Under the pieces are notes generated by a model. That model was not told the origin of the DNA. It made no database searches and saw nothing but the letters and a program-made list of their open reading frames with translations. 56,283 bases of DNA from assembly GCA_016176505.1 (NCBI GenBank), contig JACOXB010000007.1, positions 1-56,283 on the forward strand, in the 5' to 3' direction. Origin of the DNA: Candidatus Colwellbacteria bacterium (GTDB taxonomy: Bacteria > Patescibacteriota > Minisyncoccia > UBA6257 > Colwellbacteraceae). This document shows positions 1-56,283 of this stretch, piece after piece. Each line of letters begins with the position of its first letter. Positions within the stretch are counted from its first letter, which is position 1. Position numbers and translations under genes: made by a program.

Positions 1-170
1 GCGATGATGCCGCCGATAGCTAAGGCCCAGTTGTAAAAGCTGTTGATTTTTTCAGCCAGAGTGAGGCCAATGGTTTCCGGTTCTTCCTCAACAGCCAGAG
101 CAACGGAGAAGGAAAAAATAAAAATAAGGGTTGCGATAAGAATAAAATATTTTCTGTTTCTCTCGTTCAT
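1..170 (-). CDS. small secreted/membrane protein, partial (C-terminus lies beyond window start)
   Basis: ATG at 170-168 overlaps (ATGA) the stop of ORF 167..745. It translates as MNERNRKYFILIATLIFIFSFSVALAVEEEPETIGLTLAEKINSFYNWALAIGGII (signal/TM segment, then a second hydrophobic stretch). It is absent from the ORF track only because the window edge cuts it. Confidence 0.4.
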   Translation of the reverse strand, partial: MNERNRKYFILIATLIFIFSFSVALAVEEEPETIGLTLAEKINSFYNWALAIGGII

Positions 171-745
171 TCTTGAAAGTGAACTTCGCCCACCATTCGT
201 TCGCAGGTTGGAATTAATGTCCTATAGGCTTGGCCGATAATTTGGCAATTAACTTCTAAAATCTTTTCCCCAATGAAAAATTGGTTATTTAAAATATAGC
301 TATCCTCAATCAAGCCTCCTTCTTCAGTCGGGCCAGGTACCTCACGGCCTGCTTTAGTGACATAGCCGACACCCACTCTTCCGTCTCTTTCAACCCCTTG
401 GAACTTATTTGGTTCTGACTGCATCAGCTGGTCAGCGGTGATACCGAACAAATTTGGCCTCTCGTAAATACGGAGTTCAGCCGCTATCCCCTCGGCGAGA
501 AACGTGGCTTTCGCCTGCCCCTTCCCATCTTCAAAAACCGTGATTTCCCAAGCCTCGGGAACTTGAAAAGTGATATTAAAAACGGGGTGTTCTACGAACC
601 GCCAGCCTGCTTCGACCCCAGTAACATTAACGATTTCTGACTCGGGCATCGCCTCTTTCTCGCCCCGGAAAGCAAAATAAAGAAGCGCACCAAAGAGAAT
701 TAAAATAACGAGGACGATTGAAATAATCACTCCCCTTCTTTTCAT
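167..745 (-). CDS. membrane-anchored hypothetical protein
   Basis: ORF 167..769. The likely start is the internal MKRRGVIISIVLVILILFGALLYF (ATG 745-743), giving an N-terminal TM anchor. No catalytic motif recognised. Confidence 0.6.
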   Translation of the reverse strand: MKRRGVIISIVLVILILFGALLYFAFRGEKEAMPESEIVNVTGVEAGWRFVEHPVFNITFQVPEAWEITVFEDGKGQAKATFLAEGIAAELRIYERPNLFGITADQLMQSEPNKFQGVERDGRVGVGYVTKAGREVPGPTEEGGLIEDSYILNNQFFIGEKILEVNCQIIGQAYRTLIPTCERMVGEVHFQE

Positions 746-772
746 CACATTTATTATACAACGTCCCAACAG

Positions 773-806
773 AAAAACCCCTCCAACTATAGCCGAAGGG
801 GTTTTT
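773..806 (-). terminator. intrinsic terminator hairpin with A/T flanks
   Basis: AAAAACCCCT, 14-nt loop, AGGGGTTTTT, downstream of ORF 861..1547. Confidence 0.7.
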
Positions 807-818
807 CTTATAACTCGT

Positions 819-855
819 CGGGCTAATAAGCTAAAAGCTAATTAGCTATCGAGCT
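819..855. repeat. GCTAA-rich, stop-dense intergenic repeat, copy R1
   Basis: CGGGCTAATAAGCTAAAAGCTAATTAGCTATCGAGCT lies directly 3' of ORF 861..1547. Related copies are at 1621-1655 (inverted), 1661-1697 and 31558-31592. Confidence 0.6.
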
Positions 856-860
856 TAATA

Positions 861-1547
861 TTAGCGATTCTCAGTCTGGTCGCGGAATCGATCCACTAAA
901 TGACCAGCGTAATCTTTGCCACCTAAGCCAAAAGCAATACCGCCGGCTAGAGCGATCATCGCTACAAATCCGGTAACGAGGGAGTTAACGATCGGGGTCG
1001 CGATTCCCAGCTGAGAAAGAGCAGCCAGAAATCCGAAGACCACTACCGCCCAGTAGGTCAGAGTGCCGAGAAACTTCGCTGAATGAAGTTTGGCACTCGC
1101 GACCGATGCCTGAACCAATCGCCGCAGGAATCCGCCAAGAATAACTGCCGCAAGCATAATAAGTACCGCGACCGCTACCTGAGGAATATACAAGAGTACC
1201 GCCCGGAGGAAACTTGAAAGGGCATCAAATCGAAGAATATCAGCCGCGGCCAAGAAAAAGGCGATCACCACAAACCAGTAGGTTAGCCGGCCGAGAAAAC
1301 GGCCGGTGTTCATGGCCACCCCGCCTCTTTTGAAGTAACGATCTACCCCAGCTTTCGCAAGTAAGGCATCAAGCTTAACCGCCGCGATCACCCGCTCAAC
1401 CAACGCCCCCAATCCAGCCGCAACAATAAGGCCGATGACAAAAACGATTAAGGCGCCGAGGAGCAAGGGCAGGAAGCCCACAAAACCAATCCAGAGCTGC
1501 TGTAACGATGCCACTAAAACCTCTGTCCAAGATTGAACTACCATCAA
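861..1547 (-). CDS. multi-pass membrane protein (repeated TM-helix units; MscS-N-terminal-like, tentative)
   Basis: 228-aa ORF, highly hydrophobic, with several predicted TM helices in a repeated pattern. Confidence 0.7.
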   Translation of the reverse strand: MMVVQSWTEVLVASLQQLWIGFVGFLPLLLGALIVFVIGLIVAAGLGALVERVIAAVKLDALLAKAGVDRYFKRGGVAMNTGRFLGRLTYWFVVIAFFLAAADILRFDALSSFLRAVLLYIPQVAVAVLIMLAAVILGGFLRRLVQASVASAKLHSAKFLGTLTYWAVVVFGFLAALSQLGIATPIVNSLVTGFVAMIALAGGIAFGLGGKDYAGHLVDRFRDQTENR

Positions 1548-1620
1548 ACTAATTCTTAACTTCTAATTCCTTTATCGACCTTTTCATGCAAGATCTACCC
1601 TTTAATTATAGCAAAGTAGA

Positions 1621-1697
1621 GCTAGTTAGCCTGTTAGCAATTAGCTATTAGCCCGTTATTCCGAGCTAACTAGCTAACCGCTATCGAGCTCTCGAGC
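1621..1697. repeat. GCTAA-rich stop-dense repeats, copies R2 (inverted) and R3
   Basis: GCTAGTTAGCCTGTTAGCAATTAGCTATTAGCCCG and CCGAGCTAACTAGCTAACCGCTATCGAGCTCTCGAGC lie directly 3' of ORF 1701..4127. CTAACTAGCTAA has a stop in all three frames on both strands. Confidence 0.6.
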
Positions 1698-1700
1698 TGT

Positions 1701-4127
1701 TTATTGTCTAGGTAGAATTTCCCTGATTGAAGGGGCCACCACGGTAACTGAATCTGAGGCTTGACCCCCATCGTTTTGGCAAGTCAGGGTATAAAGAGTG
1801 GTGCCGCCAGGGGTAACCACTTGCTGACCCGAAGTGGGTTTCGAGCCATTCCAGTCAGAATCGCTTGGGCTTGCCGAAGCTGAACAAGAATCAGCATTAC
1901 TGGTTGACCAGGTTAAAGTGGCAACGCCACCCTGGTAAATCACGGTTGGGTAAGCATCAATATCAACTGTCGGTGGAACATCGCCGCCGCCACCGCCACC
2001 ACCGTCTCCGCCACCGCCGCCATCGTCGCCACTGTCTTCTGGCTCAGAAACATTAATAGTTACTCGGGCCTCTTCAGAGAAATTCTCTCTTTCAATAATC
2101 ACCTTAGCTGTATAGGTGCCGGCGCTTGAGTAGGTGACACCCGTACTCTTAGGGTTGGAATTTACGCCGTCGTATTTAGCATCCCAAGCGCCACAAACCT
2201 GAGCTGCTTCACTGACAGCAACTTTTGGATTATCGCAGTCTTTCCAGAAAGTGTAATTAATAGTACCCGTAGCGGTTCCACCCGCCTTGGCTCTTAAAGT
2301 TGTGCTCAAAGGCGCGTCGCCCGAAGTCGGATTGGCGCCGAGATTAGCTGTCAAGTGATGCTGCTGCTGCTGAACACTAACCGTTACAGAATCTGAAGCC
2401 GCGCCATTAGCGCCGGTACAATTTAAGGTATAAGTTTGATCTGCCGTAAGATTGCCGCTTGAATAATTACCCGAGGTTCCAGTCCAACCAGTTGGCGAAA
2501 CCGTACACGAGCTGACGTTGCTCGAGGACCAGCTAATCATAGCCGAAGTATTATAAGGGATAATAACCGGGCCATCAGAGCCATTAGCTTTAATATCGGC
2601 GCTTGGCGTAATCGGCGCATTAACATTAACGTTCACTGAGTCTGTGCAGGAAGAGCTCCCCGCCCCGGAACAAGTTAGAGTATATCCCTGACTTTGGGTT
2701 AAAGCGCCGGTTGATTGAGAACCCGAAGTCGCTTTTGAACCGCTCCAACTGCCAGAGGCAGTACAAGAAGTGGCGCCGGCTGAACTCCAAGAAAGAGTGG
2801 AAGATCCGCCTGAGGTAACCGAAGTCGGATTGGCATTAATATCAACCGTACAGCCAGTAACATTGCAGGTGGTTGACGCAGAGCAGGTTCCTCCAGCGCC
2901 ACTGCAACTTTGGGTATAACTTCGGCTTGAAGTTAAGGCGCCAGTATTCTGACTGCCCGAAGTACCGCTCCAAACAGTACTATTGGCGCTATTTGTCACC
3001 GAACAAGAAGCAGCGTTAGTGCTACTCCAGGAAACAGCGGCCGAATTACCAGTCGTAACCGAACTGGGATTGCAGTTAATAGAGCAGGTAGGAAGGGGCG
3101 AAGTTACGGTAACTGTTTCCGAGTCAGAACCAGACCCAACAGCGTTAGAGCAAGTAAGAGTGTAGGTCGTAGTTGTAGCGAGGGTACCGGTTGACTGTGA
3201 TCCTCCGGAAACCGACTTCGAGCCGCTCCAACCCCCAGAAGCAGTACAAGAAGTTGGGCTATTAGTAGTGGCCCAAGTAAGAGTACTTGAGTTACCAGAG
3301 ACAACTGAGGTAGGGCTAGCCGTGAGATTCACTGTCGGGGACTTAGGACATAACCCACCAGCCGTAATATTAACGCTGACACTATCGCTTCTCGTGCTAA
3401 ATCCGTTCGTGCACTGCATCCCGTAAGTCCTTGTAAATGGCGGTGGGTTAGGATTGTTGTCCTCTTGACCGGTTCTAGAATAACTTCCGGGGATATTTAC
3501 ATGGGTCCCTGGAGATGGCCACCAATCACTGTTAGCCCCGTTCTGAAAAGTGCAAGAGCCGCCAAATAGATACTGATTGTCCCAAGAAATAGTAAAGTCT
3601 TTGCAAGCCGGGGAAGAATTCGGCCCGCTAACATCAACTATTACATTCTGCTTGCAAGTGCCTGCGCCACTAGTTTGCGACCAGGTGTCATCAGCATTTT
3701 TCACCGCACAAGTTGTATCTTCTGTCCCTTTACACCAACAACTGGCATTGGGATTACAAGCCTGATTTACTCCGCCAGGATAACTAGCACAGGGATCCGA
3801 GGGTGGTGGTGGGCCGCCGCCGTTGCCGTCGCCGCCAACTAAGGTGCAGCCAAGATTCCCCCCGCCAGTGCACTGCCATGCTGGGATACCAGGTTTTGCG
3901 GTGGTCCCACACCAGTAACCACTACCGTCTGTGTGAGAATGAATATCTTGAGCTCCAGTACATTTATCTGGGTTACTAGGATAACAATCGCAACTGTATT
4001 GAGGGTCAACATCGTGAGCCTCAGTCGGCGGCGCCAGGAGTAATTGGAAGATAAAGTAAGAGGCTGCTAGAGATAAAGCGATGAGTAATACCCCTATTAA
4101 ATAATTTTTAGAAAAAGAGTGGGTCAT
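1701..4127 (-). CDS. large secreted/cell-surface repeat protein (Ig-like/PKD-like repeats)
   Basis: 808 aa with an N-terminal TM/signal segment and a Cys-rich N-terminal region. At least 6 tandem Ser/Thr/Gly-rich repeats of about 75 aa follow (NPTSV.SG.SSTLSWSS..A.SCTASG.WSGSK..GSQSTG.LT...YTLTC), then a PKD-like segment and a GGGGGDGGGGGGGD linker. Confidence 0.85.
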   Translation of the reverse strand: MTHSFSKNYLIGVLLIALSLAASYFIFQLLLAPPTEAHDVDPQYSCDCYPSNPDKCTGAQDIHSHTDGSGYWCGTTAKPGIPAWQCTGGGNLGCTLVGGDGNGGGPPPPSDPCASYPGGVNQACNPNASCWCKGTEDTTCAVKNADDTWSQTSGAGTCKQNVIVDVSGPNSSPACKDFTISWDNQYLFGGSCTFQNGANSDWWPSPGTHVNIPGSYSRTGQEDNNPNPPPFTRTYGMQCTNGFSTRSDSVSVNITAGGLCPKSPTVNLTASPTSVVSGNSSTLTWATTNSPTSCTASGGWSGSKSVSGGSQSTGTLATTTTYTLTCSNAVGSGSDSETVTVTSPLPTCSINCNPSSVTTGNSAAVSWSSTNAASCSVTNSANSTVWSGTSGSQNTGALTSSRSYTQSCSGAGGTCSASTTCNVTGCTVDINANPTSVTSGGSSTLSWSSAGATSCTASGSWSGSKATSGSQSTGALTQSQGYTLTCSGAGSSSCTDSVNVNVNAPITPSADIKANGSDGPVIIPYNTSAMISWSSSNVSSCTVSPTGWTGTSGNYSSGNLTADQTYTLNCTGANGAASDSVTVSVQQQQHHLTANLGANPTSGDAPLSTTLRAKAGGTATGTINYTFWKDCDNPKVAVSEAAQVCGAWDAKYDGVNSNPKSTGVTYSSAGTYTAKVIIERENFSEEARVTINVSEPEDSGDDGGGGGDGGGGGGGDVPPTVDIDAYPTVIYQGGVATLTWSTSNADSCSASASPSDSDWNGSKPTSGQQVVTPGGTTLYTLTCQNDGGQASDSVTVVAPSIREILPRQ

Positions 4128-4137
4128 CCCTCTTTAA

Positions 4138-4560
4138 TTATCGTGCATCAGGCGATGGGCCGATCGGAGAGACAGCGAGGTCTTCTTCGCGAATAATAGT
4201 ATTCGCTTTTATTGCCCCTCCCTCTACTTCTCCGACTACTCTTACTACCGCGCCAACCATCACTTCTTCTGGGTTAAAAGCAGTGATTGGTGCCGTATCG
4301 CTGGGTTTGAAAAGATAGGTGCCACTGTCGGTTTGGACTACCAACCGTTCGCCGTCGGCTTCCACAACCAGCTTGCCAGTAGTATTTTCAATAACCTTGC
4401 CCTTAAGAATAACGGTGATCTCTTCAATCGCCGGATGATCTGTTAACCCGAACAGAGTTACTGCTTCTTTTTTAGTTTTTATGTAAATACCAAGACCAGC
4501 AACGGCTGCCAGAATGAATACGACTAAGATTAATAGCACTATTTTTGACCCCTTGCTCAT
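4138..4560 (-). CDS. membrane-anchored hypothetical protein
   Basis: 140-aa ORF with an N-terminal TM anchor (IVLLILVVFILAAVAGLGIYI). A TATAAT box lies just upstream (about 4570-4580, minus strand). Confidence 0.7.
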   Translation of the reverse strand: MSKGSKIVLLILVVFILAAVAGLGIYIKTKKEAVTLFGLTDHPAIEEITVILKGKVIENTTGKLVVEADGERLVVQTDSGTYLFKPSDTAPITAFNPEEVMVGAVVRVVGEVEGGAIKANTIIREEDLAVSPIGPSPDAR

Positions 4561-4603
4561 ACTATTAATTATAGCAATCTGTATAAAAATAGGGTGTTAA
4601 TTT

Positions 4604-4646
4604 CTAAAAACGAGCAGCGCCTGCCCCCGGGACGGGGGCAGGCGCT
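4604..4646 (-). terminator. intrinsic terminator of GC-rich cassette G1
   Basis: Perfect 14-bp stem AGCGCCTGCCCCCG / CGGGGGCAGGCGCT with a 3-nt loop, followed on the minus strand by GCTCGTTTTTAG. It lies 10 nt after the stop of ORF 4657..5487. Confidence 0.8.
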
Positions 4647-4656
4647 CATCGAAGCC

Positions 4657-5487
4657 CTACCTTTGGGGAAGTAGGTAGGGGAAGAACTGGCGGAGTGCCC
4701 TGGTCTCATCGCCGTAGAAGTGAAGACCGTTTTCAGAGCCTGTCCAGGCACTGAACTCCAGGAGAACGTTGTAGTCCCGGAGCCCCGGAATCGGCAACTC
4801 TCTCGCGGGCTTGGTCACAACGGCTAGCACTTCACCTCGCCTGACCCACTCTCCTTGAGTCGGTCCGCTAGGGAAGTGGAGCGCCGGTCCGCTGACCCAA
4901 AGAACCAGACCATCCTTGAAGCCGTAACCGCCTTCGTAGACTGAACCGACGGTGATCCAATCGCTCTCCCAGCGCTGGATCGAGTGATCCGCGGCGAACC
5001 CGATGACGTACTGATCGCCATCGAATGGGACTCGGAGAACGGTTCCCTCCGGCAGGCGGAAGGCAACTCCCCAGGGGCGCCATCCCAACTCGCCTCGGTA
5101 GTACAGCTCTCCGAACCGCACCAGGCGCCCATCGGCGTAGAACTCCTTAGGCACCACCCGGATCCCCAATCCAGACGGTACCACTGGCGGAGGTGTCGTC
5201 GGCGTTGTGGTCGGCTCGGTTGTCGGAGATGTCGACGGGGAAGTCGACGGCTCGGTCGGGCCCACGCTCGGCGAAACCGAGGGCGAAGTCGTCACCCGTG
5301 GCTCCGGCTCCATCCTTACCGCGATGGCCCAAGTCGCGATAACCGCGACCAGAACCAAAACGATGAGGATGGCCAGGCTTCGCCGGAAGCGTCGCCGGTC
5401 CTTCTTCGGAGCTCGGGGTGGAACGTAGATCGGCGGCCAGGTGACATCCGGCCGCACGCGTGATGGCACCTTGGCCACCGTACTCAC
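4657..5487 (-). CDS. GC-rich cassette G1: membrane-anchored protein with Pro/Thr/Ser-rich linker, unknown function
   Basis: 276 aa, GTG start preceded by GGAAAGGAAGG. It has a basic N-terminus, a TM segment (LAILIVLVLVAVIATWAIAV), a PTS-rich linker and a C-terminal beta-rich domain of about 170 aa. GC is visibly higher than in the flanking genes. Confidence 0.75.
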   Translation of the reverse strand: MSTVAKVPSRVRPDVTWPPIYVPPRAPKKDRRRFRRSLAILIVLVLVAVIATWAIAVRMEPEPRVTTSPSVSPSVGPTEPSTSPSTSPTTEPTTTPTTPPPVVPSGLGIRVVPKEFYADGRLVRFGELYYRGELGWRPWGVAFRLPEGTVLRVPFDGDQYVIGFAADHSIQRWESDWITVGSVYEGGYGFKDGLVLWVSGPALHFPSGPTQGEWVRRGEVLAVVTKPARELPIPGLRDYNVLLEFSAWTGSENGLHFYGDETRALRQFFPYLLPQR

Positions 5488-5579
5488 CTTCCTTTCCTTC
5501 TCTGCTTATTCGGTTCTCAAAGTTCAGGCTCGCCTTGCCGGAGCCCAAGAAAACCGACACGACGGGCAATTCTAGCCCT

Positions 5580-5608
5580 ATTATACCCCATTCCCCGCCC
5601 TTTTTCAA
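5580..5608 (-). promoter_or_regulatory. sigma70-type promoter of G1 (TTGAAA-N17-TATAAT)
   Basis: The minus strand reads CTTGAAAAAGGGCGGGGAATGGGGTATAATAGGGCTAGAA. It is nearly identical to the G2 promoter at 7266-7293. Confidence 0.7.
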
Positions 5609-5639
5609 GGGCTGAAAAAGGACAGTCTAAGGAGATACC

Positions 5640-6926
5640 TTAACGGCGGCGAAGGATCGGAGACGCCGAGCGAACAATCCGCCGAACGGCTGGTATGTGT
5701 TTTGGGTTCCCGAAAGTGACTATATTAATCCCTGGCGTATTGATCATCCTTTTAGCGATCCGGATTGTCCGATCGTAGGACATGCGACGTATCTCATTAA
5801 AGATATCTTCAAAATTAGGGACTCGATTTTCAATCATATAGTAAGCGCCGATCTCACTGATAGTCTCGGCATCGGATTCGAAATCAATAAGCAAAGACTT
5901 AATCGCGCTGGCCTTAGTGATCTCGAAGCTGTTGCGTAGATAATCTTTGGAGTAATTTAATCCGTTTCCCTCGATAATGCGCCGTAGGGCCTTCTCAAGA
6001 TCGTTAGTATTATTGAAAATACCGTAAATAGAAAAAAAGACTATTTTCCCAGACCAATATAGAGTGCTCCCCACCCGATATGCCAACCCGTCTTCTTTAA
6101 TCGGTTGCAAAAGTTTATCTATTAAGCCGTTCGCTCTTTGAAGAGAATATCTGATCCTTGGGGTAGAAGCCCGCCATACCGGCACGGATATAAAAAGATA
6201 GGTTTGATTAATGCCTGTTTTTAAAAAATGTTGTACGCGGAACTGGCTAAAAGTTGTTTTGCGCTCCTTAACAAATGGTGGTTTTGGTTTATGGCGTTTA
6301 CCGAAAGCCTGATTAATAGACTTTAATGAAGTTTTATTTAAAGAAAAAGGGGCGGAAATAACTAGGCAGGCGTTACGAGGATGATAGTATCTGGCGTAAA
6401 TATTACGGATACGTTGAAGATTTAATTCCGATACAGCGCTTTTCCGTCCACCAATATCCCTAAAAACAGAGTTTTTTTCTAAAAATCTCACATCGACTAA
6501 ACGGTTAAAGGCCGTCCCGTCCGGATCGTCACCCGCCTCAGCTATTTCATTAATGATGCGGTTCTTCTCGGCCCTTACCATTTCTTCTTTAAAGTCTGGC
6601 TGAAAAAACATTTCTCCAAGAACTTGGGTTGTTTTAGCGAAATTCTCTGGGAGGACGGATACGTTATATTGTGTATAAACACGAAGTGTCTCCGCCCCTA
6701 TACTCGCTCCGATTTGCGGCGCCTCGAGACGAGGACGAGTAGACGCTACAATCAAGTGCTCAATGAGGTGGGCTATTCCTTCAATCGGTTCATTGGCGCC
6801 ACCGATTCTAACAAAAAGACCGATACCGATAGTATTGATTGTTGGTCTTTCGTGCCAAAAAACCTTCAAGCCATTTTTAAGAGTAATAGTCCTAAATCGG
6901 GGAATATAGTAAGCCTTTTGCTTCAT
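5640..6926 (-). CDS. M16 (pitrilysin) family zinc peptidase
   Basis: 428 aa with the inverted zinc motif HLIEH (HxxEH) near the N-terminus, in the typical M16 two-domain length range. Confidence 0.85.
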   Translation of the reverse strand: MKQKAYYIPRFRTITLKNGLKVFWHERPTINTIGIGLFVRIGGANEPIEGIAHLIEHLIVASTRPRLEAPQIGASIGAETLRVYTQYNVSVLPENFAKTTQVLGEMFFQPDFKEEMVRAEKNRIINEIAEAGDDPDGTAFNRLVDVRFLEKNSVFRDIGGRKSAVSELNLQRIRNIYARYYHPRNACLVISAPFSLNKTSLKSINQAFGKRHKPKPPFVKERKTTFSQFRVQHFLKTGINQTYLFISVPVWRASTPRIRYSLQRANGLIDKLLQPIKEDGLAYRVGSTLYWSGKIVFFSIYGIFNNTNDLEKALRRIIEGNGLNYSKDYLRNSFEITKASAIKSLLIDFESDAETISEIGAYYMIENRVPNFEDIFNEIRRMSYDRTIRIAKRMINTPGINIVTFGNPKHIPAVRRIVRSASPILRRR

Positions 6927-6963
6927 GCTTATAGTAATTAAATCACAGAGTGCCTAGAAGTGG

Positions 6964-6992
6964 AAAGGCGCGAATCAGTGACTCGCGCCTTT
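6964..6992 (-). terminator. GC-rich hairpin closing cassette G2
   Basis: AAAGGCGCGA, 9-nt loop, TCGCGCCTTT. The U-tract on the minus strand is weak. Confidence 0.5.
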
Positions 6993-7013
6993 CGGTGGAG
7001 AACGAGGCATCGC

Positions 7014-7070
7014 CTATCCGTGGATCGGCTCACCATCGTCGTCGAACTCTGTCCCCTCCGGGGGTCCCAT
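7014..7070 (-). CDS. G2 small ORF b (18 aa, acidic: MGPPEGTEFDDDGEPIHG)
   Basis: The ATG is preceded by GGAGGAGGTG and the ORF ends before the hairpin. Too short to validate from sequence alone. Confidence 0.3.
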   Translation of the reverse strand: MGPPEGTEFDDDGEPIHG

Positions 7071-7104
7071 GCCTTCATCACCTCCTCCTAGGAGCTTTCC
7101 GATT

Positions 7105-7191
7105 TCACCAGCTCGGCTGGTTGTCGTCCGAGGCAGGTTTCGGAAGAGGCCTGCCGCAGATGCACAGCGGTTGGTCGAGAAGCGAATCCAT
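7105..7191 (-). CDS. G2 small ORF a (28 aa: MDSLLDQPLCICGRPLPKPASDDNQPSW)
   Basis: The ATG is preceded by GAGGAGGCGCTT (strong SD). It is the first ORF after the G2 promoter and leader. Confidence 0.35.
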   Translation of the reverse strand: MDSLLDQPLCICGRPLPKPASDDNQPSW

Positions 7192-7265
7192 AAGCGCCTC
7201 CTCTAGTTATCCTCCACCGTTAAGAAGTGGTTTCGAGGTGCGGGCAAAGAGCTATTTCTAACCCT

Positions 7266-7293
7266 ATTATAGCATTCCCCGCCATTTTTCAAG
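7266..7293 (-). promoter_or_regulatory. sigma70-type promoter of G2 (TTGAAA / TATAAT, 15-16 nt spacer)
   Basis: The minus strand reads CTTGAAAAATGGCGGGGAATGCTATAATAGGGTTAGAA, which is homologous to the G1 promoter. Confidence 0.6.
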
Positions 7294-7350
7294 GGGTAGG
7301 AAAGGGGGCTCCAGAAACTAGAAATAGGGCCGCGAAAATTCCTGAAGAAC

Positions 7351-7638
7351 CTAATTTTTGGAAAATAATCGCTTTCTCTTTCGATTAGCCCTCTCAAAAT
7401 AATCAAGCCACCAGAGTAAGTCTTCTTTAGAAGTGGCCTCGGTTAGGAAAATTTCTAAATTACCCGCCTGTTCCCCTTCAGCGCGAAATTCTTTAACGAT
7501 ATCCTCTATATCTTCCTTGTAAAATCCGGGGCCAGCTAAGCCTATTAAAGCTCCTATCTGATCGTCCCTTAAGGCGAGCATCCTAGATACTATTTCCGCT
7601 CTTTCTTTTTCCTCCCATTGTAGTTCTTCTGCGTTCAT
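7351..7638 (-). CDS. hypothetical acidic helical protein
   Basis: 95-aa ORF immediately downstream of the HExxH protein gene. Confidence 0.6.
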   Translation of the reverse strand: MNAEELQWEEKERAEIVSRMLALRDDQIGALIGLAGPGFYKEDIEDIVKEFRAEGEQAGNLEIFLTEATSKEDLLWWLDYFERANRKRKRLFSKN

Positions 7639-7676
7639 AAATCCTCCTAAATTAAGATGGGTTCTGAGGGGTAGAT

Positions 7677-8219
7677 TTAGTTTTCTTTTAATGGACGGGT
7701 GTGAAGTTTTTTAGAAAGATATAATGCGACAAAGTTGTTAAAGGGTCCTTGTGATCGGGTAAATAATGTGGCTTTACCGTCGCTAGTTCTCCGAACCCAC
7801 CATTTCTTTTTATAAAGTGAGTCGAGCCACATTACTTCTTCTTTAGTCCCCGTTGACTTTAAAAACCTCCTTTGTGCCCGATAAGCCTCTCCCTCGGCTC
7901 TACTACCAAAAGCCCTCTTCCCTCCGTCGTGTTGTCTCAAATGTTCTGCTTCGTGAACTAGTAAAGAGGCAAGATAAGCAAGGCTCGATTCTAAAACCGT
8001 TTGCGTTTTGCATACCCATATCCGTTCTTTATAGAATAACTGATTTTCGTACCCTCTTTTTTGATAAATCAAAATAGCATCCAGAGATTTTATTAACTTA
8101 AATGTTCTAGGCCGATTTCGTTTAACAAATAGTACCGCTCTGCTCATTTTAGAGAGGTCTTTTTTTGATATGCTAACGATTACAATCTCTTGAAATTTTT
8201 TCTTATAGAAAACGGGCAT
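7677..8219 (-). CDS. putative zinc metalloprotease-like protein (HExxH)
   Basis: 180 aa containing LLVHEAEHLRQH (HExxH) followed by conserved Glu residues. No closer family assignment possible. Confidence 0.65.
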   Translation of the reverse strand: MPVFYKKKFQEIVIVSISKKDLSKMSRAVLFVKRNRPRTFKLIKSLDAILIYQKRGYENQLFYKERIWVCKTQTVLESSLAYLASLLVHEAEHLRQHDGGKRAFGSRAEGEAYRAQRRFLKSTGTKEEVMWLDSLYKKKWWVRRTSDGKATLFTRSQGPFNNFVALYLSKKLHTRPLKEN

Positions 8220-8245
8220 CCGACTTCATAAATTATAAATTAGAT

Positions 8246-8270
8246 GGCCCGCAGGGAGTACCTGCGGGCC
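8246..8270 (-). terminator. hairpin closing cassette G3
   Basis: GGCCCGCAGG, GAGTA loop, CCTGCGGGCC, followed on the minus strand by AT-rich ATCTAATTTATAATTT. Confidence 0.6.
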
Positions 8271-8287
8271 AGAGAGCGGTTCCGCCC

Positions 8288-8374
8288 TTACTTGGGAGGC
8301 GGAGTAGGAGGCACGGGTCTACCGGGCCCTTCGGGCTTCGGGTATGGACCGGGCTTACCGGGCTTGTCTCCCAT
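8288..8374 (-). CDS. G3 small ORF b (28 aa, Pro/Gly/Lys-rich: MGDKPGKPGPYPKPEGPGRPVPPTPPPK)
   Basis: The ATG is preceded by AAAGGAGGTGGTGAAAA. The ORF ends 18 nt before the hairpin. Confidence 0.35.
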   Translation of the reverse strand: MGDKPGKPGPYPKPEGPGRPVPPTPPPK

Positions 8375-8377
8375 TTT

Positions 8378-8539
8378 TCACCACCTCCTTTCTGAGATCC
8401 GGTCGAAGATGCGGCGCACCGACGACCACCTCCACCAGAAGAAACGCGAGGACGAGAGCGAACGGTGCCAGCCTCTCGGCCTCTTCTTGCCCTTGGAATG
8501 CTGGCGGTTGCCGCTAGGTCTAGGGTGCCTTCGGGGCAT
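8378..8539 (-). CDS. G3 small ORF a (53 aa, Arg-rich); frame uncertain
   Basis: The ATG is preceded by GAAAGGGGGTGTG, and the stop lies inside the SD of ORF b. An alternative frame encodes a TM-like peptide (LAPFALVLAFLLVEVVVG) but has no ATG/GTG start. Confidence 0.25.
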   Translation of the reverse strand: MPRRHPRPSGNRQHSKGKKRPRGWHRSLSSSRFFWWRWSSVRRIFDRISERRW

Positions 8540-8671
8540 CACACCCCCTTTCGTCAAGGTGCGGACAGTTTGTACTATCTAACCGATACGCCCTTTTTAG
8601 AGTTTTTTCAAGAACTCAAATTCCCAGGGTTTTAGCTACTTTCAGGTCCAAGTCAGTAGTGATTAGAGCTT

Positions 8672-8905
8672 TTACTTGCGAATCGGTTTTATATTATAAC
8701 CAGTTTCATCAAGAATCTCCCGCTTAACGCATTCTTCTCTCGATTCATTGTAGCGCTGCTTGCCGCCAGGGAAAGCCCACTCAAGCACAGCGTCAGCGCT
8801 TCCAGTTTCTTTCTGGGCTCGGCGAATCATCAAAACTTCGCCCTTTTTATTAAGAACAATGCCGAGATTTATAAAATTAAGGCTTTCGGTTTTTTGTTCT
8901 GCCAT
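8672..8905 (-). pseudogene. truncated Nudix hydrolase (ends 12 aa after the Nudix box)
   Basis: The 77-aa sequence MAEQK...GGKQRYNESREECVKREILDETGYNIKPIRK-stop has an intact Nudix box (GX5EX7REUXEEXGU) but lacks the C-terminal half of the fold. It abuts GC-rich cassette G3. Confidence 0.5.
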
Positions 8906-8933
8906 AGTTAAATATTTTAGATTTTTTGGAGCC

Positions 8934-8968
8934 AAAAAGCGAAAACGCCCTCAATGGCTTTGAGGGCG
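8934..8968 (-). terminator. intrinsic terminator downstream of G4 ORF and tRNA-Phe
   Basis: CGCCCTCAA, 5-nt loop, TTGAGGGCG, followed on the minus strand by TTTTCGCTTTTT. Confidence 0.75.
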
Positions 8969-9027
8969 TCGATGGGCCTGCGGGCTTGTCTCGCCGTAGT
9001 CTGCCGAAGGCAGACGCAGGCGGATCG

Positions 9028-9101
9028 TGGCGGGGGGAGGAATCGAACCTCCGACACCCCGGTTTTCAGCCGGGTGCTCTGCCGTCTGAGCTACCACCGC
9101 C
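9028..9101 (-). tRNA. tRNA-Phe (GAA), slightly irregular
   Basis: The minus strand reads GGCGGTGGTAGCTCAGACGGCAGAGCACCCGGCTGAAAACCGGGGTGTCGGAGGTTCGATTCCTCCCCCCGCCA. The anticodon loop is CTGAAAA. There is one acceptor mismatch (T6/C67) and an extra nt before the D stem. Confidence 0.75.
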
Positions 9102-9119
9102 GGGTGGAACGCGGGAGAG

Positions 9120-9398
9120 TTACTCCCGAACCGGGATGCCAGGCATCGGCACCCCGACTGCTTCGCACTGGTCAGCTTGCCAGCCGACCAGGTAGAAACT
9201 CGGGTCGTGTTCAGCCTGGATCTTCCAAGCCTCGCACTCCGCCTTCTCTTGCCGCTTGAGGGCGGTATCGATGTCGGCCCTCACGAAAACCGCGAGAACC
9301 ACGAGTATCGCCGCCAGCAGCCATACCCAGGCGAGGCTGGCGCGCCGCTCACGCTTCTTCTGCCCCCGGTAAGGGAGGCTAATGTAGCTAAAAGACAT
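9120..9398 (-). CDS. GC-rich cassette G4: small membrane-anchored protein, unknown function
   Basis: 92 aa; the ATG is preceded by GGAAGGAGGAGGA. It has a basic N-terminus, a TM segment (LAWVWLLAAILVVLAVFV) and an extracytoplasmic tail with 2 Cys. The stop lies 18 nt upstream of tRNA-Phe. Confidence 0.65.
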   Translation of the reverse strand: MSFSYISLPYRGQKKRERRASLAWVWLLAAILVVLAVFVRADIDTALKRQEKAECEAWKIQAEHDPSFYLVGWQADQCEAVGVPMPGIPVRE

Positions 9399-9483
9399 TC
9401 CTCCTCCTTCCGGGGCCGCACGAAGTATGTCGGAGAACTATCCGCGCTTCGCGCGAGCAGTTCCCGCGCAAACACGTTTTGCT

Positions 9484-9512
9484 TTTATAGCATAGTTGCC
9501 CGCCCTAGTCAA
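9484..9512 (-). promoter_or_regulatory. sigma70-type promoter of G4 (TTGACT-N17-TATAAA)
   Basis: The minus strand reads TTGACTAGGGCGGGCAACTATGCTATAAA. The -35 box overlaps the stop of ORF 9505..10278. Confidence 0.65.
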
Positions 9513-10278
9513 GACGGGCAGACTCGATAATCTCGGCTTGCAAAATATCGGAAATATCCGCGTAAAGGATTTCTACCTCCTGGCCGCCATAAGCATAAGC
9601 CGCGACTTGGTAGGGATCAAAATAGATTATTAAGCCATCTTGAGACAGGGTAAATTTTTGATAATTCTCGATTTTCGGACCGGCGCCATCTTCGAGCCAG
9701 TCAGAATTAATATCCCGAGCTCTTAAATCAGTGATTGCGTAATCAGAAATTCTTTTTAAATAATTACTGTCTTCATTAAAAAGATCGCTAAATTCAAGTT
9801 CTTTTTCAGCCTCAAAATCGTAATTGAAAGTTAAATAATAATTATTAGGATGAGCCGCGCCAGTAATATAATCGGAAGCGATGAACTCGATGCTGGCTAG
9901 CTTCGGATTTAAAAGAATTATCTCGTAATCAATAATAAGCTCGCTTCCGAACTCGAACGGAACTCCGCCTTCAACCTCGTTGGCATTCTTCTTAAACTGC
10001 TCGACTATGGGCTCGATCTTTACTTGAAGTTTGCTATTCGCTCCTTCTGTTTCGGGCGCTCCGGAAAAACGAGGGTATTTAACATCGATGGTGTATTTAA
10101 AGGTTCTCTGCCTAATGGCCGCAGCCTCAATTTTAATCAGCGGTTCCTCTTCCGGCGGTGTTTCAACCCTCTCCCCCCAGAACGGAAGCAGACCCCAAAG
10201 ACGGACGGCTAAAATAACCGCGGCTGAAATTAAAAGTAGAACGCCTGCACCAATCAAAATTTTTACCCGTTTCTCCAT
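9505..10278 (-). CDS. secreted/membrane-anchored protein (DUF4163/DUF3298-like, tentative)
   Basis: 257 aa with an N-terminal TM anchor. The segment TFKYTIDVKYPRFSG and the overall beta-rich pattern resemble the RsiV/PdaC C-terminal family (recalled from memory, not searched). Confidence 0.7.
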   Translation of the reverse strand: MEKRVKILIGAGVLLLISAAVILAVRLWGLLPFWGERVETPPEEEPLIKIEAAAIRQRTFKYTIDVKYPRFSGAPETEGANSKLQVKIEPIVEQFKKNANEVEGGVPFEFGSELIIDYEIILLNPKLASIEFIASDYITGAAHPNNYYLTFNYDFEAEKELEFSDLFNEDSNYLKRISDYAITDLRARDINSDWLEDGAGPKIENYQKFTLSQDGLIIYFDPYQVAAYAYGGQEVEILYADISDILQAEIIESARLD

Positions 10279-10286
10279 CGAATTAC

Positions 10287-11405
10287 TTAATCCAGGGCGG
10301 CTGGACTGATCTTAATAATTTTATCATCGCCAGCTCCGGGCCTGCCGCGGCCATCCCGGTTGCTTGTGGTTAAGTAAAGCATTTTATCTAGTCCTAATCT
10401 TACGGTTCGAATGCGCCCGAACTCGCCTTTGAAGTGAACTTTTAGTTCCGCAATCTGATTCCCTTCGAGCCTGGCTTCATAAAGCGCCTCGCCTCGAAGG
10501 CCGCCGAAGAAAAGTCGGCCCTTAAAATAGGTGAGGCTCGCTGGTGCCCAGGTAACATCAGACCCAGATTGAAGCACGGGCGAGACCATATCCGGAGCTG
10601 TTTCCTCGCCTTGAATTTCTGGCCAGCCGTAATTTAGGCCTTTTTGAACCAGGTTAATTTCATCAAGCCCGGAAAGCAGGCCGGAACGGCCATGCTCAGT
10701 GGCCCAAAGCCGACCCTCGTCATCCCAGGCCAAACCCTGAGGATTACGATGACCATAAGAATAAACAGGCGTGCCAAAAGGATTATCTTCTGGAACCTGT
10801 CCGTCATCCTTGAGTCTTAAAATTTTTCCAGCTAAAGAATTTCGATCCTGGGCTAAATTCTCTTTAGTGGCGTCGCCGGTTGTAATGTATAAGAGGCCGT
10901 CCGGACCAAATTCCATCCGGCCGCCGTCATGATACAAAGCACCGGGAATATTGCCGATGATTAATTTTTCATCAACGAGCTTGTTCCCCTCCAGGCGGTA
11001 ACGCTCGACCCGATTTTCAGTCTGACCCTCTTCGCCCGGGGCAGTGAGATAAAGATAAAGCAAGTGATTGCGAGAAAAATCCGGATGAAGCACTAAACCT
11101 AAAAGGCCGCCTTCGCCCTTGGACTTGACTCGGTTAATCGGAATCTCGACGCGCTCGCCGGACGAGCTAATTCTCGTTAGCCTCCCCGTTCTTTCGGTTA
11201 CAAGGAGATCGCCGCCGGGCAAAAAGGCAATGTCCCAGGGGATTTCCAAGTTTTCGACGACGATTGTAACCGCTTCGGCCGGAGTCGATTGCCCCCTGAA
11301 CTGATTGGAAATGAAAGTTTGCCGATCCTGCCAGAAAATTAGAAGGGCAATAAACCCCAGGCCTAAAATCACCGCTAAGATTAGATTTTTATTTTTCAAC
11401 CTCAT
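10287..11405 (-). CDS. PQQ-dependent sugar (glucose/sorbosone) dehydrogenase family protein
   Basis: 372 aa with GLLGLVLHPDF, HDGGRMEFGPDGLLYITTGD and YSYGHRNPQGLAWDDEGRLWATEHG...NYGWP, typical of the beta-propeller soluble aldose dehydrogenases. Confidence 0.85.
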   Translation of the reverse strand: MRLKNKNLILAVILGLGFIALLIFWQDRQTFISNQFRGQSTPAEAVTIVVENLEIPWDIAFLPGGDLLVTERTGRLTRISSSGERVEIPINRVKSKGEGGLLGLVLHPDFSRNHLLYLYLTAPGEEGQTENRVERYRLEGNKLVDEKLIIGNIPGALYHDGGRMEFGPDGLLYITTGDATKENLAQDRNSLAGKILRLKDDGQVPEDNPFGTPVYSYGHRNPQGLAWDDEGRLWATEHGRSGLLSGLDEINLVQKGLNYGWPEIQGEETAPDMVSPVLQSGSDVTWAPASLTYFKGRLFFGGLRGEALYEARLEGNQIAELKVHFKGEFGRIRTVRLGLDKMLYLTTSNRDGRGRPGAGDDKIIKISPAALD

Positions 11406-12244
11406 AGGCCGAAAACTTGTTCGGGATAAACGTGCTCCACCCCGGGTGAATCTTCCGGCTCTTCCCTAATCACCCGAACCACACCCTCTTCGATGTTGAA
11501 TTCAATAATAACACTGCTTCTGTTGTTATTGAAATTCGATTCTTCAAAGCGGTTCGAGGGGTTAACGGTAAAAGAAAGGCGATAGGTGCCGCTTGGCAGA
11601 CTAGAAACATCGAGGCCTTGATCTGGATAATCGTAAAAGTAGGTATCGCCCCAGCCAACTGAAATCCCCTGAAGTTCTTTGCCACAAATTAAGTACTTCG
11701 CCTCGGTTGCTCGATACTCAAGCTCTAAATCAACTCGGCTGACATCCCGAATACAGAAAGTGGATTTCACATGGATCCCCGGGATCCCAGATAAATCATG
11801 GGCGCCGGATACTTCAACTGGCTCAAGATCGTAATTTACAAAGTCGGCAAAATGGTAATGAAGGTGCGACTGGTGCCAAAGAAAATTGCCCACCACTTTA
11901 TCGCGGAAGTTGCCGTCCACGTCGTAAATTCTTTGCAAAACATCGCGATTGATGTCGTCTCGGATACCCCTAGTTACCTCATCGGCTCGGAGTTCAAGCG
12001 ATCCCCGGCCCTGATTATAATAACTGGTGCTAAATAAAAGTTGGGCCGTGCTCCCGTTTTTAACTAGTTTTAAATCCCGGGCTGGTAAAGGAACAAGGTC
12101 GGGTAATAGGTCTTTGCCAAAAACCAGCTCGGGTAAAACCATCGACGGCGTTTCGGTCGCGGCCTTATCAGTCTGAAGCCAAAAATAACCACTCCCTAAA
12201 AAGGCGAGGCTCGAAAGAATAACCAAAGTTTCTTTATATTTCAT
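11402..12244 (-). CDS. lysyl oxidase-like (LOX catalytic domain-like) secreted protein
   Basis: 280 aa with a signal/TM segment. WHQSHLHYHF matches the LOX copper site WHxCHxHYH. GWGDTYFYDYPDQGLDVSSLPSGTYRLSFTVNPSNRFEESNFNNN matches the LOX C-terminal ...DCQWIDITDV.PG.Y.L.V.VNP...V.ESD..NN. Confidence 0.7.
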   Translation of the reverse strand: MKYKETLVILSSLAFLGSGYFWLQTDKAATETPSMVLPELVFGKDLLPDLVPLPARDLKLVKNGSTAQLLFSTSYYNQGRGSLELRADEVTRGIRDDINRDVLQRIYDVDGNFRDKVVGNFLWHQSHLHYHFADFVNYDLEPVEVSGAHDLSGIPGIHVKSTFCIRDVSRVDLELEYRATEAKYLICGKELQGISVGWGDTYFYDYPDQGLDVSSLPSGTYRLSFTVNPSNRFEESNFNNNRSSVIIEFNIEEGVVRVIREEPEDSPGVEHVYPEQVFGL

Positions 12245-12251
12245 AAGCGAG

Positions 12252-12322
12252 TGGACCTAGCGAGAATCGAACTCGCGTCTCCGCAATGCGAATGCGGTGT
12301 CGTGCCACTAGACCATAGGCCC
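12252..12322 (-). tRNA. tRNA-Ala (CGC)
   Basis: The minus strand reads GGGCCTATGGTCTAGTGGCACGACACCGCATTCGCATTGCGGAGACGCGAGTTCGATTCTCGCTAGGTCCA. It has the G3:U70 pair and the anticodon loop TTCGCAT. Confidence 0.9.
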
Positions 12323-12326
12323 AAAT

Positions 12327-13004
12327 TTAATCAACCGTTACAATTTTAGCGGTTTCGGCGGCTTTTTGAATAGCGACCTCGTCGCCTGTCTTAAGCCGAA
12401 TTTCATCCTCCCAATTATCGGCATAAACTACGGCTGGACCTCGGGCAATCTTCACTTTAATTAGGCTGTCTTCTTTTAAAACCAAATGATCTGAAGGCTC
12501 GGTGCTGTTATTAAAAGCTACGCCAATTCCTACTTCGAAAAAACTGTCCGTAATACTCCGGTAATAAGCAGTTGAACCAAAGGGTGTGGCGACAACAACG
12601 CCATCACCAATCACTTCGCCAGCCACACTCCGGTCATTCACTAAAAGTTCGTAGCGAATAGCGTGCCGCGGATCAACATTATGAACAATAATGTCATTTA
12701 GAGCTACAAGTTTTTTATCCCCGAACCCGGCTTCGAGTTTAAATAATTCTTCGGTCTTATACTCACCCCTCGCCACTCTTCTTAGAACCTCGTCGTTTGG
12801 AAGAAGCGAACATTTTTTACAGACAGCGCTGTTTTTCAAAACTATTTTAGTGAGGCCCGGGAAAAGATGCTCGGAGCGAACCAGAGTGCCGTCGCCGCCA
12901 TAACTGATTACGAATTCGGGTTTAGTTTCAACAATTTCAATCCCAACCCCCTTAAGCAAGGATGTAACTGCCTCTTGATTTTCGCCGACCACCACCACTC
13001 TCAT
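12327..13004 (-). CDS. ppnK: NAD kinase
   Basis: It has the GGDGT motif (ISYGGDGTLV) and is conserved over the NAD kinase length. The start is set at ATG (MRVVVVGENQ); the track ORF starts 6 codons earlier at TTG. Confidence 0.85.
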   Translation of the reverse strand: MRVVVVGENQEAVTSLLKGVGIEIVETKPEFVISYGGDGTLVRSEHLFPGLTKIVLKNSAVCKKCSLLPNDEVLRRVARGEYKTEELFKLEAGFGDKKLVALNDIIVHNVDPRHAIRYELLVNDRSVAGEVIGDGVVVATPFGSTAYYRSITDSFFEVGIGVAFNNSTEPSDHLVLKEDSLIKVKIARGPAVVYADNWEDEIRLKTGDEVAIQKAAETAKIVTVD

Positions 13005-13020
13005 CAATAGGGATGATAAC

Positions 13021-13058
13021 AAAAAGAATGCTCCGACTTAAGTCGGAGCATTCTTTTT
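13021..13058. terminator. perfect 38-nt palindromic bidirectional terminator
   Basis: AAAAAGAATGCTCCGACTT | AAGTCGGAGCATTCTTTTT. Confidence 0.8.
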
Positions 13059-13075
13059 GTTCACTTCGCCTCAAC

Positions 13076-14212
13076 CTAGTAGCCGAGGTTAATCTCTAGA
13101 CTGCCTTCGCTGTCCATCTCGGTCTCGTTCTGATTTTCCTCCTTGTCTTCATCAGCGTCAGAGTTGACCGAACCTTGACCACCAATCCTTAACTCGGCTC
13201 TTGGCAGATCAAGCTTAATACCTAAGTTGCCTTCAGCCGCTAAGGTCAGTTGAGCCTCTTCGGCAAGCCACAGGGCCTGATTAAAGAGGATGAAGGCTTC
13301 GGCATAACCTTCGGCCGCGAGCTTCTCTTTACCTTCGGCAAAAGCAGTCTCGGCCGCTCTTAATCTCACTTCAGCTTCAGCCACGAGTTCAGCATCAGTC
13401 GATTCCTTCTTTTTGTCGAAGAAAGCCTCAACTTCTTCAATCTTATTCTCGGCTGCCGTCATCTTGCCGCGAGCCGCAGCCTCGAAATCAGCATTAGCGT
13501 TTGCGGCGAGATTGGCCTCGGTCTCACTTCTCGCTTCCATCGAAGAGGCGGTATTGGCTTTAACGCCCTGGAGCATGGCGTTAATCGAAGTCTCGGCTTC
13601 GGGCTTCACTATAAGCAGGCCCCTCAAAACGAGCTCATGAGCTCGAAACATAGCCTCAAGCCCAGAAGAAATATTAAGGCTGATCTCAAGGTTTCCTGCG
13701 TCAGCAAACCGAGAAGCCAAGACTCGAGCTCGCTCGGCTCGCTCGTTTAACCGGACCTCAATCTCTGCCTGAGTTTCGGCATCAAGCCGACCTCGAGCTG
13801 CTAATTTTTCAGCCTCCTCAAGCCGCCGCTCAGCCAACCTAACATTAAGATCGGCTTTGGCCGCAGTGTCGAAAGTCAACCAGCCCTGGACTCTTTCATT
13901 AACTTCAACTTTCACCGGATAAAGAGCATCCCCAGGAAGAGAACCTCCAGCCGCCATAGCCGTACCGCCCGATAGAAGCAGGACGATCACAAGTACTATT
14001 GGCATGGGTTTTAATCTATTTAGTAACCATGGGATTCGGAGAATCGACTCTTTTTCTCCATCCAAAACTTGTTGACGAACCACAACCTCGGCTCTTACTG
14101 GATGAGTTTTAATAAAGTTAACTAGGCCCCTTTTAAGCTCGGCTTTATCAGCTTTTGATAAACCTACGGATTTAGCCTCTTTTATAATTTGTTCAAAATT
14201 TTTCTTAATCAT
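13076..14212 (-). CDS. membrane-anchored coiled-coil protein downstream of ECF sigma (DUF5667-like, putative anti-sigma partner)
   Basis: 378 aa with a central TM segment and an Ala/Glu-rich coiled coil. It overlaps the stop of sigma gene 14209..14733 by 4 nt. Confidence 0.7.
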   Translation of the reverse strand: MIKKNFEQIIKEAKSVGLSKADKAELKRGLVNFIKTHPVRAEVVVRQQVLDGEKESILRIPWLLNRLKPMPIVLVIVLLLSGGTAMAAGGSLPGDALYPVKVEVNERVQGWLTFDTAAKADLNVRLAERRLEEAEKLAARGRLDAETQAEIEVRLNERAERARVLASRFADAGNLEISLNISSGLEAMFRAHELVLRGLLIVKPEAETSINAMLQGVKANTASSMEARSETEANLAANANADFEAAARGKMTAAENKIEEVEAFFDKKKESTDAELVAEAEVRLRAAETAFAEGKEKLAAEGYAEAFILFNQALWLAEEAQLTLAAEGNLGIKLDLPRAELRIGGQGSVNSDADEDKEENQNETEMDSEGSLEINLGY

Positions 14213-14733
14213 TTTCGTTTTTCGGATTTTTGGGCCTCGGCCTCGAGCAGGACTTTTACCTTTTTCAGCCCTCTGTGAAGACGGACCGAGATTACATTTT
14301 CTTTCTCTTCGAGCACGGCCGCAATTTCCTTCGGCGTCAGGTCGTCAATATACCTCATAATAATCACCTCCCGGTACTTTTCATCCAAGCTCCGCACGAG
14401 CCGCAGGGCATCGTGGCCCATTATGGCCGCTTCGGAGTTTGTGGGATTTGCTGCTGGAGCGAATCCCTCGTCCATCAAGGCATCGAGGGAAAGGGCTTTT
14501 TTCTTCCGACTGTTATCAATAATTAAATTATTAGCGATCCGGTAAAGAAAAGCTCGGAAATTTTCCACCACGCCGCCGTCAGCGAGGTATGCCCAAGCCC
14601 GGGAGTAAGTTTCCTGAACCAAGTCTTTGGCGAGTTCCTTATCCGAGACCCGGAAGTAGCAGTGGCGGAAAATCGCATCAGCCCACGCGTCGTAGGCTTC
14701 TAGAAATTTTTCTCTTTCCCCTTCTTTCCCCAT
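14209..14733 (-). CDS. ECF-type RNA polymerase sigma-70 factor
   Basis: 174 aa; region 2 (LVQETYSRAWAYL...IANNLIIDNSRK) and region 4 (LTPKEIAAVLEEKENVISVRLHRGLKKV) are recognisable. Confidence 0.85.
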   Translation of the reverse strand: MGKEGEREKFLEAYDAWADAIFRHCYFRVSDKELAKDLVQETYSRAWAYLADGGVVENFRAFLYRIANNLIIDNSRKKKALSLDALMDEGFAPAANPTNSEAAIMGHDALRLVRSLDEKYREVIIMRYIDDLTPKEIAAVLEEKENVISVRLHRGLKKVKVLLEAEAQKSEKRK

Positions 14734-14768
14734 TTATATGACGATTTTATAGCCCTAATATTACTCAG

Positions 14769-14839
14769 TCGGGGTGGGGAGAATCGAACTCCCTCTACAC
14801 GCACCCGAAGCGTGCGTACTGCCGGTATACTACACCCCG
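14769..14839 (-). tRNA. tRNA-Pro (CGG)
   Basis: The minus strand reads CGGGGTGTAGTATACCGGCAGTACGCACGCTTCGGGTGCGTGTAGAGGGAGTTCGATTCTCCCCACCCCGA. The acceptor stem is perfect and the anticodon loop is TTCGGGT. Confidence 0.9.
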
Positions 14840-15598
14840 AAGACTTCTTAGTGCTGGCGAGTCTTTAGTAGCTAAGATCCGGCGCCCGCTCCTCCGCCCC
14901 AAGCCGTTTTCGATTTCCGGATGCCGCGAGAAATAATCTTCGAGCTTCGCGGCAATAATCGGCCCCTGAGAGACAAGTTTAACTCCTCGAGGAAGTAAAG
15001 ACTTAAATTCTCCTTCAATCAGCGCGTAATGAGTGCAGCCCAAAATAATGCTATCAATCCTAGAAGCTTTTGTAAAAAGCTTATTTAAGTAGCCCCGAAG
15101 CACCGCTTTTAACGCTTCGCCTTCGATCTCGCCAGCCTCAAGCATCGGTACTAAAAGCGGGCAGGCAACACCGTGAACCTTAATCGAGGGGTCAGCTTTC
15201 TTAATTTCTTTTTCATAAGCCCGAGATAAAATCGTGGCCGTGGTCCCGAGCACCCCCACCTCTCCGGTCTTAGTAAAAGTATTAATTTCCTCAGCAGTCG
15301 GAATAATAATTCCGAGGACTTTTTTATCCGGATAAAATCGCGGTAAAAATTCTTGCTGGACTTTCCGAAGAGCGCTCGACGAGGAAGTATTACAAGCGAG
15401 AATTACCAACTCGGCCCCAAAACCGAAAAGAGCTATTACCCCTTCTTTTGTAAATTGATAAATTTCATCTTGATCCCGATCACCGTAAGGAGCCCGGGCG
15501 TTATCACCCAAGTAAATATAAGAATAGCCGGGCAATGACTTGGTTACTTCTTTCAAAACAGTTAGGCCGCCGAAGCCGGAATCAAAAAATCCAATCAC
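14795..15598 (-). CDS. murI: glutamate racemase
   Basis: It has DSGFGGLTV, ACNTSS and GCTHY (the two catalytic Cys motifs). The last 15 codons run into tRNA-Pro on the same strand. Confidence 0.85.
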   Translation of the reverse strand: MIGFFDSGFGGLTVLKEVTKSLPGYSYIYLGDNARAPYGDRDQDEIYQFTKEGVIALFGFGAELVILACNTSSSSALRKVQQEFLPRFYPDKKVLGIIIPTAEEINTFTKTGEVGVLGTTATILSRAYEKEIKKADPSIKVHGVACPLLVPMLEAGEIEGEALKAVLRGYLNKLFTKASRIDSIILGCTHYALIEGEFKSLLPRGVKLVSQGPIIAAKLEDYFSRHPEIENGLGRRSGRRILATKDSPALRSLRGVVYRQYARFGCV

Positions 15599-22820: not shown

Positions 22821-23192
22821 CTAGCTGCCGGTGTGGGCCGAGGCGATGATCTCGATGGTGCTCGCGCTCTCAAGCGCGAGACCGAACGCGATCACGTCGT
22901 CGACCGTGAACGCCGGACCGCCCCAGTGGAGCTCACGCCATGAAGAGGGCTCGAGCTCACGAGGAGCGGGAGCCGCGGTCGCGGGCGACTCCGGCTCGAC
23001 CACGTCCACGCCAGCCGAGACGAGCAAGGACACGATCTTGCGGTCGGCCGGCTTGTCCACGACGTCGGAGCAGGCCGGGCAGGTGAACCGGTATCTGCCT
23101 TCGCGACCGCCATGGATCACCCAGAGCGCAATCGCCTCCGGCCTCATGTCTACCTCGCCACAGCGAGGGCACGTCGACCTGATGGTCGTCAT
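22821..23192 (-). CDS. G5-2: zinc-ribbon protein, unknown function
   Basis: 123 aa with CPRC...CPAC near the N-terminus and a Pro/Ala linker. The ATG is preceded by GAAAGGAGGGAAGCGTA. Confidence 0.7.
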   Translation of the reverse strand: MTTIRSTCPRCGEVDMRPEAIALWVIHGGREGRYRFTCPACSDVVDKPADRKIVSLLVSAGVDVVEPESPATAAPAPRELEPSSWRELHWGGPAFTVDDVIAFGLALESASTIEIIASAHTGS

Positions 23193-23417
23193 TACGCTTC
23201 CCTCCTTTCGAGTTTCGGCGCGCAGCCCTTCGATGAGTTCGGGATGAAAGGCTATGCGCCGAAACCCGGATTTTTAAAAAGAACAGTTCGACTTCGCTCA
23301 CTGCAGGCATTTCGATTTCGCCCGCGTAAACTTTCTCCATCTAAACCCACTATCTTTTGGATAATGAGCTTAGGTGAGGGGGCATTGCGGCTGCCCCAAG
23401 CCGTGGTGCTAGGATGC

Positions 23418-23666
23418 CTACCGCCACCGCTCCTGCGCCCGCTTCTTGATGTAGTCGGTCGAGTGATCCACCCCGATCTGCGTGTCGCAGACCGGGCAGC
23501 GGACGAAGTACCGCTCGTTGCTACGGTATTCCTCGTCCATCTCCCGACCTCCCCAGCTCACGTCGGCGGAGTAGTGAACATCCTCCGAGAGGTCGGCCTC
23601 GAAGGAGGTGTGGCAGTGGGGGCAGGAGAACCTTTTGGCTCCTGCGCCGTGGCTGACAATCTTCAT
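23418..23666 (-). CDS. G5-1: small zinc-ribbon protein, unknown function
   Basis: 82 aa with CPHC...CPVC. The ATG is preceded by GGGGAGAGGAAG. The hairpin GGGGCA/TGCCCC follows the stop. Confidence 0.65.
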   Translation of the reverse strand: MKIVSHGAGAKRFSCPHCHTSFEADLSEDVHYSADVSWGGREMDEEYRSNERYFVRCPVCDTQIGVDHSTDYIKKRAQERWR

Positions 23667-23904
23667 CTTCCTCTCCCCTCAGAGTCTTGGTCCGGTTCCT
23701 TTTCCCGGACCTAGCTGGTGAGGAAGTCGGGCTTCCCCACTAGTCAGGTCCGGGTTTATATTCAAGGTGCGATTTCTCCCATAAGGAGAATAATGAAGAG
23801 GAAAACGCGAGTGAGCCTTTTAATATTGCTTGGTTGCTTCGGTTCCTCTTCATTACTCTCCCCACAACATCCTTACATACTCCAGTATTTAAGGATGTTG
23901 TTCC

Positions 23905-23999
23905 TAAATAAAGAAAACGGCGAGGAGATCTCGCCGCTTTCTTAAGAGTCTCTCTCCTCTTTATATTTCGATATGTAGCGTACTTGCCTATTCCAGAAT
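23905..23999 (-). ncRNA. candidate small RNA or attenuated leader (promoter-to-terminator unit of about 95 nt without ORF)
   Basis: It lies between the consensus promoter (24006-24034) and the hairpin CGGCGAG-ATCTC-CTCGCCG + TTTTCTTTATTT (minus strand). There is no ATG/GTG/TTG in between. Confidence 0.35.
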
Positions 24000-24005
24000 A
24001 CCCTT

Positions 24006-24034
24006 ATTATACTATATCTCTTATAGCTTGTCAA
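24006..24034 (-). promoter_or_regulatory. consensus sigma70 promoter TTGACA-N17-TATAAT (no adjacent ORF)
   Basis: The minus strand reads TTGACAAGCTATAAGAGATATAGTATAAT. Confidence 0.7.
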
Positions 24035-24084
24035 GCCCCCAAATAGGCCTTATTTAGGGGGTTTTTAGCTTTCTCCTCATCTTT

Positions 24085-24256
24085 GGGGTAAACACATAAA
24101 CGTCGATCGCATCCACTCGCTCCCCAGACACCCTCGGTTTCTGGCGGTCGCCTGACACAGCAGGCGACCTATTTTCCGACACGGGAGGAACCTTATACTT
24201 TCCTCCCGACCCCTCCTTCGGTTTCTGATTTACTCCTACGCATTTTAGGGGTAAAC
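24085..24256 (-). repeat. element E3: structured insert in the 3' end of the GT2 gene, bounded by GTTTACCCC repeats
   Basis: The 9-bp cores are at 24248-24256 and 24085-24093. The inner blocks GGGGTCGG, two hairpins, GCCAGAAACCGAGGGTGTCTGGGGAGCGAGTGGATGCGATCGACG are homologous to E2 (33818-33928). Confidence 0.7.
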
Positions 24257-25716
24257 CAGAAGCCTAGCCGAAATCTCCCCCCTAGCATCAACCGGGTTTG
24301 AGACTCGAGAGCCGGGATAGCGCCGAAAATAATTAAGGTAAAAGGCATTAGGGCCCACTGGATAAGATAAAGGAAGTAGTGGTGGGCGCGAAACCAATCA
24401 GGCTTGGGCGGCAAAAGCACAATGCCCAAGATAGCCGAGCTCACAATTCCAATTGAGGCAAAAGTTAAAATGGTTCGCGTAATCTCCGGTAAGCTGAAAG
24501 AAAGCAGGGTGTAATTAAACGCCTCACCGCCTAAAAAGAGTGGCAGCCAGCCAAGAGCAAAAATTAAAATGGCATTCGTGGCCCAGGAGTGAAAAGCTTC
24601 GATGGTATTGAAAATCCAGTAGATTTTTTTGCTTAAAAGAATTCTCCGGTTTCTCGAAAAGCCATAAAAAGTATAAGGCAGGTTTTCCACGCCCCAGCCC
24701 CAACGGCGCTGTTGGCGATAAATATTCCGCATAGTGCGCCAGAAAGTCGGCGCCACATTCGCATCCATTGAAACCGGGTAGAAAAGCGGCACGACCCGCC
24801 AGTCGCTGTCGTAATGAAGATAGCATTGCCAGAAAATCCGCGAGTCTTCCGAAACCACGTTCTTCTGCCAAAAGCCGATTTCGACCAAGGCTTTGAACGG
24901 CATTGAGTGGGAAGAAAAAGTAGTCAAGCGTTCGGGTCGCGACTGCTGCATCAAGTGCCAAAAAGTAGCTGATAAGGCAACGACCCTCGCAAAAATCGGC
25001 GCTTCATAAATGTTGTTATTAAAAAGCGGCACTGGCTGATAACTTGAGCGCTCGGGATGCTCGGCGGTCAAATATGAATAGGTCAGTCGGCCAAAATAAT
25101 CAGGTAAAATCTGGGTGTCAACATCAAAAACCGAAACCAAAATATTTTCATAAGGAATTTTTAGTTTATCAATAACCTCGCTTTTAACTTTTTCCGCGGC
25201 ATAAGCCTGATTCGAGCCTTTACCCGGGATTTCGTTAGGCAAATCAGCTGGGTGATAGACAACCAGAAAATGGGGGAACTCTCGGCCGAATTCGGCCTCG
25301 ATCCTTCGGGCCACCTCTTTAGTCGACTCGCCGCCCCGCTCTTCGGGCGCAAGCACAATAATGAATTTATCTTTGGGATAATTTATTCGACTGAGGCTCT
25401 CGAAAGTTTCTCTGACCACTTCGTAGGGCTCACCGAGCATCGGCAGAATAACAAGATGGTATATCCGATCCCAATCTACGAATTTATCCGAATGATCCGA
25501 AAGCTGTTTAAGCCAATCGATTTTTAGATTTCTCCTTACTTTTTTGAAAGAGGACCGAAGATGAAATGACAAAAAAAGAGTTTTGAAAAGCCAGTAAGTA
25601 TCGAAAAGAATAATAAAAATAGCTGCAGCAGTTGGGAAAAATCGCGCGGCAACCACCATTAAGACGAGCGTCAGCCAGGAGAGCGCGCCCGGGACAATCT
25701 CAAAAAAACGGAGCAT
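24193..25716 (-). CDS. family 2 glycosyltransferase, processive (cellulose synthase/PgaC-like), multi-TM
   Basis: It has the QRRW motif (YRQQRRWGWG), a DxD-type region, and N- and C-terminal TM helices. The start is set at the ATG overlapping the DoxX stop (TAATG at 25714-25718). The last 16 codons lie inside element E3. Confidence 0.85.
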   Translation of the reverse strand: MLRFFEIVPGALSWLTLVLMVVAARFFPTAAAIFIILFDTYWLFKTLFLSFHLRSSFKKVRRNLKIDWLKQLSDHSDKFVDWDRIYHLVILPMLGEPYEVVRETFESLSRINYPKDKFIIVLAPEERGGESTKEVARRIEAEFGREFPHFLVVYHPADLPNEIPGKGSNQAYAAEKVKSEVIDKLKIPYENILVSVFDVDTQILPDYFGRLTYSYLTAEHPERSSYQPVPLFNNNIYEAPIFARVVALSATFWHLMQQSRPERLTTFSSHSMPFKALVEIGFWQKNVVSEDSRIFWQCYLHYDSDWRVVPLFYPVSMDANVAPTFWRTMRNIYRQQRRWGWGVENLPYTFYGFSRNRRILLSKKIYWIFNTIEAFHSWATNAILIFALGWLPLFLGGEAFNYTLLSFSLPEITRTILTFASIGIVSSAILGIVLLPPKPDWFRAHHYFLYLIQWALMPFTLIIFGAIPALESQTRLMLGGRFRLGFWFTPKMRRSKSETEGGVGRKV

Positions 25717-26123
25717 TAGAAGTAAAGGAAGGGCCAGAGATAATCGACGGCGTAGATGCCACCGCCCGAAGTGGCGAGAACAAAAGCGAGAAAGGCTAGG
25801 GCGAAGTCGAGCTCGTAGCCACTGACAAAAGGCTGATTCTTGGAAATTTTCCAAAGTCCGGCCACCACCATTTCAATGGCGATGAAGAGGGCCACCGGCT
25901 GAACTAGGAAACCGAAAATCAAAGCAATACCGCCGAAGAATTCGAGGAGGGCCACAATCGTGCCCCAGAACATTCCTGGCCGAAAACCCATGCCGTCGAA
26001 GTTCGAAGCATTAGTCTTTAAATTCTTAATCTTTGGCCAGCCATGAACCAAAAAGAGGATGCCGAGAAAAACCCGGGCGAGAAATAGAGCGGTACCGTTC
26101 CAAGCGAATAAGACAGGAATCAT
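25716..26123 (-). CDS. DoxX family membrane protein
   Basis: 135 aa with 4 TM helices and a typical DoxX N-terminus (LARVFLGILFLVHGWPKI). Confidence 0.8.
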   Translation of the reverse strand: MIPVLFAWNGTALFLARVFLGILFLVHGWPKIKNLKTNASNFDGMGFRPGMFWGTIVALLEFFGGIALIFGFLVQPVALFIAIEMVVAGLWKISKNQPFVSGYELDFALAFLAFVLATSGGGIYAVDYLWPFLYF

Positions 26124-26215
26124 AGATCAGTAGTTAGTAGTATGTAGTTAGTATAAGGAGGCGACCTTTGAGCTTTTAATTCAGTTTTCATTATACTACA
26201 ATGGAGTGCCAAAAC

Positions 26216-26287
26216 GGTCCCATCTTCTAATGGTCAGGAAGTCGCTCTTTCAAGGCGAAAATACGGGTTCGATTCCCGTTGGGACCG
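26216..26287 (+). tRNA. tRNA-Glu (TTC)
   Basis: GGTCCCATCTTCTAATGGTCAGGAAGTCGCTCTTTCAAGGCGAAAATACGGGTTCGATTCCCGTTGGGACCG. The anticodon loop is CTTTCAA. Confidence 0.9.
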
Positions 26288-26303
26288 CTAAGTAATAAGT
26301 AAA

Positions 26304-27305
26304 ATGAGGATCCTCGCGATTGAAACTTCCTGTGACGAAACTGCTATTGCTTTAGTGGAAGGACACGGCCCGCTTTCTAACCCCCGCTTTAAAGTTCTAA
26401 AAAGTATTATCTCTTCCCAGATTCTGGTTCACCGCCCTTTTGGCGGCGTGGTGCCGAACTTAGCCAAAAGAGAGCATTTAAAAAATCTCCCCGTCGTCTT
26501 AGATCAAATACTAAATACAAAATACGATATACAAGATACAGATTTTATTGCGGTTACGGTCGGCCCAGGACTTGAACCGGCGCTTTGGACTGGGATTAAT
26601 TTTGCGAAAGAATTGGCCAAGAAAAATAAAAGGCCGCTCCTTGGCGCGAACCATTTGGAAGGACACCTCTATAGCCCTCTTTTAAGTCTTAAAGAGAAAA
26701 TATCTTTGCCGGCGATTGGCCTTGTAGTGAGTGGTGGCCACACTATTCTGCTTCTGCTAAAAAATCTCGAGAACTGGAAAAAGATTGGCGAAACTAGAGA
26801 CGATGCAGTAGGCGAGGCTTATGATAAAGTGGCTCGTTTGCTCGGCCTCTCCTATCCTGGCGGGCCAGAAATTGAGCGGATCTCCCGAGACGTGAAGCCG
26901 AAAATTGAATTCCCCCGACCAATGATTCATCAGAAAAATTATGACTTTAGTTTCTCAGGCTTAAAAACTTCGATCTTTTATTACCTTCGGGAACATCCTC
27001 GGGCAAGTAAAAAACAAGTGGCTGCTAGTTTCCAGCAAGCGGCTATTGATGTTCTTGTCGCAAAAACCATGAAGGCGGCTCGAAATTATAAAGCCAAGTC
27101 AATCCTCTTAGCTGGCGGCGTGGCCGCTAATAAGCCGCTTCGCCAAACCCTTCGCCAGGCGAGTCGAAAACAAGGGTTAAGATTTTTTGTTTCCGATTTT
27201 AAATATTCGACTGATAACGCAGCCATGATCGGAGCGGCTGCTTATCTTAGCCACTTGCGAGGTAAAAAGCTTCGAATTACTGCTCAGGCTAACCTTAACC
27301 TATAA
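26304..27305 (+). CDS. tsaD: tRNA N6-adenosine threonylcarbamoyltransferase
   Basis: 333 aa with ETSCDET, NHLEGH and the ASKHA-fold motifs of Kae1/TsaD. Confidence 0.95.
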   Translation: MRILAIETSCDETAIALVEGHGPLSNPRFKVLKSIISSQILVHRPFGGVVPNLAKREHLKNLPVVLDQILNTKYDIQDTDFIAVTVGPGLEPALWTGINFAKELAKKNKRPLLGANHLEGHLYSPLLSLKEKISLPAIGLVVSGGHTILLLLKNLENWKKIGETRDDAVGEAYDKVARLLGLSYPGGPEIERISRDVKPKIEFPRPMIHQKNYDFSFSGLKTSIFYYLREHPRASKKQVAASFQQAAIDVLVAKTMKAARNYKAKSILLAGGVAANKPLRQTLRQASRKQGLRFFVSDFKYSTDNAAMIGAAAYLSHLRGKKLRITAQANLNL

Positions 27306-27312
27306 TAAGCTT

Positions 27313-29448
27313 ATGGGGTTTATGGAAACCAGATTCGACCATAAACAGGTAGAGCCGAAAATTTATCAAAGCTGGGAAAAGTCCGGCTTTTTTAATCCAG
27401 ATAAACTGCCTGCCAAAGGCAAGCCTTTTACGATTATTATGCCGCCGCCGAACGCTAATGGTTCGCTTCATATTGGCCACGCTCTTTTTGTCACTCTGGA
27501 AGATATTATGATTCGGTTTTGGCGCATGCGCGGCCGAAAGACCCTTTGGCTCCCCGGGGCGGATCATGCCGGATTCGAAACTCAGGTCGTCTTTGATAAA
27601 AAGATAGAAAAGGAAGGACGCAATCGCTTTAAAATTCCTCGCGAGAAATTATGGCAAGAGTTGTGGCGTTTTACCCAAGAGAATAAAAAAATAATGGAGG
27701 GCCAGTTAAGGAGCCTCGGCGCTTCCTGCGACTGGTCACGGGAAAAATTCACTCTTGATCCGGACATTATCGAGAAAACCCAGGAAACCTTTATTAAGAT
27801 GTACGAAGCCGGCCTGGTCTACCGCGGCCGGCGACTGGTGAACTGGTGCGTGAAGCATCAAACCGCTCTTTCGGATTTAGAAGTTAGCTATATCGAACGC
27901 AAAGACCCGCTTTATTACATTAAATACGGCCCGTTTACTCTGGCCACCGTCAGGCCCGAAACCAAGTTCGGCGATACGGCTGTGGCGGTTCACCCGGGGG
28001 ACAAGCGCTACCAAAAATACATTGGTAAGGAGATCGAAGCCGAAGATCTCTTAGGCCCGATTAAGCTAAAAGTAATTGCCGACGAGGCGGTTGATCCGCA
28101 TTTCGGCACTGGCGTGGTCAAGGTGACGCCGGCCCACGATCCGACTGACTTTGAAATCGGGCTCCGTCACAAGCTTGAAGTTAGACAAGTAATTGATAAG
28201 TTTGGGCGGTTAAATGAAAAAACCGGGCGCTATAGAGGACTAAAAGTAGCTGAGGCCAGAGAAAAAGTGGCTAGTGACTTAAAAGAAAGAGGGTTGATTA
28301 AAAAAATCGATGAAAAATATGTTCACTCGATTGCCACTTGTTATAAGTGCGGCAGTGTCCTTGAACCCCTACTCCTGCCTCAATGGTTTATTAAAATGGA
28401 GGGTTTGGCTCGCGAGGCGATTAAAGTGGCTGAGTCCGGTAAAATAAAATTTTATCCCGAGCGCTTAAAAAAAGTTTATCTTCACTGGCTCAAAAATATT
28501 CGTGATTGGAATATCTCGCGGCAGATTATCTGGGGCATCAGAATTCCGGCCTGGCACTGCGAGTGCGAGCCGGAAAACTGGCGAGTGGGGACGAAAGCGC
28601 CGAGGGGGAAATGTCCTCGATGCCGAAGTAGCTGGACCGAAGACCCGGATGTTTTTGACACTTGGTTTTCCTCAGGCCAGTGGCCGTTCCTCTCCTTGGG
28701 CTATCCCAAATCCCGCGACTATAAAACTTTTTACCCCACCGACGTCATGGAAACCGGCTGGGACATTCTCTTTTTTTGGGTGGCCCGAATGATTATGCTC
28801 GGCCTTTATCGCACCGGGAAAATTCCTTTCAAGGTAGTTTATCTTCACGGCCTGGTCAGGGATAAAGACCGCCAAAAAATGTCTAAATCTAAAGGCAATG
28901 TAATTGATCCTCTCGGAGTGGCTGACATTTACGGCACCGATGCGGTTCGGATGGCTTTGACTATCGGCAGTCTACCCGGCAACGATCCGATTATCTCCGA
29001 GGATAAAATCCGGGGCTATCGGAACTTCACCACTAAAATATGGAATGCCTCCCGGTTCGTAGTTACGGGCTACGACGCTAAACTAAAAGTGCGCCCCCGA
29101 TACAGCCCGAACGATAGACGCCATCAGAAGCAACTAGCCGAAATCAAAAAAAGAGTCACAAAAGATATTGAGAATTTCCGCTTTCACCACGCAGCCGAAA
29201 CTATTTACCATTATTTCTGGCACACTTTTGCCGATAAAATCATTGAAGAATCGAAATCGCGGCTCGGCGGGGAAAACGAAGCGGATAAGGCCGCGGCTCA
29301 AGAAACACTGCTTAAACTTCTTAAAGAATCTTTAAAAATGCTCCACCCGTTTATGCCATTTGTCACTGAAGAAATCTGGCAAAGACTCCCCCGCTCCGCT
29401 AAAGCTCCGCGGGGCAAGCCCAGTCTATTAATGGTTGAGAAATGGTAA
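27313..29448 (+). CDS. valS: valine--tRNA ligase (short form)
   Basis: It has HIGH (LHIGHAL), KMSKS (KMSKSKGN) and editing-domain motifs. At 711 aa it appears to lack the long C-terminal coiled coil. Confidence 0.95.
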   Translation: MGFMETRFDHKQVEPKIYQSWEKSGFFNPDKLPAKGKPFTIIMPPPNANGSLHIGHALFVTLEDIMIRFWRMRGRKTLWLPGADHAGFETQVVFDKKIEKEGRNRFKIPREKLWQELWRFTQENKKIMEGQLRSLGASCDWSREKFTLDPDIIEKTQETFIKMYEAGLVYRGRRLVNWCVKHQTALSDLEVSYIERKDPLYYIKYGPFTLATVRPETKFGDTAVAVHPGDKRYQKYIGKEIEAEDLLGPIKLKVIADEAVDPHFGTGVVKVTPAHDPTDFEIGLRHKLEVRQVIDKFGRLNEKTGRYRGLKVAEAREKVASDLKERGLIKKIDEKYVHSIATCYKCGSVLEPLLLPQWFIKMEGLAREAIKVAESGKIKFYPERLKKVYLHWLKNIRDWNISRQIIWGIRIPAWHCECEPENWRVGTKAPRGKCPRCRSSWTEDPDVFDTWFSSGQWPFLSLGYPKSRDYKTFYPTDVMETGWDILFFWVARMIMLGLYRTGKIPFKVVYLHGLVRDKDRQKMSKSKGNVIDPLGVADIYGTDAVRMALTIGSLPGNDPIISEDKIRGYRNFTTKIWNASRFVVTGYDAKLKVRPRYSPNDRRHQKQLAEIKKRVTKDIENFRFHHAAETIYHYFWHTFADKIIEESKSRLGGENEADKAAAQETLLKLLKESLKMLHPFMPFVTEEIWQRLPRSAKAPRGKPSLLMVEKW

Positions 29449-30134
29449 TCAGCCTGCCATTAGTCCTCGGTATCGTTCCTGCCCTTTTCTGGTTGGTCTT
29501 TTTTCTCCAAGAAGACTGGCGTCAGCCCGAACCAAAAAGGTTGATTTTTTTACTTTTTATCGCCGGCGGAGTGGCAGCTGTTTTAGCTATCCTACCCGAG
29601 CTTTTTATCGATAAAAACTTCCCCCTAGCTCCCGGTGTGCCGCCTGAACTCTCGCCGCTTCTTTTGCCCTTCGCCCTAATCGAGGAGCTCGCCAAGTTTG
29701 GAATAGTTTATTTGATTGTCAGGCCGAATAAATACTTTGACGAACGGGTTGATGCGATGATTTATATGATAACGGCTGCCCTTGGTTTTGCTGCGCTTGA
29801 AAACGTACTCAATCTTTTCGGCAACGAGGCCATTGTCGAAGTGGCTCTACTCCGGGGGATTGGCGCGACTCTGCTCCACGCCCTGGCCGCAGCCATCCTG
29901 GGCTTTTATTGGGCTAAAGGCAGAATTATGACCGGCATCATTGGTGCCACTCTGCTCCACGGCGCTTTTAATTATCTGATTTTGAAAGTGGATAGCACAA
30001 TTTTGTATCCATCAGTTCTCCTTTTCCTGGCTGCTATTTTTGTATTCCAAGATTTTGAAATTTTAAAGGATGAGGATTACGTAGCCTCAAGAAGAATCTT
30101 ACCAAAAAGCAAAGCGGCTCCTGCCTCGAAGTAG
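29442..30134 (+). CDS. PrsW-family intramembrane protease-like protein
   Basis: 230 aa, multi-TM, with EELAKF, HALAAAILG and HGAFN motifs. Confidence 0.7.
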   Translation: MVISLPLVLGIVPALFWLVFFLQEDWRQPEPKRLIFLLFIAGGVAAVLAILPELFIDKNFPLAPGVPPELSPLLLPFALIEELAKFGIVYLIVRPNKYFDERVDAMIYMITAALGFAALENVLNLFGNEAIVEVALLRGIGATLLHALAAAILGFYWAKGRIMTGIIGATLLHGAFNYLILKVDSTILYPSVLLFLAAIFVFQDFEILKDEDYVASRRILPKSKAAPASK

Positions 30135-30179
30135 ATACCCCTACTCCAAGCGGAGCCGCTTTAGGCGTTACTGGGCACA

Positions 30180-30608
30180 TCATCCCTCCTGCACCCCCTC
30201 GAACAAAGAGGCGACCTCCTTGGTCAGCTGAAGCAGCGCTCTTTCGTCGAAGCCCTTCGAGACGAGCTCGTCCGATGAATCGAGCCACCGCTGCCACGTC
30301 GCCTCCTTGGCCTGCCGGTTTCCGTAACCGGCCCGAGCCAGCCGGAATCGAACGAGGCGCGAGAAGTTATCGGCCAGAAGCTCGATCACCTGGTCGGCGG
30401 GGACCGCGAGAGAACCGATCCGGATGTCGACGAGCCACTCCCGAAAGGCGCGGAAGGCAGCTTCGATCCGCGTGGCCTGTTGCTTCCGAGCCCGCTTGTA
30501 GAGCTTCGACTTCTTCAGCAGCTCGAGGGCCTTGGTACCGACCTCGACCGGATCGAGTCGAGTTGGCTCGACGGAATCGTTCCCGGGATTCCCAAGCGCG
30601 AGAGCCAT
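30180..30608 (-). CDS. GC-rich cassette G6: all-helical hypothetical protein
   Basis: 142 aa; the ATG is preceded by GAGAGGAAGGAGGTGAAAAAAG. It is visibly GC-rich relative to prsW-like and hsp20. Confidence 0.7.
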   Translation of the reverse strand: MALALGNPGNDSVEPTRLDPVEVGTKALELLKKSKLYKRARKQQATRIEAAFRAFREWLVDIRIGSLAVPADQVIELLADNFSRLVRFRLARAGYGNRQAKEATWQRWLDSSDELVSKGFDERALLQLTKEVASLFEGVQEG

Positions 30609-30750
30609 CTTTTTTCACCTCCTTCCTCTCAATCGTGCCCGTGTATTTCAAGGTGCGGGCAAGGGACAGCTGCCCTATTTTGGCGGTAAAGAGCTGGGCG
30701 AGTCAAGGTAGGCCTCTCCTCTTCAAATTAGTTCTTGTATAATAGAAAGG

Positions 30751-31149
30751 ATGTTTAAACGCGATAAGGGAAGGGCGCCGATGGTTAGGCCAGCCGAAGA
30801 ATTTGCTGCTAAGGAGGTCGAGGGCCAACTGGCTATTGATGTTTATCAAACACCGGATGAAATTGTGGTTGAATCAACCATCGCCGGCGTGGAACCGGGT
30901 GATTTAGATATTGATGTCACGAGCGAATCAGTAACGATTAAGGGTGAGAGACGGAAAGAAATGAAGGTCACTGATGATGATTATTTTTACCAAGAATGTT
31001 TTTGGGGGCGCTTTTCAAGACAAGTAATTCTGCCCCAGGAAGTTGATCCGGACAAAGCTAATTCTGTAATTAAAGATGGGGTTTTAACTATTCATTTACC
31101 GAAAATCCACCGCGACCGCGCGAGAAAAATCAGCGTCAAGAAAGAGTAG
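30751..31149 (+). CDS. Hsp20/alpha-crystallin small heat-shock protein
   Basis: The alpha-crystallin domain is present (FSRQVILPQEVDPDKANSVIKDGVLTIHLPK). An extended -10 TGTATAAT lies at 30736-30743, only 7 nt before the ATG, so the mRNA may be leaderless. An alternative start is at 30781. Confidence 0.9.
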   Translation: MFKRDKGRAPMVRPAEEFAAKEVEGQLAIDVYQTPDEIVVESTIAGVEPGDLDIDVTSESVTIKGERRKEMKVTDDDYFYQECFWGRFSRQVILPQEVDPDKANSVIKDGVLTIHLPKIHRDRARKISVKKE

Positions 31150-31329
31150 GGCGCCCGCCAACTTATTGCCTATCGGGACCAGAATAATCCGGCTCCAGCG
31201 GCCGGATTTTCTTCCCCCTCGGCCTGCTCGCTCCGACTTAAGTCGGAGACCAAGCCGAGCTAGGCCTGCGGGATGTCCCGTACGGCAACAAGTTACCGGG
31301 CTTCCGAGATTAGTGGGCGATAAAGCCGG

Positions 31330-31368
31330 TCTCGCTTCGACCTGCCTGCCGGCAGGCAGGGATATTCT
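31330..31368 (+). repeat. 40-nt module with perfect 20-nt palindrome CCTGCCTGCCGGCAGGCAGG (copy A)
   Basis: CTCGCTTCGA-CCTGCCTGCCGGCAGGCAGG-GATATTCT. An inverted copy lies at 52603-52641. Confidence 0.65.
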
Positions 31369-31402
31369 CCGTGAAGATAGATTCTCGCGTTTAGATAAAT
31401 TA

Positions 31403-31534
31403 TCACCGTTTTCTGCGATCGCTTAAAATGGTGACTAAATATATTTTGCTCAGTAGCATGCTACTGAGCAGCGCTATGCTATAGCATAGCGCTGTGACAT
31501 GTCACAGCAGGTTAACGAGTCCCGTCCTCGTTAA
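31403..31534. repeat. array of five consecutive hairpins, three of them perfect loop-less palindromes
   Basis: The five are TCACCGTTTT..AAAATGGTGA (GCGATCGC core), GCTCAGTAGCA|TGCTACTGAGC, AGCGCTATGCTA|TAGCATAGCGCT, GCTGTGACA|TGTCACAGC, and TTAACGAG-7nt-CTCGTTAA. Confidence 0.7.
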
Positions 31535-31557
31535 ATTAGCTCGATAGCCGCTTGGTT

Positions 31558-31592
31558 CGGGCTAACAAGCTAAGAGCTAATAAGCTATCAGG
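31558..31592. repeat. GCTAA-rich stop-dense repeat, copy R4
   Basis: CGGGCTAACAAGCTAAGAGCTAATAAGCTATCAGG lies directly 3' of tRNA-Leu. Confidence 0.6.
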
Positions 31593-31602
31593 TTTTATTT
31601 TG

Positions 31603-31686
31603 TGCCCGGGGTGGGGATCGAACCCACACGAGGTTGCCCTCACAGGATTTTAAGTCCTGACTGTCTACCTATTCCAGCACCCGGGC
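31603..31686 (-). tRNA. tRNA-Leu (TAA)
   Basis: The minus strand reads GCCCGGGTGCTGGAATAGGTAGACAGTCAGGACTTAAAATCCTGTGAGGGCAACCTCGTGTGGGTTCGATCCCCACCCCGGGCA. It has a long variable arm. Confidence 0.9.
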
Positions 31687-31700
31687 GTTATGGGGTTTTG

Positions 31701-31772
31701 AGGCGTCGGTGGGAATCGAACCCACGTATAAGAGATTTGCAGTCTCCTGGCTTACCACTTGCCTACGACGCC
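31701..31772 (-). tRNA. tRNA-Cys (GCA)
   Basis: The minus strand reads GGCGTCGTAGGCAAGTGGTAAGCCAGGAGACTGCAAATCTCTTATACGTGGGTTCGATTCCCACCGACGCCT. Confidence 0.9.
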
Positions 31773-31812
31773 GGATTTCTGGGCAGGGCAGATCTCCCTA
31801 GATAATCTACAG

Positions 31813-32154
31813 CTATTCTTTCTCTTCCTCAAGTAATAATTTTTCGATGCGGGCGGCTTTTTCCGGGCCCTCATCCAGTTCAAACTCAAGTCGAGGCACA
31901 GGCCTAAATTTTAATCGTTCGCGTAAAAGTTTTTCCGCTTCCCAATGGGAACGACCTAATTTTTCTAAAGTTTCGGCGGCTGCTTCTTTAGGGATCACGC
32001 TCACGCCAACTTTAGCCTCAGAAAGGTCGGGCGCTACCTTAACATCAGTAAGGGTGACTAAGCTTCCTGTAGGATGCTCCAAATTCCGCTCCACGATTTC
32101 GCCCAACTCTTTTTGAATCAGGCTCTCAATTTTCAATAAACGACGTGACTCCAT
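31813..32154 (-). CDS. rbfA: ribosome-binding factor A
   Basis: 113 aa; the typical RbfA N-terminal pattern (R..K....IQKELGEI) is present. It lies immediately downstream of infB. Confidence 0.9.
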   Translation of the reverse strand: MESRRLLKIESLIQKELGEIVERNLEHPTGSLVTLTDVKVAPDLSEAKVGVSVIPKEAAAETLEKLGRSHWEAEKLLRERLKFRPVPRLEFELDEGPEKAARIEKLLLEEEKE

Positions 32155-33605
32155 TAACTTTTAATAAAATCGCCGACAGCGATTTCGACACTCGTTGAGA
32201 TTATTAGGCCGCACTCGTTGCCTTCGCCCACTTCTTTGACGTCAACTTTATTCAACTGAAGGTTTGTAATCCTACCTCGGCCAAGCACTTCTTCGCCCCG
32301 TTCAATTTGAACATTATTTCCCACTCTAAGCACTCCTTCAACCACTCTGCCGCCAATTGTTTGCTTAGTCTTCCCCTTACTAAAAATAGCAAGCACTTCA
32401 AGTTTCCCGCCCGTAACTGCTTCGCCGCCAGCCTTAAGTAAATCCTCTACTTCTTCAAGCAGTTTATAAATAATGTCCGAGGTTAAGATTTTCACTTTTT
32501 GAGAGTCAGCTAAATTCCTAGCCGCCTGATTGGCTAAAGTTTTAAAACCGATAATGAAGCTTTCGGTGGCTTTAGCAAATTTAACATCGCTGTCAGTAAT
32601 TTCGCCAACCGAAGCCGCGAGGACTTGAAGCTTCTCGGCTAAAAGCTGATCAAGGGCTTCGAGCGAACCGGCTGTGTCAGCTTTAAGAATGGCTTTAGGC
32701 AATCCGGCTTCGCCTACCATAGCTTCGGCGGCCGGAGCGACGGCGGGTAGCTCGCCCTCGACTTTTTCGAGTACAGCCACATCAACCTTACCAGCCCAGA
32801 ATTCTTCGCCTGATTTAGGCAAATCCTCAAAACCAATCACGGTAAGAGGCGCTGAGGGATAAGCCTTTTTAAGTCTTTTACCGAGAAAGTCCTCAAGGAT
32901 TTTTACTTTACCCGGACTTGAAGGAGTCACGATCTCGTCTCCCTCCCGAAGACAGCCGTCTTTTAAAACTAAGTGGGCCACGATTCCCCGACGACTCTCT
33001 TTTTTGGTTTCGATAACAAAGCCGTTAGCCTTCGCCTCGGGGTCATACTTTAAATCCGCCACCTCTCCAGCAAGGACTAAGAGATCCAGGAGTTCGTCCA
33101 CGCCTTCTCCGGTTGTGCCGGAAACGCCATGCCAGCTGACCTGGCCTCCCATGCCTTCGAGAAATACTTCGGCGGCCGTAAGTTCATTCTTAACTTTATT
33201 AATATCAGCCGTCGATTTATCGATTTTCGTAATCGCAACCACAAATGGGGTTTTGGTTTCTCGTAAAATCGTAATAGCTTCGGTTGTCTGGGGTTTAACC
33301 CCTTCGTCAGCCGCAACCACAAGCACAGCTAAGTCGGCCGCAGTTGCGCCCCTGACCCTCATGGTTGAAAAAGCTTCGTGTCCCGGCGTATCAATAAAAG
33401 TGATTTTATGTACTTGCCCTGAGTCTGTCGAGGGGTGCTCGACTTCGTAAGCGCCGATTGACTGGGTAATACCGCCGGCCTCGCGACTGACTAAATTGGT
33501 CTTTCTAATGTAATCAAGCAAGGTGGTTTTACCATGATCAACATGGCCGACTACAGCTACAATCGGGGGTCTAGGGAGTAGTTTTTTCTCGTTTTCGTCA
33601 GCCAT
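32154..33605 (-). CDS. infB: translation initiation factor IF-2 (short N-terminus)
   Basis: It has the G domain GHVDHGKTTLLD, DTPGHEAF and NKID-like TKIDK. At 483 aa it lacks the long N-terminal region. Confidence 0.95.
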   Translation of the reverse strand: MADENEKKLLPRPPIVAVVGHVDHGKTTLLDYIRKTNLVSREAGGITQSIGAYEVEHPSTDSGQVHKITFIDTPGHEAFSTMRVRGATAADLAVLVVAADEGVKPQTTEAITILRETKTPFVVAITKIDKSTADINKVKNELTAAEVFLEGMGGQVSWHGVSGTTGEGVDELLDLLVLAGEVADLKYDPEAKANGFVIETKKESRRGIVAHLVLKDGCLREGDEIVTPSSPGKVKILEDFLGKRLKKAYPSAPLTVIGFEDLPKSGEEFWAGKVDVAVLEKVEGELPAVAPAAEAMVGEAGLPKAILKADTAGSLEALDQLLAEKLQVLAASVGEITDSDVKFAKATESFIIGFKTLANQAARNLADSQKVKILTSDIIYKLLEEVEDLLKAGGEAVTGGKLEVLAIFSKGKTKQTIGGRVVEGVLRVGNNVQIERGEEVLGRGRITNLQLNKVDVKEVGEGNECGLIISTSVEIAVGDFIKS

Positions 33606-33665
33606 TGCTTTTTAAAACTAGCACCTCGACTTATTTTTGGCTAGAATACGGCTTAGAAACAACCC

Positions 33666-33748
33666 GGAGGAGTCGCATAGCGGTATTGCAACGGATTGCT
33701 AATCCGTGGGGAGTAATCCCCTCGTGGGTTCGAATCCCACCTCCTCCG
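33666..33748 (+). tRNA. tRNA-Ser (GCT)
   Basis: GGAGGAGTCGCATAGCGGTATTGCAACGGATTGCTAATCCGTGGGGAGTAATCCCCTCGTGGGTTCGAATCCCACCTCCTCCG. It has a long variable arm. Confidence 0.9.
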
Positions 33749-33946
33749 CTAATACAAATTAAGCATGCCTGTGTGGTATGCTGAATTTGTATTTGGTTGG
33801 ATTCGAACGAGGGGTGGGTCGGAGGGGAAACCACCGGGTCCCCTCCGTCGAGGAAAACAGGGAGCCTGCCGTGCCAGGCTCCCGCCAGAAACCGAGGGTG
33901 TCTGGGGAGCGAGTGAATACGAGCGACGTTCAATCCCACCTCCTCC
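33749..33946 (+). repeat. element E2: structured insert plus second copy of the tRNA-Ser 3' end
   Basis: AATCCCACCTCCTCC occurs at 33733-33747 and again at 33932-33946. The insert has TTGTATTTGG + GGTTGGATTCGAAC (13/14 inverted copy of the tRNA T-arm), GGGTCGG, three hairpins and GGGAGCGAGTGAATACGAGCGACG. Confidence 0.7.
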
Positions 33947-34034
33947 ACCCGAAATACTTTTTATCGGAAGACCCGAGTGCCTAGGTATAGGGTACGACCT
34001 CAAGCCACCAAACCCCTTAACAGGAAGTGCATCC

Positions 34035-34799
34035 CTATTCAACTGCCTTGGCTTGGTTGAAAACCGACTTAAAGTGCTGATGAACCAAACCATATGCCAC
34101 ACCTAAATGAAGAGGCATAACAAGTGCTGGTTTGGTGCCTAAGTCCTGTAGAGAGTGATCGATTACCCAGCCTTTCTTTGCTGTGAATAAATATCTACCA
34201 TGGAGTACGGCTCCGGGAGATTGACGAAGCTCGACCAAACCACCCTTTTCCTTTCTGAACTTTTTATAGGCCCGAAGAAATTGGTCTTCTTTACCGCTGC
34301 GTCCTAAACGAGAAGTCAGTATTTGGATAGGAACGCTGACTTCAGCTAAGGCGTCGAGGGTTTCCTCAGAAACATAGGGGTCAATTACCAGCAAGAACTC
34401 ATCTGCGCTGTGTTGTAGAAAAACCTTAAGCTGACGCTGCGTGGACCATGGTGTACCAGGACTAACAAAGCTGGGGCTATCGTGAGACAAGGAAGGCTTT
34501 AATAACAGTTGTCCATTCCTTTTCAAATGGAAACGACGAACTCCGCCAATGGTTCTATATTCTACTGGCGCGCGCAAGCGGGAAAGAACACGGTAAATTG
34601 TTGGGGCATTTAGTTCTTCGCCTTGCTCACGCGCAACACGCGCAATTGTCGAAGCAGTAACCCAACCCTTACTTCCTCCAGCTGAACTCAATGCGTTTAA
34701 AACCGTAAGCTCGCTCGCTTTAAGATTGTTCAGCGGCTTGGAGGTCATAGAGAACAAAATCTTCGCCGGTGCGCGACAGCCTGAAGTAACCTGGATCAT
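34035..34799 (-). CDS. winged-helix + PLD-like (HKD-variant) domain protein, unknown function
   Basis: N-terminal wHTH-like segment (LTVLNALSSAGGSKGWVTASTIARVAREQG...TIYRVLSRL). The C-terminal LHGRYLFTAKKGWVIDHSLQDLG resembles an HxK(R)-type PLD motif (tentative). An alternative start is MTSKP at 34748. Confidence 0.7.
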   Translation of the reverse strand: MIQVTSGCRAPAKILFSMTSKPLNNLKASELTVLNALSSAGGSKGWVTASTIARVAREQGEELNAPTIYRVLSRLRAPVEYRTIGGVRRFHLKRNGQLLLKPSLSHDSPSFVSPGTPWSTQRQLKVFLQHSADEFLLVIDPYVSEETLDALAEVSVPIQILTSRLGRSGKEDQFLRAYKKFRKEKGGLVELRQSPGAVLHGRYLFTAKKGWVIDHSLQDLGTKPALVMPLHLGVAYGLVHQHFKSVFNQAKAVE

Positions 34800-35217
34800 C
34801 TTTCACAGACTCCAGGCGGAGGTACTTTTTTGACGAAAGATCTCGCATGGACTGACTGATTTGCCTGGGGGGACGAAGATTAGCACGCCTGTAGAGCTCA
34901 ACGACATCGCGCTCATTTGCCTTTTCCTTACTTTCGTGTTCCTTCGCCCAATAAAGCAAAGAGGGGATTTCAGCTACCGCTCCTTTTGGATTAAGCTTTG
35001 CCACAAAATCACGAAGGTTTTTACCAGTACTGGCGGAGTGAGATTTTCCAGTTTTTTGAGTATCGCCGTGTCCCCGTGGTTCTTTTCCAGGCTCGTTTGA
35101 ATCCTGTAGAAGATGTGCGAGCGCAGTCTGTTGTAAGTGGTCAGGAATCTTAAGCTCCTTGAGCGACTCCATCGCCTCTCTAAGCTGCTTATATTGTGGT
35201 GAATCTTTTATGGACAT
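34720..35217 (-). CDS. hypothetical protein with C-terminal winged-helix-like domain
   Basis: 165 aa with an N-terminal helix, a disordered basic linker and a C-terminal VVELYRRANLRPPRQISQSMRDLSSKKYLRLESVKDDPGYFRLSRTGEDFV. It overlaps the downstream ORF. Confidence 0.7.
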   Translation of the reverse strand: MSIKDSPQYKQLREAMESLKELKIPDHLQQTALAHLLQDSNEPGKEPRGHGDTQKTGKSHSASTGKNLRDFVAKLNPKGAVAEIPSLLYWAKEHESKEKANERDVVELYRRANLRPPRQISQSMRDLSSKKYLRLESVKDDPGYFRLSRTGEDFVLYDLQAAEQS

Positions 35218-35223
35218 GGGGCC

Positions 35224-35251
35224 ATTATAGACCTCTGTGGAAATTTGTCAA
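35224..35251 (-). promoter_or_regulatory. promoter TTGACA-N16-TATAAT placed 6 nt upstream of the ATG (leaderless transcript predicted)
   Basis: The minus strand reads TTGACAAATTTCCACAGAGGTCTATAATGGCCCCATG. Confidence 0.65.
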
Positions 35252-35453
35252 GAAATTCTTAAGAAGCTCCACTTCGGGCCGTTTTTGAGGGTTCTGTGGT
35301 AGCGACCCGAGTACCTCAGTGAGTGCAGCTCAGATGCCCTAAAACATCCTTGTGGAGCCTAGCAACTGGGTGCTAATCCCGAAGCGGCCCGCCAGTTAGG
35401 AAACGAAGTTATTGGCTCGCAAAATAAAACAGGTCAGCCTATACTTGAAAATA

Positions 35454-35846
35454 ATGAAGTCAATTGCTATTTGCGGCAGTAGCCGATTCAAGCCAGAAAT
35501 AAAAGAGTGGACTCAAAGACTGGAAGATTTGGGAGTGACTGTTTACCCACCCTATTTGGTTGGTAACCCAGACCAGGATGGGTGGAAGAATTTGAATGAA
35601 GAGCAGAAGAAATTCGTTGCCTTAGGCCTAACTCATGACCATTTTTATAAAATCCAGATGGCGGATGTTGTCTTTATCTACAATAAAGATGGCTACGCCG
35701 GGAATAGCACAACCCTCGAGATTGGTTATTCAGTGGCGATGGGTAAACCAATTTATGCCCTAACCGAAGACGGGGAAATATGCCGCCACGTGCTCTTTCG
35801 AGAATTCATTTCTTCGCCCGAAGAGCTAGTAAAAAGACTTCAATAA
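35454..35846 (+). CDS. nucleoside 2-deoxyribosyltransferase-like (DNPH1/Rcl-like) protein
   Basis: 130 aa with MKSIAICGSSRF... and GYAGNSTTLEIGYSVAMGKPIYAL, typical of the NDT-like superfamily. A -10 TATACT lies 8 nt before the ATG. Confidence 0.7.
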   Translation: MKSIAICGSSRFKPEIKEWTQRLEDLGVTVYPPYLVGNPDQDGWKNLNEEQKKFVALGLTHDHFYKIQMADVVFIYNKDGYAGNSTTLEIGYSVAMGKPIYALTEDGEICRHVLFREFISSPEELVKRLQ

Positions 35847-35853
35847 ATTAAAT

Positions 35854-36420
35854 ATGGCCGACTTGAGACGACTCAATATTGTAGATGAGTCTGGGAAAAT
35901 TATCAGTGAGGATACGAGAGAGAATATCCATAATAAGGGCCTGCTTCATAGGGAAATCCACGTTTGGTTTTATACCCCAAGGGATGAAATTATTTTTCAA
36001 CACCGCGCAAAAGATAAAGACACGTATCCTGATTTATTAGATGCAACGGTCGGCGGCCATGTCGAAATAGGCTCGGATTACGAAGAGAGCGCCTTAAAAG
36101 AGATGGAAGAAGAAACCGGGATAAAGGCGGACCGAAATGACCTCCATTTTATCGAGACTGTAAGAAATAAGGCCTACGATCCGGTAACGAATAAAACCAA
36201 TAACGTGATTAGGGCAATATACGCGTATCTTTATGACGGGAGAACTGAAGATTTGAAAGTTGAACAGGGCAAGGCAATCGGGTTCGAAGCTTGGCCCCTA
36301 AGAGAAATCTTTAATATCCCCGAGGATGAGAGGAAACGATTCGTCCCAATAATACTTGAAGAAAATCATCTGGAACTATTTCGTAAAATCCAACGCCTTC
36401 TGGGAAAAGAATCTCTATAA
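35854..36420 (+). CDS. Nudix hydrolase
   Basis: The Nudix box is GGHVEIGSDYEESALKEMEEETGI. Confidence 0.85.
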   Translation: MADLRRLNIVDESGKIISEDTRENIHNKGLLHREIHVWFYTPRDEIIFQHRAKDKDTYPDLLDATVGGHVEIGSDYEESALKEMEEETGIKADRNDLHFIETVRNKAYDPVTNKTNNVIRAIYAYLYDGRTEDLKVEQGKAIGFEAWPLREIFNIPEDERKRFVPIILEENHLELFRKIQRLLGKESL

Positions 36421-36447
36421 AAGAGCTATAATAACAGATAGCATCTT

Positions 36448-36948
36448 ATGGAGGTCCAGAATGTAGAGCTTCATCGGGTGGTGGCAACAGCCATCATTCA
36501 TAAAGGCGGAAAATACCTAATTACCAAGCGCTCGCCTGAGAAAAAAGTCTGGCCTGGCAAATGGACTGTGCCTGGCGGGGGGTTAGAGGTTAATGATTAT
36601 ATTAATACGCCGACGACAGTGCCGACTGAAAAAATCTGGTATTACGCCCTGGAAAATACCCTTCGCCGAGAAGTTGAAGAAGAAGCTGGCGTTCAAATAG
36701 GGAAAATTGATTATCTCTTGGACCTTTGTTTTATTAGACCCGATAACGTTCCGGTAATTACTCTAAGTTTTTATGCCCCGTGGAAATCAGGCGAAGTTAA
36801 ACTAAACTCGGAAAGCGTTGATCATGCCTGGATCACCGTTCGAGAAATCAAAAATTATGAATTTATTGAGGGAATAAGCCGAGAAATCGAGATGGTTGAT
36901 GAGCTTTTAAAAGGCGCGGATCCAGAAACAGTCAAATTTTATGGCTAG
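36448..36948 (+). CDS. Nudix hydrolase
   Basis: It has VPGGGLE...LRREVEEEAGV (a Nudix box with an insertion). Confidence 0.85.
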   Translation: MEVQNVELHRVVATAIIHKGGKYLITKRSPEKKVWPGKWTVPGGGLEVNDYINTPTTVPTEKIWYYALENTLRREVEEEAGVQIGKIDYLLDLCFIRPDNVPVITLSFYAPWKSGEVKLNSESVDHAWITVREIKNYEFIEGISREIEMVDELLKGADPETVKFYG

Positions 36949-37501
36949 TAATCCGCCAGGAATTTCTCCTGAAGAATATTTTAAAACGCCGGTTCGAACC
37001 CTAATTAAACAACGGGCGCCTTGGCTAGTTTTAGGACTTACTGGCGGCATTTTTGCGGCGCAAATAATCGGTTTTTTCGAACAAACTCTTGAAACTCAGC
37101 TTATTCTTGCGGCTTTTATTCCTTTAATCACTTATATGGCGGATGCTATCGCAGCTGAAACCGAAATTATTTTTGTAAGAAGTATCGCCCTGAGCCCTAG
37201 AATCAATGCGAAAAAATTTCTTTCCAAAGAACTGAAAATCGGTTTCGGCGTGGCCTTAATTTCCAGCACTCTTATCGCCATTTATTCTTTTATTCGCTAT
37301 CAAACTCCTTATCTCGGGTTGGTGCTCGGGATTTCAATTTCCGCTGCCACTTTAATTGCGATTACGATCGGTACGATTGTGCCGTGGTTGTTTTATAAAT
37401 TTAGAAGGGATCCGGCGCTTGCAACCGGCCCCCTCACCACTATTCTGCAAGATGTCATAAGCGTTACTATTTATTTTTTGGTTGCTTCTTGGTTACTCTA
37501 G
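36941..37501 (+). CDS. MgtE-like divalent cation transporter membrane domain protein
   Basis: 186 aa with 5 TM helices and ATGPLTTILQDVISVTIYF, typical of the MgtE C-terminal domain. Confidence 0.7.
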   Translation: MASNPPGISPEEYFKTPVRTLIKQRAPWLVLGLTGGIFAAQIIGFFEQTLETQLILAAFIPLITYMADAIAAETEIIFVRSIALSPRINAKKFLSKELKIGFGVALISSTLIAIYSFIRYQTPYLGLVLGISISAATLIAITIGTIVPWLFYKFRRDPALATGPLTTILQDVISVTIYFLVASWLL

Positions 37502-37615
37502 AACGCGGGGATTGTTCCCGATTTACCCAAGAGTGAAGTTTAGTTAAACTAAACAGTTGGATAGAACGGTCCGACTTGAGTCGGACAAGTCGCAGGCTTG
37601 CCCCCACCCCTATTT

Positions 37616-37687
37616 GCCCCTGTAGTTCAACGGATAGAACACGGGATTGCGGATCCCGTAATAGAGGTTCGATTCCTCTCAGGGGTA
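37616..37687 (+). tRNA. tRNA-Arg (GCG)
   Basis: GCCCCTGTAGTTCAACGGATAGAACACGGGATTGCGGATCCCGTAATAGAGGTTCGATTCCTCTCAGGGGTA. The anticodon loop is TTGCGGA. Confidence 0.85.
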
Positions 37688-37694
37688 CGGATAA

Positions 37695-37765
37695 GCGAGC
37701 GTAGCACAGTGGTAGTGCGCCTGCCTTCCAAGCAGGTTACGCGGGTTCGATTCCCGTCGCTCGCT
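37695..37765 (+). tRNA. tRNA-Gly (TCC)
   Basis: GCGAGCGTAGCACAGTGGTAGTGCGCCTGCCTTCCAAGCAGGTTACGCGGGTTCGATTCCCGTCGCTCGCT. Confidence 0.9.
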
Positions 37766-37815
37766 CCGGGATAAAGATGGCGATAGTAACTAAACTGAGC
37801 TGAAATTCGTTTTAA

Positions 37816-38385
37816 ATGTTGGAGGACGAACAAGAACTAGTTAAAAGGGCAAAAGGTGGGGAGGCCGAGGCTTTTGGCTTACTGTATGACTACTATTTGC
37901 CTAAAATCTATCGCTTCGTCCTACTAAAGGTAAGCCATCGTGAGGAAGCCGAAGACCTCACCCACCAAACTTTTTTAAAAGCCTGGCAGAACATTGACCA
38001 ATACGATTTCCGCGGCCATTCTTTTGGCAGCTGGCTCTACCGAATCGCTAGAAACGCGGTGATTGACTACCACCGAAAAGGCAGGATCTCACCAGCGTTC
38101 AGCCTTGATGATTTTGAGCTCGAGCTCCCGGGCCAGGAAAGATCGCCCGAAGAACTCCTCGAATCAAGACTCGAGACCGAAACTATCCTCGAGGCGATTC
38201 GCGAGCTTAAAGAGATCGAACAGGAAGTGCTCTTGATGCGCTTTGTTGAAGAGCTGAATACTAAAGAAGTGGCGGAAATTGTTAAGAAAACCGAAGGCGC
38301 GGTAAAGCTAATTCAGCACCGGGCCCTCAAGAGTCTAGCTAAACTTTTAGACGAGAAAAACAATGGAGGAAACAAAACTAATTAA
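37816..38385 (+). CDS. ECF-type RNA polymerase sigma-70 factor
   Basis: 189 aa; regions 2 and 4 are recognisable (DLTHQTFLKAW..., LNTKEVAEIVKKTEGAVKLIQHRALKSL). Confidence 0.85.
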   Translation: MLEDEQELVKRAKGGEAEAFGLLYDYYLPKIYRFVLLKVSHREEAEDLTHQTFLKAWQNIDQYDFRGHSFGSWLYRIARNAVIDYHRKGRISPAFSLDDFELELPGQERSPEELLESRLETETILEAIRELKEIEQEVLLMRFVEELNTKEVAEIVKKTEGAVKLIQHRALKSLAKLLDEKNNGGNKTN

Positions 38386-38839
38386 AAAGCTGAAAATCCT
38401 TAAGTCAATCGAGCCAGATTCTGGCTACGCTCGGCTTTCGCGCGCCTTAATCCTCAACCAAAAAGAAAGAACTCTGTTCATTCCTGCTTGGGGGCGGAAG
38501 GCTTTTTCGCGCAGTTTGAATTCAGTTTTTTCAGTAGCTCTGGCGACTGTCTTTTTCATGGTCCTTGCTCTGGGGGGCCTGGTTGGTGCTTTTAAAAATC
38601 TTTTATTCCCGTCTCTGCCGGGTATTGATAACCAAAGCCTAGTTACGGAGGCAGATGCGGTTACCCAGAACATTGATACCCGACTAGGGGAAATTCAATA
38701 CTTCAGCGGCGAGGAAGTGGCTATGAAGCCAGCCGAGGAGCCAAAGACCAAACCATCTCCAGCCGAACCGGGGACCGTAAAACCGGTGAGCGACGAGGAA
38801 GAGGTCGACGCCCTGCTTGATAAAGTAATAAGTTATTAA
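38363..38839 (+). CDS. membrane protein, putative anti-sigma partner
   Basis: 158 aa with a central TM segment. It overlaps the sigma gene end. Confidence 0.6.
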   Translation: MEETKLIKKLKILKSIEPDSGYARLSRALILNQKERTLFIPAWGRKAFSRSLNSVFSVALATVFFMVLALGGLVGAFKNLLFPSLPGIDNQSLVTEADAVTQNIDTRLGEIQYFSGEEVAMKPAEEPKTKPSPAEPGTVKPVSDEEEVDALLDKVISY

Positions 38840-39597
38840 TGAAAGACTTAAGAAAAAACTCGTTTATCTCAACTCTCGCCGCTATTATTTTTCTCGGCTC
38901 TTTGCCGGTTGTAGCTACCGCCGAAATCACAACTCCAGAGGTTGCGCCCGAGGCCGCGGCCGAGATGACCGAGGAAGCGGCCAAAGTACTCCAGGCCAAG
39001 GATGATATGACTAAAGCCCTGAATATAGCCGCTGAAAGGGTGGATGCCCGGAAGAGCGAACTTGAGAAGCTTAGTTTCCCTGAAGCTAGCCGTGAAGCTG
39101 AACTGAAAGCCTCTTTACTCCAGGAACTAGATGGCTATAAAGCTTATTATCTTCGGAAGCGAGAAGCGCTCGCGAGTCTCACTAGCCTTGAAGAAATAAA
39201 AGCCCTGGCGCAGGAGATTAAGACTTACCGCGAAGAAATCTACGCTCCGGAAGGGCAAAGAATAGTCGCCTTTATTTCTCTCTACGCCAACGAGTCTGAC
39301 CTTGGAGTGACCAAAGAAAGATTCGAAAAAATTAAGACTGACCTTGATAACTTAAAAGGGCTTGGGCTTATTGATGAAACTGTTACGCTCGATGAGGTTA
39401 GCTTGATCGATGGCCTACTCCAGGAATCAGCCAATTCCCAAAATGAGGCGAGAGAATTAATTCTTGGCGGATCGAGCAATGATTCGGCTCGTGCCAACGG
39501 CCTAATTCAAGAAACAATGGCAAGAATCAAAACTACTTACGATCTCTATCTCAGCTTAAGCGGGACGGTAAACAGCAAATTAGGAATCGGGAAATAG
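38839..39597 (+). CDS. secreted coiled-coil protein (DUF5667-like, tentative)
   Basis: 252 aa with a signal peptide and a helical repeat region. It overlaps the upstream ORF's TAA stop in a TAATG junction (38837-38841). Confidence 0.65.
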   Translation: MKDLRKNSFISTLAAIIFLGSLPVVATAEITTPEVAPEAAAEMTEEAAKVLQAKDDMTKALNIAAERVDARKSELEKLSFPEASREAELKASLLQELDGYKAYYLRKREALASLTSLEEIKALAQEIKTYREEIYAPEGQRIVAFISLYANESDLGVTKERFEKIKTDLDNLKGLGLIDETVTLDEVSLIDGLLQESANSQNEARELILGGSSNDSARANGLIQETMARIKTTYDLYLSLSGTVNSKLGIGK

Positions 39598-39638
39598 GAA
39601 TTAGAGAAGACCTCCATTTGGAGGTCTTCTCTAATTCC
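39597..39638. terminator. 20-bp-stem bidirectional terminator between convergent genes
   Basis: GGAATTAGAGAAGACCTCCA TT TGGAGGTCTTCTCTAATTCC. Confidence 0.8.
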
Positions 39639-39659
39639 TAGCTAATTCCTAGTTCCTGA

Positions 39660-39935
39660 CTAGGCGACAGCTTCTTTCAAAGCTTTGCCAGCGCTGAATT
39701 TAGGAACGGTTTTGGCCGCAATTTGAACCTTTTCGCCAGTTCTCGGGTTGATTCCGGTTCGGGCTGCTCTTCGGGTAACCTTGAAGGTTCCGAAACCACT
39801 AACAGCCACTTCTTCGCCGCGGCTCAAGGATTTGGTGATCGAATCGAAGACTGCCTCCACCGCTGATTCGGCCTGACGCTTGGTGTCAAGCGACGCGGCT
39901 GACATTACTGCTTCGACGAGTTCCGCTTTCTTCAT
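39660..39935 (-). CDS. hup: DNA-binding protein HU
   Basis: 91 aa with GFGTFKV..RAAR.GRNP.TGE..I, typical of HU/IHF. Confidence 0.9.
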   Translation of the reverse strand: MKKAELVEAVMSAASLDTKRQAESAVEAVFDSITKSLSRGEEVAVSGFGTFKVTRRAARTGINPRTGEKVQIAAKTVPKFSAGKALKEAVA

Positions 39936-40018
39936 AAATTGGGAATTACAACTTTTTCTTTCCGACCTTTTTTAAGGTTTCTTATGCCTGGAATTATAGC
40001 AAAATAGCCCCTTTTTGG

Positions 40019-41542
40019 CTACCGGGCGTACTCGACCGCCCTCATTTCTCGAATAACGTTCACTTTGATCTCGCCCGGGAACTTAAGTTCGGATTCGATG
40101 CGCGAGGCAATGTCTTTGGCAAGCTGAAGTGCTCGAAAATCATCAATTTGCTCCGGCACGACAAAAACTCGAAGCTCCCGACCAGCCGAGACAGCATAAG
40201 CCTGTTTTACGCCTGGGAAACCGGAGGCAATTTTCTCAAGGTCTTCCAGTCTCTTTACGTAACTCTCGAGGGTGCCGCGTCTCGCGCCAGGCCGAGCGGC
40301 TGAAAGGGCGTCGGCGGCCGCTACAATATAAGACTCTGACGTGGAGAAAGGATACTCTTCATGATGCGATTCCATCGCGCGAATTACTGCCTCATCAATA
40401 CCGTATTTTTTAAGAATCTTCCGCCCAAGCTCAACGTGGGTCCCTGGCACTTCGTGGTCAATGGCTTTACCGATGTCGTGAAGAAGCGCACCGCGCTTTG
40501 CTACTTCAATATCAGCCCCCAGTTCGGCGGCAATCATACTAGCGATGTGTGCCATCTCAACCGAGTGAGTTAAAACACTTTGGCCAAAACTAGTTCTAAA
40601 ACTTAGCCGTCCGAGCAATTGGATAATTTCCTTAGGTAAATCGTAGATGCCAACTTCATAAGCTGCTTCTTCGCCCAATTCGTAGATCCGGGTTTCAATT
40701 TCGCTTTTAGCCTCCTCGACTTTCTCTTCAATTTTGGCTGGCTGGATTCGGCCGTCCTTAATCAATTTCTGAAGAGCCAGTTTAGCAATCTCTCGCCGCA
40801 TCGGATCAAAAGAAGAAATGACAATTGTTTCCGGCGTTTCATCAATTACGAGTTCGACCCCGGTCAACCGCTCGATGGTTCTGATATTGCGGCCCTCCCT
40901 CCCAATAATCTTTCCTTTCAAGTCTTCTGAAGGAAGGCTGAAAGCCGTAGTGGTAAGCTCCGAAACATGAGAACGGGCATAGCGCTGGATTGCAGTCGTA
41001 ATAATCTCCAAGGTTTTCTTCTCGACTTCAGCGCTTCGCTCCCTAACCAAACCCCCCAGAGCTTTGGCTAGCTCTTCCTGATAACTCTCTTTAATTTCGT
41101 TCATTAACCGCTCTTTGGCCTCGGCTGGGGTGAGAGCCGCCACCTCAGAAAGCTTGTTTTTAACCTCTTCCTTGCTTTTCGCCAGTTCTTCAAGCGAAGT
41201 TTCAAGCTTAGCTCTTTCAGTTCCGAGTCCCTCTTTTTCCGTATTTAATCTGGATTCTTTCTCGCCAAGCTCTTCCTCGCGCTTAAAAAGCCTCTCTTCG
41301 AGCCGCTCTAAACTGCTCTTCCGCTCTTTTTCTTCCTGCTTTACCTCTTCAAGTAAAGCAACGGCCTTGTTTTTAGCCTCTAAGACTAGCTCTTTAGCCT
41401 CATTTCTGGCTTTTTCAAGCTCGGCTTTAAGCTTATTTTCAAGCGATTGGCCGCGTTTCGAAGCGAATAAGAATCTTGCAAAGTAACCGACAATAAGTCC
41501 TAGAGCCAAAAATCCGGCTCCGATAAGAGTCGCATTGGTCAT
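40019..41542 (-). CDS. rny: ribonuclease Y
   Basis: 507 aa with an N-terminal TM segment, a coiled coil, a KH domain (GKIIGREGRNIR) and an HD domain (LLHDIGKA). Confidence 0.95.
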   Translation of the reverse strand: MTNATLIGAGFLALGLIVGYFARFLFASKRGQSLENKLKAELEKARNEAKELVLEAKNKAVALLEEVKQEEKERKSSLERLEERLFKREEELGEKESRLNTEKEGLGTERAKLETSLEELAKSKEEVKNKLSEVAALTPAEAKERLMNEIKESYQEELAKALGGLVRERSAEVEKKTLEIITTAIQRYARSHVSELTTTAFSLPSEDLKGKIIGREGRNIRTIERLTGVELVIDETPETIVISSFDPMRREIAKLALQKLIKDGRIQPAKIEEKVEEAKSEIETRIYELGEEAAYEVGIYDLPKEIIQLLGRLSFRTSFGQSVLTHSVEMAHIASMIAAELGADIEVAKRGALLHDIGKAIDHEVPGTHVELGRKILKKYGIDEAVIRAMESHHEEYPFSTSESYIVAAADALSAARPGARRGTLESYVKRLEDLEKIASGFPGVKQAYAVSAGRELRVFVVPEQIDDFRALQLAKDIASRIESELKFPGEIKVNVIREMRAVEYAR

Positions 41543-41615
41543 AGTAGTTGGTAAAAGTTATTTTCATTGACGTTTGATCAAATCTTACTCCCGCAAGTTT
41601 TTCCTGTCAAAGATT

Positions 41616-42344
41616 CTAGATGGGGAGCGCCACAATCAATATCGCTACTAAGAAGAAAATGGTGATATTCCTTAGGATGAGCTCCCTCCCGAGAGTGCCC
41701 TTAAGGTAGTGGGTCAGGGTATCATGGAGTAAAAAGGCCGAAAGGGTTATAAGCCCCGCCCCCAAAATTGGGCTTACCGGCACAAAAGTCAAAAGCCAAC
41801 CGGCCTCGACTAAGATAAGGGCGATAATGGCAGCGGCAAGCACCAGGCGGGGTAAAAAATCGCTAAGAGCATCGATGCCGAGATAAAATTCCCGAAGAAG
41901 AAAAAAGAGGGCGATAAAAAGAAGAACTTGAGGCAGAGAACCGGCGAAGTAAAGAGCGGTCATAGCGAAAACCAAAGACGAATGGACAAGTTCATAACCG
42001 CCTTTTCGTTTTAGGAGCACTAAGTTCTTAACGCCGAGGGTGGTGAAGAAAAGCGCTCCCCACATGAGAGTCAGATAAACCTCGAGACTGACGCTAGCAA
42101 GGGGAGGAATTAAAAAAACAAGAAAAAATAAAGTCAAGGCGGAAACCGAAAAACGTCCGGCGTTAAAAATTGGCCGAAAATAAAAAATGGTGAAAAGAGC
42201 GGTAAACGAAATTACGGCAAGAAAGCTGAAACTCGAACTTCGAGCCCAGAAAAAAGCGAGGGCGACTAGTGCCGCCCTAAACGCTAACTTTAAGTTCTGA
42301 TTTATCAAAACTGATTCGGACTTTACTGCCATCTTTAATTTCAC
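41616..42344 (-). CDS. multi-pass membrane protein, unknown function
   Basis: 242 aa, very hydrophobic. The start overlaps the last 56-68 nt of clpB and is uncertain. Confidence 0.6.
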   Translation of the reverse strand: MKLKMAVKSESVLINQNLKLAFRAALVALAFFWARSSSFSFLAVISFTALFTIFYFRPIFNAGRFSVSALTLFFLVFLIPPLASVSLEVYLTLMWGALFFTTLGVKNLVLLKRKGGYELVHSSLVFAMTALYFAGSLPQVLLFIALFFLLREFYLGIDALSDFLPRLVLAAAIIALILVEAGWLLTFVPVSPILGAGLITLSAFLLHDTLTHYLKGTLGRELILRNITIFFLVAILIVALPI

Positions 42345-44907
42345 CCTCGATTATCCGCGAGGCTAAATTATCAAGAATAGCGCGCTGGATTAGTCGTTTA
42401 ATTGGACGCGCTCCGTATTCCGGATCAAAACCGTTCTCAATCACGTATTTTCTAACAGAGTCGTCAATAGCGACGGTTATTCCCCGCTCTTTCAGCCTTT
42501 TGGTCAAATCATTTAACTGAATATCAACGATTTTCGCCATCGCCTTCTGGTGCAAAGAGTTAAAGATAACAATCTCGTCAACACGGTTTAAGAATTCGGG
42601 TCGGAAATAATCTCGTAGGGCCTCTTTGATTCTCGCTCGATAATCTTCCTCCTTCTCTTTGGCCTCGGCTTCGGATGAGGCAGTAAAACCCAAACGCGAC
42701 ATCTGGCGAGTAAATTCACTGCCGACATTAGAAGTCATAATAATGATGGTGTTCTTGAAGTTGACTAACCTCCCCTTGCCATCAGTCAAGCGGCCGTTAT
42801 CTAAAATCTGAAGCAGGATATTAAAAACTTCTGGATGGGCTTTTTCAATCTCGTCAAAAAGAATCAAGCTGTAGGGCCGGTGACGGACGATCTCGGTCAA
42901 CTGCCCGCCTTCTTCAAAGCCAACGTAACCCGGCGGCGAACCAATTAGCCTTGAGGTAGCGTGCCGTTCCATATATTCAGACATATCAATTCGGATAAGC
43001 GCTCGTTCGTCATTAAACATAAATTCAGCCAAGGTCCGAGCTAGTTCGGTTTTACCAACGCCGGTCGGGCCGAGAAACATAAATGAGCCAAGCGGCCGGT
43101 CAATCGGCGCGAGCCCGGCCCGAGCCCGCCGAAGAGCGCTTGAAACTGCGCGAATTGCCTCGTCCTGACCGACAACGCGCTTTTTCAAGACATCCTCAAT
43201 CCGGCCAAGTTTTTTAGCTTCGGACTCCAAGATGTTCTCCGTGGGAATGCCGGTCCAGCGCGAAATCACCCGAGCAATATCTTCGGGGTCAACCTCATCT
43301 TTTAGAAAGTGCTGTCTTGTGGCCGCGCCTCTTCCAAAATATTTTCGCTCAAAGGCTTTAAATTCTTTTTCCGCGGCTGGCAATTCACCGTAAAGAATCT
43401 CGGCCATCCGCTCAAGATCGCCTTCGCGTTCAGCCACCTCCCTCTCGCGCCTCAATTCGTCAATCTTTTCTCGAAGGGCGTTGAATTTTTCAAAAAGCCT
43501 TCTTTCGCCCTCCCAACTTACAGAAAGCTCTTCGTCCCGTTTCTTTAAGGTCTTTAACTTGTTTTCAATTGTTTTCAAACGCTCATTCGAAGCCTTGGTT
43601 TTATGATTGGCTAAAGCGGCTTTTTCAACCTCAAGATTCCTAATTTCTCGACGTAGTTTGTCAATCTCAACCGGCAAACTTTCGCTCTCGAGTTTTCTCG
43701 CGGCGGCGGCCTCATCAATTACATCAACAGCCTTATCCGGCAAAAACCGATCAGAAATATAACGGGCGGAAAGTTGAACAGCGGCGGCGAGCGCCTCATC
43801 GCTGATCCGAAGACCATGATGAAGTTCATATTTTTCCTTAAGGCCTCGCAAAATAGCAATACTTGATTCAATGCCCGGTTCTTCGACATAAACCGGTTGG
43901 AATCGACGCTCAAGAGCCGCATCTTTTTCAAAGTAGCGCTGGAATTCTTTCAGCGTGGTCGCCCCAACGGCGTGAAGTTCCCCTCGAGCCAGGGCCGGCT
44001 TTAGAAGATTCGAGGCATCAACCGCGCCTTCAGCTGCCCCCGCGCCGACAATCATGTGGATTTCATCAATAAAAAGAATTAATCGGCCGGCCGAGTTTTG
44101 AATTTCTTTAATAAAGGCTTTTAGACGATCCTCAAATTCGCCGCGAAACTTAGTCCCGGCGATTAACGCCCCCAAATCAAGCATCACAATTTCTTTATCC
44201 TTTAAGGTGTCGGGCACCTCACCTTTAACAATCCGCTCGGCCAAACCCTCAACAATCGCTGTCTTACCTACCCCGGGTTCGCCAATTAAAATCGGATTAT
44301 TTTTGGTTCGGCGGGACAAAATCTCAATAATTCGACGGAGCTCTTCTTCCCGGCCCACTACTGGGTCAAGCTTGCCGCTCCTTGCTTCGTCAGTCACGTT
44401 AATAGCGTATTTCTCGAGCGCCTGGAATTTGCTCTCGGGCGATTCGTCTGTAACCCGCATGTTCCCTCGGAGTTTAGCCAAATTCCGCAAGACCGATTCC
44501 CGTCTTAGGCCGAATTTTTCAAGCACGGTTTTAGCGCCCGACTCAACCGCCAAAACCCCCAAAAGCAGGTGCTCGCAGGAAACAAATTCATCTTTGTTGG
44601 CCACCGCGGCTCGGGCGGCACGATCTATCACTCGCATCACTTCGGCGGAAAGATAAAGTTGACCGATTGAAGTGGCCGAATATACCTTAGGCAGTTTTTT
44701 AAGCTCGGCATCAACCGCCTGATTTAAGGCCTCGAGATTGACTCGGGACTCGGCAATCGCCGGCCGGATTAAAGAACCGGAGTCGGCAAGGAGCGAGGAA
44801 AGCAAATGAAGCGCTTTGAACTCGCCGTGATTTTCCGCCGCGGCTAAGTCCTGGGCTCGCTGAAGCGCTTCTTGGGCCTTGATTGTGAAACGATTAAACT
44901 GCTCCAT
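42277..44907 (-). CDS. clpB: ATP-dependent chaperone ClpB
   Basis: 876 aa with a Clp N domain, two AAA+ modules ([16 protein letters not shown]) and the middle coiled-coil domain. Confidence 0.95.
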
Positions 44908-46119
44908 TTATTCCAGTTTTATCTTAATCCTCGAAATCACGGTGTCAATTTCTTCTTTGGTAGTCGGCCTACCTAAGGTGAACCGAATGCTTGATTTGGC
45001 TCGGTCTGGTTCAAGCCCTAGGGCTTCTATTACATAAGACGGCCGAAGTGCCTTAACCGAACAAGCCGAACCAATTGAAACGGCAATACCGGCCTCGTCA
45101 AGTTTGATAAGGAGCGTTTCATCATCTTGGCCCGGAAAATAAATACTCAGATTATTGGGTAATCTTTGTTCCCCTGAGCCGTTCATCTCGATCTCAGGCT
45201 TCATCTTTTTTAACTCGCTCCAGAGATAATCTCGGAGTTCTCTAATTCTTTTGGCTTCCGAATCTCTATTTCGAGCAATCAGTTCGACTGCTCGAGCCAT
45301 GCCGGCAATTGCCGGAACATTTTCAGTGCCGGAGCGAAAGCCTGATTCTTGTAAACCTCCGGTAATAAATGGCGAGACTAGCGCCTGCGCTCCTTCTCGT
45401 AGGAAAAGGCTGGCTGCGCCTTTTGGGCCATAAATCTTCTGGGCTGAAATAGCCAGAGCATCAACGTCTAAGTCGTTGACGTCGAGTTTTATAAACTGAA
45501 AAGCCTGAACCGCGTCAGTATGAAATAAGGGGTAAATTCTATCGCCCCTATACCCCTTAACAATCTCCCCGATTTCGGCAATCGGCTGGATCGTGCCGAT
45601 CTCATTCGAAGCATAAATCACTGAGACCAAAATTGTTTGATCATCTAGGCTGGCTTTCAACTTTTCTAAATCAATAATGCCTTCGGGGCTGACCGGCAGA
45701 ATTGTTACCCGCGCCGCGCCCCGTTGCTCAATATCGCGAACTGTTTCAAGAACAGATTCATGCTCAATCGCCGTTGTAATAATATGAGGGAGAATGTCTT
45801 TTCCCGGAGCACTACCGTTCTCTTTAAAATAGTTCCACCAAAATCCTCTAATCGTCCCGCGCAACGCCAAATTGTTTGCTTCAGTCGCCGAGGCCGTAAA
45901 AATAATTTCATTAAACTTCGTGCCTAACTCTCGGCTAATTACTTCCCGCGAATGATCCAGGGCCGCTTGAGCTTTTTGACCAAAAGAATGGATCGAACCA
46001 GCGTTACCAAACTCATCGCTGAAGTATGGCTGCATCGCCCCCAATACTTCAGGCGCGACCGGCGTGGAGGCGGCATAATCTAAATAAATGCGAGATTTAT
46101 CTCTAAGCATAGTGAACAA
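44908..46119 (-). CDS. cysteine desulfurase (NifS/IscS family)
   Basis: It has IYLDYAASTP, the PLP-lysine region SAQKIYGPKG and the catalytic loop SIGSACS. The start may be 3 codons later (46110). Confidence 0.9.
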   Translation of the reverse strand: MFTMLRDKSRIYLDYAASTPVAPEVLGAMQPYFSDEFGNAGSIHSFGQKAQAALDHSREVISRELGTKFNEIIFTASATEANNLALRGTIRGFWWNYFKENGSAPGKDILPHIITTAIEHESVLETVRDIEQRGAARVTILPVSPEGIIDLEKLKASLDDQTILVSVIYASNEIGTIQPIAEIGEIVKGYRGDRIYPLFHTDAVQAFQFIKLDVNDLDVDALAISAQKIYGPKGAASLFLREGAQALVSPFITGGLQESGFRSGTENVPAIAGMARAVELIARNRDSEAKRIRELRDYLWSELKKMKPEIEMNGSGEQRLPNNLSIYFPGQDDETLLIKLDEAGIAVSIGSACSVKALRPSYVIEALGLEPDRAKSSIRFTLGRPTTKEEIDTVISRIKIKLE

Positions 46120-46150
46120 TTATGAATTTAAGCGTTTGGAGACCAAGCCC

Positions 46151-46633
46151 TTAAGCGTATCTGTCTGCCACCGATGAGGCGGCGTAACTTTCGGGCTTGG
46201 TTTTTGCTTCAAAATCATGGGCTCGGATAATACCAACGAGCTCCTGAATCATCTTGCGCGATTCGCCGTTTTCGCCCACATCAACGTGAATTTCAAAATC
46301 AAATGGCGGCGCCTCAAGCTCGCGTAAATGATTTAAAACAATTTTGGCTGTATCCAAAGAAACAATTACTTCTTTCAAAATCCGATCTCGGAGAGTGTAA
46401 AAGTTTTTTAGCTCTACCCGGCGCCAGAAATAGCGACCGCCGTTACCAACCCGGTGAACCACAATGGCCGTTACAAAATCAGCCTCGGTCTTGTTGTAAA
46501 GTTCGGAATCAGTGCCGATCGTTACTTTATAACTCCGCTCCGGATCAGCTTTCATAAAGCGAATCAGCTCCTGGGCCACCTGCTCCGGCGACATCTTAAG
46601 CCCAAAAGAGCTATTAAATAATGGTTGCTCCAT
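46151..46633 (-). CDS. YkuK/DUF458-like RNase H-fold protein
   Basis: The start is set at MEQPLFNSS (46633). The pattern ...TIGTDS...FVTAIVVHRVGNGGRYF...E...S.. resembles YkuK (from memory). The track ORF extends 42 codons into GC-rich G7 DNA. Confidence 0.7.
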   Translation of the reverse strand: MEQPLFNSSFGLKMSPEQVAQELIRFMKADPERSYKVTIGTDSELYNKTEADFVTAIVVHRVGNGGRYFWRRVELKNFYTLRDRILKEVIVSLDTAKIVLNHLRELEAPPFDFEIHVDVGENGESRKMIQELVGIIRAHDFEAKTKPESYAASSVADRYA

Positions 46634-46647
46634 ACTTCTCGCATCAT

Positions 46648-46695
46648 AAACGGAAAAGGCCCACGGTTCAATGGCCCTTCCGGGCCCCGTGGGCC
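46648..46695 (-). terminator. intrinsic terminator closing cassette G7
   Basis: GGCCCACGG, 20-nt loop with inner GGCCC-GGAA-GGGCC, CCGTGGGCC, then TTTTCCGTTT on the minus strand. Confidence 0.75.
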
Positions 46696-46724
46696 ATGTG
46701 TTGTCTGATCCGGGGTAGCCGGCG

Positions 46725-46985
46725 TCAGAACAGTAGTTCGACTCGGCGACTGCTCGCATCGACGAGCCGGGTACCTGGCAGCGCCAGTGCCCCGGCCCTC
46801 GTACCGGGTGCCACGCTGACCGAGAAGTAGGCTGTGAACCCGGAATACCGGGTGATCCGAGCCGCCGTGACCCCGGGCAGGGCCAAGAGCGACCGGCGAA
46901 GATGTGTCAGCCGCCCGAAGCTCGTAAATCTTGTCATCACGACCTCGACCTCTGGCTCGAGCTCAACTGCCTCGAACGTCATCAT
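46725..46985 (-). CDS. G7b: GC-rich hypothetical protein (86 aa)
   Basis: It starts ATGATGA, overlapping the stop of G7a, and is preceded by GAAGGAGGCGGGGG. Confidence 0.6.
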   Translation of the reverse strand: MMTFEAVELEPEVEVVMTRFTSFGRLTHLRRSLLALPGVTAARITRYSGFTAYFSVSVAPGTRAGALALPGTRLVDASSRRVELLF

Positions 46986-47272
46986 CCCCCGCCTCCTTCA
47001 GGATAACCAGAGTCGGGAACCGACTCCGGTCCGTCCTCGAGCTTCATCGTGAGCCCGAAGAGCCGGCGGATGGTGTCGAACACCTCGCGATAGACGACCC
47101 GAAGCTCGCGTCCCTCTTCGAGACCGTCGAGGAGCTCGTCCACCTCAACCGCCTCGACTGGCACGTATGGTGCCGAGACAGCGAGAAGCTTGAGATGGGC
47201 CTCAGCGTCCCTGAGCGGCTGGAGCACGTAGCGACTGAGTACCAGTAGCTGGACAAGGCTATCGACTTCCAT
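46982..47272 (-). CDS. G7a: GC-rich acidic helical hypothetical protein (96 aa)
   Basis: The ATG is preceded by GGGGAGGTGAGAAAAG. The C-terminus is Gly-rich. Confidence 0.6.
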   Translation of the reverse strand: MEVDSLVQLLVLSRYVLQPLRDAEAHLKLLAVSAPYVPVEAVEVDELLDGLEEGRELRVVYREVFDTIRRLFGLTMKLEDGPESVPDSGYPEGGGG

Positions 47273-47346
47273 CTTTTCTCACCTCCCCGTTGCGAAGAAC
47301 ATCTCTCCGGTCTTTACCGAAGAATCACCGCCTTGGTGATTTCAAA

Positions 47347-47375
47347 ACCATACCACACTCGACGTACTTGGTCAA
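47347..47375 (-). promoter_or_regulatory. promoter of G7 (TTGACC-N17-TATGGT)
   Basis: The minus strand reads TTGACCAAGTACGTCGAGTGTGGTATGGT, followed by the leader hairpin ATCACC-AAGG-CGGTGAT. Confidence 0.55.
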
Positions 47376-47412
47376 CCTGATTGCCCCTTAACTTTGCCGT
47401 CTCATCCATTTC

Positions 47413-47448
47413 ATAAAAATTTTCATGCTATAGCATGAAAATTTTTAT
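47413..47448. terminator. perfect 36-nt AT-rich palindrome
   Basis: ATAAAAATTTTCATGCTA | TAGCATGAAAATTTTTAT, just 3' of ORF 47453..48352. Confidence 0.7.
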
Positions 47449-47452
47449 TATT

Positions 47453-48352
47453 TCAATTAAACCCCAATCTAACTAAATTTCTCTTTTCGCGAGATAGGGC
47501 CTCTTTGGTTTTGGCGGCCAAGTTAAGCCGCAAACCGGGTTCGGTTTCGGCGCGCCGCAAATTAAGCCAAAAATCTTTACCCGTAACGCTTATGTCGTCC
47601 AGTTTTGAAATTCTTCCCCTGCCCTGGTAAAATTTCTCGACTCGAGCAAGGGTCCGGGTTTTATCTTTAACCCGGAATGTCTTTTCGCGAATTCGATAGT
47701 AATTGGGCAATTCCCTACGCCATTCTGAAAGCGAAATCCCTCTTTTCTTCAGACGACTGACTTCATTTAAAACAAAAACGGCAGCGAGAATCCCGGAATC
47801 AGCATGGTAAAAATCCTTAAAGTAATAGTGGGAGGCATGTTCAATTGCGAATTCGGCCCGATGGCGCAACATCATTTTTTTAACCGCATAGTGACCAGAT
47901 TCAGTTTCAATAACTTTCAGCCCTTGCTTTAACCAATCAATTACTGCCTTACCGGCTGAGGTTGAAACAAGATACGGCGGTCGAAACTTTGGCGAGAGAA
48001 GTAGAAAAATTAAAATCGGGTCAATTTCCTTGCCCTTATCATCAACAAAAACCGCTCGGTCGCCGTCAGCATCAAAAACCACCCCCAAATCAGCTTTTTC
48101 TTTAACTACCGTCTCTTTTAATTGTCTTGTCGCGCCGCGGGCTAAGGGACTCGGACCATGAGCCGGAAAATTGCCATCAGGTTTTTCGTTGATAAAAGTT
48201 GTTTTTAGTTTTTTGTTATTAGTTATAAGTTGTCGCAAGATGCGGCCGGTGGTGCCGTTTGAGCAATCAAAAATTACCTTGACTGGTGCTTCCGGTTTTA
48301 AAAACTTTTTTAAGAAATTTACATAAACCCTTACGTACGAGTTACTAGTCAT
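47453..48352 (-). CDS. phosphomannomutase/phosphoglucomutase, domains II-IV only (downstream half of a split gene)
   Basis: 299 aa with the metal-binding loop FDADGDR. There is no SD, and the ATG follows TAA TAA CTG in frame after the N-terminal fragment. Confidence 0.75.
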   Translation of the reverse strand: MTSNSYVRVYVNFLKKFLKPEAPVKVIFDCSNGTTGRILRQLITNNKKLKTTFINEKPDGNFPAHGPSPLARGATRQLKETVVKEKADLGVVFDADGDRAVFVDDKGKEIDPILIFLLLSPKFRPPYLVSTSAGKAVIDWLKQGLKVIETESGHYAVKKMMLRHRAEFAIEHASHYYFKDFYHADSGILAAVFVLNEVSRLKKRGISLSEWRRELPNYYRIREKTFRVKDKTRTLARVEKFYQGRGRISKLDDISVTGKDFWLNLRRAETEPGLRLNLAAKTKEALSREKRNLVRLGFN

Positions 48353-48358
48353 CAGTTA

Positions 48359-48736
48359 TTAGTTATTAGTTAGCGCTTGCTCAATTTCGTCTCCACTGAT
48401 TGGTACCGCCTTAGGCCCGGCCACTTTCAAACCATTCCATTCTTTAGGATTATGCGAAGCTGTGACCATAATCCCGCCGCCGGCTTTTAACTTATTAACC
48501 AGAAAATAAAGCATTGGTGTCGTAATCATCCCTGCCCTAATAGCCCTTGAACCCAGAACCTTGAGACACGCCCTATATAAGGCTGGCGAGCTTTTGCGGG
48601 CATCATGGCCAACCACGATTTTCCCCTTTTCTAAAATTTCTCGGCTCAAGCCGCTTATAATTTTCTGGGTTATGACCTCGTTAATTTCACCTGGATAGCG
48701 GCCCCGAATATCATAAGCGCCAAAAATGTCTCGCAT
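48359..48736 (-). CDS. phosphomannomutase/phosphoglucomutase, domain I only (upstream half of a split gene)
   Basis: The start is set at MRDIFGAYDIRG. It has the catalytic phosphoserine loop TASHNP and ends at TAA TAA inside an ACTAATA-type heptamer repeat. Confidence 0.75.
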   Translation of the reverse strand: MRDIFGAYDIRGRYPGEINEVITQKIISGLSREILEKGKIVVGHDARKSSPALYRACLKVLGSRAIRAGMITTPMLYFLVNKLKAGGGIMVTASHNPKEWNGLKVAGPKAVPISGDEIEQALTNN

Positions 48737-48749
48737 TAAAGTTATTGTA

Positions 48750-48787
48750 ACCCCCACGCCTAATTGCTCGCAATTAGGTGTGGGGGT
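48750..48787. promoter_or_regulatory. 18-bp inverted repeat in the 64-bp divergent pmm/ftsK intergenic region
   Basis: ACCCCCACGCCTAATTGC TC GCAATTAGGTGTGGGGGT (17/18 complementary). Confidence 0.5.
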
Positions 48788-48800
48788 AAAATTAAGCTGA

Positions 48801-50885
48801 ATGGCCAAGAGAAAGCGCCGCCGAAAAGGAGGGAGACCGCAAAAAAATAATCCCAAAGTCAGGTCCTCGCTTCATCCGGGTATCAGGACCAGCGTCTTTG
48901 GCATTATTGCTTTAGGTTTTGCAGTCATTTTTATGCTGGCCGGTTTTGCCAAGGCCGGGCCAGCGGGTGAAATTATTTTTAACCTCCTTGATCGACTCCT
49001 CGGCTGGGGTTATTTCTCTGTACCGCTTGTTCTCGTCTTAATCGGCATGGGCCTCTTGACTCATCCGGAGCGAGCCGTCATCAGTTCCTCGCTTATCGGC
49101 GCTGTTATCTTTATTAGTGCCGGTCTTAGTATGATTGATATTCTCGCGCCAGAGAAAGCCGGTTCGGCCGGTATTCTTTTCGGTAATATTGAAAATCTTC
49201 TTGGCTATGCTGGCTCGTTTGTTTTCGATCTAATGATTCTTTTAGCCTCTCTCTTGGTTGTGCTTAATATCCCTCTGACCTTAAAAATAAAGTGGCCAAA
49301 GCGAGAAAAAGGAGTTACGCCTCCTGCTAAAGAAGAAAAACTAGTGATTACGCCAGAGCCGACCCTAGAAATTCCGACCGAGGAAGAAACACTGACTAAA
49401 GAAGAAGCGAAAATAACAAAAACCACCGAAACTCCTGCGCTGGTGTCTACTGGCGAGTCAATAATTAAGACTCGCCATTACACTCCGCCGCCTTTAGGTC
49501 TTTTGAAAACCGCGACTGAAAAACCAACAGCCGGCGACCTCCGGGTTAATGCCACCACGATTAAACGAACTCTTGAAAGTTTCGGCATCCCGGTTGAGAT
49601 GGGCGAAATTACGATCGGCCCCAAAGTCACTCGTTATGCCCTGAAGCCGGCTGAAGGAATTAAGCTTTCGCGGATTCTTGCCTTGAACCAGGATTTGAGT
49701 CTGGCCTTGGCGGCTCATCCGATCCGAATTGAAGCGCCAATCCCCGGCCGAGCCTTAGTCGGCATTGAAATTCCGAATAAAGTAGCCAGCCTCGTCCGGC
49801 TCGGAGCTTTACTCGGTTATCCCGAGTTTAAAAAAACAAGTAATCTCGGTTTTCCCCTTGGCCGCGATGTTTCGGGCGAACCAATTTTTGTAAGCCTTAG
49901 TAAAATGCCTCATCTTTTAGTCGCCGGTTCAACTGGCAGCGGCAAGTCCATTGCCATCCATTCACTCCTTATTTCTCTCTTATATAAAAACTCGCCCGAA
50001 ACTCTCCGTCTGATCTTGATTGATCCTAAGAGAGTCGAGCTCTCGGTTTACGAGGATATCCCTCATCTTTTGACACCCGTCATCACGAACGGCAAAAAAG
50101 CGATCGCCGCTCTCCGCTTCGCCATTCAAGAAATGGAGAATCGCTACGAACTTCTGCTTAAGGCTGGCAAGCGCGATATCCTGGGTTACAATCTCGGCCG
50201 GCAAAAAGATTTTATGCCCTACCTAGTTATTGTGATTGATGAACTAGCTGATTTAATGGCTGCTTTTGGCCGGGAAATCGAGGCCTCCGTAGTCCGTTTG
50301 GCTCAGATGGCTCGCGCCACCGGCATCCATCTCGTTGTTTCAACTCAACGGCCATCGGTTGAAGTTATTACTGGTCTAATTAAGGCGAACATTACCTCGA
50401 GGGTGGCACTTCAGGTGGCGAGCCAGGTTGATTCCCGCACCATTCTTGACACTGGCGGGGCCGATAAACTCTTGGGCGGCGGGGACATGCTTTTTATCTC
50501 AGCCGAGCTTTCAAAACCTAAACGAATTCAGGGCGGCTATATTGGCGAGGATGAGATTAATGCGGTCACTGGCTTTATTAGAAAAGAAAATCCGATCGAA
50601 GAAGAAGAGGCCGAACTGGAAATGCAGTTATCCCGAGGACTGGAAGGCGCGCCCGGCGCTCATTGGGAAGCTGATTTTAACGAAGAAATTGATGATGAAC
50701 TTTATGAAGACGCGCTTCAAGTTGTAAGAGAAGCTAAAAAAGCCTCAGCCTCGCTTCTCCAGCGACGCTTAAAAATCGGCTACGCCAGGGCCGCGAGACT
50801 GCTTGATATAATGGAGGAGCAGGGCTTAATCGGCCCGGCTCGCGGAGCCCTGCCCCGGGAAATTTTCTCAAAAAACGAGGAGTGA
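48801..50885 (+). CDS. ftsK: DNA translocase FtsK
   Basis: 694 aa with a basic N-terminus, 4 TM helices, a linker, a motor domain with Walker A (GSTGSGKS) and a C-terminal gamma wHTH. Confidence 0.9.
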   Translation: MAKRKRRRKGGRPQKNNPKVRSSLHPGIRTSVFGIIALGFAVIFMLAGFAKAGPAGEIIFNLLDRLLGWGYFSVPLVLVLIGMGLLTHPERAVISSSLIGAVIFISAGLSMIDILAPEKAGSAGILFGNIENLLGYAGSFVFDLMILLASLLVVLNIPLTLKIKWPKREKGVTPPAKEEKLVITPEPTLEIPTEEETLTKEEAKITKTTETPALVSTGESIIKTRHYTPPPLGLLKTATEKPTAGDLRVNATTIKRTLESFGIPVEMGEITIGPKVTRYALKPAEGIKLSRILALNQDLSLALAAHPIRIEAPIPGRALVGIEIPNKVASLVRLGALLGYPEFKKTSNLGFPLGRDVSGEPIFVSLSKMPHLLVAGSTGSGKSIAIHSLLISLLYKNSPETLRLILIDPKRVELSVYEDIPHLLTPVITNGKKAIAALRFAIQEMENRYELLLKAGKRDILGYNLGRQKDFMPYLVIVIDELADLMAAFGREIEASVVRLAQMARATGIHLVVSTQRPSVEVITGLIKANITSRVALQVASQVDSRTILDTGGADKLLGGGDMLFISAELSKPKRIQGGYIGEDEINAVTGFIRKENPIEEEEAELEMQLSRGLEGAPGAHWEADFNEEIDDELYEDALQVVREAKKASASLLQRRLKIGYARAARLLDIMEEQGLIGPARGALPREIFSKNEE

Positions 50886-50886
50886 G

Positions 50887-51513
50887 ATGGAGGAAGAAAG
50901 GAAAACAATCGTTGAAGTGCTCGAAGAATTAATGGAGGCGAAACGCATCGGAATTAAGGAGCTCGCCGAAATTACTGATGTTCCGGAAAGATATGTTGAG
51001 GCCATCGTGGTCGGCAAATTCGAACAGCTGCCAGCAGGGCCTTATGTACGAGGGTATTTGTTTAAAATCGCTCATGCTCTTGGCGCTGATCCAAATCTTC
51101 TATGGCGAAGTTACGGCCGTTTTGTCGAAGCCACGGTAACGCCAAAAGACGATCGCCTACCTTCGAATCGCTTTGCCCTAAAGCGAGTGAGCACTCGCCG
51201 AGTCGTTATCGCTGCCGCCTTGCTTGCCATTCTTGTTTTCTTGGGCTTTAGATTAGATGACATCCTCGGCCGACCGAGCCTCAATGTTTATGTCCCCGAA
51301 ACCAGTCAAACTGATGTGATCGCCGTGACTGGTGATGTCTCGCCTGGCGATACCCTTACTTTAAATAATGAAGTTGTTTATCCTAACGAGGAGGGTAAAT
51401 TCGAAAAACAGGTTCGGCTTGAACCGGGTTTAAACAGCCTTGAATTTAGGGTCAAGCGTTTCCTCGGCAGAGAAACAAAAGTCGTTAAGCAAGTCTTTTA
51501 CAGACCGGAGTAG
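50887..51513 (+). CDS. RodZ-like HTH membrane protein
   Basis: 208 aa with an N-terminal HTH ([21 protein letters not shown]), a TM segment and a C-terminal beta domain. Confidence 0.7.
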
Positions 51514-51523
51514 AATAAAGAAT

Positions 51524-52579
51524 ATGCCTCTTAAAAAGAAAGAGGAGAAAGCCGCCCCCAAAGGGCGCGAGCCTCGCCCAGGAACTGGGCGGGAAGATTT
51601 AGATAATCTGGTTTCGGCACTTCGGAGCAAGTTCGGCGAAGAGGCTATTATGAAGCTCGGCGAGTCAAAACCGGTTGATGTTGATGTTATTCCTTCAGGT
51701 TCGCTCTCGCTTAACCTGGCTTTAGGAGTGGGCGGTTTTCCTCGAGGCCGGGTTATCGAAATTTTCGGCCCGGAGGCGAGCGGGAAAACTACTTTGGCAC
51801 TCACCGTCGTGGCCCAAGCTCAAAAGCGGAGCGGCAAAGCGGCGTTTATTGACGCTGAACACGCTCTTGATCCGGAATATGCTAAAAACATCGGTGTTGA
51901 TGTTAAGAACCTGCTAATTTCCCAGCCGGATAATGGCGAGGAGGCCTTAAACATTTTAGAGAGCTTAGTTCGGTCGGGAATGATTGACGTAATTGTTGTT
52001 GATTCGGTCGCCGCCTTAACTCCGAAAGCGGAAATCGAGGGCGAAATGGGCGCTCAATTCATTGGCCTTCAAGCGAGATTAATGTCCCAGGCCATGCGGA
52101 AATTAGCCGCCATTACGGCCCGAGCCGAGACACTTATTATCTTCACTAATCAAATTAGGGAAAAAATCGGCATGATGGGCTGGGTCGGCGATCCGACCAC
52201 TACCCCTGGCGGCCGAGCCCTGAAGTTTTATGCTTCGGTCAGAATCGACATCCGCCGAATTGCCCAGATTAAAAAAGGCGACCAAGTAGTCGGGAACCGC
52301 ACCAGGGCTAAGGTGGTTAAAAATAAGGTGGCGCCGCCTTTCCGAGTCGCTGAATTCGACATTCTCTACGGCAAGGGTATTTCGTATGCGGCTGATGTCT
52401 TAAACCTAGCCACTAATTTCGGCGTGGTGAAACGCAGCGGTTCAAGTTATATGTTCGGCGAAGAAAGATTAGGCGTTGGCGCTGATAATTCCCGAATCAA
52501 ACTCGAAGAAGACAAAAAACTCCTCGCTCAAATCGAAAAACTAACTCTCGCGGCTATTGAGGAATCTGCTAAATCATAA
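51524..52579 (+). CDS. recA: recombinase RecA
   Basis: The start is set at MPLKKKEEK (51524). It has Walker A ([12 protein letters not shown]), FIDAEHALD and the L1/L2 regions. The track ORF starts upstream in the rodZ-like gene. Confidence 0.95.
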
Positions 52580-52602
52580 ATAGAGTTTTTATCCTTTTCG
52601 TA

Positions 52603-52641
52603 AAGAACATCCCTGCCTGCCGGCAGGCAGGTCGGAGCGAG
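52603..52641 (-). repeat. 40-nt module with CCTGCCTGCCGGCAGGCAGG palindrome (copy B, inverted relative to 31330-31368)
   Basis: The minus strand reads CCTCGCTCCGA-CCTGCCTGCCGGCAGGCAGG-GATGTTCT. Confidence 0.65.
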
Positions 52642-52826
52642 GTTACCCGCCGGAGGCGGGCAGGTAAATAACTGAAGGAAGTCAGGAAGAAGAACGGGCG
52701 CGAACATTGCCTGAATCCCGAGCCGAAGGCGAGGTTGAGTTTGAGAGCGACCTAACCCTTCTTTGACCGATTGAAGCTTTATTTATCCGAGCGGAGAGCG
52801 TTCTTGAGAAAAGGAGAAAAGCGGTC

Positions 52827-53720
52827 CTACTTTATTTGGCTTTGGATGAAGTTCTTAATCTCGGTGTAGTTGTCTATGCCGGCCGAGGGTACGAGAGCAT
52901 AAAAAGCGCCGCTTCCCCAGGGAATCGAAGTGCTTTGAAGCAGCTTGGTCTCGAAACCGAGCACGATACTATTAAATTTAATATTGTTGATTTCTCTAGC
53001 CTCAGGCACTAATTCGCCAATACTGAAATTAGCTTTAGCTTTTCCGATTTCCGGCAAAAGTTTAAAGAAAAGCGCGGTTCTCCCCTGGGTATCAAGTTCG
53101 TTGAAACGCTTAAAAATAGCTTCAATAACTAAGTGTTGATTTCTCTCCCGGAAAAAATCGCCCTCGGGCGCGGTTCGGTTTCTAATTAACCAAACCGTAT
53201 CATCGCCGTTTAGGTGATGCGGCCCCTTGGCTAAATAATAGCCGCTCACCGGATCAAATACGCCGGCCGGAAGCAGAACATCAATTCCGCCAAGTTCGTC
53301 CACCGCTTTTTTAATCATCTCGAGATCAATCTCAATATATTTATCAGTCTTGATTCCGGTCATTTCCGGCAGCTTGACTAAGAGATCATTGATTTTATCG
53401 CGGCGGCTGACTTCATTTAATTTGAATTGCTCTCCGCCAAAAGTAACGAAAAGATCGCGAGGCAAGGAAATTAAGTTAACGGTTTTACTCTCAGCCCGAA
53501 AATAAACAAGTAAAATTGCATCAGCAAGCCCAGAGGCTTCGTGCCAGCGGCCGCCTTCACCTGGCGCCACCTCGCCAAGCACCAAAATGGCTAAATCTTC
53601 GCTTTTTTTATTTCCGTCTCCCAGGAAAGAATAGATTCGCTCGCGACTGAAAACCAGGGCCGAAAGAATAATAAGACCGATTAGGGCTAAGGAAATTAAA
53701 ATTATTCCTTTCTTAGGCAA
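52827..53720 (-). CDS. LytR-CpsA-Psr (LCP) family protein
   Basis: 297 aa with an N-terminal TM anchor. LISLPRDL and GGIDV-type segments are typical of LCP phosphotransferases. Confidence 0.85.
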   Translation of the reverse strand: MPKKGIILISLALIGLIILSALVFSRERIYSFLGDGNKKSEDLAILVLGEVAPGEGGRWHEASGLADAILLVYFRAESKTVNLISLPRDLFVTFGGEQFKLNEVSRRDKINDLLVKLPEMTGIKTDKYIEIDLEMIKKAVDELGGIDVLLPAGVFDPVSGYYLAKGPHHLNGDDTVWLIRNRTAPEGDFFRERNQHLVIEAIFKRFNELDTQGRTALFFKLLPEIGKAKANFSIGELVPEAREINNIKFNSIVLGFETKLLQSTSIPWGSGAFYALVPSAGIDNYTEIKNFIQSQIK

Positions 53721-54540
53721 TTTTTTGCTGACTGGCTAATTTATAAAAGTTTTCGAAAAGTTTAGCCACGAGAATGGGACCGGTCCCCCGGGGTGTGGGT
53801 GTATACATTAACTTATTACTCAAAACTAGTGACTCATTACTACTATCAAAATCCCCCTGCGGCTTGCCCTCGCTATATTCATAACCAAAGTCAATCACAT
53901 AAGCGCCCTTCTTTAACATCTCTGGCTTTACTAAGCCCGGCTCACCCACTCCCAAAACCACTAGATTTGCCTGTTCGAGGATTCCGAAGTCGCTAGCCTT
54001 ACCCAAAAGATAAACCTCGGCCGCCCGTCCCATAAGCCAAGTAGTAATAGGCTTTCCAACCAAAGCTCCAAATCCAATAATAGCCGCCTTCAGAGTTGGG
54101 ACTTCCAACTTATAAGTTATAAGTAATTCCTCGACCACGCCAACAGCTGGCGGTAAGACTGGGTTCCGCCAGTTGTAAAAAGAGCCTGAAGCGCGTTCAC
54201 CTAAAACATCGACGTCTTTCTCGCGGGGGATAACGTTTAGGACATAGTGGGGATTAACCCCTTCGGGCAAGGGCAGCTCAACCACGACGCCGCCAATATT
54301 CTTCCCGAGGGCAATCCTCCCAATCTCTGCCCGGACTATGTCATTATTCGCGCCTTCGATCTTATAAATTCTAAAATCTACTCCTAATTCTTTGGCTACC
54401 CTCTCTTTAATTTTCAAAAAGCTTAAAGAGCGCGGGTCATTGCCAACTAAAATTGCGGCAAGGATTTTTGAGGGAATCGGCTCGCTTTTTAGCTTTTTAA
54501 TTAAATCTTCGGCAAGCTTTTCGCCGGGAATCGCTGGCAT
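53713..54540 (-). CDS. folD: bifunctional methylenetetrahydrofolate dehydrogenase/cyclohydrolase
   Basis: 275 aa with the typical FolD pattern (ILVGNDP.S..Y...K, PTPRGTGP-like C-terminus TPTPRGTGPI). Confidence 0.9.
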   Translation of the reverse strand: MPAIPGEKLAEDLIKKLKSEPIPSKILAAILVGNDPRSLSFLKIKERVAKELGVDFRIYKIEGANNDIVRAEIGRIALGKNIGGVVVELPLPEGVNPHYVLNVIPREKDVDVLGERASGSFYNWRNPVLPPAVGVVEELLITYKLEVPTLKAAIIGFGALVGKPITTWLMGRAAEVYLLGKASDFGILEQANLVVLGVGEPGLVKPEMLKKGAYVIDFGYEYSEGKPQGDFDSSNESLVLSNKLMYTPTPRGTGPILVAKLFENFYKLASQQKIA

Positions 54541-55721
54541 AACTTTTTAACTCTAGTTTTAATATTAACCTCATTAGTCAAGGCGCCAAAGATTAAACTA
54601 GCCACTTCTTTCATTTCCTTTTCTTTCATCCCCCTTGTAGTCAGGGCTGGCGTGCCAAGGCGGATGCCGGAAGGCTTGAAGGGCGAGGTATCATCTGGCA
54701 AAGAATTCCGATTGGCAATAATACCGACTTTTTCTAACTTCTTCTCAGCCGTCATCCCGTCAAGACGAAGACCCCTTACATCAAGTAGAATTAAATGATT
54801 ATCAGTGCCGCCGGTTGAAAGCTTAAAGCCCAGTTTTTTTAAAGCTTCGGCGAGTGCCCTCGCGTTTTTTACAATTTGGCTCGCGTATTTTTTAAATTCG
54901 GGCTGGGACGCCTCGAAAAAAGCTAAAGCCATAGCTGCCGTAACGTGATTATGGGGTCCGCCCTGAAGTCCTGGGAAAACTGCTCGATCAACTAAAGACG
55001 ATAATTCTTTTCTTGAAAAAATAATCGCGCCCCTTGGACCTCTTAAAGTTTTATGAACAGTGGTGGTGACGACGTCAGCCCAAGGAAAAGGCGAGGGATG
55101 AACTTTAGAAGCCACAAGCCCGGCAATATGGGAAATGTCAGCTAAGTGATAAGCACCTACGCTTTTTGCAATCTCGCCAAATTTTTTAAAGTTAACTTTT
55201 CGAGGATAGGCAGTAAAACCGGAAACAATTATATTAGGCTTAAATTTTTTGGCTAATTTTTTAACCTCTTCGTAGTTAATCATTCCCTGACTATCAACTC
55301 CGTATTGAAAGCTCTGCCAGAATTTTCCAGTTGCCGAAACCGGATGACCGTGCGTCAGGTGGCCGCCAGAGGCTAATTTCATGCCCATAATTTTCCCGCC
55401 CTGGGGCACTAGGGCGGCATAAACTGCGAAATTAGCTGGGGAGCCGGAGTAGGGCTGAACATTAACCTGCCATTGCTTAGGGCTTAAACCGAAAAGCTTT
55501 AGGGCTCGCTCCTGGGCTAATTTTTCGATTTCGTCATAGTAAAAATTACCTGGATAATACCGCTTGCCTGGATAGCCTTCGGAGTATTTATTCGTCAGAG
55601 GGCTGCCTAAAACTTTTAAAATCTCAGCCGAGACTAAATTTTCCGAAGCGATTAGATCAAGCGTCTCCCCTTGGCGCTTAATTTCAGCCTTAATAAATCT
55701 CTCGAGTTTTTTGTCCTTCAT
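54501..55721 (-). CDS. glyA: serine hydroxymethyltransferase
   Basis: 406 aa with the PLP-lysine motif TTTVHKTLRGPRG and the GLIASEN-like LIASEN. It overlaps the folD start by 40 nt. Confidence 0.95.
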   Translation of the reverse strand: MKDKKLERFIKAEIKRQGETLDLIASENLVSAEILKVLGSPLTNKYSEGYPGKRYYPGNFYYDEIEKLAQERALKLFGLSPKQWQVNVQPYSGSPANFAVYAALVPQGGKIMGMKLASGGHLTHGHPVSATGKFWQSFQYGVDSQGMINYEEVKKLAKKFKPNIIVSGFTAYPRKVNFKKFGEIAKSVGAYHLADISHIAGLVASKVHPSPFPWADVVTTTVHKTLRGPRGAIIFSRKELSSLVDRAVFPGLQGGPHNHVTAAMALAFFEASQPEFKKYASQIVKNARALAEALKKLGFKLSTGGTDNHLILLDVRGLRLDGMTAEKKLEKVGIIANRNSLPDDTSPFKPSGIRLGTPALTTRGMKEKEMKEVASLIFGALTNEVNIKTRVKKLCQRFPAKSLPKI

Positions 55722-56283
55722 TAAAATCGGGGTTCAATAACCTCCCAATCAAGATGCATCCTCGGAATCATCATCTCCGGATTCCAGCCCTGCTTAAGCT
55801 CTTCAAGATTACCCTCCTCTTGATACTTGCCGCTCAACGAGTATTCTTCTTTGATTGGTTCAACCTCATAAAAAACCATTTGGGCTACGCGCCGGCCAAC
55901 CACAAGTGGAATTGAATAGTTTTTGGAGTTATTGGTAACCTCCATGGTCCAGCGATTAAAGTAACCGACATCGCCCCAGCCTGCGTCTTTACAAACTTCA
56001 ACAAAATTTCGGCCCATTGAAGAGCGAGCATACATTTTAGCCACCACCACTTTCCGACCGCCAATAAACTCCTGGGTGTGAGCGAGGATTGTCTCTCCCG
56101 GTCCAAGCAAAATAATTTTTTCTTCGGGTTTAATATTTTTAAAACTTAACCCTAGTCTTTCCTCAAGCACCTCAAGGGACTCAGCTTTATTGGGGCCAAG
56201 CCAAACTTTCCGGGTCGAATCTTCATCATAAAGGTTGTGAACCGTAGCCCGGCCATTCGGATGAGATTCTTTCCAATAGTAAT
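55721..56283 (-). CDS. dcd: dCTP deaminase/dUTPase-superfamily protein, partial (N-terminus beyond window end)
   Basis: The frame stays open to the window edge (..YYWKESHPNGRATVHNLYDEDSTRKVWLGPNKAESLEVLEERLG..). It has SSMGR and GW.D.GY......E..N motifs. Its first base overlaps the glyA start. Confidence 0.75.
   Translation of the reverse strand, partial: YYWKESHPNGRATVHNLYDEDSTRKVWLGPNKAESLEVLEERLGLSFKNIKPEEKIILLGPGETILAHTQEFIGGRKVVVAKMYARSSMGRNFVEVCKDAGWGDVGYFNRWTMEVTNNSKNYSIPLVVGRRVAQMVFYEVEPIKEEYSLSGKYQEEGNLEELKQGWNPEMMIPRMHLDWEVIEPRF

Follow-up and report, generated by a model that had tools for sequence, protein, structure and literature searches.

In bacteria, the known effects of GC-biased gene conversion on third-position GC content (GC3) amount to a few percent and not to 30-50 points. 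In the stretch of DNA analysed here (the window, 56,283 nucleotides), ORFs within GC-rich islands have GC3 values of 0.70-0.96, compared to 0.35-0.53 for 24 host ORFs. Host markers in the window include ClpB, RecG, a class I aaRS, FtsK, RNase Y, a short IF-2 and the CCA-adding enzyme, and the host ClpB is 64-70% identical to those of Paceibacterota, Colwell-, Lipton- and Wolfebacteria MAGs. A sequence-only reading had proposed four GC-rich cassettes (G1-G4) and three further ones downstream (G5-G7). The observation is confirmed and comprises at least seven units. From their sequence features, it is fairly probable that G1-G7 are true accessory genes, each transcribed on its own, on the chromosome of a small, uncultured, groundwater-type bacterium of the Paceibacteria (CPR/Patescibacteria).

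Composition and organization of the GC-rich units

The GC content is 48.5% over the whole window, with a median of 47.5% in 200-nt windows, while the segments of G1-G4 and G5-G7 reach 58-64%. Merging windows with a GC content of at least 58% yields seven islands:

4590-5583, minus strand unit G1, GC 61.8%
6938-7221, minus strand unit G2, GC 57.7%
8202-8603, minus strand unit G3, GC 58.0%
8911-9489, minus strand unit G4, GC 60.6%
21267-23762, minus strand unit G5, GC 61.6%
30105-30688, minus strand unit G6, GC 60.8%
46618-47311, minus strand unit G7, GC 61.7%

The computed islands match all four segments that had been judged GC-rich by eye, and G5-G7 are likewise recovered. Both GC and GC3 set the islands apart from the rest of the genome. 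Codon choice differs strongly from the host (AAG 97% vs 29%, ATC 87% vs 29%, TTC 93% vs 33%), as does amino acid usage (K 2.8% vs 7.2%, N 0.9% vs 3.7%). The islands share a dinucleotide signature unlike that of the host, which for G5 and for G6-7 lies above the 95th percentile of equal-size host segments.

The units appear to follow a common plan, in which a sigma70-type promoter and a structured 5' leader precede a GGAGG-type RBS and one to a few GC-rich ORFs, in most cases with an intrinsic terminator behind them; promoter function, transcript ends and small-ORF translation are throughout read from the sequence alone. The description as self-contained minus-strand units between ordinary genes is borne out, but the neighbouring 'Nudix fragment' is the product of a 136-bp deletion specific to this assembly. 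Promoter, Shine-Dalgarno (SD) sequence and hairpin had been ascribed to every unit: the first two hold, whereas a terminator is found in most, the G2 hairpin having no T run. The products are predicted to be mostly envelope-directed or nucleic-acid-binding. The features of G1 and G4 are:

4604..5612, minus strand, G1 cassette with promoter module A, ~90-nt leader, 276-aa ORF and terminator, GC 62%
5580..5608, minus strand, G1 promoter module A, TTGAAA-AAGGGCGGGGAATGGGG-TATAAT (N17)
4657..5487, minus strand, G1 ORF, 276 aa, GC3 0.72
4616..4646, minus strand, G1 intrinsic terminator, 14-bp stem followed by GCTCGTTTTT
9484..9512, minus strand, G4 promoter, TTGACT-N17-TATAAA
9120..9398, minus strand, G4 ORF, 92 aa, N-terminal TM anchor and two-Cys C-terminal domain, GC3 0.77
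9027..9101, minus strand, tRNA-Phe(GAA), found by ARAGORN and Rfam (54.7 bits, cut-off 29)
8944..8970, minus strand, G4 terminator with T run, conserved, directly after the ORF in the sister organism

The proposed G1 promoter is located at 5608-5580, and its 21-nt core is found exactly in sister organisms too. The true start of the ORF may be a GTG at 5478. In the protein, a basic N-terminus is followed by a TM helix (~aa 31-57), and a Pro/Thr/Ser linker then leads to a LytM/M23-like domain (~aa 105-276). With the AF2 model (pLDDT 80) the top 13 Foldseek matches are all LytM/M23, and a PDB profile search yields an M23 match at E = 1.6e-3. The LytM-like domain is probably non-catalytic. Homologues are 50-53% identical, with a dN/dS of ~0.3 (0.27-0.32), and a distant family member (P0009) lies in a contig of 70% GC.

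The G4 promoter is present as proposed at 9512-9484; in the sister organism both hexamers are kept while the spacer is not. An N-terminal TM anchor is predicted for the 92-aa protein, in agreement with its earlier description as membrane-anchored. In L132, a homologue (53% identical, dN/dS ~0.5 (0.48)) is found at the syntenic position, flanked by DUF3298 and Nudix. The tRNA-Phe, previously noted as irregular, is real by both searches and has a single irregularity, in the acceptor stem. Compared with the sister organism, it is an insertion between the G4 stop codon and the terminator, present in the window organism only.

G5-G7 comprise:

21240..23770, minus strand, G5, 2.5-kb array of GC-rich units
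23666-23418, minus strand, G5 ORF, 82 aa, Zn-ribbon
23192-22821, minus strand, G5 ORF, 123 aa, Zn-ribbon
22807-22658, minus strand, G5 ORF, 49 aa, TM
22392-22186, minus strand, G5 ORF, 68 aa, TM
21903-21421, minus strand, G5 ORF, 160 aa, cold-shock domain (CSD; Pfam 41.5 bits, cut-off 27) and Zn-ribbon
23754-23704, 23268-23209, 22521-22465 and 21971-21920, minus strand, G5 long 5' leader hairpins
22653-22611 and 21398-21356, minus strand, G5 related terminators
30140..30745, minus strand, G6 cassette with leader, antisense between PrsW and HSP20
30706-30677, minus strand, G6 promoter, TTGACT-N18-CAAAAT
30608-30180, minus strand, G6 ORF, 142 aa, helical
46655..47375, minus strand, G7 cassette with leader
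47375-47347, minus strand, G7 promoter, TTGACC-N17-TATGGT
47272-46982 and 46985-46725, minus strand, G7 ORFs, 96 aa and 86 aa, overlapping by ATGA
~46700-46655, minus strand, G7 terminator hairpin

G5 holds three copies of a GTTCTTTnTCAAAAAT box, and every one of its units starts with a long leader hairpin. Homologues of the cold-shock gene are preceded by the same leader in L147 and L148, and its leader hairpin keeps 18 of 18 pairs, with 3 compensatory changes. The dN/dS of this gene is 0.43-0.74. In L147, no 68-aa unit separates the TM unit from the cold-shock gene. Family, structure and local-locus searches returned no homologue for the G6 and G7 proteins, which are orphans.

Coding potential of G2 and G3

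G2 and G3 contain shorter ORFs:

6945..7292, minus strand, G2 minimal cassette with promoter variant A, leader, candidate ORFs and hairpin
7292-7264, minus strand, G2 promoter variant A, 15-nt spacer
7191-7105, minus strand, G2 candidate ORF, 28 aa
7070-7014, minus strand, G2 candidate ORF, 18 aa
~6996-6963, minus strand, G2 3' hairpin, immediately before the M16 peptidase start (6926)
8583..8611, minus strand, G3 promoter module B, TTGAAA-N17-TATCGG, then GTTAGATAGTAC...CCGCACCTTGA leader
8378..8539, minus strand, G3 upstream ORF (uORF), 53 aa, arginine-rich (MPRRHPRPSGNRQHSKGKKRPRGWHRSLSSSR...)
8288..8374, minus strand, G3 candidate ORF, 28 aa, Pro/Gly-rich, in the main-ORF position of relatives
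8245..8271, minus strand, G3 terminator hairpin with T run

Both hexamers of the proposed G2 promoter are present (TTGAAA-N15-TATAAT, 7292-7266) with a spacer of only 15 nt, which kept the site out of the promoter scan. The G2 leader carries a GAAA-loop hairpin, and the 3' hairpin region is conserved in L123. The G3 promoter, described before as a degenerate copy, lies at 8611-8583 and can be aligned to the copies of module B in L004, L123 and L005. The stop codon of the G3 uORF overlaps the SD of the next ORF. In L004, a homologue of this uORF precedes that of G1, and in L006 the tail of another lies upstream of P0004. Over its first 32 codons dN is 0.07 and dS 0.77 (dN/dS ~0.09), a pattern that clearly points to purifying selection. 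The 53-aa 'peptide' is a conserved upstream ORF, and large genes follow it in relatives. For the 28-aa G3 ORF, both a remnant and a genuine small peptide are conceivable.

G2 and the 3' part of G3 could instead be non-coding, either as structured GC-rich ncRNAs or as decayed remnants that keep only promoter and terminator, which we regard as possible though rather unlikely. No homologues were found for the candidate ORFs of 28 and 18 aa (G2) and 28 aa (G3), and the tiny G3 ORF stands where relatives carry genes of 250-280 aa. The G2 hairpin also fits such a reading, and as it has no T run the transcript may read into the M16 gene. However, there is no Rfam match, and the fold z-scores are only -1.9 for G2 and -2.0 for G3. 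Good SD sites precede the candidate ORFs, whose GC1/2/3 pattern is coding-like, and the selection on the G3 uORF also argues against this alternative. The G2 peptides and the 28-aa G3 ORF stand as putative. The earlier statement that the ORFs have no recognizable motif does not hold for G1 with its LytM/M23-like fold or G5 with its cold-shock domain.

Shared modules and the origin of the high GC content

A promoter/leader module of ~70 nt is common to G1, G2 and G3 and exists in two variants, A ending in TATAAT and B in TATCGG. In G3 and relatives, variant B is followed by the conserved arginine-rich uORF of ~50 aa. As the uORF stop abuts the SD of the main ORF, translation of both is probably coupled. 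The A and B modules align across the window organism (W) and organisms X, Y, V and Z, and a 21-nt core (TTGAAAAAGGGCGGGGAATGG) is exact in W, X and Z. The sister organism X, represented by L004, L132 and L148, itself carries the module in both variants, and its terminators are nearly identical to those of Z. Across relatives, either 5' module (1 or 2) occurs with either C-terminal domain (LytM or '293'), so that all four pairings exist, demonstrating recombination. The suggestion of a lineage-specific small-protein family is only partly sustained: the class is lineage-restricted, but it consists of unrelated proteins sharing regulatory and N-terminal modules and is no single family.

With moderate confidence, we favour an import from high-GC donors in an ancestor, after which modules were shuffled, proteins evolved fast and GC was slowly lost. 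The imported DNA would already have been in place before W split from its sister species. Subsequently, promoter, leader, uORF and N-terminal anchor modules would have recombined with C-terminal domains, whole units would have been gained and lost, and proteins would have evolved rapidly while base composition drifted slowly towards that of the host. In favour of a high-GC ancestry are the 70% GC contig of P0009, the dinucleotide signature common to the islands and the polarised third-position changes, which comprise 66 GC>AT and 33 AT>GC, an excess that may partly be a parsimony artefact in GC-rich sequence. The search for a donor yielded none: the closest relatives of every island protein tested came from the same small CPR clade, or there were none; nothing was found in GTDB representative genomes, phages and plasmids. 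The promoters are native in style, which suggests that the 5' modules, at least, did not arrive by simple import.

Alternatively, the high GC content may be actively maintained, by selection on GC-rich codons or stable structured mRNAs in a dedicated regulon or by GC-biased gene conversion; we consider this fairly unlikely. The gene-conversion route would be driven by the frequent recombination that shared modules allow. GC-rich homologues exist in five or more organisms (W, X, V, U, Z), recombination between modules is demonstrated, and the conserved 5' hairpins with compensatory changes and the strong terminators point to selection on the mRNA. In the cold-shock gene, four-fold sites are better conserved than in host genes and their GC content is 0.91 in both W and X despite a host dS >1.3, which is hard to explain by neutral amelioration and fits active maintenance. 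Against this stand the 2:1 excess of GC>AT among polarised substitutions, the lower K and N usage, as expected after long residence in a high-GC genome, the weak folding of G2 and G3 (z-scores of only about -2) and the small size of known bacterial gene-conversion effects.

Age and assembly integrity of the units

The import favoured above would be old. Flanking host proteins of X are 54-89% identical to those of the window, and X has GC-rich homologues of G1 (~50% identical), G4 (53%) and the cold-shock gene (48%) in the same neighbourhoods. Between W and X, dS is 1.0-1.4 for the islands and 1.3-3.1 for flanking host genes. Comparison with a related genome thus reveals conserved synteny for these three genes, and dN/dS values below 1 for them and the G3 uORF indicate coding conservation. 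The proposal of repeated recent acquisition is unsupported for G1, G4 and the cold-shock gene, given their syntenic GC-rich homologues and a dS near, or slightly below, that of the flanking host genes.

This also makes it improbable that the units are recent, independent mobile cassettes, such as integron-like elements, miniature transposons or phage and plasmid remnants. Their small size, dispersed intergenic location and atypical composition would suit such elements, as would the varying presence of whole units among relatives and a weak match of the 82-aa G5 protein to phrog_2834 (1e-9). However, no direct or inverted repeats of at least 10 nt occur at any border, the units carry their own promoters, and searches gave no meaningful match in phages or plasmids, none for the promoter and leader motifs in viral contigs and none to defence systems.

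All borders of G1-G4 and G6, together with the downstream one of G7, are matched at 100% identity by independent Logan assemblies, most island borders being reproduced in assemblies from 3-5 other samples (the G1 borders in L001 and L003). At G7 the assemblies end in a palindrome just upstream of the promoter, and at G5 in AT-richer DNA shortly before either flanking gene is reached. An assembly chimera, or contamination from a co-occurring high-GC organism, is extremely improbable: the sequence is a metagenome assembly and Logan contigs tend to end close to certain island borders (e.g. 21210, 47442), but these breaks coincide with palindromes, the borders named above recur identically, and the same architecture is found in a different organism from other projects (ENA, JGI, Logan samples). 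If the ancestral import holds, the units would represent an old, still-shuffling set of imported accessory genes, neither an artefact nor recent insertions.

Composition, borders and age of the islands

A sliding-window GC profile shows sharp plateaus of 58-66% at the four sites between 4604 and 9512 that the sequence-only reading had judged by eye to be richer in G+C than their surroundings, and at three further sites, which correspond to the later cassettes it had listed (window 48.5% GC; median of 200-nt windows 47.5%). All are minus-strand gene units between ordinary host genes.

GC-rich islands in the window
4590-5583, minus strand: G1 island, 61.8% GC
6938-7221, minus strand: G2 island, 57.7% GC
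8202-8603, minus strand: G3 island, 58.0% GC
8911-9489, minus strand: G4 island, 60.6% GC
21267-23762, minus strand: G5 island, 61.6% GC
30105-30688, minus strand: G6 island, 60.8% GC
46618-47311, minus strand: G7 island, 61.7% GC

The strongest contrast lies in the third codon positions, with GC3 values of 0.70-0.96 in 10 island ORFs compared to 0.35-0.53 in 24 host ORFs. Synonymous codon choice is nearly inverted between islands and host (AAG 97% versus 29%, ATC 87% versus 29%, TTC 93% versus 33%), and amino-acid usage differs as well (Lys 2.8% versus 7.2%, Asn 0.9% versus 3.7%). In their dinucleotide signatures the islands are closer to each other than to the host; those of G5 and G6-G7 lie beyond the 95th percentile of host segments of equal length, those of G1-G4 just within it. 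The presence of GC-rich cassettes is thus confirmed by computed GC, GC3 and codon usage.

An assembly artefact as the source of the islands is rejected, since most of the borders are identical in independent assemblies. Contigs assembled independently from at least seven other sequencing runs of one series, found by exact-protein look-ups, are 100% identical to the window over every G1-G4 border (L001-L003) and over the G6 borders (L138-L141). Contigs L142-L146 are 100% identical over the downstream G7 border and end in a palindrome just upstream of the G7 promoter, while L136 carries the entire G5 with AT-richer flanks and ends just short of both flanking genes. Contig breaks coincide with palindromes; the one upstream of G7 is long and AT-rich (47400-47445, aaaaattttcatgctatagcatgaaaattttt), and all independent contigs end there. 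The only difference from the independent contigs is a stretch of 136 extra bases within the Nudix gene of L001, which was assembled from the same population (L001 2174-2309, between window positions 8677 and 8678). The Nudix protein is truncated to 87 aa in the window and intact (141 aa) in L001 and in the sister organism X, whose copy is 85% identical to that of L001. The 'Nudix fragment' named as a neighbouring gene in the sequence-only reading is therefore a deletion specific to this assembly, either a real deletion variant or an assembly error.

The ordinary genes of the window are bacterial housekeeping genes (ClpB, RecG, a class I aminoacyl-tRNA synthetase, FtsK, RNase Y, a short IF-2, CCA-adding enzyme, RbfA, HSP20 and an ECF sigma factor), and its ClpB is 64-70% identical to proteins from Paceibacterota, Colwell-, Lipton-, Wolfe- and Jorgensenbacteria MAGs. 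Thus, the window is a piece of Patescibacteria (CPR) chromosome from within the Paceibacteria group. In 80 related Paceibacteria loci fetched through ClpB we found no homologues of the island proteins and few comparable islands, and the M16 peptidase, used as a synteny probe, had no relatives in GTDB representative genomes. A handful of the 80 loci contain isolated high-GC3 genes. Three such Patescibacteria contigs hold genes with GC3 of 0.71-0.85 in a background of 43-52% GC (L028 1357-1823, L030 3674-5363 and L083 3467-4274), one of them a lipoprotein-like ORF. Scattered accessory genes of high GC could thus occur more widely in the phylum.

Synteny was followed in sister organism X. P0002, the homologue closest to G1, is encoded on L004, a contig of 11.4 kb from another project. 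L004 is syntenic with the window, with identities of 89% for the mechanosensitive-channel protein, 74% for a 186-aa protein and 52% for the large repeat protein. A second contig of X (L132) has the same order as the window, with DUF3298, a 94-aa G4 homologue (53% identical, 60% GC) and Nudix. On a third (L148) the cold-shock homologue of G5 adjoins the 3' end of a convergent gene in the apparent position of the window's RecG. GC content is 60-69% in the island homologues of X and 41-47% in their neighbours, and the same contrast occurs in organism V (L005, syntenic with G1 and its downstream genes) and organism Z (L006).

Between the window's organism and X the dS values of island genes (1.0-1.4) are of the same order as those of flanking host genes (1.3-3.1). 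Synteny and similar dS together place at least G1, G4 and the cold-shock unit in the genome before the lineages split and argue against recent independent insertions. The dN/dS ratios (Nei-Gojobori) are 0.27-0.32 for G1, 0.26 for the '293' family, an alternative C-terminal domain discussed below, 0.48 for G4 and 0.43-0.74 for the cold-shock gene, compared to 0.06-0.12 for host genes. Island genes are under purifying selection that is weaker than on host genes, and the dN/dS check proposed with the sequence-only reading found purifying selection on G1, G4, the cold-shock gene and the G3 upstream ORF.

The islands are thus lineage-restricted, compositionally foreign, promoter-equipped cassettes that are both ancestral and recombining, which supports the initial interpretation in part. 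Repeated acquisition, one of its two suggestions, does not fit G1, G4 and the cold-shock unit, whose GC-rich homologues occupy matching neighbourhoods in X with host-like dS. Its other suggestion, a lineage-specific family of small-protein genes, holds as regards a lineage-restricted class, which is united by regulatory and anchor modules and not by one protein family.

Two observations were made beside the syntenic G1 region. The large repeat protein of the window (808 aa, 1701-4127) is secreted and Ser/Thr/Gly-rich, with repeated Cys-containing modules of about 90 aa, a poly-Gly/Asp tract and no Pfam match; its counterpart at the syntenic L004 site has 906 aa. Positions 3258-4502 of L004 hold a GC-rich cassette with the variant-B promoter described below. 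Its genes for a Cys/Asp-rich precursor-like peptide of 57 aa and, after it, an MvdD-type ATP-grasp enzyme make up a graspetide/microviridin-like RiPP pair; an ABC exporter is encoded upstream of the cassette and a TPR protein on its downstream side.

Promoter, leader and terminator modules

Predicted promoters of G1-G4
5608-5580, minus strand: predicted G1 promoter, TTGAAA-N17-TATAAT
7292-7266, minus strand: predicted G2 promoter, TTGAAA-N15-TATAAT
8611-8583, minus strand: predicted G3 promoter, TTGAAA-N17-TATCGG
9512-9484, minus strand: predicted G4 promoter, TTGACT-N17-TATAAA

Sigma70-type -35 and -10 hexamers were found for G1, G3, G4, G6 and G7 at the tested spacing of 16-18 nt, and for G2 with a 15-nt spacer. 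GGAGG-type ribosome-binding sites are present in all of G1-G4, and terminator-like hairpins with T runs follow G1, G3 and G4. The signals described earlier for each unit (promoter, Shine-Dalgarno site and hairpin) are therefore present in the sequence of G1-G4. The G2 hairpin has no T run, so transcription from G2 may continue into the M16 gene.

A block of about 70 nt, (G)CCCTTGAAAAAGGGCGGGGAATGG(GG)TAT, is common to the upstream regions of G1 and G2 and of three GC-rich cassettes in X. In variant A (G1, G2) it continues as -AATAGGGCTAGAAATAGCTCTTTGyCCGyAC and in variant B as -CGGTTTAGGTAGTAC...CCCGCACCTTGA, of which G3 carries a degenerate copy. A 21-nt core is exact in the window's organism, X and Z. 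Since the spacer between the hexamers is conserved, the block is more than a generic sigma70 promoter; it may represent an operator used in common or a module that was copied from gene to gene. Chance matches aside, a promoter-motif scan of metagenomes recovered it only in these three lineages and in organism Y (L123). GTDB representatives yielded no related copy, the matches being chance-like and in unrelated taxa; viral contigs gave no related copy of the promoter motif and only chance matches to the leader motif, with no protein similarity. For G4 the hexamers are conserved between the window and X and the spacer is not; this is the pattern expected of a functional promoter, and the G4 promoter appears to be an ordinary one. 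Terminators of separate cassettes are near-identical within X and within Z, and are related to one another within G5.

The units of G5 share a box of their own, GTTCTTTnTCAAAAAT, present in three copies and distinct from the G1-G3 block. The leader of every unit contains a hairpin of 18-23 bp shortly before the Shine-Dalgarno site. That of the cold-shock gene keeps all 18 of its pairs in three organisms, three of them through compensatory double changes.

The 53-aa arginine-rich ORF of G3, which starts MPRRHPRPSGNRQHSKGKKRPRGWHRSLSSSR, has a counterpart in X (starting MSRRHRKPSGKRQHSKGKKRPRAWHRSLSSSR) directly upstream of the G1 homologue, and in Z the tail of a G3-type arginine-rich ORF precedes P0004. 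Over the first 32 codons dN is 0.07 and dS 0.77, which shows constraint and indicates that this upstream ORF (uORF) is translated. Its stop codon is located inside or beside the Shine-Dalgarno site of the next ORF in all three organisms, suggesting translational coupling or occlusion. In the window the next ORF is only 28 aa long and Pro/Gly-rich, with no homologue that we could find. G3 thus resembles a 5' module that has lost its main gene or had it replaced; of its two peptides, earlier listed as free of known motifs, the longer proves to be a conserved uORF and the shorter stands alone. G2 consists of variant A and two tiny ORFs with good Shine-Dalgarno sites and a coding-like GC pattern, for which no comparative support was found; its end is conserved in Y, before an M16-like gene. 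RNA folding z-scores of G2 and G3 are only about -2. Both units (G2, 6926-7292; G3, 7677-8640) lie directly upstream of a putative peptidase gene, M16 and the HExxH protein respectively, and a link between the small peptides and the peptidases is speculative.

Elsewhere in the window (37816-39597) the ECF-type sigma factor (Sigma70_r2 and r4) is followed by 158- and 252-aa ORFs with no family match, possibly an anti-sigma pair.

Island proteins and exchange of their modules

For the island proteins, the cold-shock domain and generic Zn-ribbons were the only assignments obtained from Pfam, PHROGs, NCBIfam and PADLOC. PHROGs gave a generic cold-shock match and one match at 1e-9 to a family of unknown function, and PADLOC no similarity to defence systems.

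G1 (276 aa) has only three close relatives among 5.8 billion clustered proteins, and an exhaustive profile search of 1.84 billion representatives gave 28 matches to its family; pattern searches in GTDB representatives found nothing. The exact 276-aa product had no match on look-up; gene callers probably placed the start elsewhere (P0001 was called at 166 aa). An AlphaFold (AF2) model from three sequences was unusable (pLDDT 42) and was replaced by a confident one from a 17-sequence alignment (mean pLDDT 80). It predicts a transmembrane helix (residues ~31-57) that is followed by a disordered Pro/Thr/Ser linker and then by a beta-rich domain (residues ~105-276). For this domain Foldseek ranks 1-13 in the PDB are all LytM/M23 structures, including LytM, EnvC, lysostaphin and Csd3 (probability 0.98-1.00; TM(target) ~0.5 for single-domain targets), and a PDB profile search reached the M23 entry 5kqb at E = 1.6e-3. 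Thus, the C-terminal domain is predicted to have the characteristic beta-rich LytM/M23 fold. In contrast to LytM/M23 proteins, the 17 family members have no invariant His or Asp in place of the catalytic Zn ligands (HxxxD, HxH): the only invariant columns are G108, G157, G218 and F269, and H204 of G1 is Q in P0003. The domain is therefore likely non-catalytic, as are the LytM domains of EnvC and NlpD. Further differences are its own anchor and Pro/Thr linker architecture and the lack of a match to the Pfam Peptidase_M23 model at E <= 0.1. As the transmembrane anchor would place the protein outside the membrane, G1 most likely displays a non-catalytic LytM-like module there.

Two 5' modules lead into one common transmembrane segment and Pro/Thr linker. 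Module 1 comprises variant B, the uORF and the N-terminus MV[RG]FSDGG.ERRRFW; module 2 comprises variant A and an N-terminus with VRPDVT.PP.Y.PP.APKK.RRRF. The linker is followed by one of two unrelated C-terminal domains, LytM-like or '293'.

Combinations of 5' module and C-terminal domain
Module 2 with LytM-like domain: G1 of the window
Module 1 with LytM-like domain: X (P0002)
Module 2 with '293' domain: X
Module 1 with '293' domain: Z (P0004)

All four of the four possible combinations occur, a pattern that requires recombination in the anchor or linker region common to both modules. Entire units are gained and lost between relatives as well: contig L147 has no counterpart of the 68-aa transmembrane unit that in the window separates the 49-aa transmembrane unit from the cold-shock gene.

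The 92-aa product of G4 is a small anchored protein in which two cysteines are conserved. The irregular tRNA-Phe noticed within it is real and scores normally: ARAGORN calls tRNA-Phe(GAA) at 9027-9101, and the Rfam tRNA model gives 54.7 bits (cut-off 29), with one irregularity in the acceptor stem (a deletion, bulge or mismatch). Compared to X, the tRNA with flanks of about 45 nt (about 8983-9119) is an insertion that separates the G4 stop codon from the conserved terminator of G4; the corresponding site of L132 has no tRNA. At gathering threshold Rfam finds only tRNAs, and permissive searches of G1-G4 and G5 gave weak, chance-level matches.

The G5 cold-shock protein (21421-21903) matches PF00313 over residues 1-66 (41.5 bits, cut-off 27, E = 1.3e-10) and has three relatives. 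G5 also encodes two small transmembrane proteins and two Zn-ribbon proteins; one of the latter, G5_82, finds only itself among 5.8 billion proteins and has no phage or plasmid match. G5 resembles cspA-type cold-shock genes in combining a long structured 5' leader (here the conserved hairpin of 18-20 bp) with a cold-shock domain. It differs in that the Rfam cspA thermoregulator does not match, the protein has a C-terminal Zn-ribbon extension and the hairpin-leader layout also precedes unrelated neighbouring G5 genes. Two non-coding features flank the island. One, at 21249-21349, is an imperfect hairpin of about 100 nt whose 43-nt arms are 74% complementary. It separates the RecG terminator palindrome (21200-21235) from the cold-shock gene terminator, has no Rfam match and is kept in X (L148 ~715-825). 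Between G5 and a glycosyltransferase gene, about 420 nt of lower GC (23770-24190) hold several hairpins, e.g. 23910-23945, no convincing ORF and only chance-level Rfam matches.

The G6 protein (142 aa) and the overlapping G7 pair (96 and 86 aa) had no relatives in the family or structure libraries searched, and PDB sequence searches with all three gave nothing. Next to G7, a 202-aa ORF (46151-46759) matches RNaseH_like (PF04308) only from residue 60 and its first ~42 codons cross the GC-rich G7 terminator; its true start is probably the ATG at ~46633 (MEQPLF...).

Origin of the composition and relation to known systems

As the origin of the high GC we favour import from high-GC donors. The units would now be decaying, with some constraint on the synonymous sites of the cold-shock gene. 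Codon and amino-acid usage of the islands is typical of genomes of ~65% GC, a distant G1-family member (P0009) lies in a contig of 70% GC, and the distinct dinucleotide signature counts on the same side.

Alternatively, the high GC could be actively maintained, which we consider unlikely, though by no means negligible. The GC-rich state is kept in at least five organisms, and GC at four-fold sites of the cold-shock gene is 0.91 in both the window and X although host dS exceeds 1.3, a value that by a rough inference simple exponential decay from any ancestor could not give. Recombination, the prerequisite for GC-biased conversion, is moreover demonstrated. Parsimony-polarised third-position changes (66 GC>AT, 33 AT>GC) speak for a decaying relic and against maintenance. 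Parsimony is biased in compositionally skewed sequences, so this excess does not settle the question.

A broader proposal, to which we give only a small chance, is that a small Paceibacteria clade keeps a class of GC-rich, hyper-structured genes dedicated to diversifying its envelope or host-contact proteins. Portable 5' modules (promoter/leader with or without uORF, and the common anchor) would be recombined with extracellular domains and small peptides, the GC being maintained by mRNA selection or biased conversion. G2 and G3 would then be peptide genes beside the M16 and HExxH peptidases, not remnants.

CPR/Patescibacteria have tiny genomes, depend on other cells, and most of their accessory surface-directed genes are unannotated. 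GC-rich islands provide an easily computed compositional flag for such genes, the conserved promoter/leader module and uORF are directly testable, and there is clear evidence of anchor and domain modules being exchanged between genes. That GC-rich DNA persisted in a lower-GC genome across a speciation event bears on the real speed of amelioration in reduced genomes and on local forces that hold composition off the genomic equilibrium. For old imports the outcome would be a useful annotation, whereas a maintained composition would make the islands an unusual case of equilibrium GC that varies at the sub-kilobase scale. Our literature searches on GC-rich genes in Patescibacteria and on the samples found nothing relevant.

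The islands are not recognisable as prophage or plasmid remnants, as tblastn and blastn against phages and plasmids gave nothing meaningful. Transposable elements and MITEs are rejected as well: the borders have no terminal inverted repeats or target-site duplication, direct or inverted repeats of at least 10 nt are absent from them, and what left and right borders have in common does not exceed repeats of 8-9 nt, a chance level. Integron gene cassettes are likewise small, mostly single-ORF, heterogeneous in function and composition and present or absent as whole units. However, they are promoterless, end in attC and are arrayed beside intI/attI, whereas these units are dispersed over 43 kb, have their own predicted promoters and for the most part their own terminators, and lack attC sites; this identity is rejected, and the part of the window's ORFs that was scanned contains no integrase.

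In AT-rich genomes GC-rich islands can mark structured RNA genes, as in screens of hyperthermophiles. The sharp GC peaks on a lower background and the tRNA in one island are alike, but most of the present islands are protein-coding with GC highest at third codon positions. Polymorphic surface and toxin systems of CDI/Rhs-type logic similarly join a constant 5' module and N-terminal anchor to swapped C-terminal domains. Here, the proteins are small (240-290 aa), one C-terminal domain is LytM-like and no toxin domain or immunity gene was recognised in the units.

Horizontally acquired islets and ORFans, for which Lawrence and Ochman proposed the amelioration model of compositionally atypical genes, share the foreign codon, amino-acid and dinucleotide usage, the location between core genes, the net GC>AT drift, and lineage-restricted, fast-evolving proteins. 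We found neither a donor nor mobility genes for the islands. Bacteria usually acquire foreign DNA that is richer in AT than their own, whereas these units are 13-15 points GC-richer than the host; they are also syntenic in a sister species and have promoter, leader and terminator modules in common. Compared to acquired islets the islands are thus unusual in being GC-rich instead of AT-rich, syntenically conserved and modular.

Follow-up and report, generated by a model that had tools for sequence, protein, structure and literature searches.

At the 3' end of a family-2 glycosyltransferase (GT2) gene in the window, by which we mean the whole 56,283-nt stretch of Candidatus Colwellbacteria DNA analysed here, lies a small insert, E3, which is one copy of an undescribed family of gene-less, folded insertion elements of 110–190 bases in the CPR (Patescibacteria). 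A literature search found no description of such an element. The element also has, as a constant and target-matched part, a segment antisense to the end of the host gene, a role that the preliminary description of this DNA had not recognised.

E3 carries a second copy of the GT2 gene end

The host gene (Glyco_trans_2_3, PF13632; 6204 homologues) lies on the minus strand at 24193..25854 and, as re-reading of the sequence bore out, ends in ...GFWFTPKMRRSKSETEGGVGRKV with its TAA at 24195-24193. E3 as a whole spans 24054-24264 on the same strand, as do all of its parts. Read in the direction of the gene, it starts with the proximal target copy X (GGCTTCTGGTTTACCCCTAAAATGCGTAGGAG, 24233..24264), which is the functional gene end, and continues with anti-X (GTAAATCAGAAACC, 24220..24233), antisense to the left part of X. 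The conserved scaffold (24101..24219) begins with the linker GAAGGA and contains the GGGGTCGGG motif (24205-24213), the hairpins P2 (24183-24207), P3 (24146-24169, optional in the family) and P4 (24124-24144), and the 3' motif GGGAGCGAGTGGATGCGATCGACG (24101-24124), itself a small hairpin with tandem G.A pairs. Anti-X and the first part of the scaffold now supply the last 13 codons of the GT2 gene (SKSETEGGVGRKV, then stop). The distal gene-end copy X' (24054..24100) would encode FTPKMRRKLKTP followed by a stop codon; it consists, in order, of an element-type left edge (TTTATGT), the second copy of the core, AAAGATGAGGAG and the native tail AAAGCTAAAAACCCCCTAA. Directly 3' of X' and overlapping its stop codon, the G+C-rich hairpin noted earlier was present on the minus strand at 24037..24064. 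A simple scan gave no canonical terminator call at this hairpin, which probably formed the 3' end of the GT2 transcript originally.

The second gene-end copy (24098-24054, minus strand, translated as YVFTPKMRRKLKTP and stop) was confirmed, and the five codons that follow the core GTTTACCCC differ between the two copies by synonymous changes only, as had been reported (CCT/CCA, AAA/AAG, CGT/AGG and AGG/AGA). The core occurs exactly twice in the window, at 24248-24256 within X and at 24085-24093 within X'. Because two or more matches also arose in 5 of 100 shuffles (expectation 0.44), the core by itself is weak evidence; the in-frame identity of seven residues together with the family context makes a chance origin of the second copy negligible.

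E3 encodes nothing. Its claimed homology to the tRNA-linked elements E1 and E2 held, as seen in shared motifs, and extends to at least 60 distinct copies elsewhere; the scaffold of E3 was scored by cmsearch at 44.2 bits (E 2.5e-12). E1 is a short-type copy on the plus strand (17225..17350; 136.4 bits, E 4.7e-45) after tRNA-Arg(tcg) (17133-17205), with anti-X GGAGGGATTCGAAC at 17225-17238, a scaffold reaching to 17324 and X' CGAGATTCCCTCCGGGCGCGCTAAAT at 17325-17350, and it has the GGGGTCGGG motif and the 3' motif in common with E3. E2 is a long-type copy, also on the plus strand (33750..33951; 62.2 bits, E 1e-18), after tRNA-Ser(gct) (33666-33749). It comprises a terminator-like spacer hairpin, anti-X GGTTGGATTCGAAC at 33785-33798, a scaffold reaching to 33928 and X' TTCAATCCCACCTCCTCCACC at 33929-33949. 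The block GCCAGAAACCGAGGGTGTCTGGGGAGCGAG is exactly common to E3 and E2, and two matches to it were found in 0 of 100 shuffles.

A family of ORF-less elements in CPR bacteria

A covariance model, as the preliminary description had proposed, found 81 copies, 60 of them distinct, with strong stem covariation relative to shuffles. Exact-pattern searches of GTDB species genomes gave 40 matches, of which 26 were CPR-type copies with the full layout and the remaining 14 were chance matches in coding sequence of high-GC genomes. Metagenomes added about 37 copies. All real copies lie on Patescibacteria/CPR-type contigs, a few in MAGs with another or no taxon label, and a scan of viral contigs returned a single, chance match in a high-GC coding region. 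The Rfam check of the core matched no known family: in the Rfam 15 scan of the window only tRNAs passed the gathering thresholds, the best sub-threshold match on E3 was RT-9 (20 bits against a threshold of 46, E 0.76), and at E ≤ 0.05 the whole-window scan placed nothing on E1–E3 except a weak antisense match inside tRNA-Ser.

The order of parts on the strand of the host gene is constant: X, an optional terminator-like spacer, anti-X, scaffold and X'. The scaffold consists of three or four conserved hairpins over 90–150 nt and has the 3' end GGGAGCGARTGRAKAYGAGCGACG, which X' abuts exactly (...GAGCGAC(G)). Anti-X is 10–21 nt long and antisense to the left part of the gene end, the duplicated gene end measures 16–95 nt across the family, and the terminator-like spacer hairpin is found in tRNA-linked copies. 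The targets are tRNA genes (Leu, Ser, Arg, Pro, Asp, Met, Tyr, Gln, Glu, Thr and Lys), tmRNA (three times), and the ends of rplK, rpmG, GT2 and other coding genes. In every case the element is oriented with the sense strand of its host gene. X and X' are both present in all full copies, the host tRNAs are still detected as intact, and distinct scaffold types have the same layout.

The sense strand folds and anti-X complements the gene end

The stems of the family were compared with controls. Stem cells were paired in 94.4% of cases versus 80.4% in shuffles, and both sides had changed in 21 of 28 stem pairs. None of 500 shuffles reached the observed values, and slid controls gave 35–52%. G:T combinations in stems far outnumbered A:C (53 vs 11), indicating that the sense strand is what folds, as RNA or as single-stranded DNA. 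These two forms are not separable here because the terminator-like hairpins between tRNA and scaffold argue against efficient co-transcription. A folded sense strand makes a plain double-stranded attP unlikely. E3 itself folds into the predicted hairpins (z = -2.87 vs shuffles), and both compensatory changes claimed between E3 and E2 were recovered, GGGAGGAA/TTCCTCCC versus GGAGGGG/CCCCTCC and GGTCGCCTG/CAGGCGACC versus GGGAGCCTG/CAGGCTCCC.

The preliminary description had noticed an inverted copy of the target at the start of E3. The sequence bears this out: TTCTGATTTAC, whose reverse complement is GTAAATCAGAA, agrees with TTCTGGTTTAC at 10 of 11 positions. The inverted copy is also longer than first claimed, with 12 of 14 positions complementary when GGTTTCTGATTTAC is compared with GGCTTCTGGTTTAC, and corresponds to anti-X. 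X and anti-X of E3 form a hairpin whose loop holds the PKMRR codons; this hairpin, with compensatory changes, also occurs at L041, L042, L046 and L092. Nearly every copy in the family has an anti-X that complements the end of its host gene. In 36 of 45 copies, X is a better pairing partner for anti-X than X' is.

Insertion history and the origin of the two gene ends

That E3 is an insertion, as had been proposed, was supported by its homologues: most GT2 homologues stop at ...TPKxR and a stop codon without anything downstream, and 50 of 120 GT2 C-termini end right at the motif. Likewise, 2 of the 11 tRNA genes in the window carry an element, several tRNAs do so within single 8-kb stretches of related genomes, and 44 of about 89 tRNA loci are without one. 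A lone anti-X was essentially never seen among these approximately 89 loci. The GT2 homologue L044 is an empty site. An empty GT2 site ending in FTPKMRRKLKTP, which the preliminary description had suggested looking for, was not found among the homologues; the closest relatives (87% identity and lower) instead retain X with anti-X as part of the gene, and the scaffold and X' are gone, a state that simple att excision would not produce. Decayed copies were found inside GT2 genes (L041, L046 and L092), tandem arrays with repeated gene ends at L001, L080 and L081, and, within a single MAG, near-identical scaffolds beside different tRNAs on its contigs (L015 and L034). Neither an excised form nor strain-level filled/empty polymorphism was seen.

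The att-type signature recognised earlier was present, in that a direct repeat of the target 3' end flanks E3 and the gene is restored. No integrase was found within ±2.5 kb of the 60 copies or in the 56-kb window. More broadly, neither the 2.5 kb around each of the 60 copies nor the whole window contained a recombinase, transposase, reverse transcriptase or TnpB-like gene. All neighbouring ORFs (±2.5 kb, 60 copies) were clustered in search of an autonomous copy or a linked protein, and only host genes recurred.

Which of the two gene ends came with the element was addressed by comparing X with X'. At protein genes X' is usually diverged yet coding-competent (about 9–10 of 13 protein-gene copies), so one of the two gene-end copies must derive from another lineage. 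At L055, X' covers 31 codons, its first 22–23 nt equal X, and many later differences leave both copies encoding the gene end; at L071 the two ends read KAGIEVVD-stop and NMGIEVID-stop; and X' is also diverged but coding in L086, L091, L062, L064 and E3. In L016 and L090, X' carries a frameshift. Many tRNA copies have an X' whose left edge is of element type (TGARAT instead of TTCGAAT), as does E3. The tail after X' in E3 (AAGCTAAAAACCCCCTAA) is orthologous to the gene tails of its two closest relatives, L041 and L092, which indicates that the downstream piece belongs to the original gene. Since X' is mostly coding-competent and its scaffold-adjacent bases are element-type rather than gene-type, we infer that the proximal copy was imported and the distal copy is original. 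The polarity given in the preliminary description is thus favoured here, with two tRNA cases, L014 and L081, standing against it: in both, the acceptor strand in X' misfits the 5' acceptor strand of the resident tRNA and that in X fits, and the anti-X of L014 carries the X' variant. These two cases fit the opposite polarity, with X native and anti-X, scaffold and X' imported. In homologue comparisons made for polarity, the best relative of the L055 GT2 gene was 80% identical, and both C-terminal variants of the L071 rplK were common among homologues. Between two diverged GT2 hosts, identity rises from ~60–70% to >90% at the start of the duplicated segment. This rise falls at the most conserved motif of the protein, and the two loci resemble each other in X' as well.

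Proposed mechanism and alternative explanations

In the reading that we prefer, and whose chances of being right or wrong we consider evenly balanced, E3 is an ORF-less, non-autonomous, site-specific integrative mini-element confined to CPR/Patescibacteria, which supplies its target with a new gene end and depends on a trans-acting enzyme for its movement. The mobile unit would comprise an imported copy of the last 16–95 nt of the target gene (with the terminator-like hairpin if tRNA-linked), an anti-X of 10–21 nt antisense to the left part of that gene end, and the hairpin scaffold of 90–150 nt with its precise end ...GAGCGAC(G). Crossover with the target gene would take place inside a short identity block in the left part of the duplicated segment (GTTTACCCC in E3). 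The host gene would run on into the imported end and keep its function, and the native end would be displaced downstream, against the 3' end of the scaffold, to decay slowly there. The element would act as one folded strand in the sense orientation, whether top-strand DNA or RNA, in which anti-X pairs with the gene-end copy and so provides a duplex image of the target site, a base-pairing guide, or both; such a role would explain near-identical scaffolds at many different genes. The catalyst would be supplied in trans. We infer movement as a unit, the identity of the imported copy, the crossover position, the single-stranded intermediate and the guide role of anti-X from these patterns. Under this mechanism, the empty E3 site would read GGCTTCTGGTTTACCCC joined to AAAGATGAGGAGAAAGC, an excised or circular E3 would show the junction ...GCGATCGACGTTTATGTGTTTACCCC to TAAAATGCGTAGGAGTAAATCAG, and the counterparts for E1 and E2 would be the 3' end of the tRNA joined without a gap to CAGCGAACG or to CCCGAAATAC. 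A bolder version, possible but doubtful, places the scaffold at the centre of a recombination system that is programmed by base pairing and has no protein gene: a folded molecule of ~150 nt, RNA or single-stranded DNA, would find its target via anti-X and join the 3' end of the gene through a chromosomally encoded housekeeping enzyme or its own, reverse-splicing-like catalysis, representing a new class of guided mobile element specific to reduced CPR genomes. A scaffold programmed in this way would take along the gene end between the guide pairing site and itself, and would thereby retarget itself and never inactivate its host gene.

The polarity could also be reversed, which we regard as unlikely: anti-X, scaffold and X' would insert immediately 3' of an intact target, X would be native and nothing replaced, and the antisense and sense copies of the previous target would serve as a two-part guide, one for each DNA strand, like the left and right target guides of bridge RNAs. 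Besides the acceptor-strand fit of X in L014 and L081, this reading draws on the variant common to anti-X and X' in L014, L008 and L010, on the native tail of E3, which follows X' in frame as if insertion had occurred exactly after X, and on tRNA genes that are intact in every case. An X' that is never translated should, however, lose its frame, and about 9–10 of 13 copies keep it, with conservative substitutions and often a stop codon; the location of the 5' strand of the L055 closing helix inside X codons would be a coincidence; X' reaches up to 95 nt, far beyond what a guide needs; and anti-X pairs much better with X than with X'. Less probable again is that this is no mobile element but a cis-acting host RNA in 3' trailers, which would serve 3'-end processing, stability or termination, would owe its spread to gene conversion and local duplication, and would have a closing helix that must pair with the upstream gene end. 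Every copy does lie on the sense strand directly 3' of a gene, structure is strongly conserved across CPR phyla, and anti-X forms a long hairpin with the gene end. Quasi-palindrome correction could keep anti-X matched to X. Such an RNA is hard to reconcile with sporadic occurrence among orthologous genes and tRNAs, with tandem arrays and decayed copies, with the same layout around different scaffold types, and with X/X' differences that fall mainly at synonymous sites, which shows that the second copy did not arise by local duplication.

It is quite improbable that the scaffold is a TnpB/Cas12-type guide RNA (omega-RNA/crRNA-like) with X' as its 3' guide and an effector elsewhere, serving homing and retention or repression. 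A structured sense-strand scaffold of 90–150 nt with an exact end before a variable, target-matching segment does resemble one, and non-autonomous IS200/IS605 derivatives with only ends and a guide RNA have reportedly been described by Meers et al. Against it, neither the surroundings of the 60 copies nor the window yielded an effector gene, no Rfam match was obtained, IS200/IS605 insertion occurs without the long duplication seen here (16–95 nt), anti-X would be left without a role, and X' is coding-competent and as long as 95 nt. Least probable, in our view, are leftovers of integrase-borne islands (attL plus attR) after internal deletion, or minimal, double-stranded, attP-only CIME-like elements moved by a tyrosine integrase. 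Targets at 3' ends of tRNA, tmRNA and conserved protein genes, a duplicated gene end and tandem arrays are classic traits of tyrosine-integrase elements, but 60 compact copies have the same boundaries, hairpin covariation and a sense-strand G:T bias would not be expected of double-stranded arm sites, targets differ between near-identical scaffolds, and no integrase is nearby.

Relationship to known systems

Structural parallels exist in the CTX-phage attP(+) used by XerCD and the integron attC used by IntI, where a single strand folds back and its two inverted segments pair into a duplex image of the site, structure is conserved above sequence, and the imperfect stems contain bulges. Applied to a circle 'A - loop - anti-A - body', the one-strand integration reportedly described by Val et al. 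2005 would give X - loop - anti-X - body - X'. CTX-type integration thus predicts the order seen here, but the stems in this family copy many genes rather than one dif site. Those systems have one fixed target (dif or attI) and a known tyrosine recombinase, whereas here the target and stem vary per copy, no IntI or integrase is linked, the GTTRRRY core is absent and the scaffold sequence is strongly conserved. Integron attC was accordingly rejected as an identity: the junctions are G|TTCGA, G|TTTTCGG, G|AAGCATG and G|TTTATGT, not GTTRRRY, and there is no IntI. Like islands in tRNA/tmRNA genes, CIMEs and tycheposons, the family uses the 3' ends of tRNA, tmRNA and conserved protein genes (for the target spectrum of tyrosine-integrase islands, see Islander, PMC4383910), restores the gene with an element-borne copy, leaves the displaced fragment downstream and accumulates in tandem at one site. 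Such islands span kilobases and rely on an integrase, their own or a borrowed one, that acts on a double-stranded attP; this element measures 110–190 nt and combines a covarying folded scaffold with an antisense copy of its target.

IS200/IS605 elements, PATEs and TnpB omega-RNAs share with this family strand-specific single-stranded hairpins, a cleavage or target site chosen by base pairing, an exact right end followed by a target-matching flank, and ORF-less derivatives. They differ in guides of 4–5 nt, the absence of target duplication, end hairpins that are the same in all copies, and TnpA/TnpB genes within the family; a PATE or omega-RNA was rejected because the left hairpin is target-specific, duplications are long, and no TnpA/TnpB gene lies near any copy. 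Bridge-RNA guides are 4–7 nt long and sit in internal loops, with a 2-nt core duplication and an adjoining DEDD recombinase gene, and the segments here are 10–95 nt, flank the scaffold and have no linked recombinase gene. The bridge (seek) RNAs of IS110/IS1111 (Durrant et al. 2024, PMC11208160) are similar in being structured non-coding RNAs of reprogrammable specificity. Of two segments that they carry, one is complementary to the top strand on the left side of the target and the other repeats the sequence of that strand on the right side. An IS110/IS1111 element was rejected on the lack of a linked ORF, the guide-like segments flanking the scaffold and the duplications of 16–95 nt. Mobile introns (group I, group II and IStrons) are similar in placing a structured RNA in conserved genes, with an internal guide that pairs with the exon and an exact 3' boundary ending in G. 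Here the scaffold is far too small for a group I or II intron (90–150 nt, 3–4 hairpins), there is no Rfam intron match, a duplication flanks the element, and the replacement exon copy that it carries means that splicing is not needed.

Further candidates were set aside. A MITE would share terminal inverted repeats and have a short target-site duplication of fixed length, and here the only inverted repeat is anti-X against the gene end, which is target-specific, with duplications of 16–95 nt. A diversity-generating retroelement does not fit X/X' differences that involve all bases (L055, E3), the lack of an RT and the tRNAs among the targets. A cyanobacterial origin and a V-K CAST homing crRNA were dropped, every real match being on a CPR-type contig; to our knowledge, nothing in the family resembles a Cas12k repeat. 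A split T-arm or T-loop tRNA intron is contradicted by an anti-X that is a true reverse complement (non-palindromic T-loop ACTTGAAC vs GTTCAAGT in L020), a primer-binding site by an anti-X that stops short of the tRNA 3' terminus, and an HDV-like fold by an X to anti-X region of variable gene sequence with no room for P2/P3. A pre-existing hairpin as the target, hinted at by L041 and L046, was rejected on the near absence of lone anti-X segments near tRNAs and on the GGGGTCGGG remnant retained in L046.

Implications

CPR/Patescibacteria have tiny genomes and few recognisable mobile elements. The family bears on the annotation of these genomes, where it creates tRNA 3' fragments, split or duplicated gene ends, and false C-terminal extensions such as the ...GVGxK tails on GT2 proteins. 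If the proposed reading is true, this would be the smallest known site-specific integrative element, and a mobile element may consist of a folded strand, a target copy and an antisense target copy alone. The near-identical scaffolds at different genes suggest that specificity is set by base pairing and is thus reprogrammable, the property that made CRISPR, TnpB and bridge RNAs useful. The layout of the element suggests a new strategy by which very small DNA parasites could move and yet leave essential genes intact.

A second, putatively displaced GT2 gene end at E3

The minus strand from 24264 to 24037 reads as set out in the preliminary description. The GT2 (family-2 glycosyltransferase) ORF (24193–25854, minus) ends ...GFWFTPKMRRSKSETEGGVGRKV, with TAA at 24195–24193, and the proposed second, displaced end lies ~150 nt downstream, where 24098–24054 (minus) translates to YVFTPKMRRKLKTP followed by a stop codon. 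Both gene-end copies contain the 9-mer GTTTACCCC, present at just two sites in the window (24248–24256 and 24085–24093), and the five codons common to both after it differ only synonymously. The 9-mer by itself is weak evidence for duplication because its chance expectation in the window is 0.44. The supposed homology of the element at the GT2 end, E3 (24054–24264, minus), to the tRNA-linked elements E1 and E2 was borne out: the 30-mer GCCAGAAACCGAGGGTGTCTGGGGAGCGAG of E3 recurs identically at 33884–33913 downstream of tRNA-Ser (E2), and a shorter relative (E1) lies at ~17225–17350 downstream of tRNA-Arg. E3 adopts the predicted hairpins (z = -2.87). The compensatory hairpin changes between E3 and E2 and the inverted 11-mer at the start of E3 are likewise present in the sequence, and the observation as a whole was confirmed.

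Directly downstream of E3 is a perfect sigma-70 promoter match (TTGACA, 17 nt, TATAAT) at 24034–24006 (minus), followed by a unit of ~80 nt (23915–24034, minus) with a strong terminator, CGGCGAGATCTCCTCGCCG then TTTTCTT, at 23936–23918. Promoter, body and terminator are kept in L041 and L092, whose GT2 loci are the nearest relatives to that of the window, and the unit has no Rfam match; it is a candidate small RNA gene.

A family of elements at gene 3' ends in Patescibacteria

Scanning one genome per GTDB species with the pattern GGGAGCGARTGRANNNGANCGACG returned 40 loci. The full layout was present in all 26 loci on CPR-type (Patescibacteria) contigs; the other 14 were chance matches in coding sequence of high-GC genomes. 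The 26 came from Colwell-, Jorgensen- and Liptonbacteria, Paceibacterota, Saccharibacteria, Microgenomatus, unnamed Patescibacteria and three MAGs labeled only "bacterium" (two) or Oligoflexia (one). A metagenome scan added ~37 copies, and an IMG/VR scan gave one match, by chance. The covariance-model search and Rfam check suggested in the preliminary description were both run: a model built from 14 copies found 81 copies in the collected loci, 60 of them distinct, including E1 (136 bits), E2 (62 bits) and E3 (44 bits), and no Rfam family resembles the element. No description of such an element was found in the literature searched.

All full copies are in sense with their host gene and sit directly at its 3' end. 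The layout begins with X, the host gene's last 16–95 nt plus 2–5 nt, then a terminator-like hairpin, usual in tRNA-linked copies, and anti-X, 10–21 nt forming the reverse complement of X's left part and starting exactly at G53 in tRNAs. A purine-rich linker (GRAARGGGGTCGGG), hairpin P2, a junction (GUNNNGGAR), an optional and variable hairpin P3, hairpin P4 (AAACCGRKGGKUU) and a 3' motif (GGGAGCGARUGRAKAYGAGCGAC(G)) follow, and immediately after this motif the gene end is repeated in sense, as X'. The hosts are tRNAs for Leu (gag, tag, cag, taa), Ser (gct, gga), Arg (tcg, tct), Pro, Asp, Met, Tyr, Gln, Glu, Thr and Lys, tmRNA (three times), and the ends of rplK, rpmG, GT2 and other coding genes. 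The architecture is broader than the modeled family, because the order X, anti-X, scaffold, X' also occurs with scaffolds of other types (L001 4250–4410, L028 1897–2075 and L081 2620–2760): "scaffold B", which is GC-rich and follows tRNA-Pro, a compact type after tRNA-Phe ending GGGAGCG|GGATTCC, and a variant with a GTTGTTAACAAATTACACGG hairpin for its 5' half.

Many database GT2 proteins (P0129, P0137, P0169, P0115, P0119, P0004) carry C-terminal tails such as ...RYPETGKGSGKR or ...KGVGEKR. The tails are translated anti-X plus the GGGGTCGGGG motif; they are annotation artefacts of the element and could act as a protein-level marker for it.

The sense strand folds

The covariation proposed for the E1–E3 hairpins was tested by shuffling on 60 distinct sequences. 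Standard pairs filled 94.4% of cells versus 80.4% after shuffling and 35–52% in slid-partner controls, with both-side changes at 21/28 pairs, in an alignment that was fitted to the model's structure and leans towards it; 0/500 shuffles reached any observed measure. RNAalifold on a MAFFT alignment of 14 copies, an independent prediction, recovered these same hairpins. A hairpin is also formed by the 3' motif on its own (G-C, C-G, tandem G.A/A.G, R-Y, U-A); its R-Y pair covaries (GC 27, AU 22), and L090 has G-C pairs in place of the tandem G.A pairs. G:T outnumbers A:C in the stems (53 vs 11), and therefore it is the sense strand that folds, which fits an RNA or a top DNA strand and not a double-stranded protein-binding site.

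Evidence for insertion

Comparison of loci indicates that the element is an insertion. Most GT2 homologues end at or nearly at a conserved ...GFW[VF]TPKxR, right at the motif in 50/120, and L044 has a clean empty site. Only 2/11 tRNAs in the window carry the element, and 44 of the ~89 fetched CPR tRNA loci are empty. Several lineages carry an insertion at the GT2 end, its position varying slightly among them (E3, L042, L047, L055, L086/L088, L090, L091, L072), and decayed copies lie inside coding sequence in L041, L092 and L046. In L041 and L092, X and anti-X persist (GGCTTCTGGTTTAC...GGTAAATCAGAAGCC), and the tail behind them is orthologous to the one that comes after X' in the window; L046 also retains GGAGTGGGA, a remnant of GGGGTCGGG. 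Tandem arrays with three gene-end copies, some with other scaffold types, occur after tRNA-Pro (L001, L081) and after a tRNA-like gene end uncalled by ARAGORN (L080). Near-identical scaffolds occupy different tRNAs on contigs of one MAG (L015, L034), and target switching is therefore faster than scaffold divergence.

Small selfish-looking ORFs cluster near the GT2 gene in CPR genomes. In L055 (1–870, 1090–1300) the GT2 frame continues in frame through a GxxExxY/PD-(D/E)XK-like segment (assigned by eye) that precedes the part similar to GT2 homologues, and the contig begins inside this frame; P0078 and P0081 have the same GxxExxY-GT2 fusion, with PF13366. The L055 fusion is followed by a four-helix-bundle "rRNA intervening-sequence protein"-like ORF, and L091 (~790–920) has a GIY-YIG-like ORF ~240 nt downstream of the element (both assigned by eye).

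The genomic setting of the window

The window is ordinary CPR chromosome, with 11 tRNAs in 56 kb and housekeeping genes for the CCA-adding enzyme, RecG, TsaD, a class I aminoacyl-tRNA synthetase, IF-2, RNase Y, ClpB, FtsK, RecA and SHMT; named GT2 homologues come from Colwellbacteria, Wolfebacteria or Paceibacterota. The 56 kb hold no gene for an integrase, a transposase, a reverse transcriptase or a TnpB-like protein. The CCA-adding enzyme gene is a curious neighbor for the element-bearing tRNA-Arg (17133–17205, plus): its mechanical ORF (15595–17157, minus) overlaps the first 25 nt of this tRNA, and its true start is probably further downstream. A stretch of ~2 kb (21242–23100) holds only overlapping ORFs without Pfam match. 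Phosphoglucomutase domains II/III (47453–48352) and domain I (48359–48856), both minus, are two adjacent ORFs a few bases apart, a split or frameshifted gene.

Which gene end is native

At protein genes, sequence divergence shows that X' was not copied recently from X. In L055, X' comprises 31 codons (FGAFPGLEAQTRLMLGGKFRLGFWVTPKHR...stop); its initial 22–23 nt are identical to X and many differences follow, and both copies encode a proper GT2 end. The two L071 ends (NMGIEVID vs (K)AGIEVVD, each with a stop) differ at the third position of nearly every codon, and both variants are common in L11 proteins. L086, L091, L062, L002, L064 and L004 show the same pattern; X' is frameshifted in L016 and L090. 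Such synonymous and conservative divergence could build up only while both versions were real gene ends, hence in different lineages, so that one copy would have been imported horizontally with the scaffold. Since X' usually keeps its frame and stop codon, yet is untranslated at its present position, it is most simply read as the native end, displaced recently, and X as the imported one, held intact by selection in every host.

The preliminary description had proposed this polarity in its att-type interpretation, and two further features agree with it. The few X' bases next to the scaffold are not gene-like: many independent tRNA copies have TGARAT where the T-loop has TTCGAAT, and E3 has TTTATGT for CTTCTG, which breaks the frame. 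Native sequence would therefore join to the right of these bases, inside the identity block (GTTTACCCC in E3). Anti-X is the better partner to X than to X' in 36/45 copies (median complementarity 13 vs 8). However, in L014 (tRNA-Asp) and L081 (tRNA-Pro) the resident 5' acceptor strand pairs with X and not with the X' acceptor strand, and a variant is common to anti-X and X' in L014, L008 and L010. These patterns could reflect the opposite polarity, with X' not the displaced native end, but could also arise from older insertions, decay or replacement within tandem arrays. Between two diverged GT2 hosts of the same element type, identity rises from ~60–70% to >90% at the start of the duplicated segment, but conservation of the protein also peaks in the motif at that point, and the two X' copies resemble each other as well. 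Close empty-site relatives of L055 and L071 were sought and not found.

Possible routes of movement

A single-stranded circle, "A - loop - anti-A - body", could fold A on anti-A, forming a duplex image of its target, and exchange one strand with that target; the order X - loop - anti-X - body - X' would be exactly the product. Single-strand folded exchange is used by CTX phage at dif and by integron attC sites at attI, whose stems are typically imperfect, with bulges and tandem G.A pairs. The layout also fits a guide model in which anti-X, directly 5' of the scaffold, would pair with the left part of the target and so fix both where the mobile unit begins on its left and where it inserts, so that a changed guide would automatically pick up a new gene end. 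Pairing of this kind would explain L055, where TPK codons (CGCCGAAAA) lie 5' of the scaffold and the complementary FGA codons (TTTTCGGCG), 95 nt upstream, mark the exact start of the duplication.

As for the acting strand, RNA and top-strand DNA both fit. Terminator-like hairpins between tRNA and scaffold argue against strong co-transcription, and the need to provide a gene end would account just as well for the strictly sense placement of the copies. No genes other than host genes recur within 2.5 kb of the 60 copies, and no enzyme candidate is linked to them.

Relation to known elements

Integration into a conserved gene 3' end with the gene restored is classical logic. Unlike integrase-borne elements, however, this one has no linked integrase. 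It differs from MITEs in lacking shared terminal inverted repeats or a short fixed duplication, from IS200/IS605 in lacking a fixed end hairpin and duplication-free insertion, and from IS110 in lacking a DEDD recombinase or 2-nt core; it has neither the GTTRRRY core of integrons nor an intron core, its repeat differences are not adenine-specific as in DGRs, and it matches no Rfam family. Because it passes no membership test for these known families, we rate the element as a new kind. If an ordinary tyrosine recombinase moves it, it would be better called an extreme, single-strand-folded variant of att-type integrative elements.

Follow-up and report, generated by a model that had tools for sequence, protein, structure and literature searches.

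Organization of the insert behind a tRNA-Ser gene

The DNA analyzed (hereafter "the window") is a contig of 56,283 nucleotides from a Candidatus Colwellbacteria genome (JACOXB010000007.1). Its tRNA-Ser(GCT) gene is followed by a short insert, called E2, and two sister copies, E1 and E3, lie elsewhere in the same window. The structured core of these inserts is called R1 here. The two copies of the repeated gene end are designated DR1 and DR2, and the segment that is antisense to the target is designated X'. The features are as follows.

33666 to 33748 (or 33749), + strand: tRNA-Ser(GCT), the target gene (ARAGORN; Rfam tRNA, 59.8 bits)
33728 to 33747, + strand: DR1, GTTCGAATCCCACCTCCTCC, the T-loop and the 3' strands of the T-stem and acceptor stem of the working tRNA
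33749 to 33927, then DR2 at 33928 to 33946: the E2 insert of approximately 180 bases, at the 3' end of tRNA-Ser(GCT)
33749 to 33794, + strand: E2 trailer and intrinsic-terminator-like hairpin, borne by the element (terminator scoring and folding), with outer stem AATACAAATT (33751-33760) / AATTTGTATT (33784-33793) and inner stem AGCATGCC/TGGTATGCT (33762-33769/33774-33782)
33795 to 33808, + strand: 5' arm X', GGTTGGATTCGAAC, antisense to the target from G53 to the T-stem 3' strand; 5' strand of helix P1
33809 to 33819, + strand: J1, a purine-rich joiner with family consensus GGGAAAGGGGU (alignments)
33820 to 33847, + strand: hairpin H1, CGGAGGGG...CCCCTCCG, GGAGGGG/CCCCTCC; predicted fold that covaries
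33848 to 33859, + strand: J2, a joiner with a conserved GGA (alignments)
33860 to 33883, + strand: extra hairpin GGGAGCCTG/CAGGCTCCC, an optional insertion in J2 that is present in E2 and E3 and absent from E1
33885 to 33905, + strand: hairpin H2, CCAGAAACC GAG GGTGTCTGG, CCAGA../..TCTGG, with a conserved apical AACC...GGKU
33906 to 33927, + strand: hairpin H3, G-GA-GC-GA-GU-GAAU-AC-GA-GC-GA-C
33928 to 33946, + strand: DR2, the displaced and decaying original tRNA 3' end, whose first 13 nt are the 3' strand of P1
33947 to 33980, + strand: ancestral tRNA-Ser trailer ACCCGAAATACTTTTTATCGGAAGACCCGAGTG, homologous to the trailer directly 3' of tRNA-Ser in the related locus L093
17206 to 17349, + strand: E1, a sister copy of minimal form behind tRNA-Arg(TCG) (covariance model, 126 bits)
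24078 to 24256, - strand: E3, a sister copy in the 3' end of a family-2 glycosyltransferase ORF

Every E2 feature named in the original prediction was found in the sequence where it had been placed. GGGTCGG is present, as is the terminal segment GGGAGCGAGTGAATACGAGCGACG (33905-33928), and all of the E2 hairpins are predicted to fold. The tRNA-Ser(GCT) gene is intact, with CCA not encoded, and the insert leaves it whole, since E2 is preceded by DR1, which restores the gene's 3' end. This segment recurs as GTTC-AATCCCACCTCCTCC at 33928-33946. The 15-mer AATCCCACCTCCTCC occurs at exactly two sites in the 56 kb (33733 and 33932), and the chance expectation for an exact 15-mer repeat is approximately 1e-4. 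DR2 has lost one T-loop base, and its discriminator has changed from G to A.

The trailer that follows DR1, GCTAATAC, is non-native and differs from the native trailer of relatives in alignments. The terminator-like hairpin that comes with it forms the center of a long imperfect palindrome extending from DR1 to the inverted arm, and most family members carry a terminator hairpin in the equivalent position. X' is the reverse complement of GTTCGAATCCCACC at 13 of 14 positions, and the inner ends of X' and DR2 fall on one target coordinate, G53/T54.

E2 itself contains no ORF. The two ORFs located downstream (34035-35217) had been labeled wHTH/PLD-like, but no Pfam or NCBIfam match supports this label. 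Because this two-gene operon lies outside the repeats of E2, and because no third repeat copy is found beyond it, it does not belong to the element.

Related genomes with empty, filled, and exchanged sites

The tRNA-Ser site of L093 is empty, and the trailer found 3' of DR2 in the window there comes directly after the gene. This trailer is also homologous to the segment located 3' of DR2 in another relative, L035. Because the L093 site is empty and the homologous trailer follows DR2, the comparison of these sequences establishes that E2 was inserted into the tRNA-Ser(GCT) 3' end. The predicted duplication of the tRNA 3' end is therefore real and marks this insertion, by which the original gene end and native trailer were displaced 199 nt downstream.

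The suspicion that this tRNA is a hot spot for insertion was borne out by the relatives, among which the tRNA-Ser trailer varies and so is not uniformly conserved. The closest relative (IF-2 81% identical) carries a cassette with a GIY-YIG ORF at this site, with a repeat as in E2. In L035, an island that measures at least 6.9 kb ends in a 3' fragment of tRNA-Ser, and a large serine recombinase and phage genes adjoin the tRNA-Ser of L093. Other sites also differ. The closest relative carries an R1 copy behind tRNA-Leu(TAA), where the window's site is empty. In the related locus L001, tRNA-Arg(TCG) lacks an insert at the site that E1 occupies in the window, and two tandem inserts are present at tRNA-Pro(CGG), where the window has none. 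The GIY-YIG cassette of L090 has the repeat together with an inverted arm of only 8 nt and no R1 core. Its DR1 trailer is unlike the native one, as is that of E2.

A family of inserts in Patescibacteria

As had been proposed, E1, E2, and E3 share a common core: a single covariance model matches the window at exactly these three sites (E = 1e-31, 1e-12, and 1e-9). The repeat of E1 is an exact 20 nt, TCCCTCCGGGCGCGCTAAAT. At E3, the repeat is a duplication of the codons for FTPKMRR that shows synonymous differences, and the glycosyltransferase ORF now extends into the element by 13 codons. E2 and E3 are identical over 33 nt (33883-33915 versus 24114-24146 on the minus strand), a match seen in 0 of 100 shuffles and extendable to 118 nt at 77%. 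This core similarity within one genome could reflect gene conversion rather than recent retargeting.

When the R1 covariance model was run on Patescibacteria contigs, 77 copies were recovered, of which 57 are distinct, and matches from motif scans are nearly confined to Patescibacteria contigs. E2 is thus a member of a family of small insertion elements that carry no protein and that extend across the Patescibacteria. High-GC genomes, Streptomyces among them, gave approximately 13 motif matches; these fall within coding sequence where the rest of the core is missing, and we regard them as chance. A viral origin of the motif was likewise set aside, since a scan of viral contigs gave one chance match in a high-GC coding region.

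The 3' ends targeted by R1 belong to 20 or more tRNA species, to rplK and a glycosyltransferase gene, and to further genes. The layout is shared by all copies: DR1 comes first, in most cases followed by an intrinsic terminator, and then come the antisense copy of the target, the four-way-junction core, and DR2. In 54 distinct copies, the 5' arm is the complement of local gene sequence (median exact run to DR1 of approximately 12 nt); the arms differ each time and equal the local target, and the repeats are 10-24 nt long and spaced 120-250 nt. One locus (L015) carries four R1 copies behind four tRNAs within 4 kb. Cores located at the 3' ends of protein genes alter the C-terminus (E3 and L084). 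We searched the literature for the R1 element and found no description. In our view, R1 represents a previously undescribed family of probably mobile inserts without genes, which restore the interrupted gene end and whose folded core has an antisense copy of the insert's own target in its closing helix.

A four-way junction closed by the antisense arm

The R1 core of approximately 110-150 nt is predicted to fold on the + strand into a four-way junction. X' and the start of DR2 together make up P1, the helix that closes it, and this adds the inverted arm and DR2 to the shared fold envisaged in the original prediction. Both the pairing and the covariation support this fold. Paired cells amount to 90%, compared to 36-48% when the partners are slid, and 28 of 34 pairs have changes on both sides; the observed values were reached by 0 of 500 shuffles. 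In the H1 helix, double changes are present in 7 of 9 pairs, and its loops are of the GNRA type (GGGA, GAGA, and GGAA). Conservation within the family is highest in H3, which contains two tandem G.A/A.G mismatches along with an R/Y pair that covaries (GC in 26, AU in 23). The joiners are invariant and purine-rich. The R1 core is thus a new and, as a predicted fold, well-supported structured motif that can be modeled and searched for now.

The core helices include 38 G.U/U.G compared to 7 A.C/C.A combinations. We infer that the fold acts as a single-stranded nucleic acid, with RNA being a likelier form than the same strand as single-stranded DNA.

At the Rfam gathering threshold, only tRNAs match in the whole window, and a search of E2 and E1 at E <= 10 gave nothing credible and no ribozyme family. 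A weak match to permuted tmRNA (E = 0.14, 17 bits versus a gathering score of 47) is driven by the T-arm and was rejected; ARAGORN finds no tmRNA. A stretch resembling GCGAAUGG prompted consideration of an HDV-like ribozyme, but on inspection the helix order does not fit a nested double pseudoknot. In the MFE fold, the G-rich J1 of E2 pairs with the acceptor strand; this pairing is not conserved in other copies and is therefore treated as a coincidence.

Search for an associated enzyme

Pfam searches revealed no transposase, reverse transcriptase, or integrase domain in window ORFs of at least 100 aa. The same was true of two cargo-bearing forms, L035 and L076, which carry restriction-modification systems. 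Among 142 ORFs neighboring R1 copies, no mobility family, transposase, integrase, or reverse transcriptase was recurrent by Pfam. Domains of TnpA (Y1 HUH) and TnpB/IscB are absent from the window ORFs and not recurrent among the neighbors, and no DEDD recombinase gene is present among the window and neighboring ORFs searched. The window does encode RecA, and DprA is found among the neighboring ORFs.

Several candidate partners were rejected. An all-against-all comparison of neighboring genes gave only syntenic housekeeping clusters. A protein shared by the cargo forms is not supported, since the core-adjacent ORFs of L035 are not related to those of L076, and none of them matches NCBIfam. The GIY-YIG protein of L090 has no homologue in the window or the other loci compared, which argues against it as a general partner. 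In L076, the palindrome from DR1 to X' becomes inverted repeats of at least 130 nt, and the duplication is only approximately 13-20 nt.

Proposed mode of insertion

The reading that we prefer, with a probability of roughly 45%, is that E2 is a non-autonomous mobile element whose target is chosen by base pairing and which is moved by an enzyme encoded elsewhere. X' would pick the insertion site by pairing with the target, and the fold would serve as a cis-acting handle recognized by the enzyme. Such pairing would explain the occurrence of one core in more than 20 gene ends with arms that match the local gene. Strain-to-strain spread probably also proceeds by homologous recombination, with homology supplied on the left by the tRNA and on the right by DR2 as a portable arm.

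The principle would be the same as in the guide/cleavage-site pairing of IS200/IS605 elements and in guide RNAs derived from transposon ends. IS200/IS605 elements, their miniature derivatives (PATEs), and omega RNAs resemble R1 in being non-autonomous and strand- and orientation-specific, with structured subterminal regions. At IS200/IS605 ends, pairing between a sequence inside the element and the flanking target bridges the base of the terminal structure, and the omega RNAs of TnpB/IscB are structured RNAs contiguous with the flanking target. However, IS200/IS605 pairing involves 4-5 nt, compared to 12-20 nt between the R1 arm and its target, and these elements make no flanking repeats, whereas R1 is flanked by repeats of 10-24 nt. 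Moreover, the omega RNA guide is not sequestered by a complementary arm as in R1, and the Rfam models are unmatched.

Some observations count against the preferred reading. The searches described above yielded no partner enzyme. No promoter can be placed between the E2 terminator hairpin and X', and transcription of the core is thus putative. X' matches DR1 better than DR2, and the long palindrome from DR1 to X' may stem from DNA fold-back rather than from a selected guide. Furthermore, L090 has the repeat without the R1 core, and therefore the core is not needed for forming the repeat.

A bolder proposal, to which we give rather little credence, is that R1 elements are protein-less cassettes encoding a natural programmable guide. 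The 5' antisense arm would read the target, the four-way-junction scaffold would recruit a nickase/reverse transcriptase, an HUH enzyme, or a recombinase encoded elsewhere, and the 3' target-identical tail would prime or anchor copying. This order of arm, scaffold, and tail is close to the layout of an engineered prime-editing guide RNA. The bridge (seek) RNAs of IS110/IS1111 elements and the guides of TIGR-Tas systems are similar to R1, read in this manner, in that the element specifies its target via RNA-DNA pairing, and TIGR-Tas systems have been reported from parasitic bacteria including Patescibacteria (PMC12045711). Unlike R1, those systems have two non-complementary guide halves located in internal loops and an adjacent gene for a DEDD recombinase or a Nop-domain protein. 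The two arms of R1 are instead complementary to each other and correspond to the same target segment, forming P1, and neither kind of gene lies close by.

Alternative explanations

The alternative that survives best, although we consider it unlikely, is a recombination-driven cassette that lacks transposition chemistry and spreads by DNA uptake and RecA, using the tRNA as left arm and DR2 as right arm. R1 would then be mere cargo, a small RNA with a separate function, and X' would only supply the closing stem. Such spread is consistent with a foreign trailer after DR1 and a DR2 that is continuous with the native trailer, with the variable repeat length (10-24 nt), with unrelated cargos in an R1-like layout (a GIY-YIG ORF and restriction-modification systems), and with RecA in the window and DprA among the neighbors. 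Restriction-modification insertions with long target duplications and no mobility genes are documented, and these inserts, with long variable duplications and inverted repeats, occur mostly in naturally competent bacteria (PMC2853133). The cases of Furuta, Abe and Kobayashi 2010 (PMC2853133) resemble L076 and L035 in combining a restriction-modification system without mobility genes and a duplicated target, and share long inverted repeats with L076. However, they differ from R1 by duplications of more than 30 bp that are not bound to gene 3' ends and by the absence of a structured core and an antisense arm. Recombination also leaves unexplained more than 20 targets with matching antisense arms that end at the target coordinate of DR2, and RecA would have to work with a right arm of 15-20 nt, which is very short.

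We consider it improbable that E2 is an integrase-less remnant of a tRNA-integrating island or prophage, in which DR1 and DR2 are attL and attR, the core is an attP-adjacent region, and a related integrase acts in trans, comparable to the cis-mobilizable derivatives of integrative conjugative elements. Integration of this type is classically recognized by direct repeats of a tRNA 3' end (reviewed in PMC2853133). Islands and prophages of this kind, like R1, hit the 3' part of a tRNA, rebuild it with element-borne sequence, and leave flanking repeats of the tRNA 3' end. They also accrete in tandem, as at L001, and have forms with defense-gene cargo; cargo-bearing R1 forms exist (L035 and L076), and the serine recombinase and phage genes beside the L093 tRNA-Ser fit as well. 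However, that prophage has no R1 copy, and an integrase is found in none of the 54 distinct copies, which measure 120-250 nt, and in neither cargo form. One core with more than 20 repeat sequences would require as many integrase specificities if these were att sites, and R1 also targets the 3' ends of protein genes. The covariation, the G.U bias, and an antisense arm that matches the target are foreign to attP arm regions.

Equally improbable in our estimation is a ribozyme or retro-element whose core is a self-cleaving or self-processing RNA, with X' paired to the flanking target so as to create the active fold and with an RNA intermediate. Copying would involve a unit-length linear or circular RNA between the repeats, or target-primed reverse transcription with the target-identical 3' tail as primer-binding site. 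The RNA-type fold with its invariant purine-rich joiners and the variable repeat length agree with this scheme, and a 5' antisense arm and a 3' sense tail could pair with both target strands. In R2 elements, 28S sequences help build an HDV-like ribozyme fold. One report on these elements (PMC3414825) offers a precedent for an element that pairs with the upstream target in its ribozyme, similar to the target-complementary segment in a structured RNA at the R1 junction. However, the helix order of R1 differs on inspection from the HDV double pseudoknot, Rfam gives no HDV or other ribozyme match even at E <= 10, and no reverse transcriptase is present in the window or recurrent near the copies. 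R1 also differs from R2 in its bacterial host and its rebuilt target gene. In both E2 and L090, DR1 is followed by a trailer unlike the native one, which argues against simple target-site duplication.

A host RNA for tRNA-linked processing, stability, or regulation that is kept by the cell rather than mobile is very improbable: the high frequency behind tRNAs in some genomes (four in 4 kb at L015) and the strong conservation of sequence and structure are in its favor, but close relatives differ in presence or absence at one tRNA, the core also lies at protein-gene 3' ends with an altered C-terminus (E3 and L084), and the duplicated, decaying gene ends are given no role.

A MITE of a DDE transposon has constant terminal inverted repeats and a short duplication of fixed length, whereas the arms of R1 vary and its repeats are 10-24 nt long. 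In integron attC sites, the R''/R' core sites (RYYYAAC/GTTRRRY) close an imperfect hairpin; tRNA-targeted R1 copies end in ...GAAC and are followed by a DR2 that starts with GTTC.... These ends are due only to the T-loop, and R1 copies in protein genes (L002 and L084) are without them. Integron attC recombination, a folded attP like that of the CTX phage, rolling-hairpin replication, and target-primed reverse transcription were all considered as possible mechanisms.

Implications for Patescibacteria

Patescibacteria constitute a large share of bacterial diversity, and R1 is common among them. Enzyme-less mobility of these elements, if true, would explain many odd tRNA trailers in this group and likewise many of its duplicated tRNA 3' halves and extended C-termini. 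If the arm chooses the site, R1 would be a compact insertion system programmed by base pairs, with relevance to the evolution of mobile elements and to genome-writing tools. Should the programmable-guide proposal hold, rewriting the two arms could direct insertion into any gene 3' end. R1 also marks gene 3' ends as harmless insertion points, and they are similarly exploited by restriction-modification systems and by the GIY-YIG nuclease gene.

E2 is an insertion in the 3′ end of tRNA-Ser(GCT)

The E2 element (33749-33927) is an insertion that leaves its target tRNA intact and adds a terminator. A check of the sequence recovered every part that the original prediction had listed for this element, each in its place.

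Parts of E2 and its target
33666-33748: tRNA-Ser(GCT)
33728-33747: DR1, the tRNA 3′ segment GTTCGAATCCCACCTCCTCC
33751-33793: AT-rich hairpin, scored as an intrinsic terminator
33795-33808: inverted copy of the T-arm segment (13/14)
Downstream of the inverted copy: G-rich joiner, then three hairpins, then terminal GGGAGCGAGTGAATACGAGCGACG
33928-33946: DR2, the second copy of the tRNA 3′ segment, minus one T-loop base

The 15-mer AATCCCACCTCCTCC is present exactly twice in the 56-kb window. Relatives were located through the neighboring IF-2 gene. In one of these (L093, IF-2 62% identical), GCCAAGACAATTTTTTATCGGCATGACCCGAGTG lies directly after tRNA-Ser(GCT). The window homolog of this trailer, ACCCGAAATACTTTTTATCGGAAGACCCGAGTG, is found only after DR2, and unrelated sequence follows DR1. 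Therefore, DR2 and its flank represent the ancestral tRNA end, and the duplication marks an insertion. The inserted part runs from the crossover within the repeat through position 33927. In addition to the lost T-loop base, DR2 has an altered discriminator, and decay of this kind is what a released copy should show.

Three copies in the window share one plan

Alignment of E2 with E1 (17206-17349, + strand, behind tRNA-Arg(TCG)) and E3 (24078-24256, - strand) revealed a common plan, in which E1 is the minimal form and E2 and E3 have one additional hairpin in common. The near-identity of E2 to E3 on the opposite strand amounts to 33 identical nt, with similarity extending to 118 nt (77%). Furthermore, the covariance model of the conserved core (R1) matches exactly three places in the window (E = 1e-31, 1e-12, and 1e-9), which upholds the claim of a shared structured core.

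The target of E3 is not a tRNA but the final codons of a family-2 glycosyltransferase ORF. The repeat that flanks E3 duplicates the FTPKMRR codons with synonymous differences between the copies, and the 5′ part of E3 copies its local target in inverted orientation, as in the tRNA copies. In both E3 (24193-24260, - strand) and locus L084 (2620-2760), the glycosyltransferase ORF continues into the inserted DNA and so acquires a C-terminal tail, of 13 codons in E3 and about 40 codons in L084; the native tail persists as a remnant in DR2.

The R1 family is widespread and has a uniform layout

The family search was seeded with the conserved 24-mer GGGAGCGARTGRANNNGANCGACG, which occurs in 40 stretches of the genome collection. 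About 27 of these are in Patescibacteria metagenome-assembled genomes, with hosts among Colwell-, Jorgensen-, Lipton-, and Saccharibacteria, Microgenomatus, and Paceibacterota; the matches in that collection from outside Patescibacteria were rejected as chance occurrences within high-GC genes. The metagenome collection holds 48 stretches, some of which are chance matches in high-GC coding sequence, and the single match in viral contigs was likewise attributed to chance. The R1 model, built on 22 hand-checked copies, yielded 77 matches from 64 sources (57 distinct), including some that lack the exact 24-mer. One Colwellbacteria contig (L015) carries four copies behind four different tRNAs within a span of 4 kb.

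The same layout is seen in 54 distinct copies: DR1 (the gene 3′ end), a spacer, a 5′ arm antisense to the local target (X′), the core, and DR2. Exact repeats are 10-24 nt long and 120-250 nt apart. The spacer is usually a hairpin resembling a bidirectional terminator, and its sequence varies by copy. Targets include at least 20 kinds of tRNA (Leu, Arg, Ser, Gln, Glu, Asp, Tyr, Gly, Met, Lys, Thr, Pro, Phe, and others) and the 3′ ends of protein genes, namely rplK (L002, L016, L056, and probably L069), the glycosyltransferase gene (E3, L084/L088, L030), an rpmG-like gene in L060, and further coding sequences. In every one of the 54 copies, X′ is complementary to the local gene, and it fits DR1 (median exact run of about 12 nt) more closely than DR2 (about 6-7 nt). 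On their inner sides, X′ and DR2 both end at one target coordinate, which is G53/T54 in tRNAs; in protein-gene targets the two ends coincide to within 1-2 nt. DR1, the spacer, and X′ make up a single extended, imperfect palindrome that lacks most of the acceptor 3′ strand.

The core is predicted to fold as a four-way junction

The predicted R1 fold is a junction of four helices connected by purine-rich, invariant joiners.

Helices of the R1 core
P1: closing helix, X′ (the 5′ inverted arm) paired with the start of DR2
H1: cap often a GGGA, GAGA, or GGAA loop
H2: conserved apex AACC...GGUU
H3: hairpin G-GA-GC-GA-RU-NNNN-AY-GA-GC-GA-C, with two tandem G.A/A.G mismatches

Across the 57 distinct copies, standard pairs occupy 90% of cells, compared to 36-48% after the partners are shifted by 1-3 columns, so the shared fold that was originally proposed is supported. 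Both-sided changes occur in 28/34 pairs, and none of 500 shuffles attains the observed values. Although this alignment was fitted to the R1 model, a MAFFT seed alignment made independently of the model agrees (89% paired versus 31-49% slid, with double changes in 19 pairs). Because G.U/U.G exceed A.C/C.A by 38 to 7 in H1-H3, the structure was assigned to the + strand. This excess, together with the GNRA-type loops, suggests that RNA is the likelier form of the fold, with same-strand single-stranded DNA as the alternative.

The tRNA-Ser site is an insertion hot spot

The closest relative (L090/L059, one contig; IF-2 81% identical) has a different insert at the same tRNA-Ser(GCT) site, as anticipated for a hot spot. 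This cassette (L090 5440-5840, - strand) encodes a 96-residue GIY-YIG ORF and has GAATCCCACCTCCTCCGC as its flanking repeat. A short inverted arm of 8 nt, GGTGGGAT, precedes DR2 by about 26 nt, and the cassette contains no R1 core. Occupancy of the site therefore differs among L093, L090, and the window, and the trailer is not invariant in relatives. In the closest relative, tRNA-Leu(TAA) is also followed by an R1 copy, and in the window this tRNA has no insert. tRNA-Arg(TCG), occupied by E1 in the window, is empty in L001 (syntenic with window 9-19 kb). At 4176-4610, L001 has a tRNA-Pro(CGG) with two tandem inserts and three copies of its 3′ end, TTCCCAGCGGCCCGAC; the window has no insert at this tRNA. 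The second insert is a truncated R1, and the core of the first is different and GC-rich (...GAGGAGCGCGGCGGCGCGACGAGAGG...), which may represent another family built to the same plan.

Some copies close larger islands. The island in L035, at least 6.9 kb long, ends in an R1 core and a tRNA-Ser 3′ fragment followed by the native trailer also seen in the window; genes for a type I restriction subunit and a ParB-methylase lie within it. In L076 (equivalent to L068; 850-5290), tRNA-Leu(GAG) and an R1 end enclose a 4.3-kb restriction-modification island with genes for a HincII-type endonuclease, a methylase, an HTH regulator, and a HARE-HTH protein. Patchy inverted repeats, at least 130 nt and up to about 300 nt in length, bracket this island and contain the spacer/terminator hairpin and X′. 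Separately, a large serine recombinase, a terminase large subunit (GpA), and a ParB-methylase adjoin tRNA-Ser(GCT) in L093 (1-5716); these genes are probably a prophage, and this region has no R1 copy.

The putative wHTH/PLD-like operon noted next to E2 lies outside DR2, with no third tRNA-end copy beyond it.

Operon region downstream of E2
33968-33979: first bracketing repeat, GACCCGAGTGCC
34035-34799, - strand: first ORF, winged-helix-like N-terminus by eye
34720-35217, - strand: second ORF
35305-35316: second bracketing repeat, GACCCGAGTACC

Neither ORF has a Pfam or NCBIfam match. In the tRNA-Ser trailer of L093, just 20 nt separate the corresponding repeats, which hints at a distinct insertion of the operon between the two. 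The window differs from L090 from tRNA-Ser to NUDIX/MgtE, and this neighborhood is therefore variable.

No mobilizing enzyme was found with the element

E1, E2, and E3 themselves contain no ORF. Domains of transposases, reverse transcriptases, or integrases are absent from all window ORFs of at least 100 aa and from the two cargo forms (L035 and L076), whose core-adjacent ORFs are unrelated to each other. Among 142 nonredundant ORFs around R1 copies, the recurrent families are housekeeping only, and the L090 GIY-YIG protein has no homolog in the window or the other loci compared.

The R1 element resembles a tRNA-integrating island in its effect on the target gene but has no integrase. As with IS200/IS605 ends and the guide RNAs derived from them, a sequence carried by the element pairs with the flank across a terminal structure, but R1 differs in its long repeats and lack of TnpA or TnpB. 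Element sequence is paired with target sequence in the R2 5′ ribozyme also, but the core matches neither this nor any other Rfam model; E2 and the canonical E1 gave no credible family match in Rfam 15, even at E ≤ 10. The R1 arms are complementary to each other, whereas those of bridge-RNA and TIGR guides are not (PMC12045711). Because a defining test of each of these families failed and no description was found in the searchable literature (a nonexhaustive search), we rate the element as a new kind, on the basis of these comparisons.

Possible modes of insertion

E2 belongs to a widespread family that has a covarying + strand fold and a closing helix made of target sequence and that carries no enzyme. 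In the reading we tentatively prefer (probability of roughly 0.45), an enzyme encoded elsewhere in the genome would recognize the R1 fold as a handle, and X′ would base-pair with the target, thereby selecting the insertion site. This is the simplest account of how one conserved core came to occupy more than 20 different gene ends with matching arms that all stop at an equivalent point, the shared target coordinate.

Homologous recombination in which the tRNA and DR2 serve as arms probably adds to spread between strains. With a lower probability than the preferred reading, it may account for the element entirely, which would fit the foreign trailer of DR1, the varying repeat length, and the use of one layout by unrelated cargos, as well as published cases in which restriction-modification genes were inserted into competent bacteria together with long duplications of the target (PMC2853133). 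The three remaining readings rank below enzyme-handle recognition and recombination. That E2 is an integrase-less remnant is improbable given the covariation of the fold and the absence of integrases from all 54 distinct copies and both cargo forms. The RNA layout would suit a ribozyme or retro-element, an equally improbable origin since no reverse transcriptase occurs in the window or recurs near the copies and no ribozyme family matches. A host role in tRNA processing is contradicted by presence/absence polymorphism and protein-gene targets and is highly implausible.

Other repeats and genes in the window

A 38-nt palindromic repeat with CTGCCTGCCGGCAGGCAGG occurs at 31331-31368 and 52604-52641 (95% complementarity), and related copies are inserted inside R1 cores in L069 and L077; it appears to be an independent, small mobile palindrome. 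The 19-nt palindrome GCTCCGACTTAAGTCGGAGC, identical at 13018-13061 and 31230-31248 with a related copy at 37568-37586, is probably a shared terminator or small repeat. Finally, phosphoglucomutase domains I and II/III are split between adjacent ORFs (48359-48856 and 47453-48352, - strand), which could reflect a frameshift, an insertion, or an assembly artifact; an AT-rich direct repeat (48201-48236 and 48341-48376, 140 nt apart) lies at the ORF junction.
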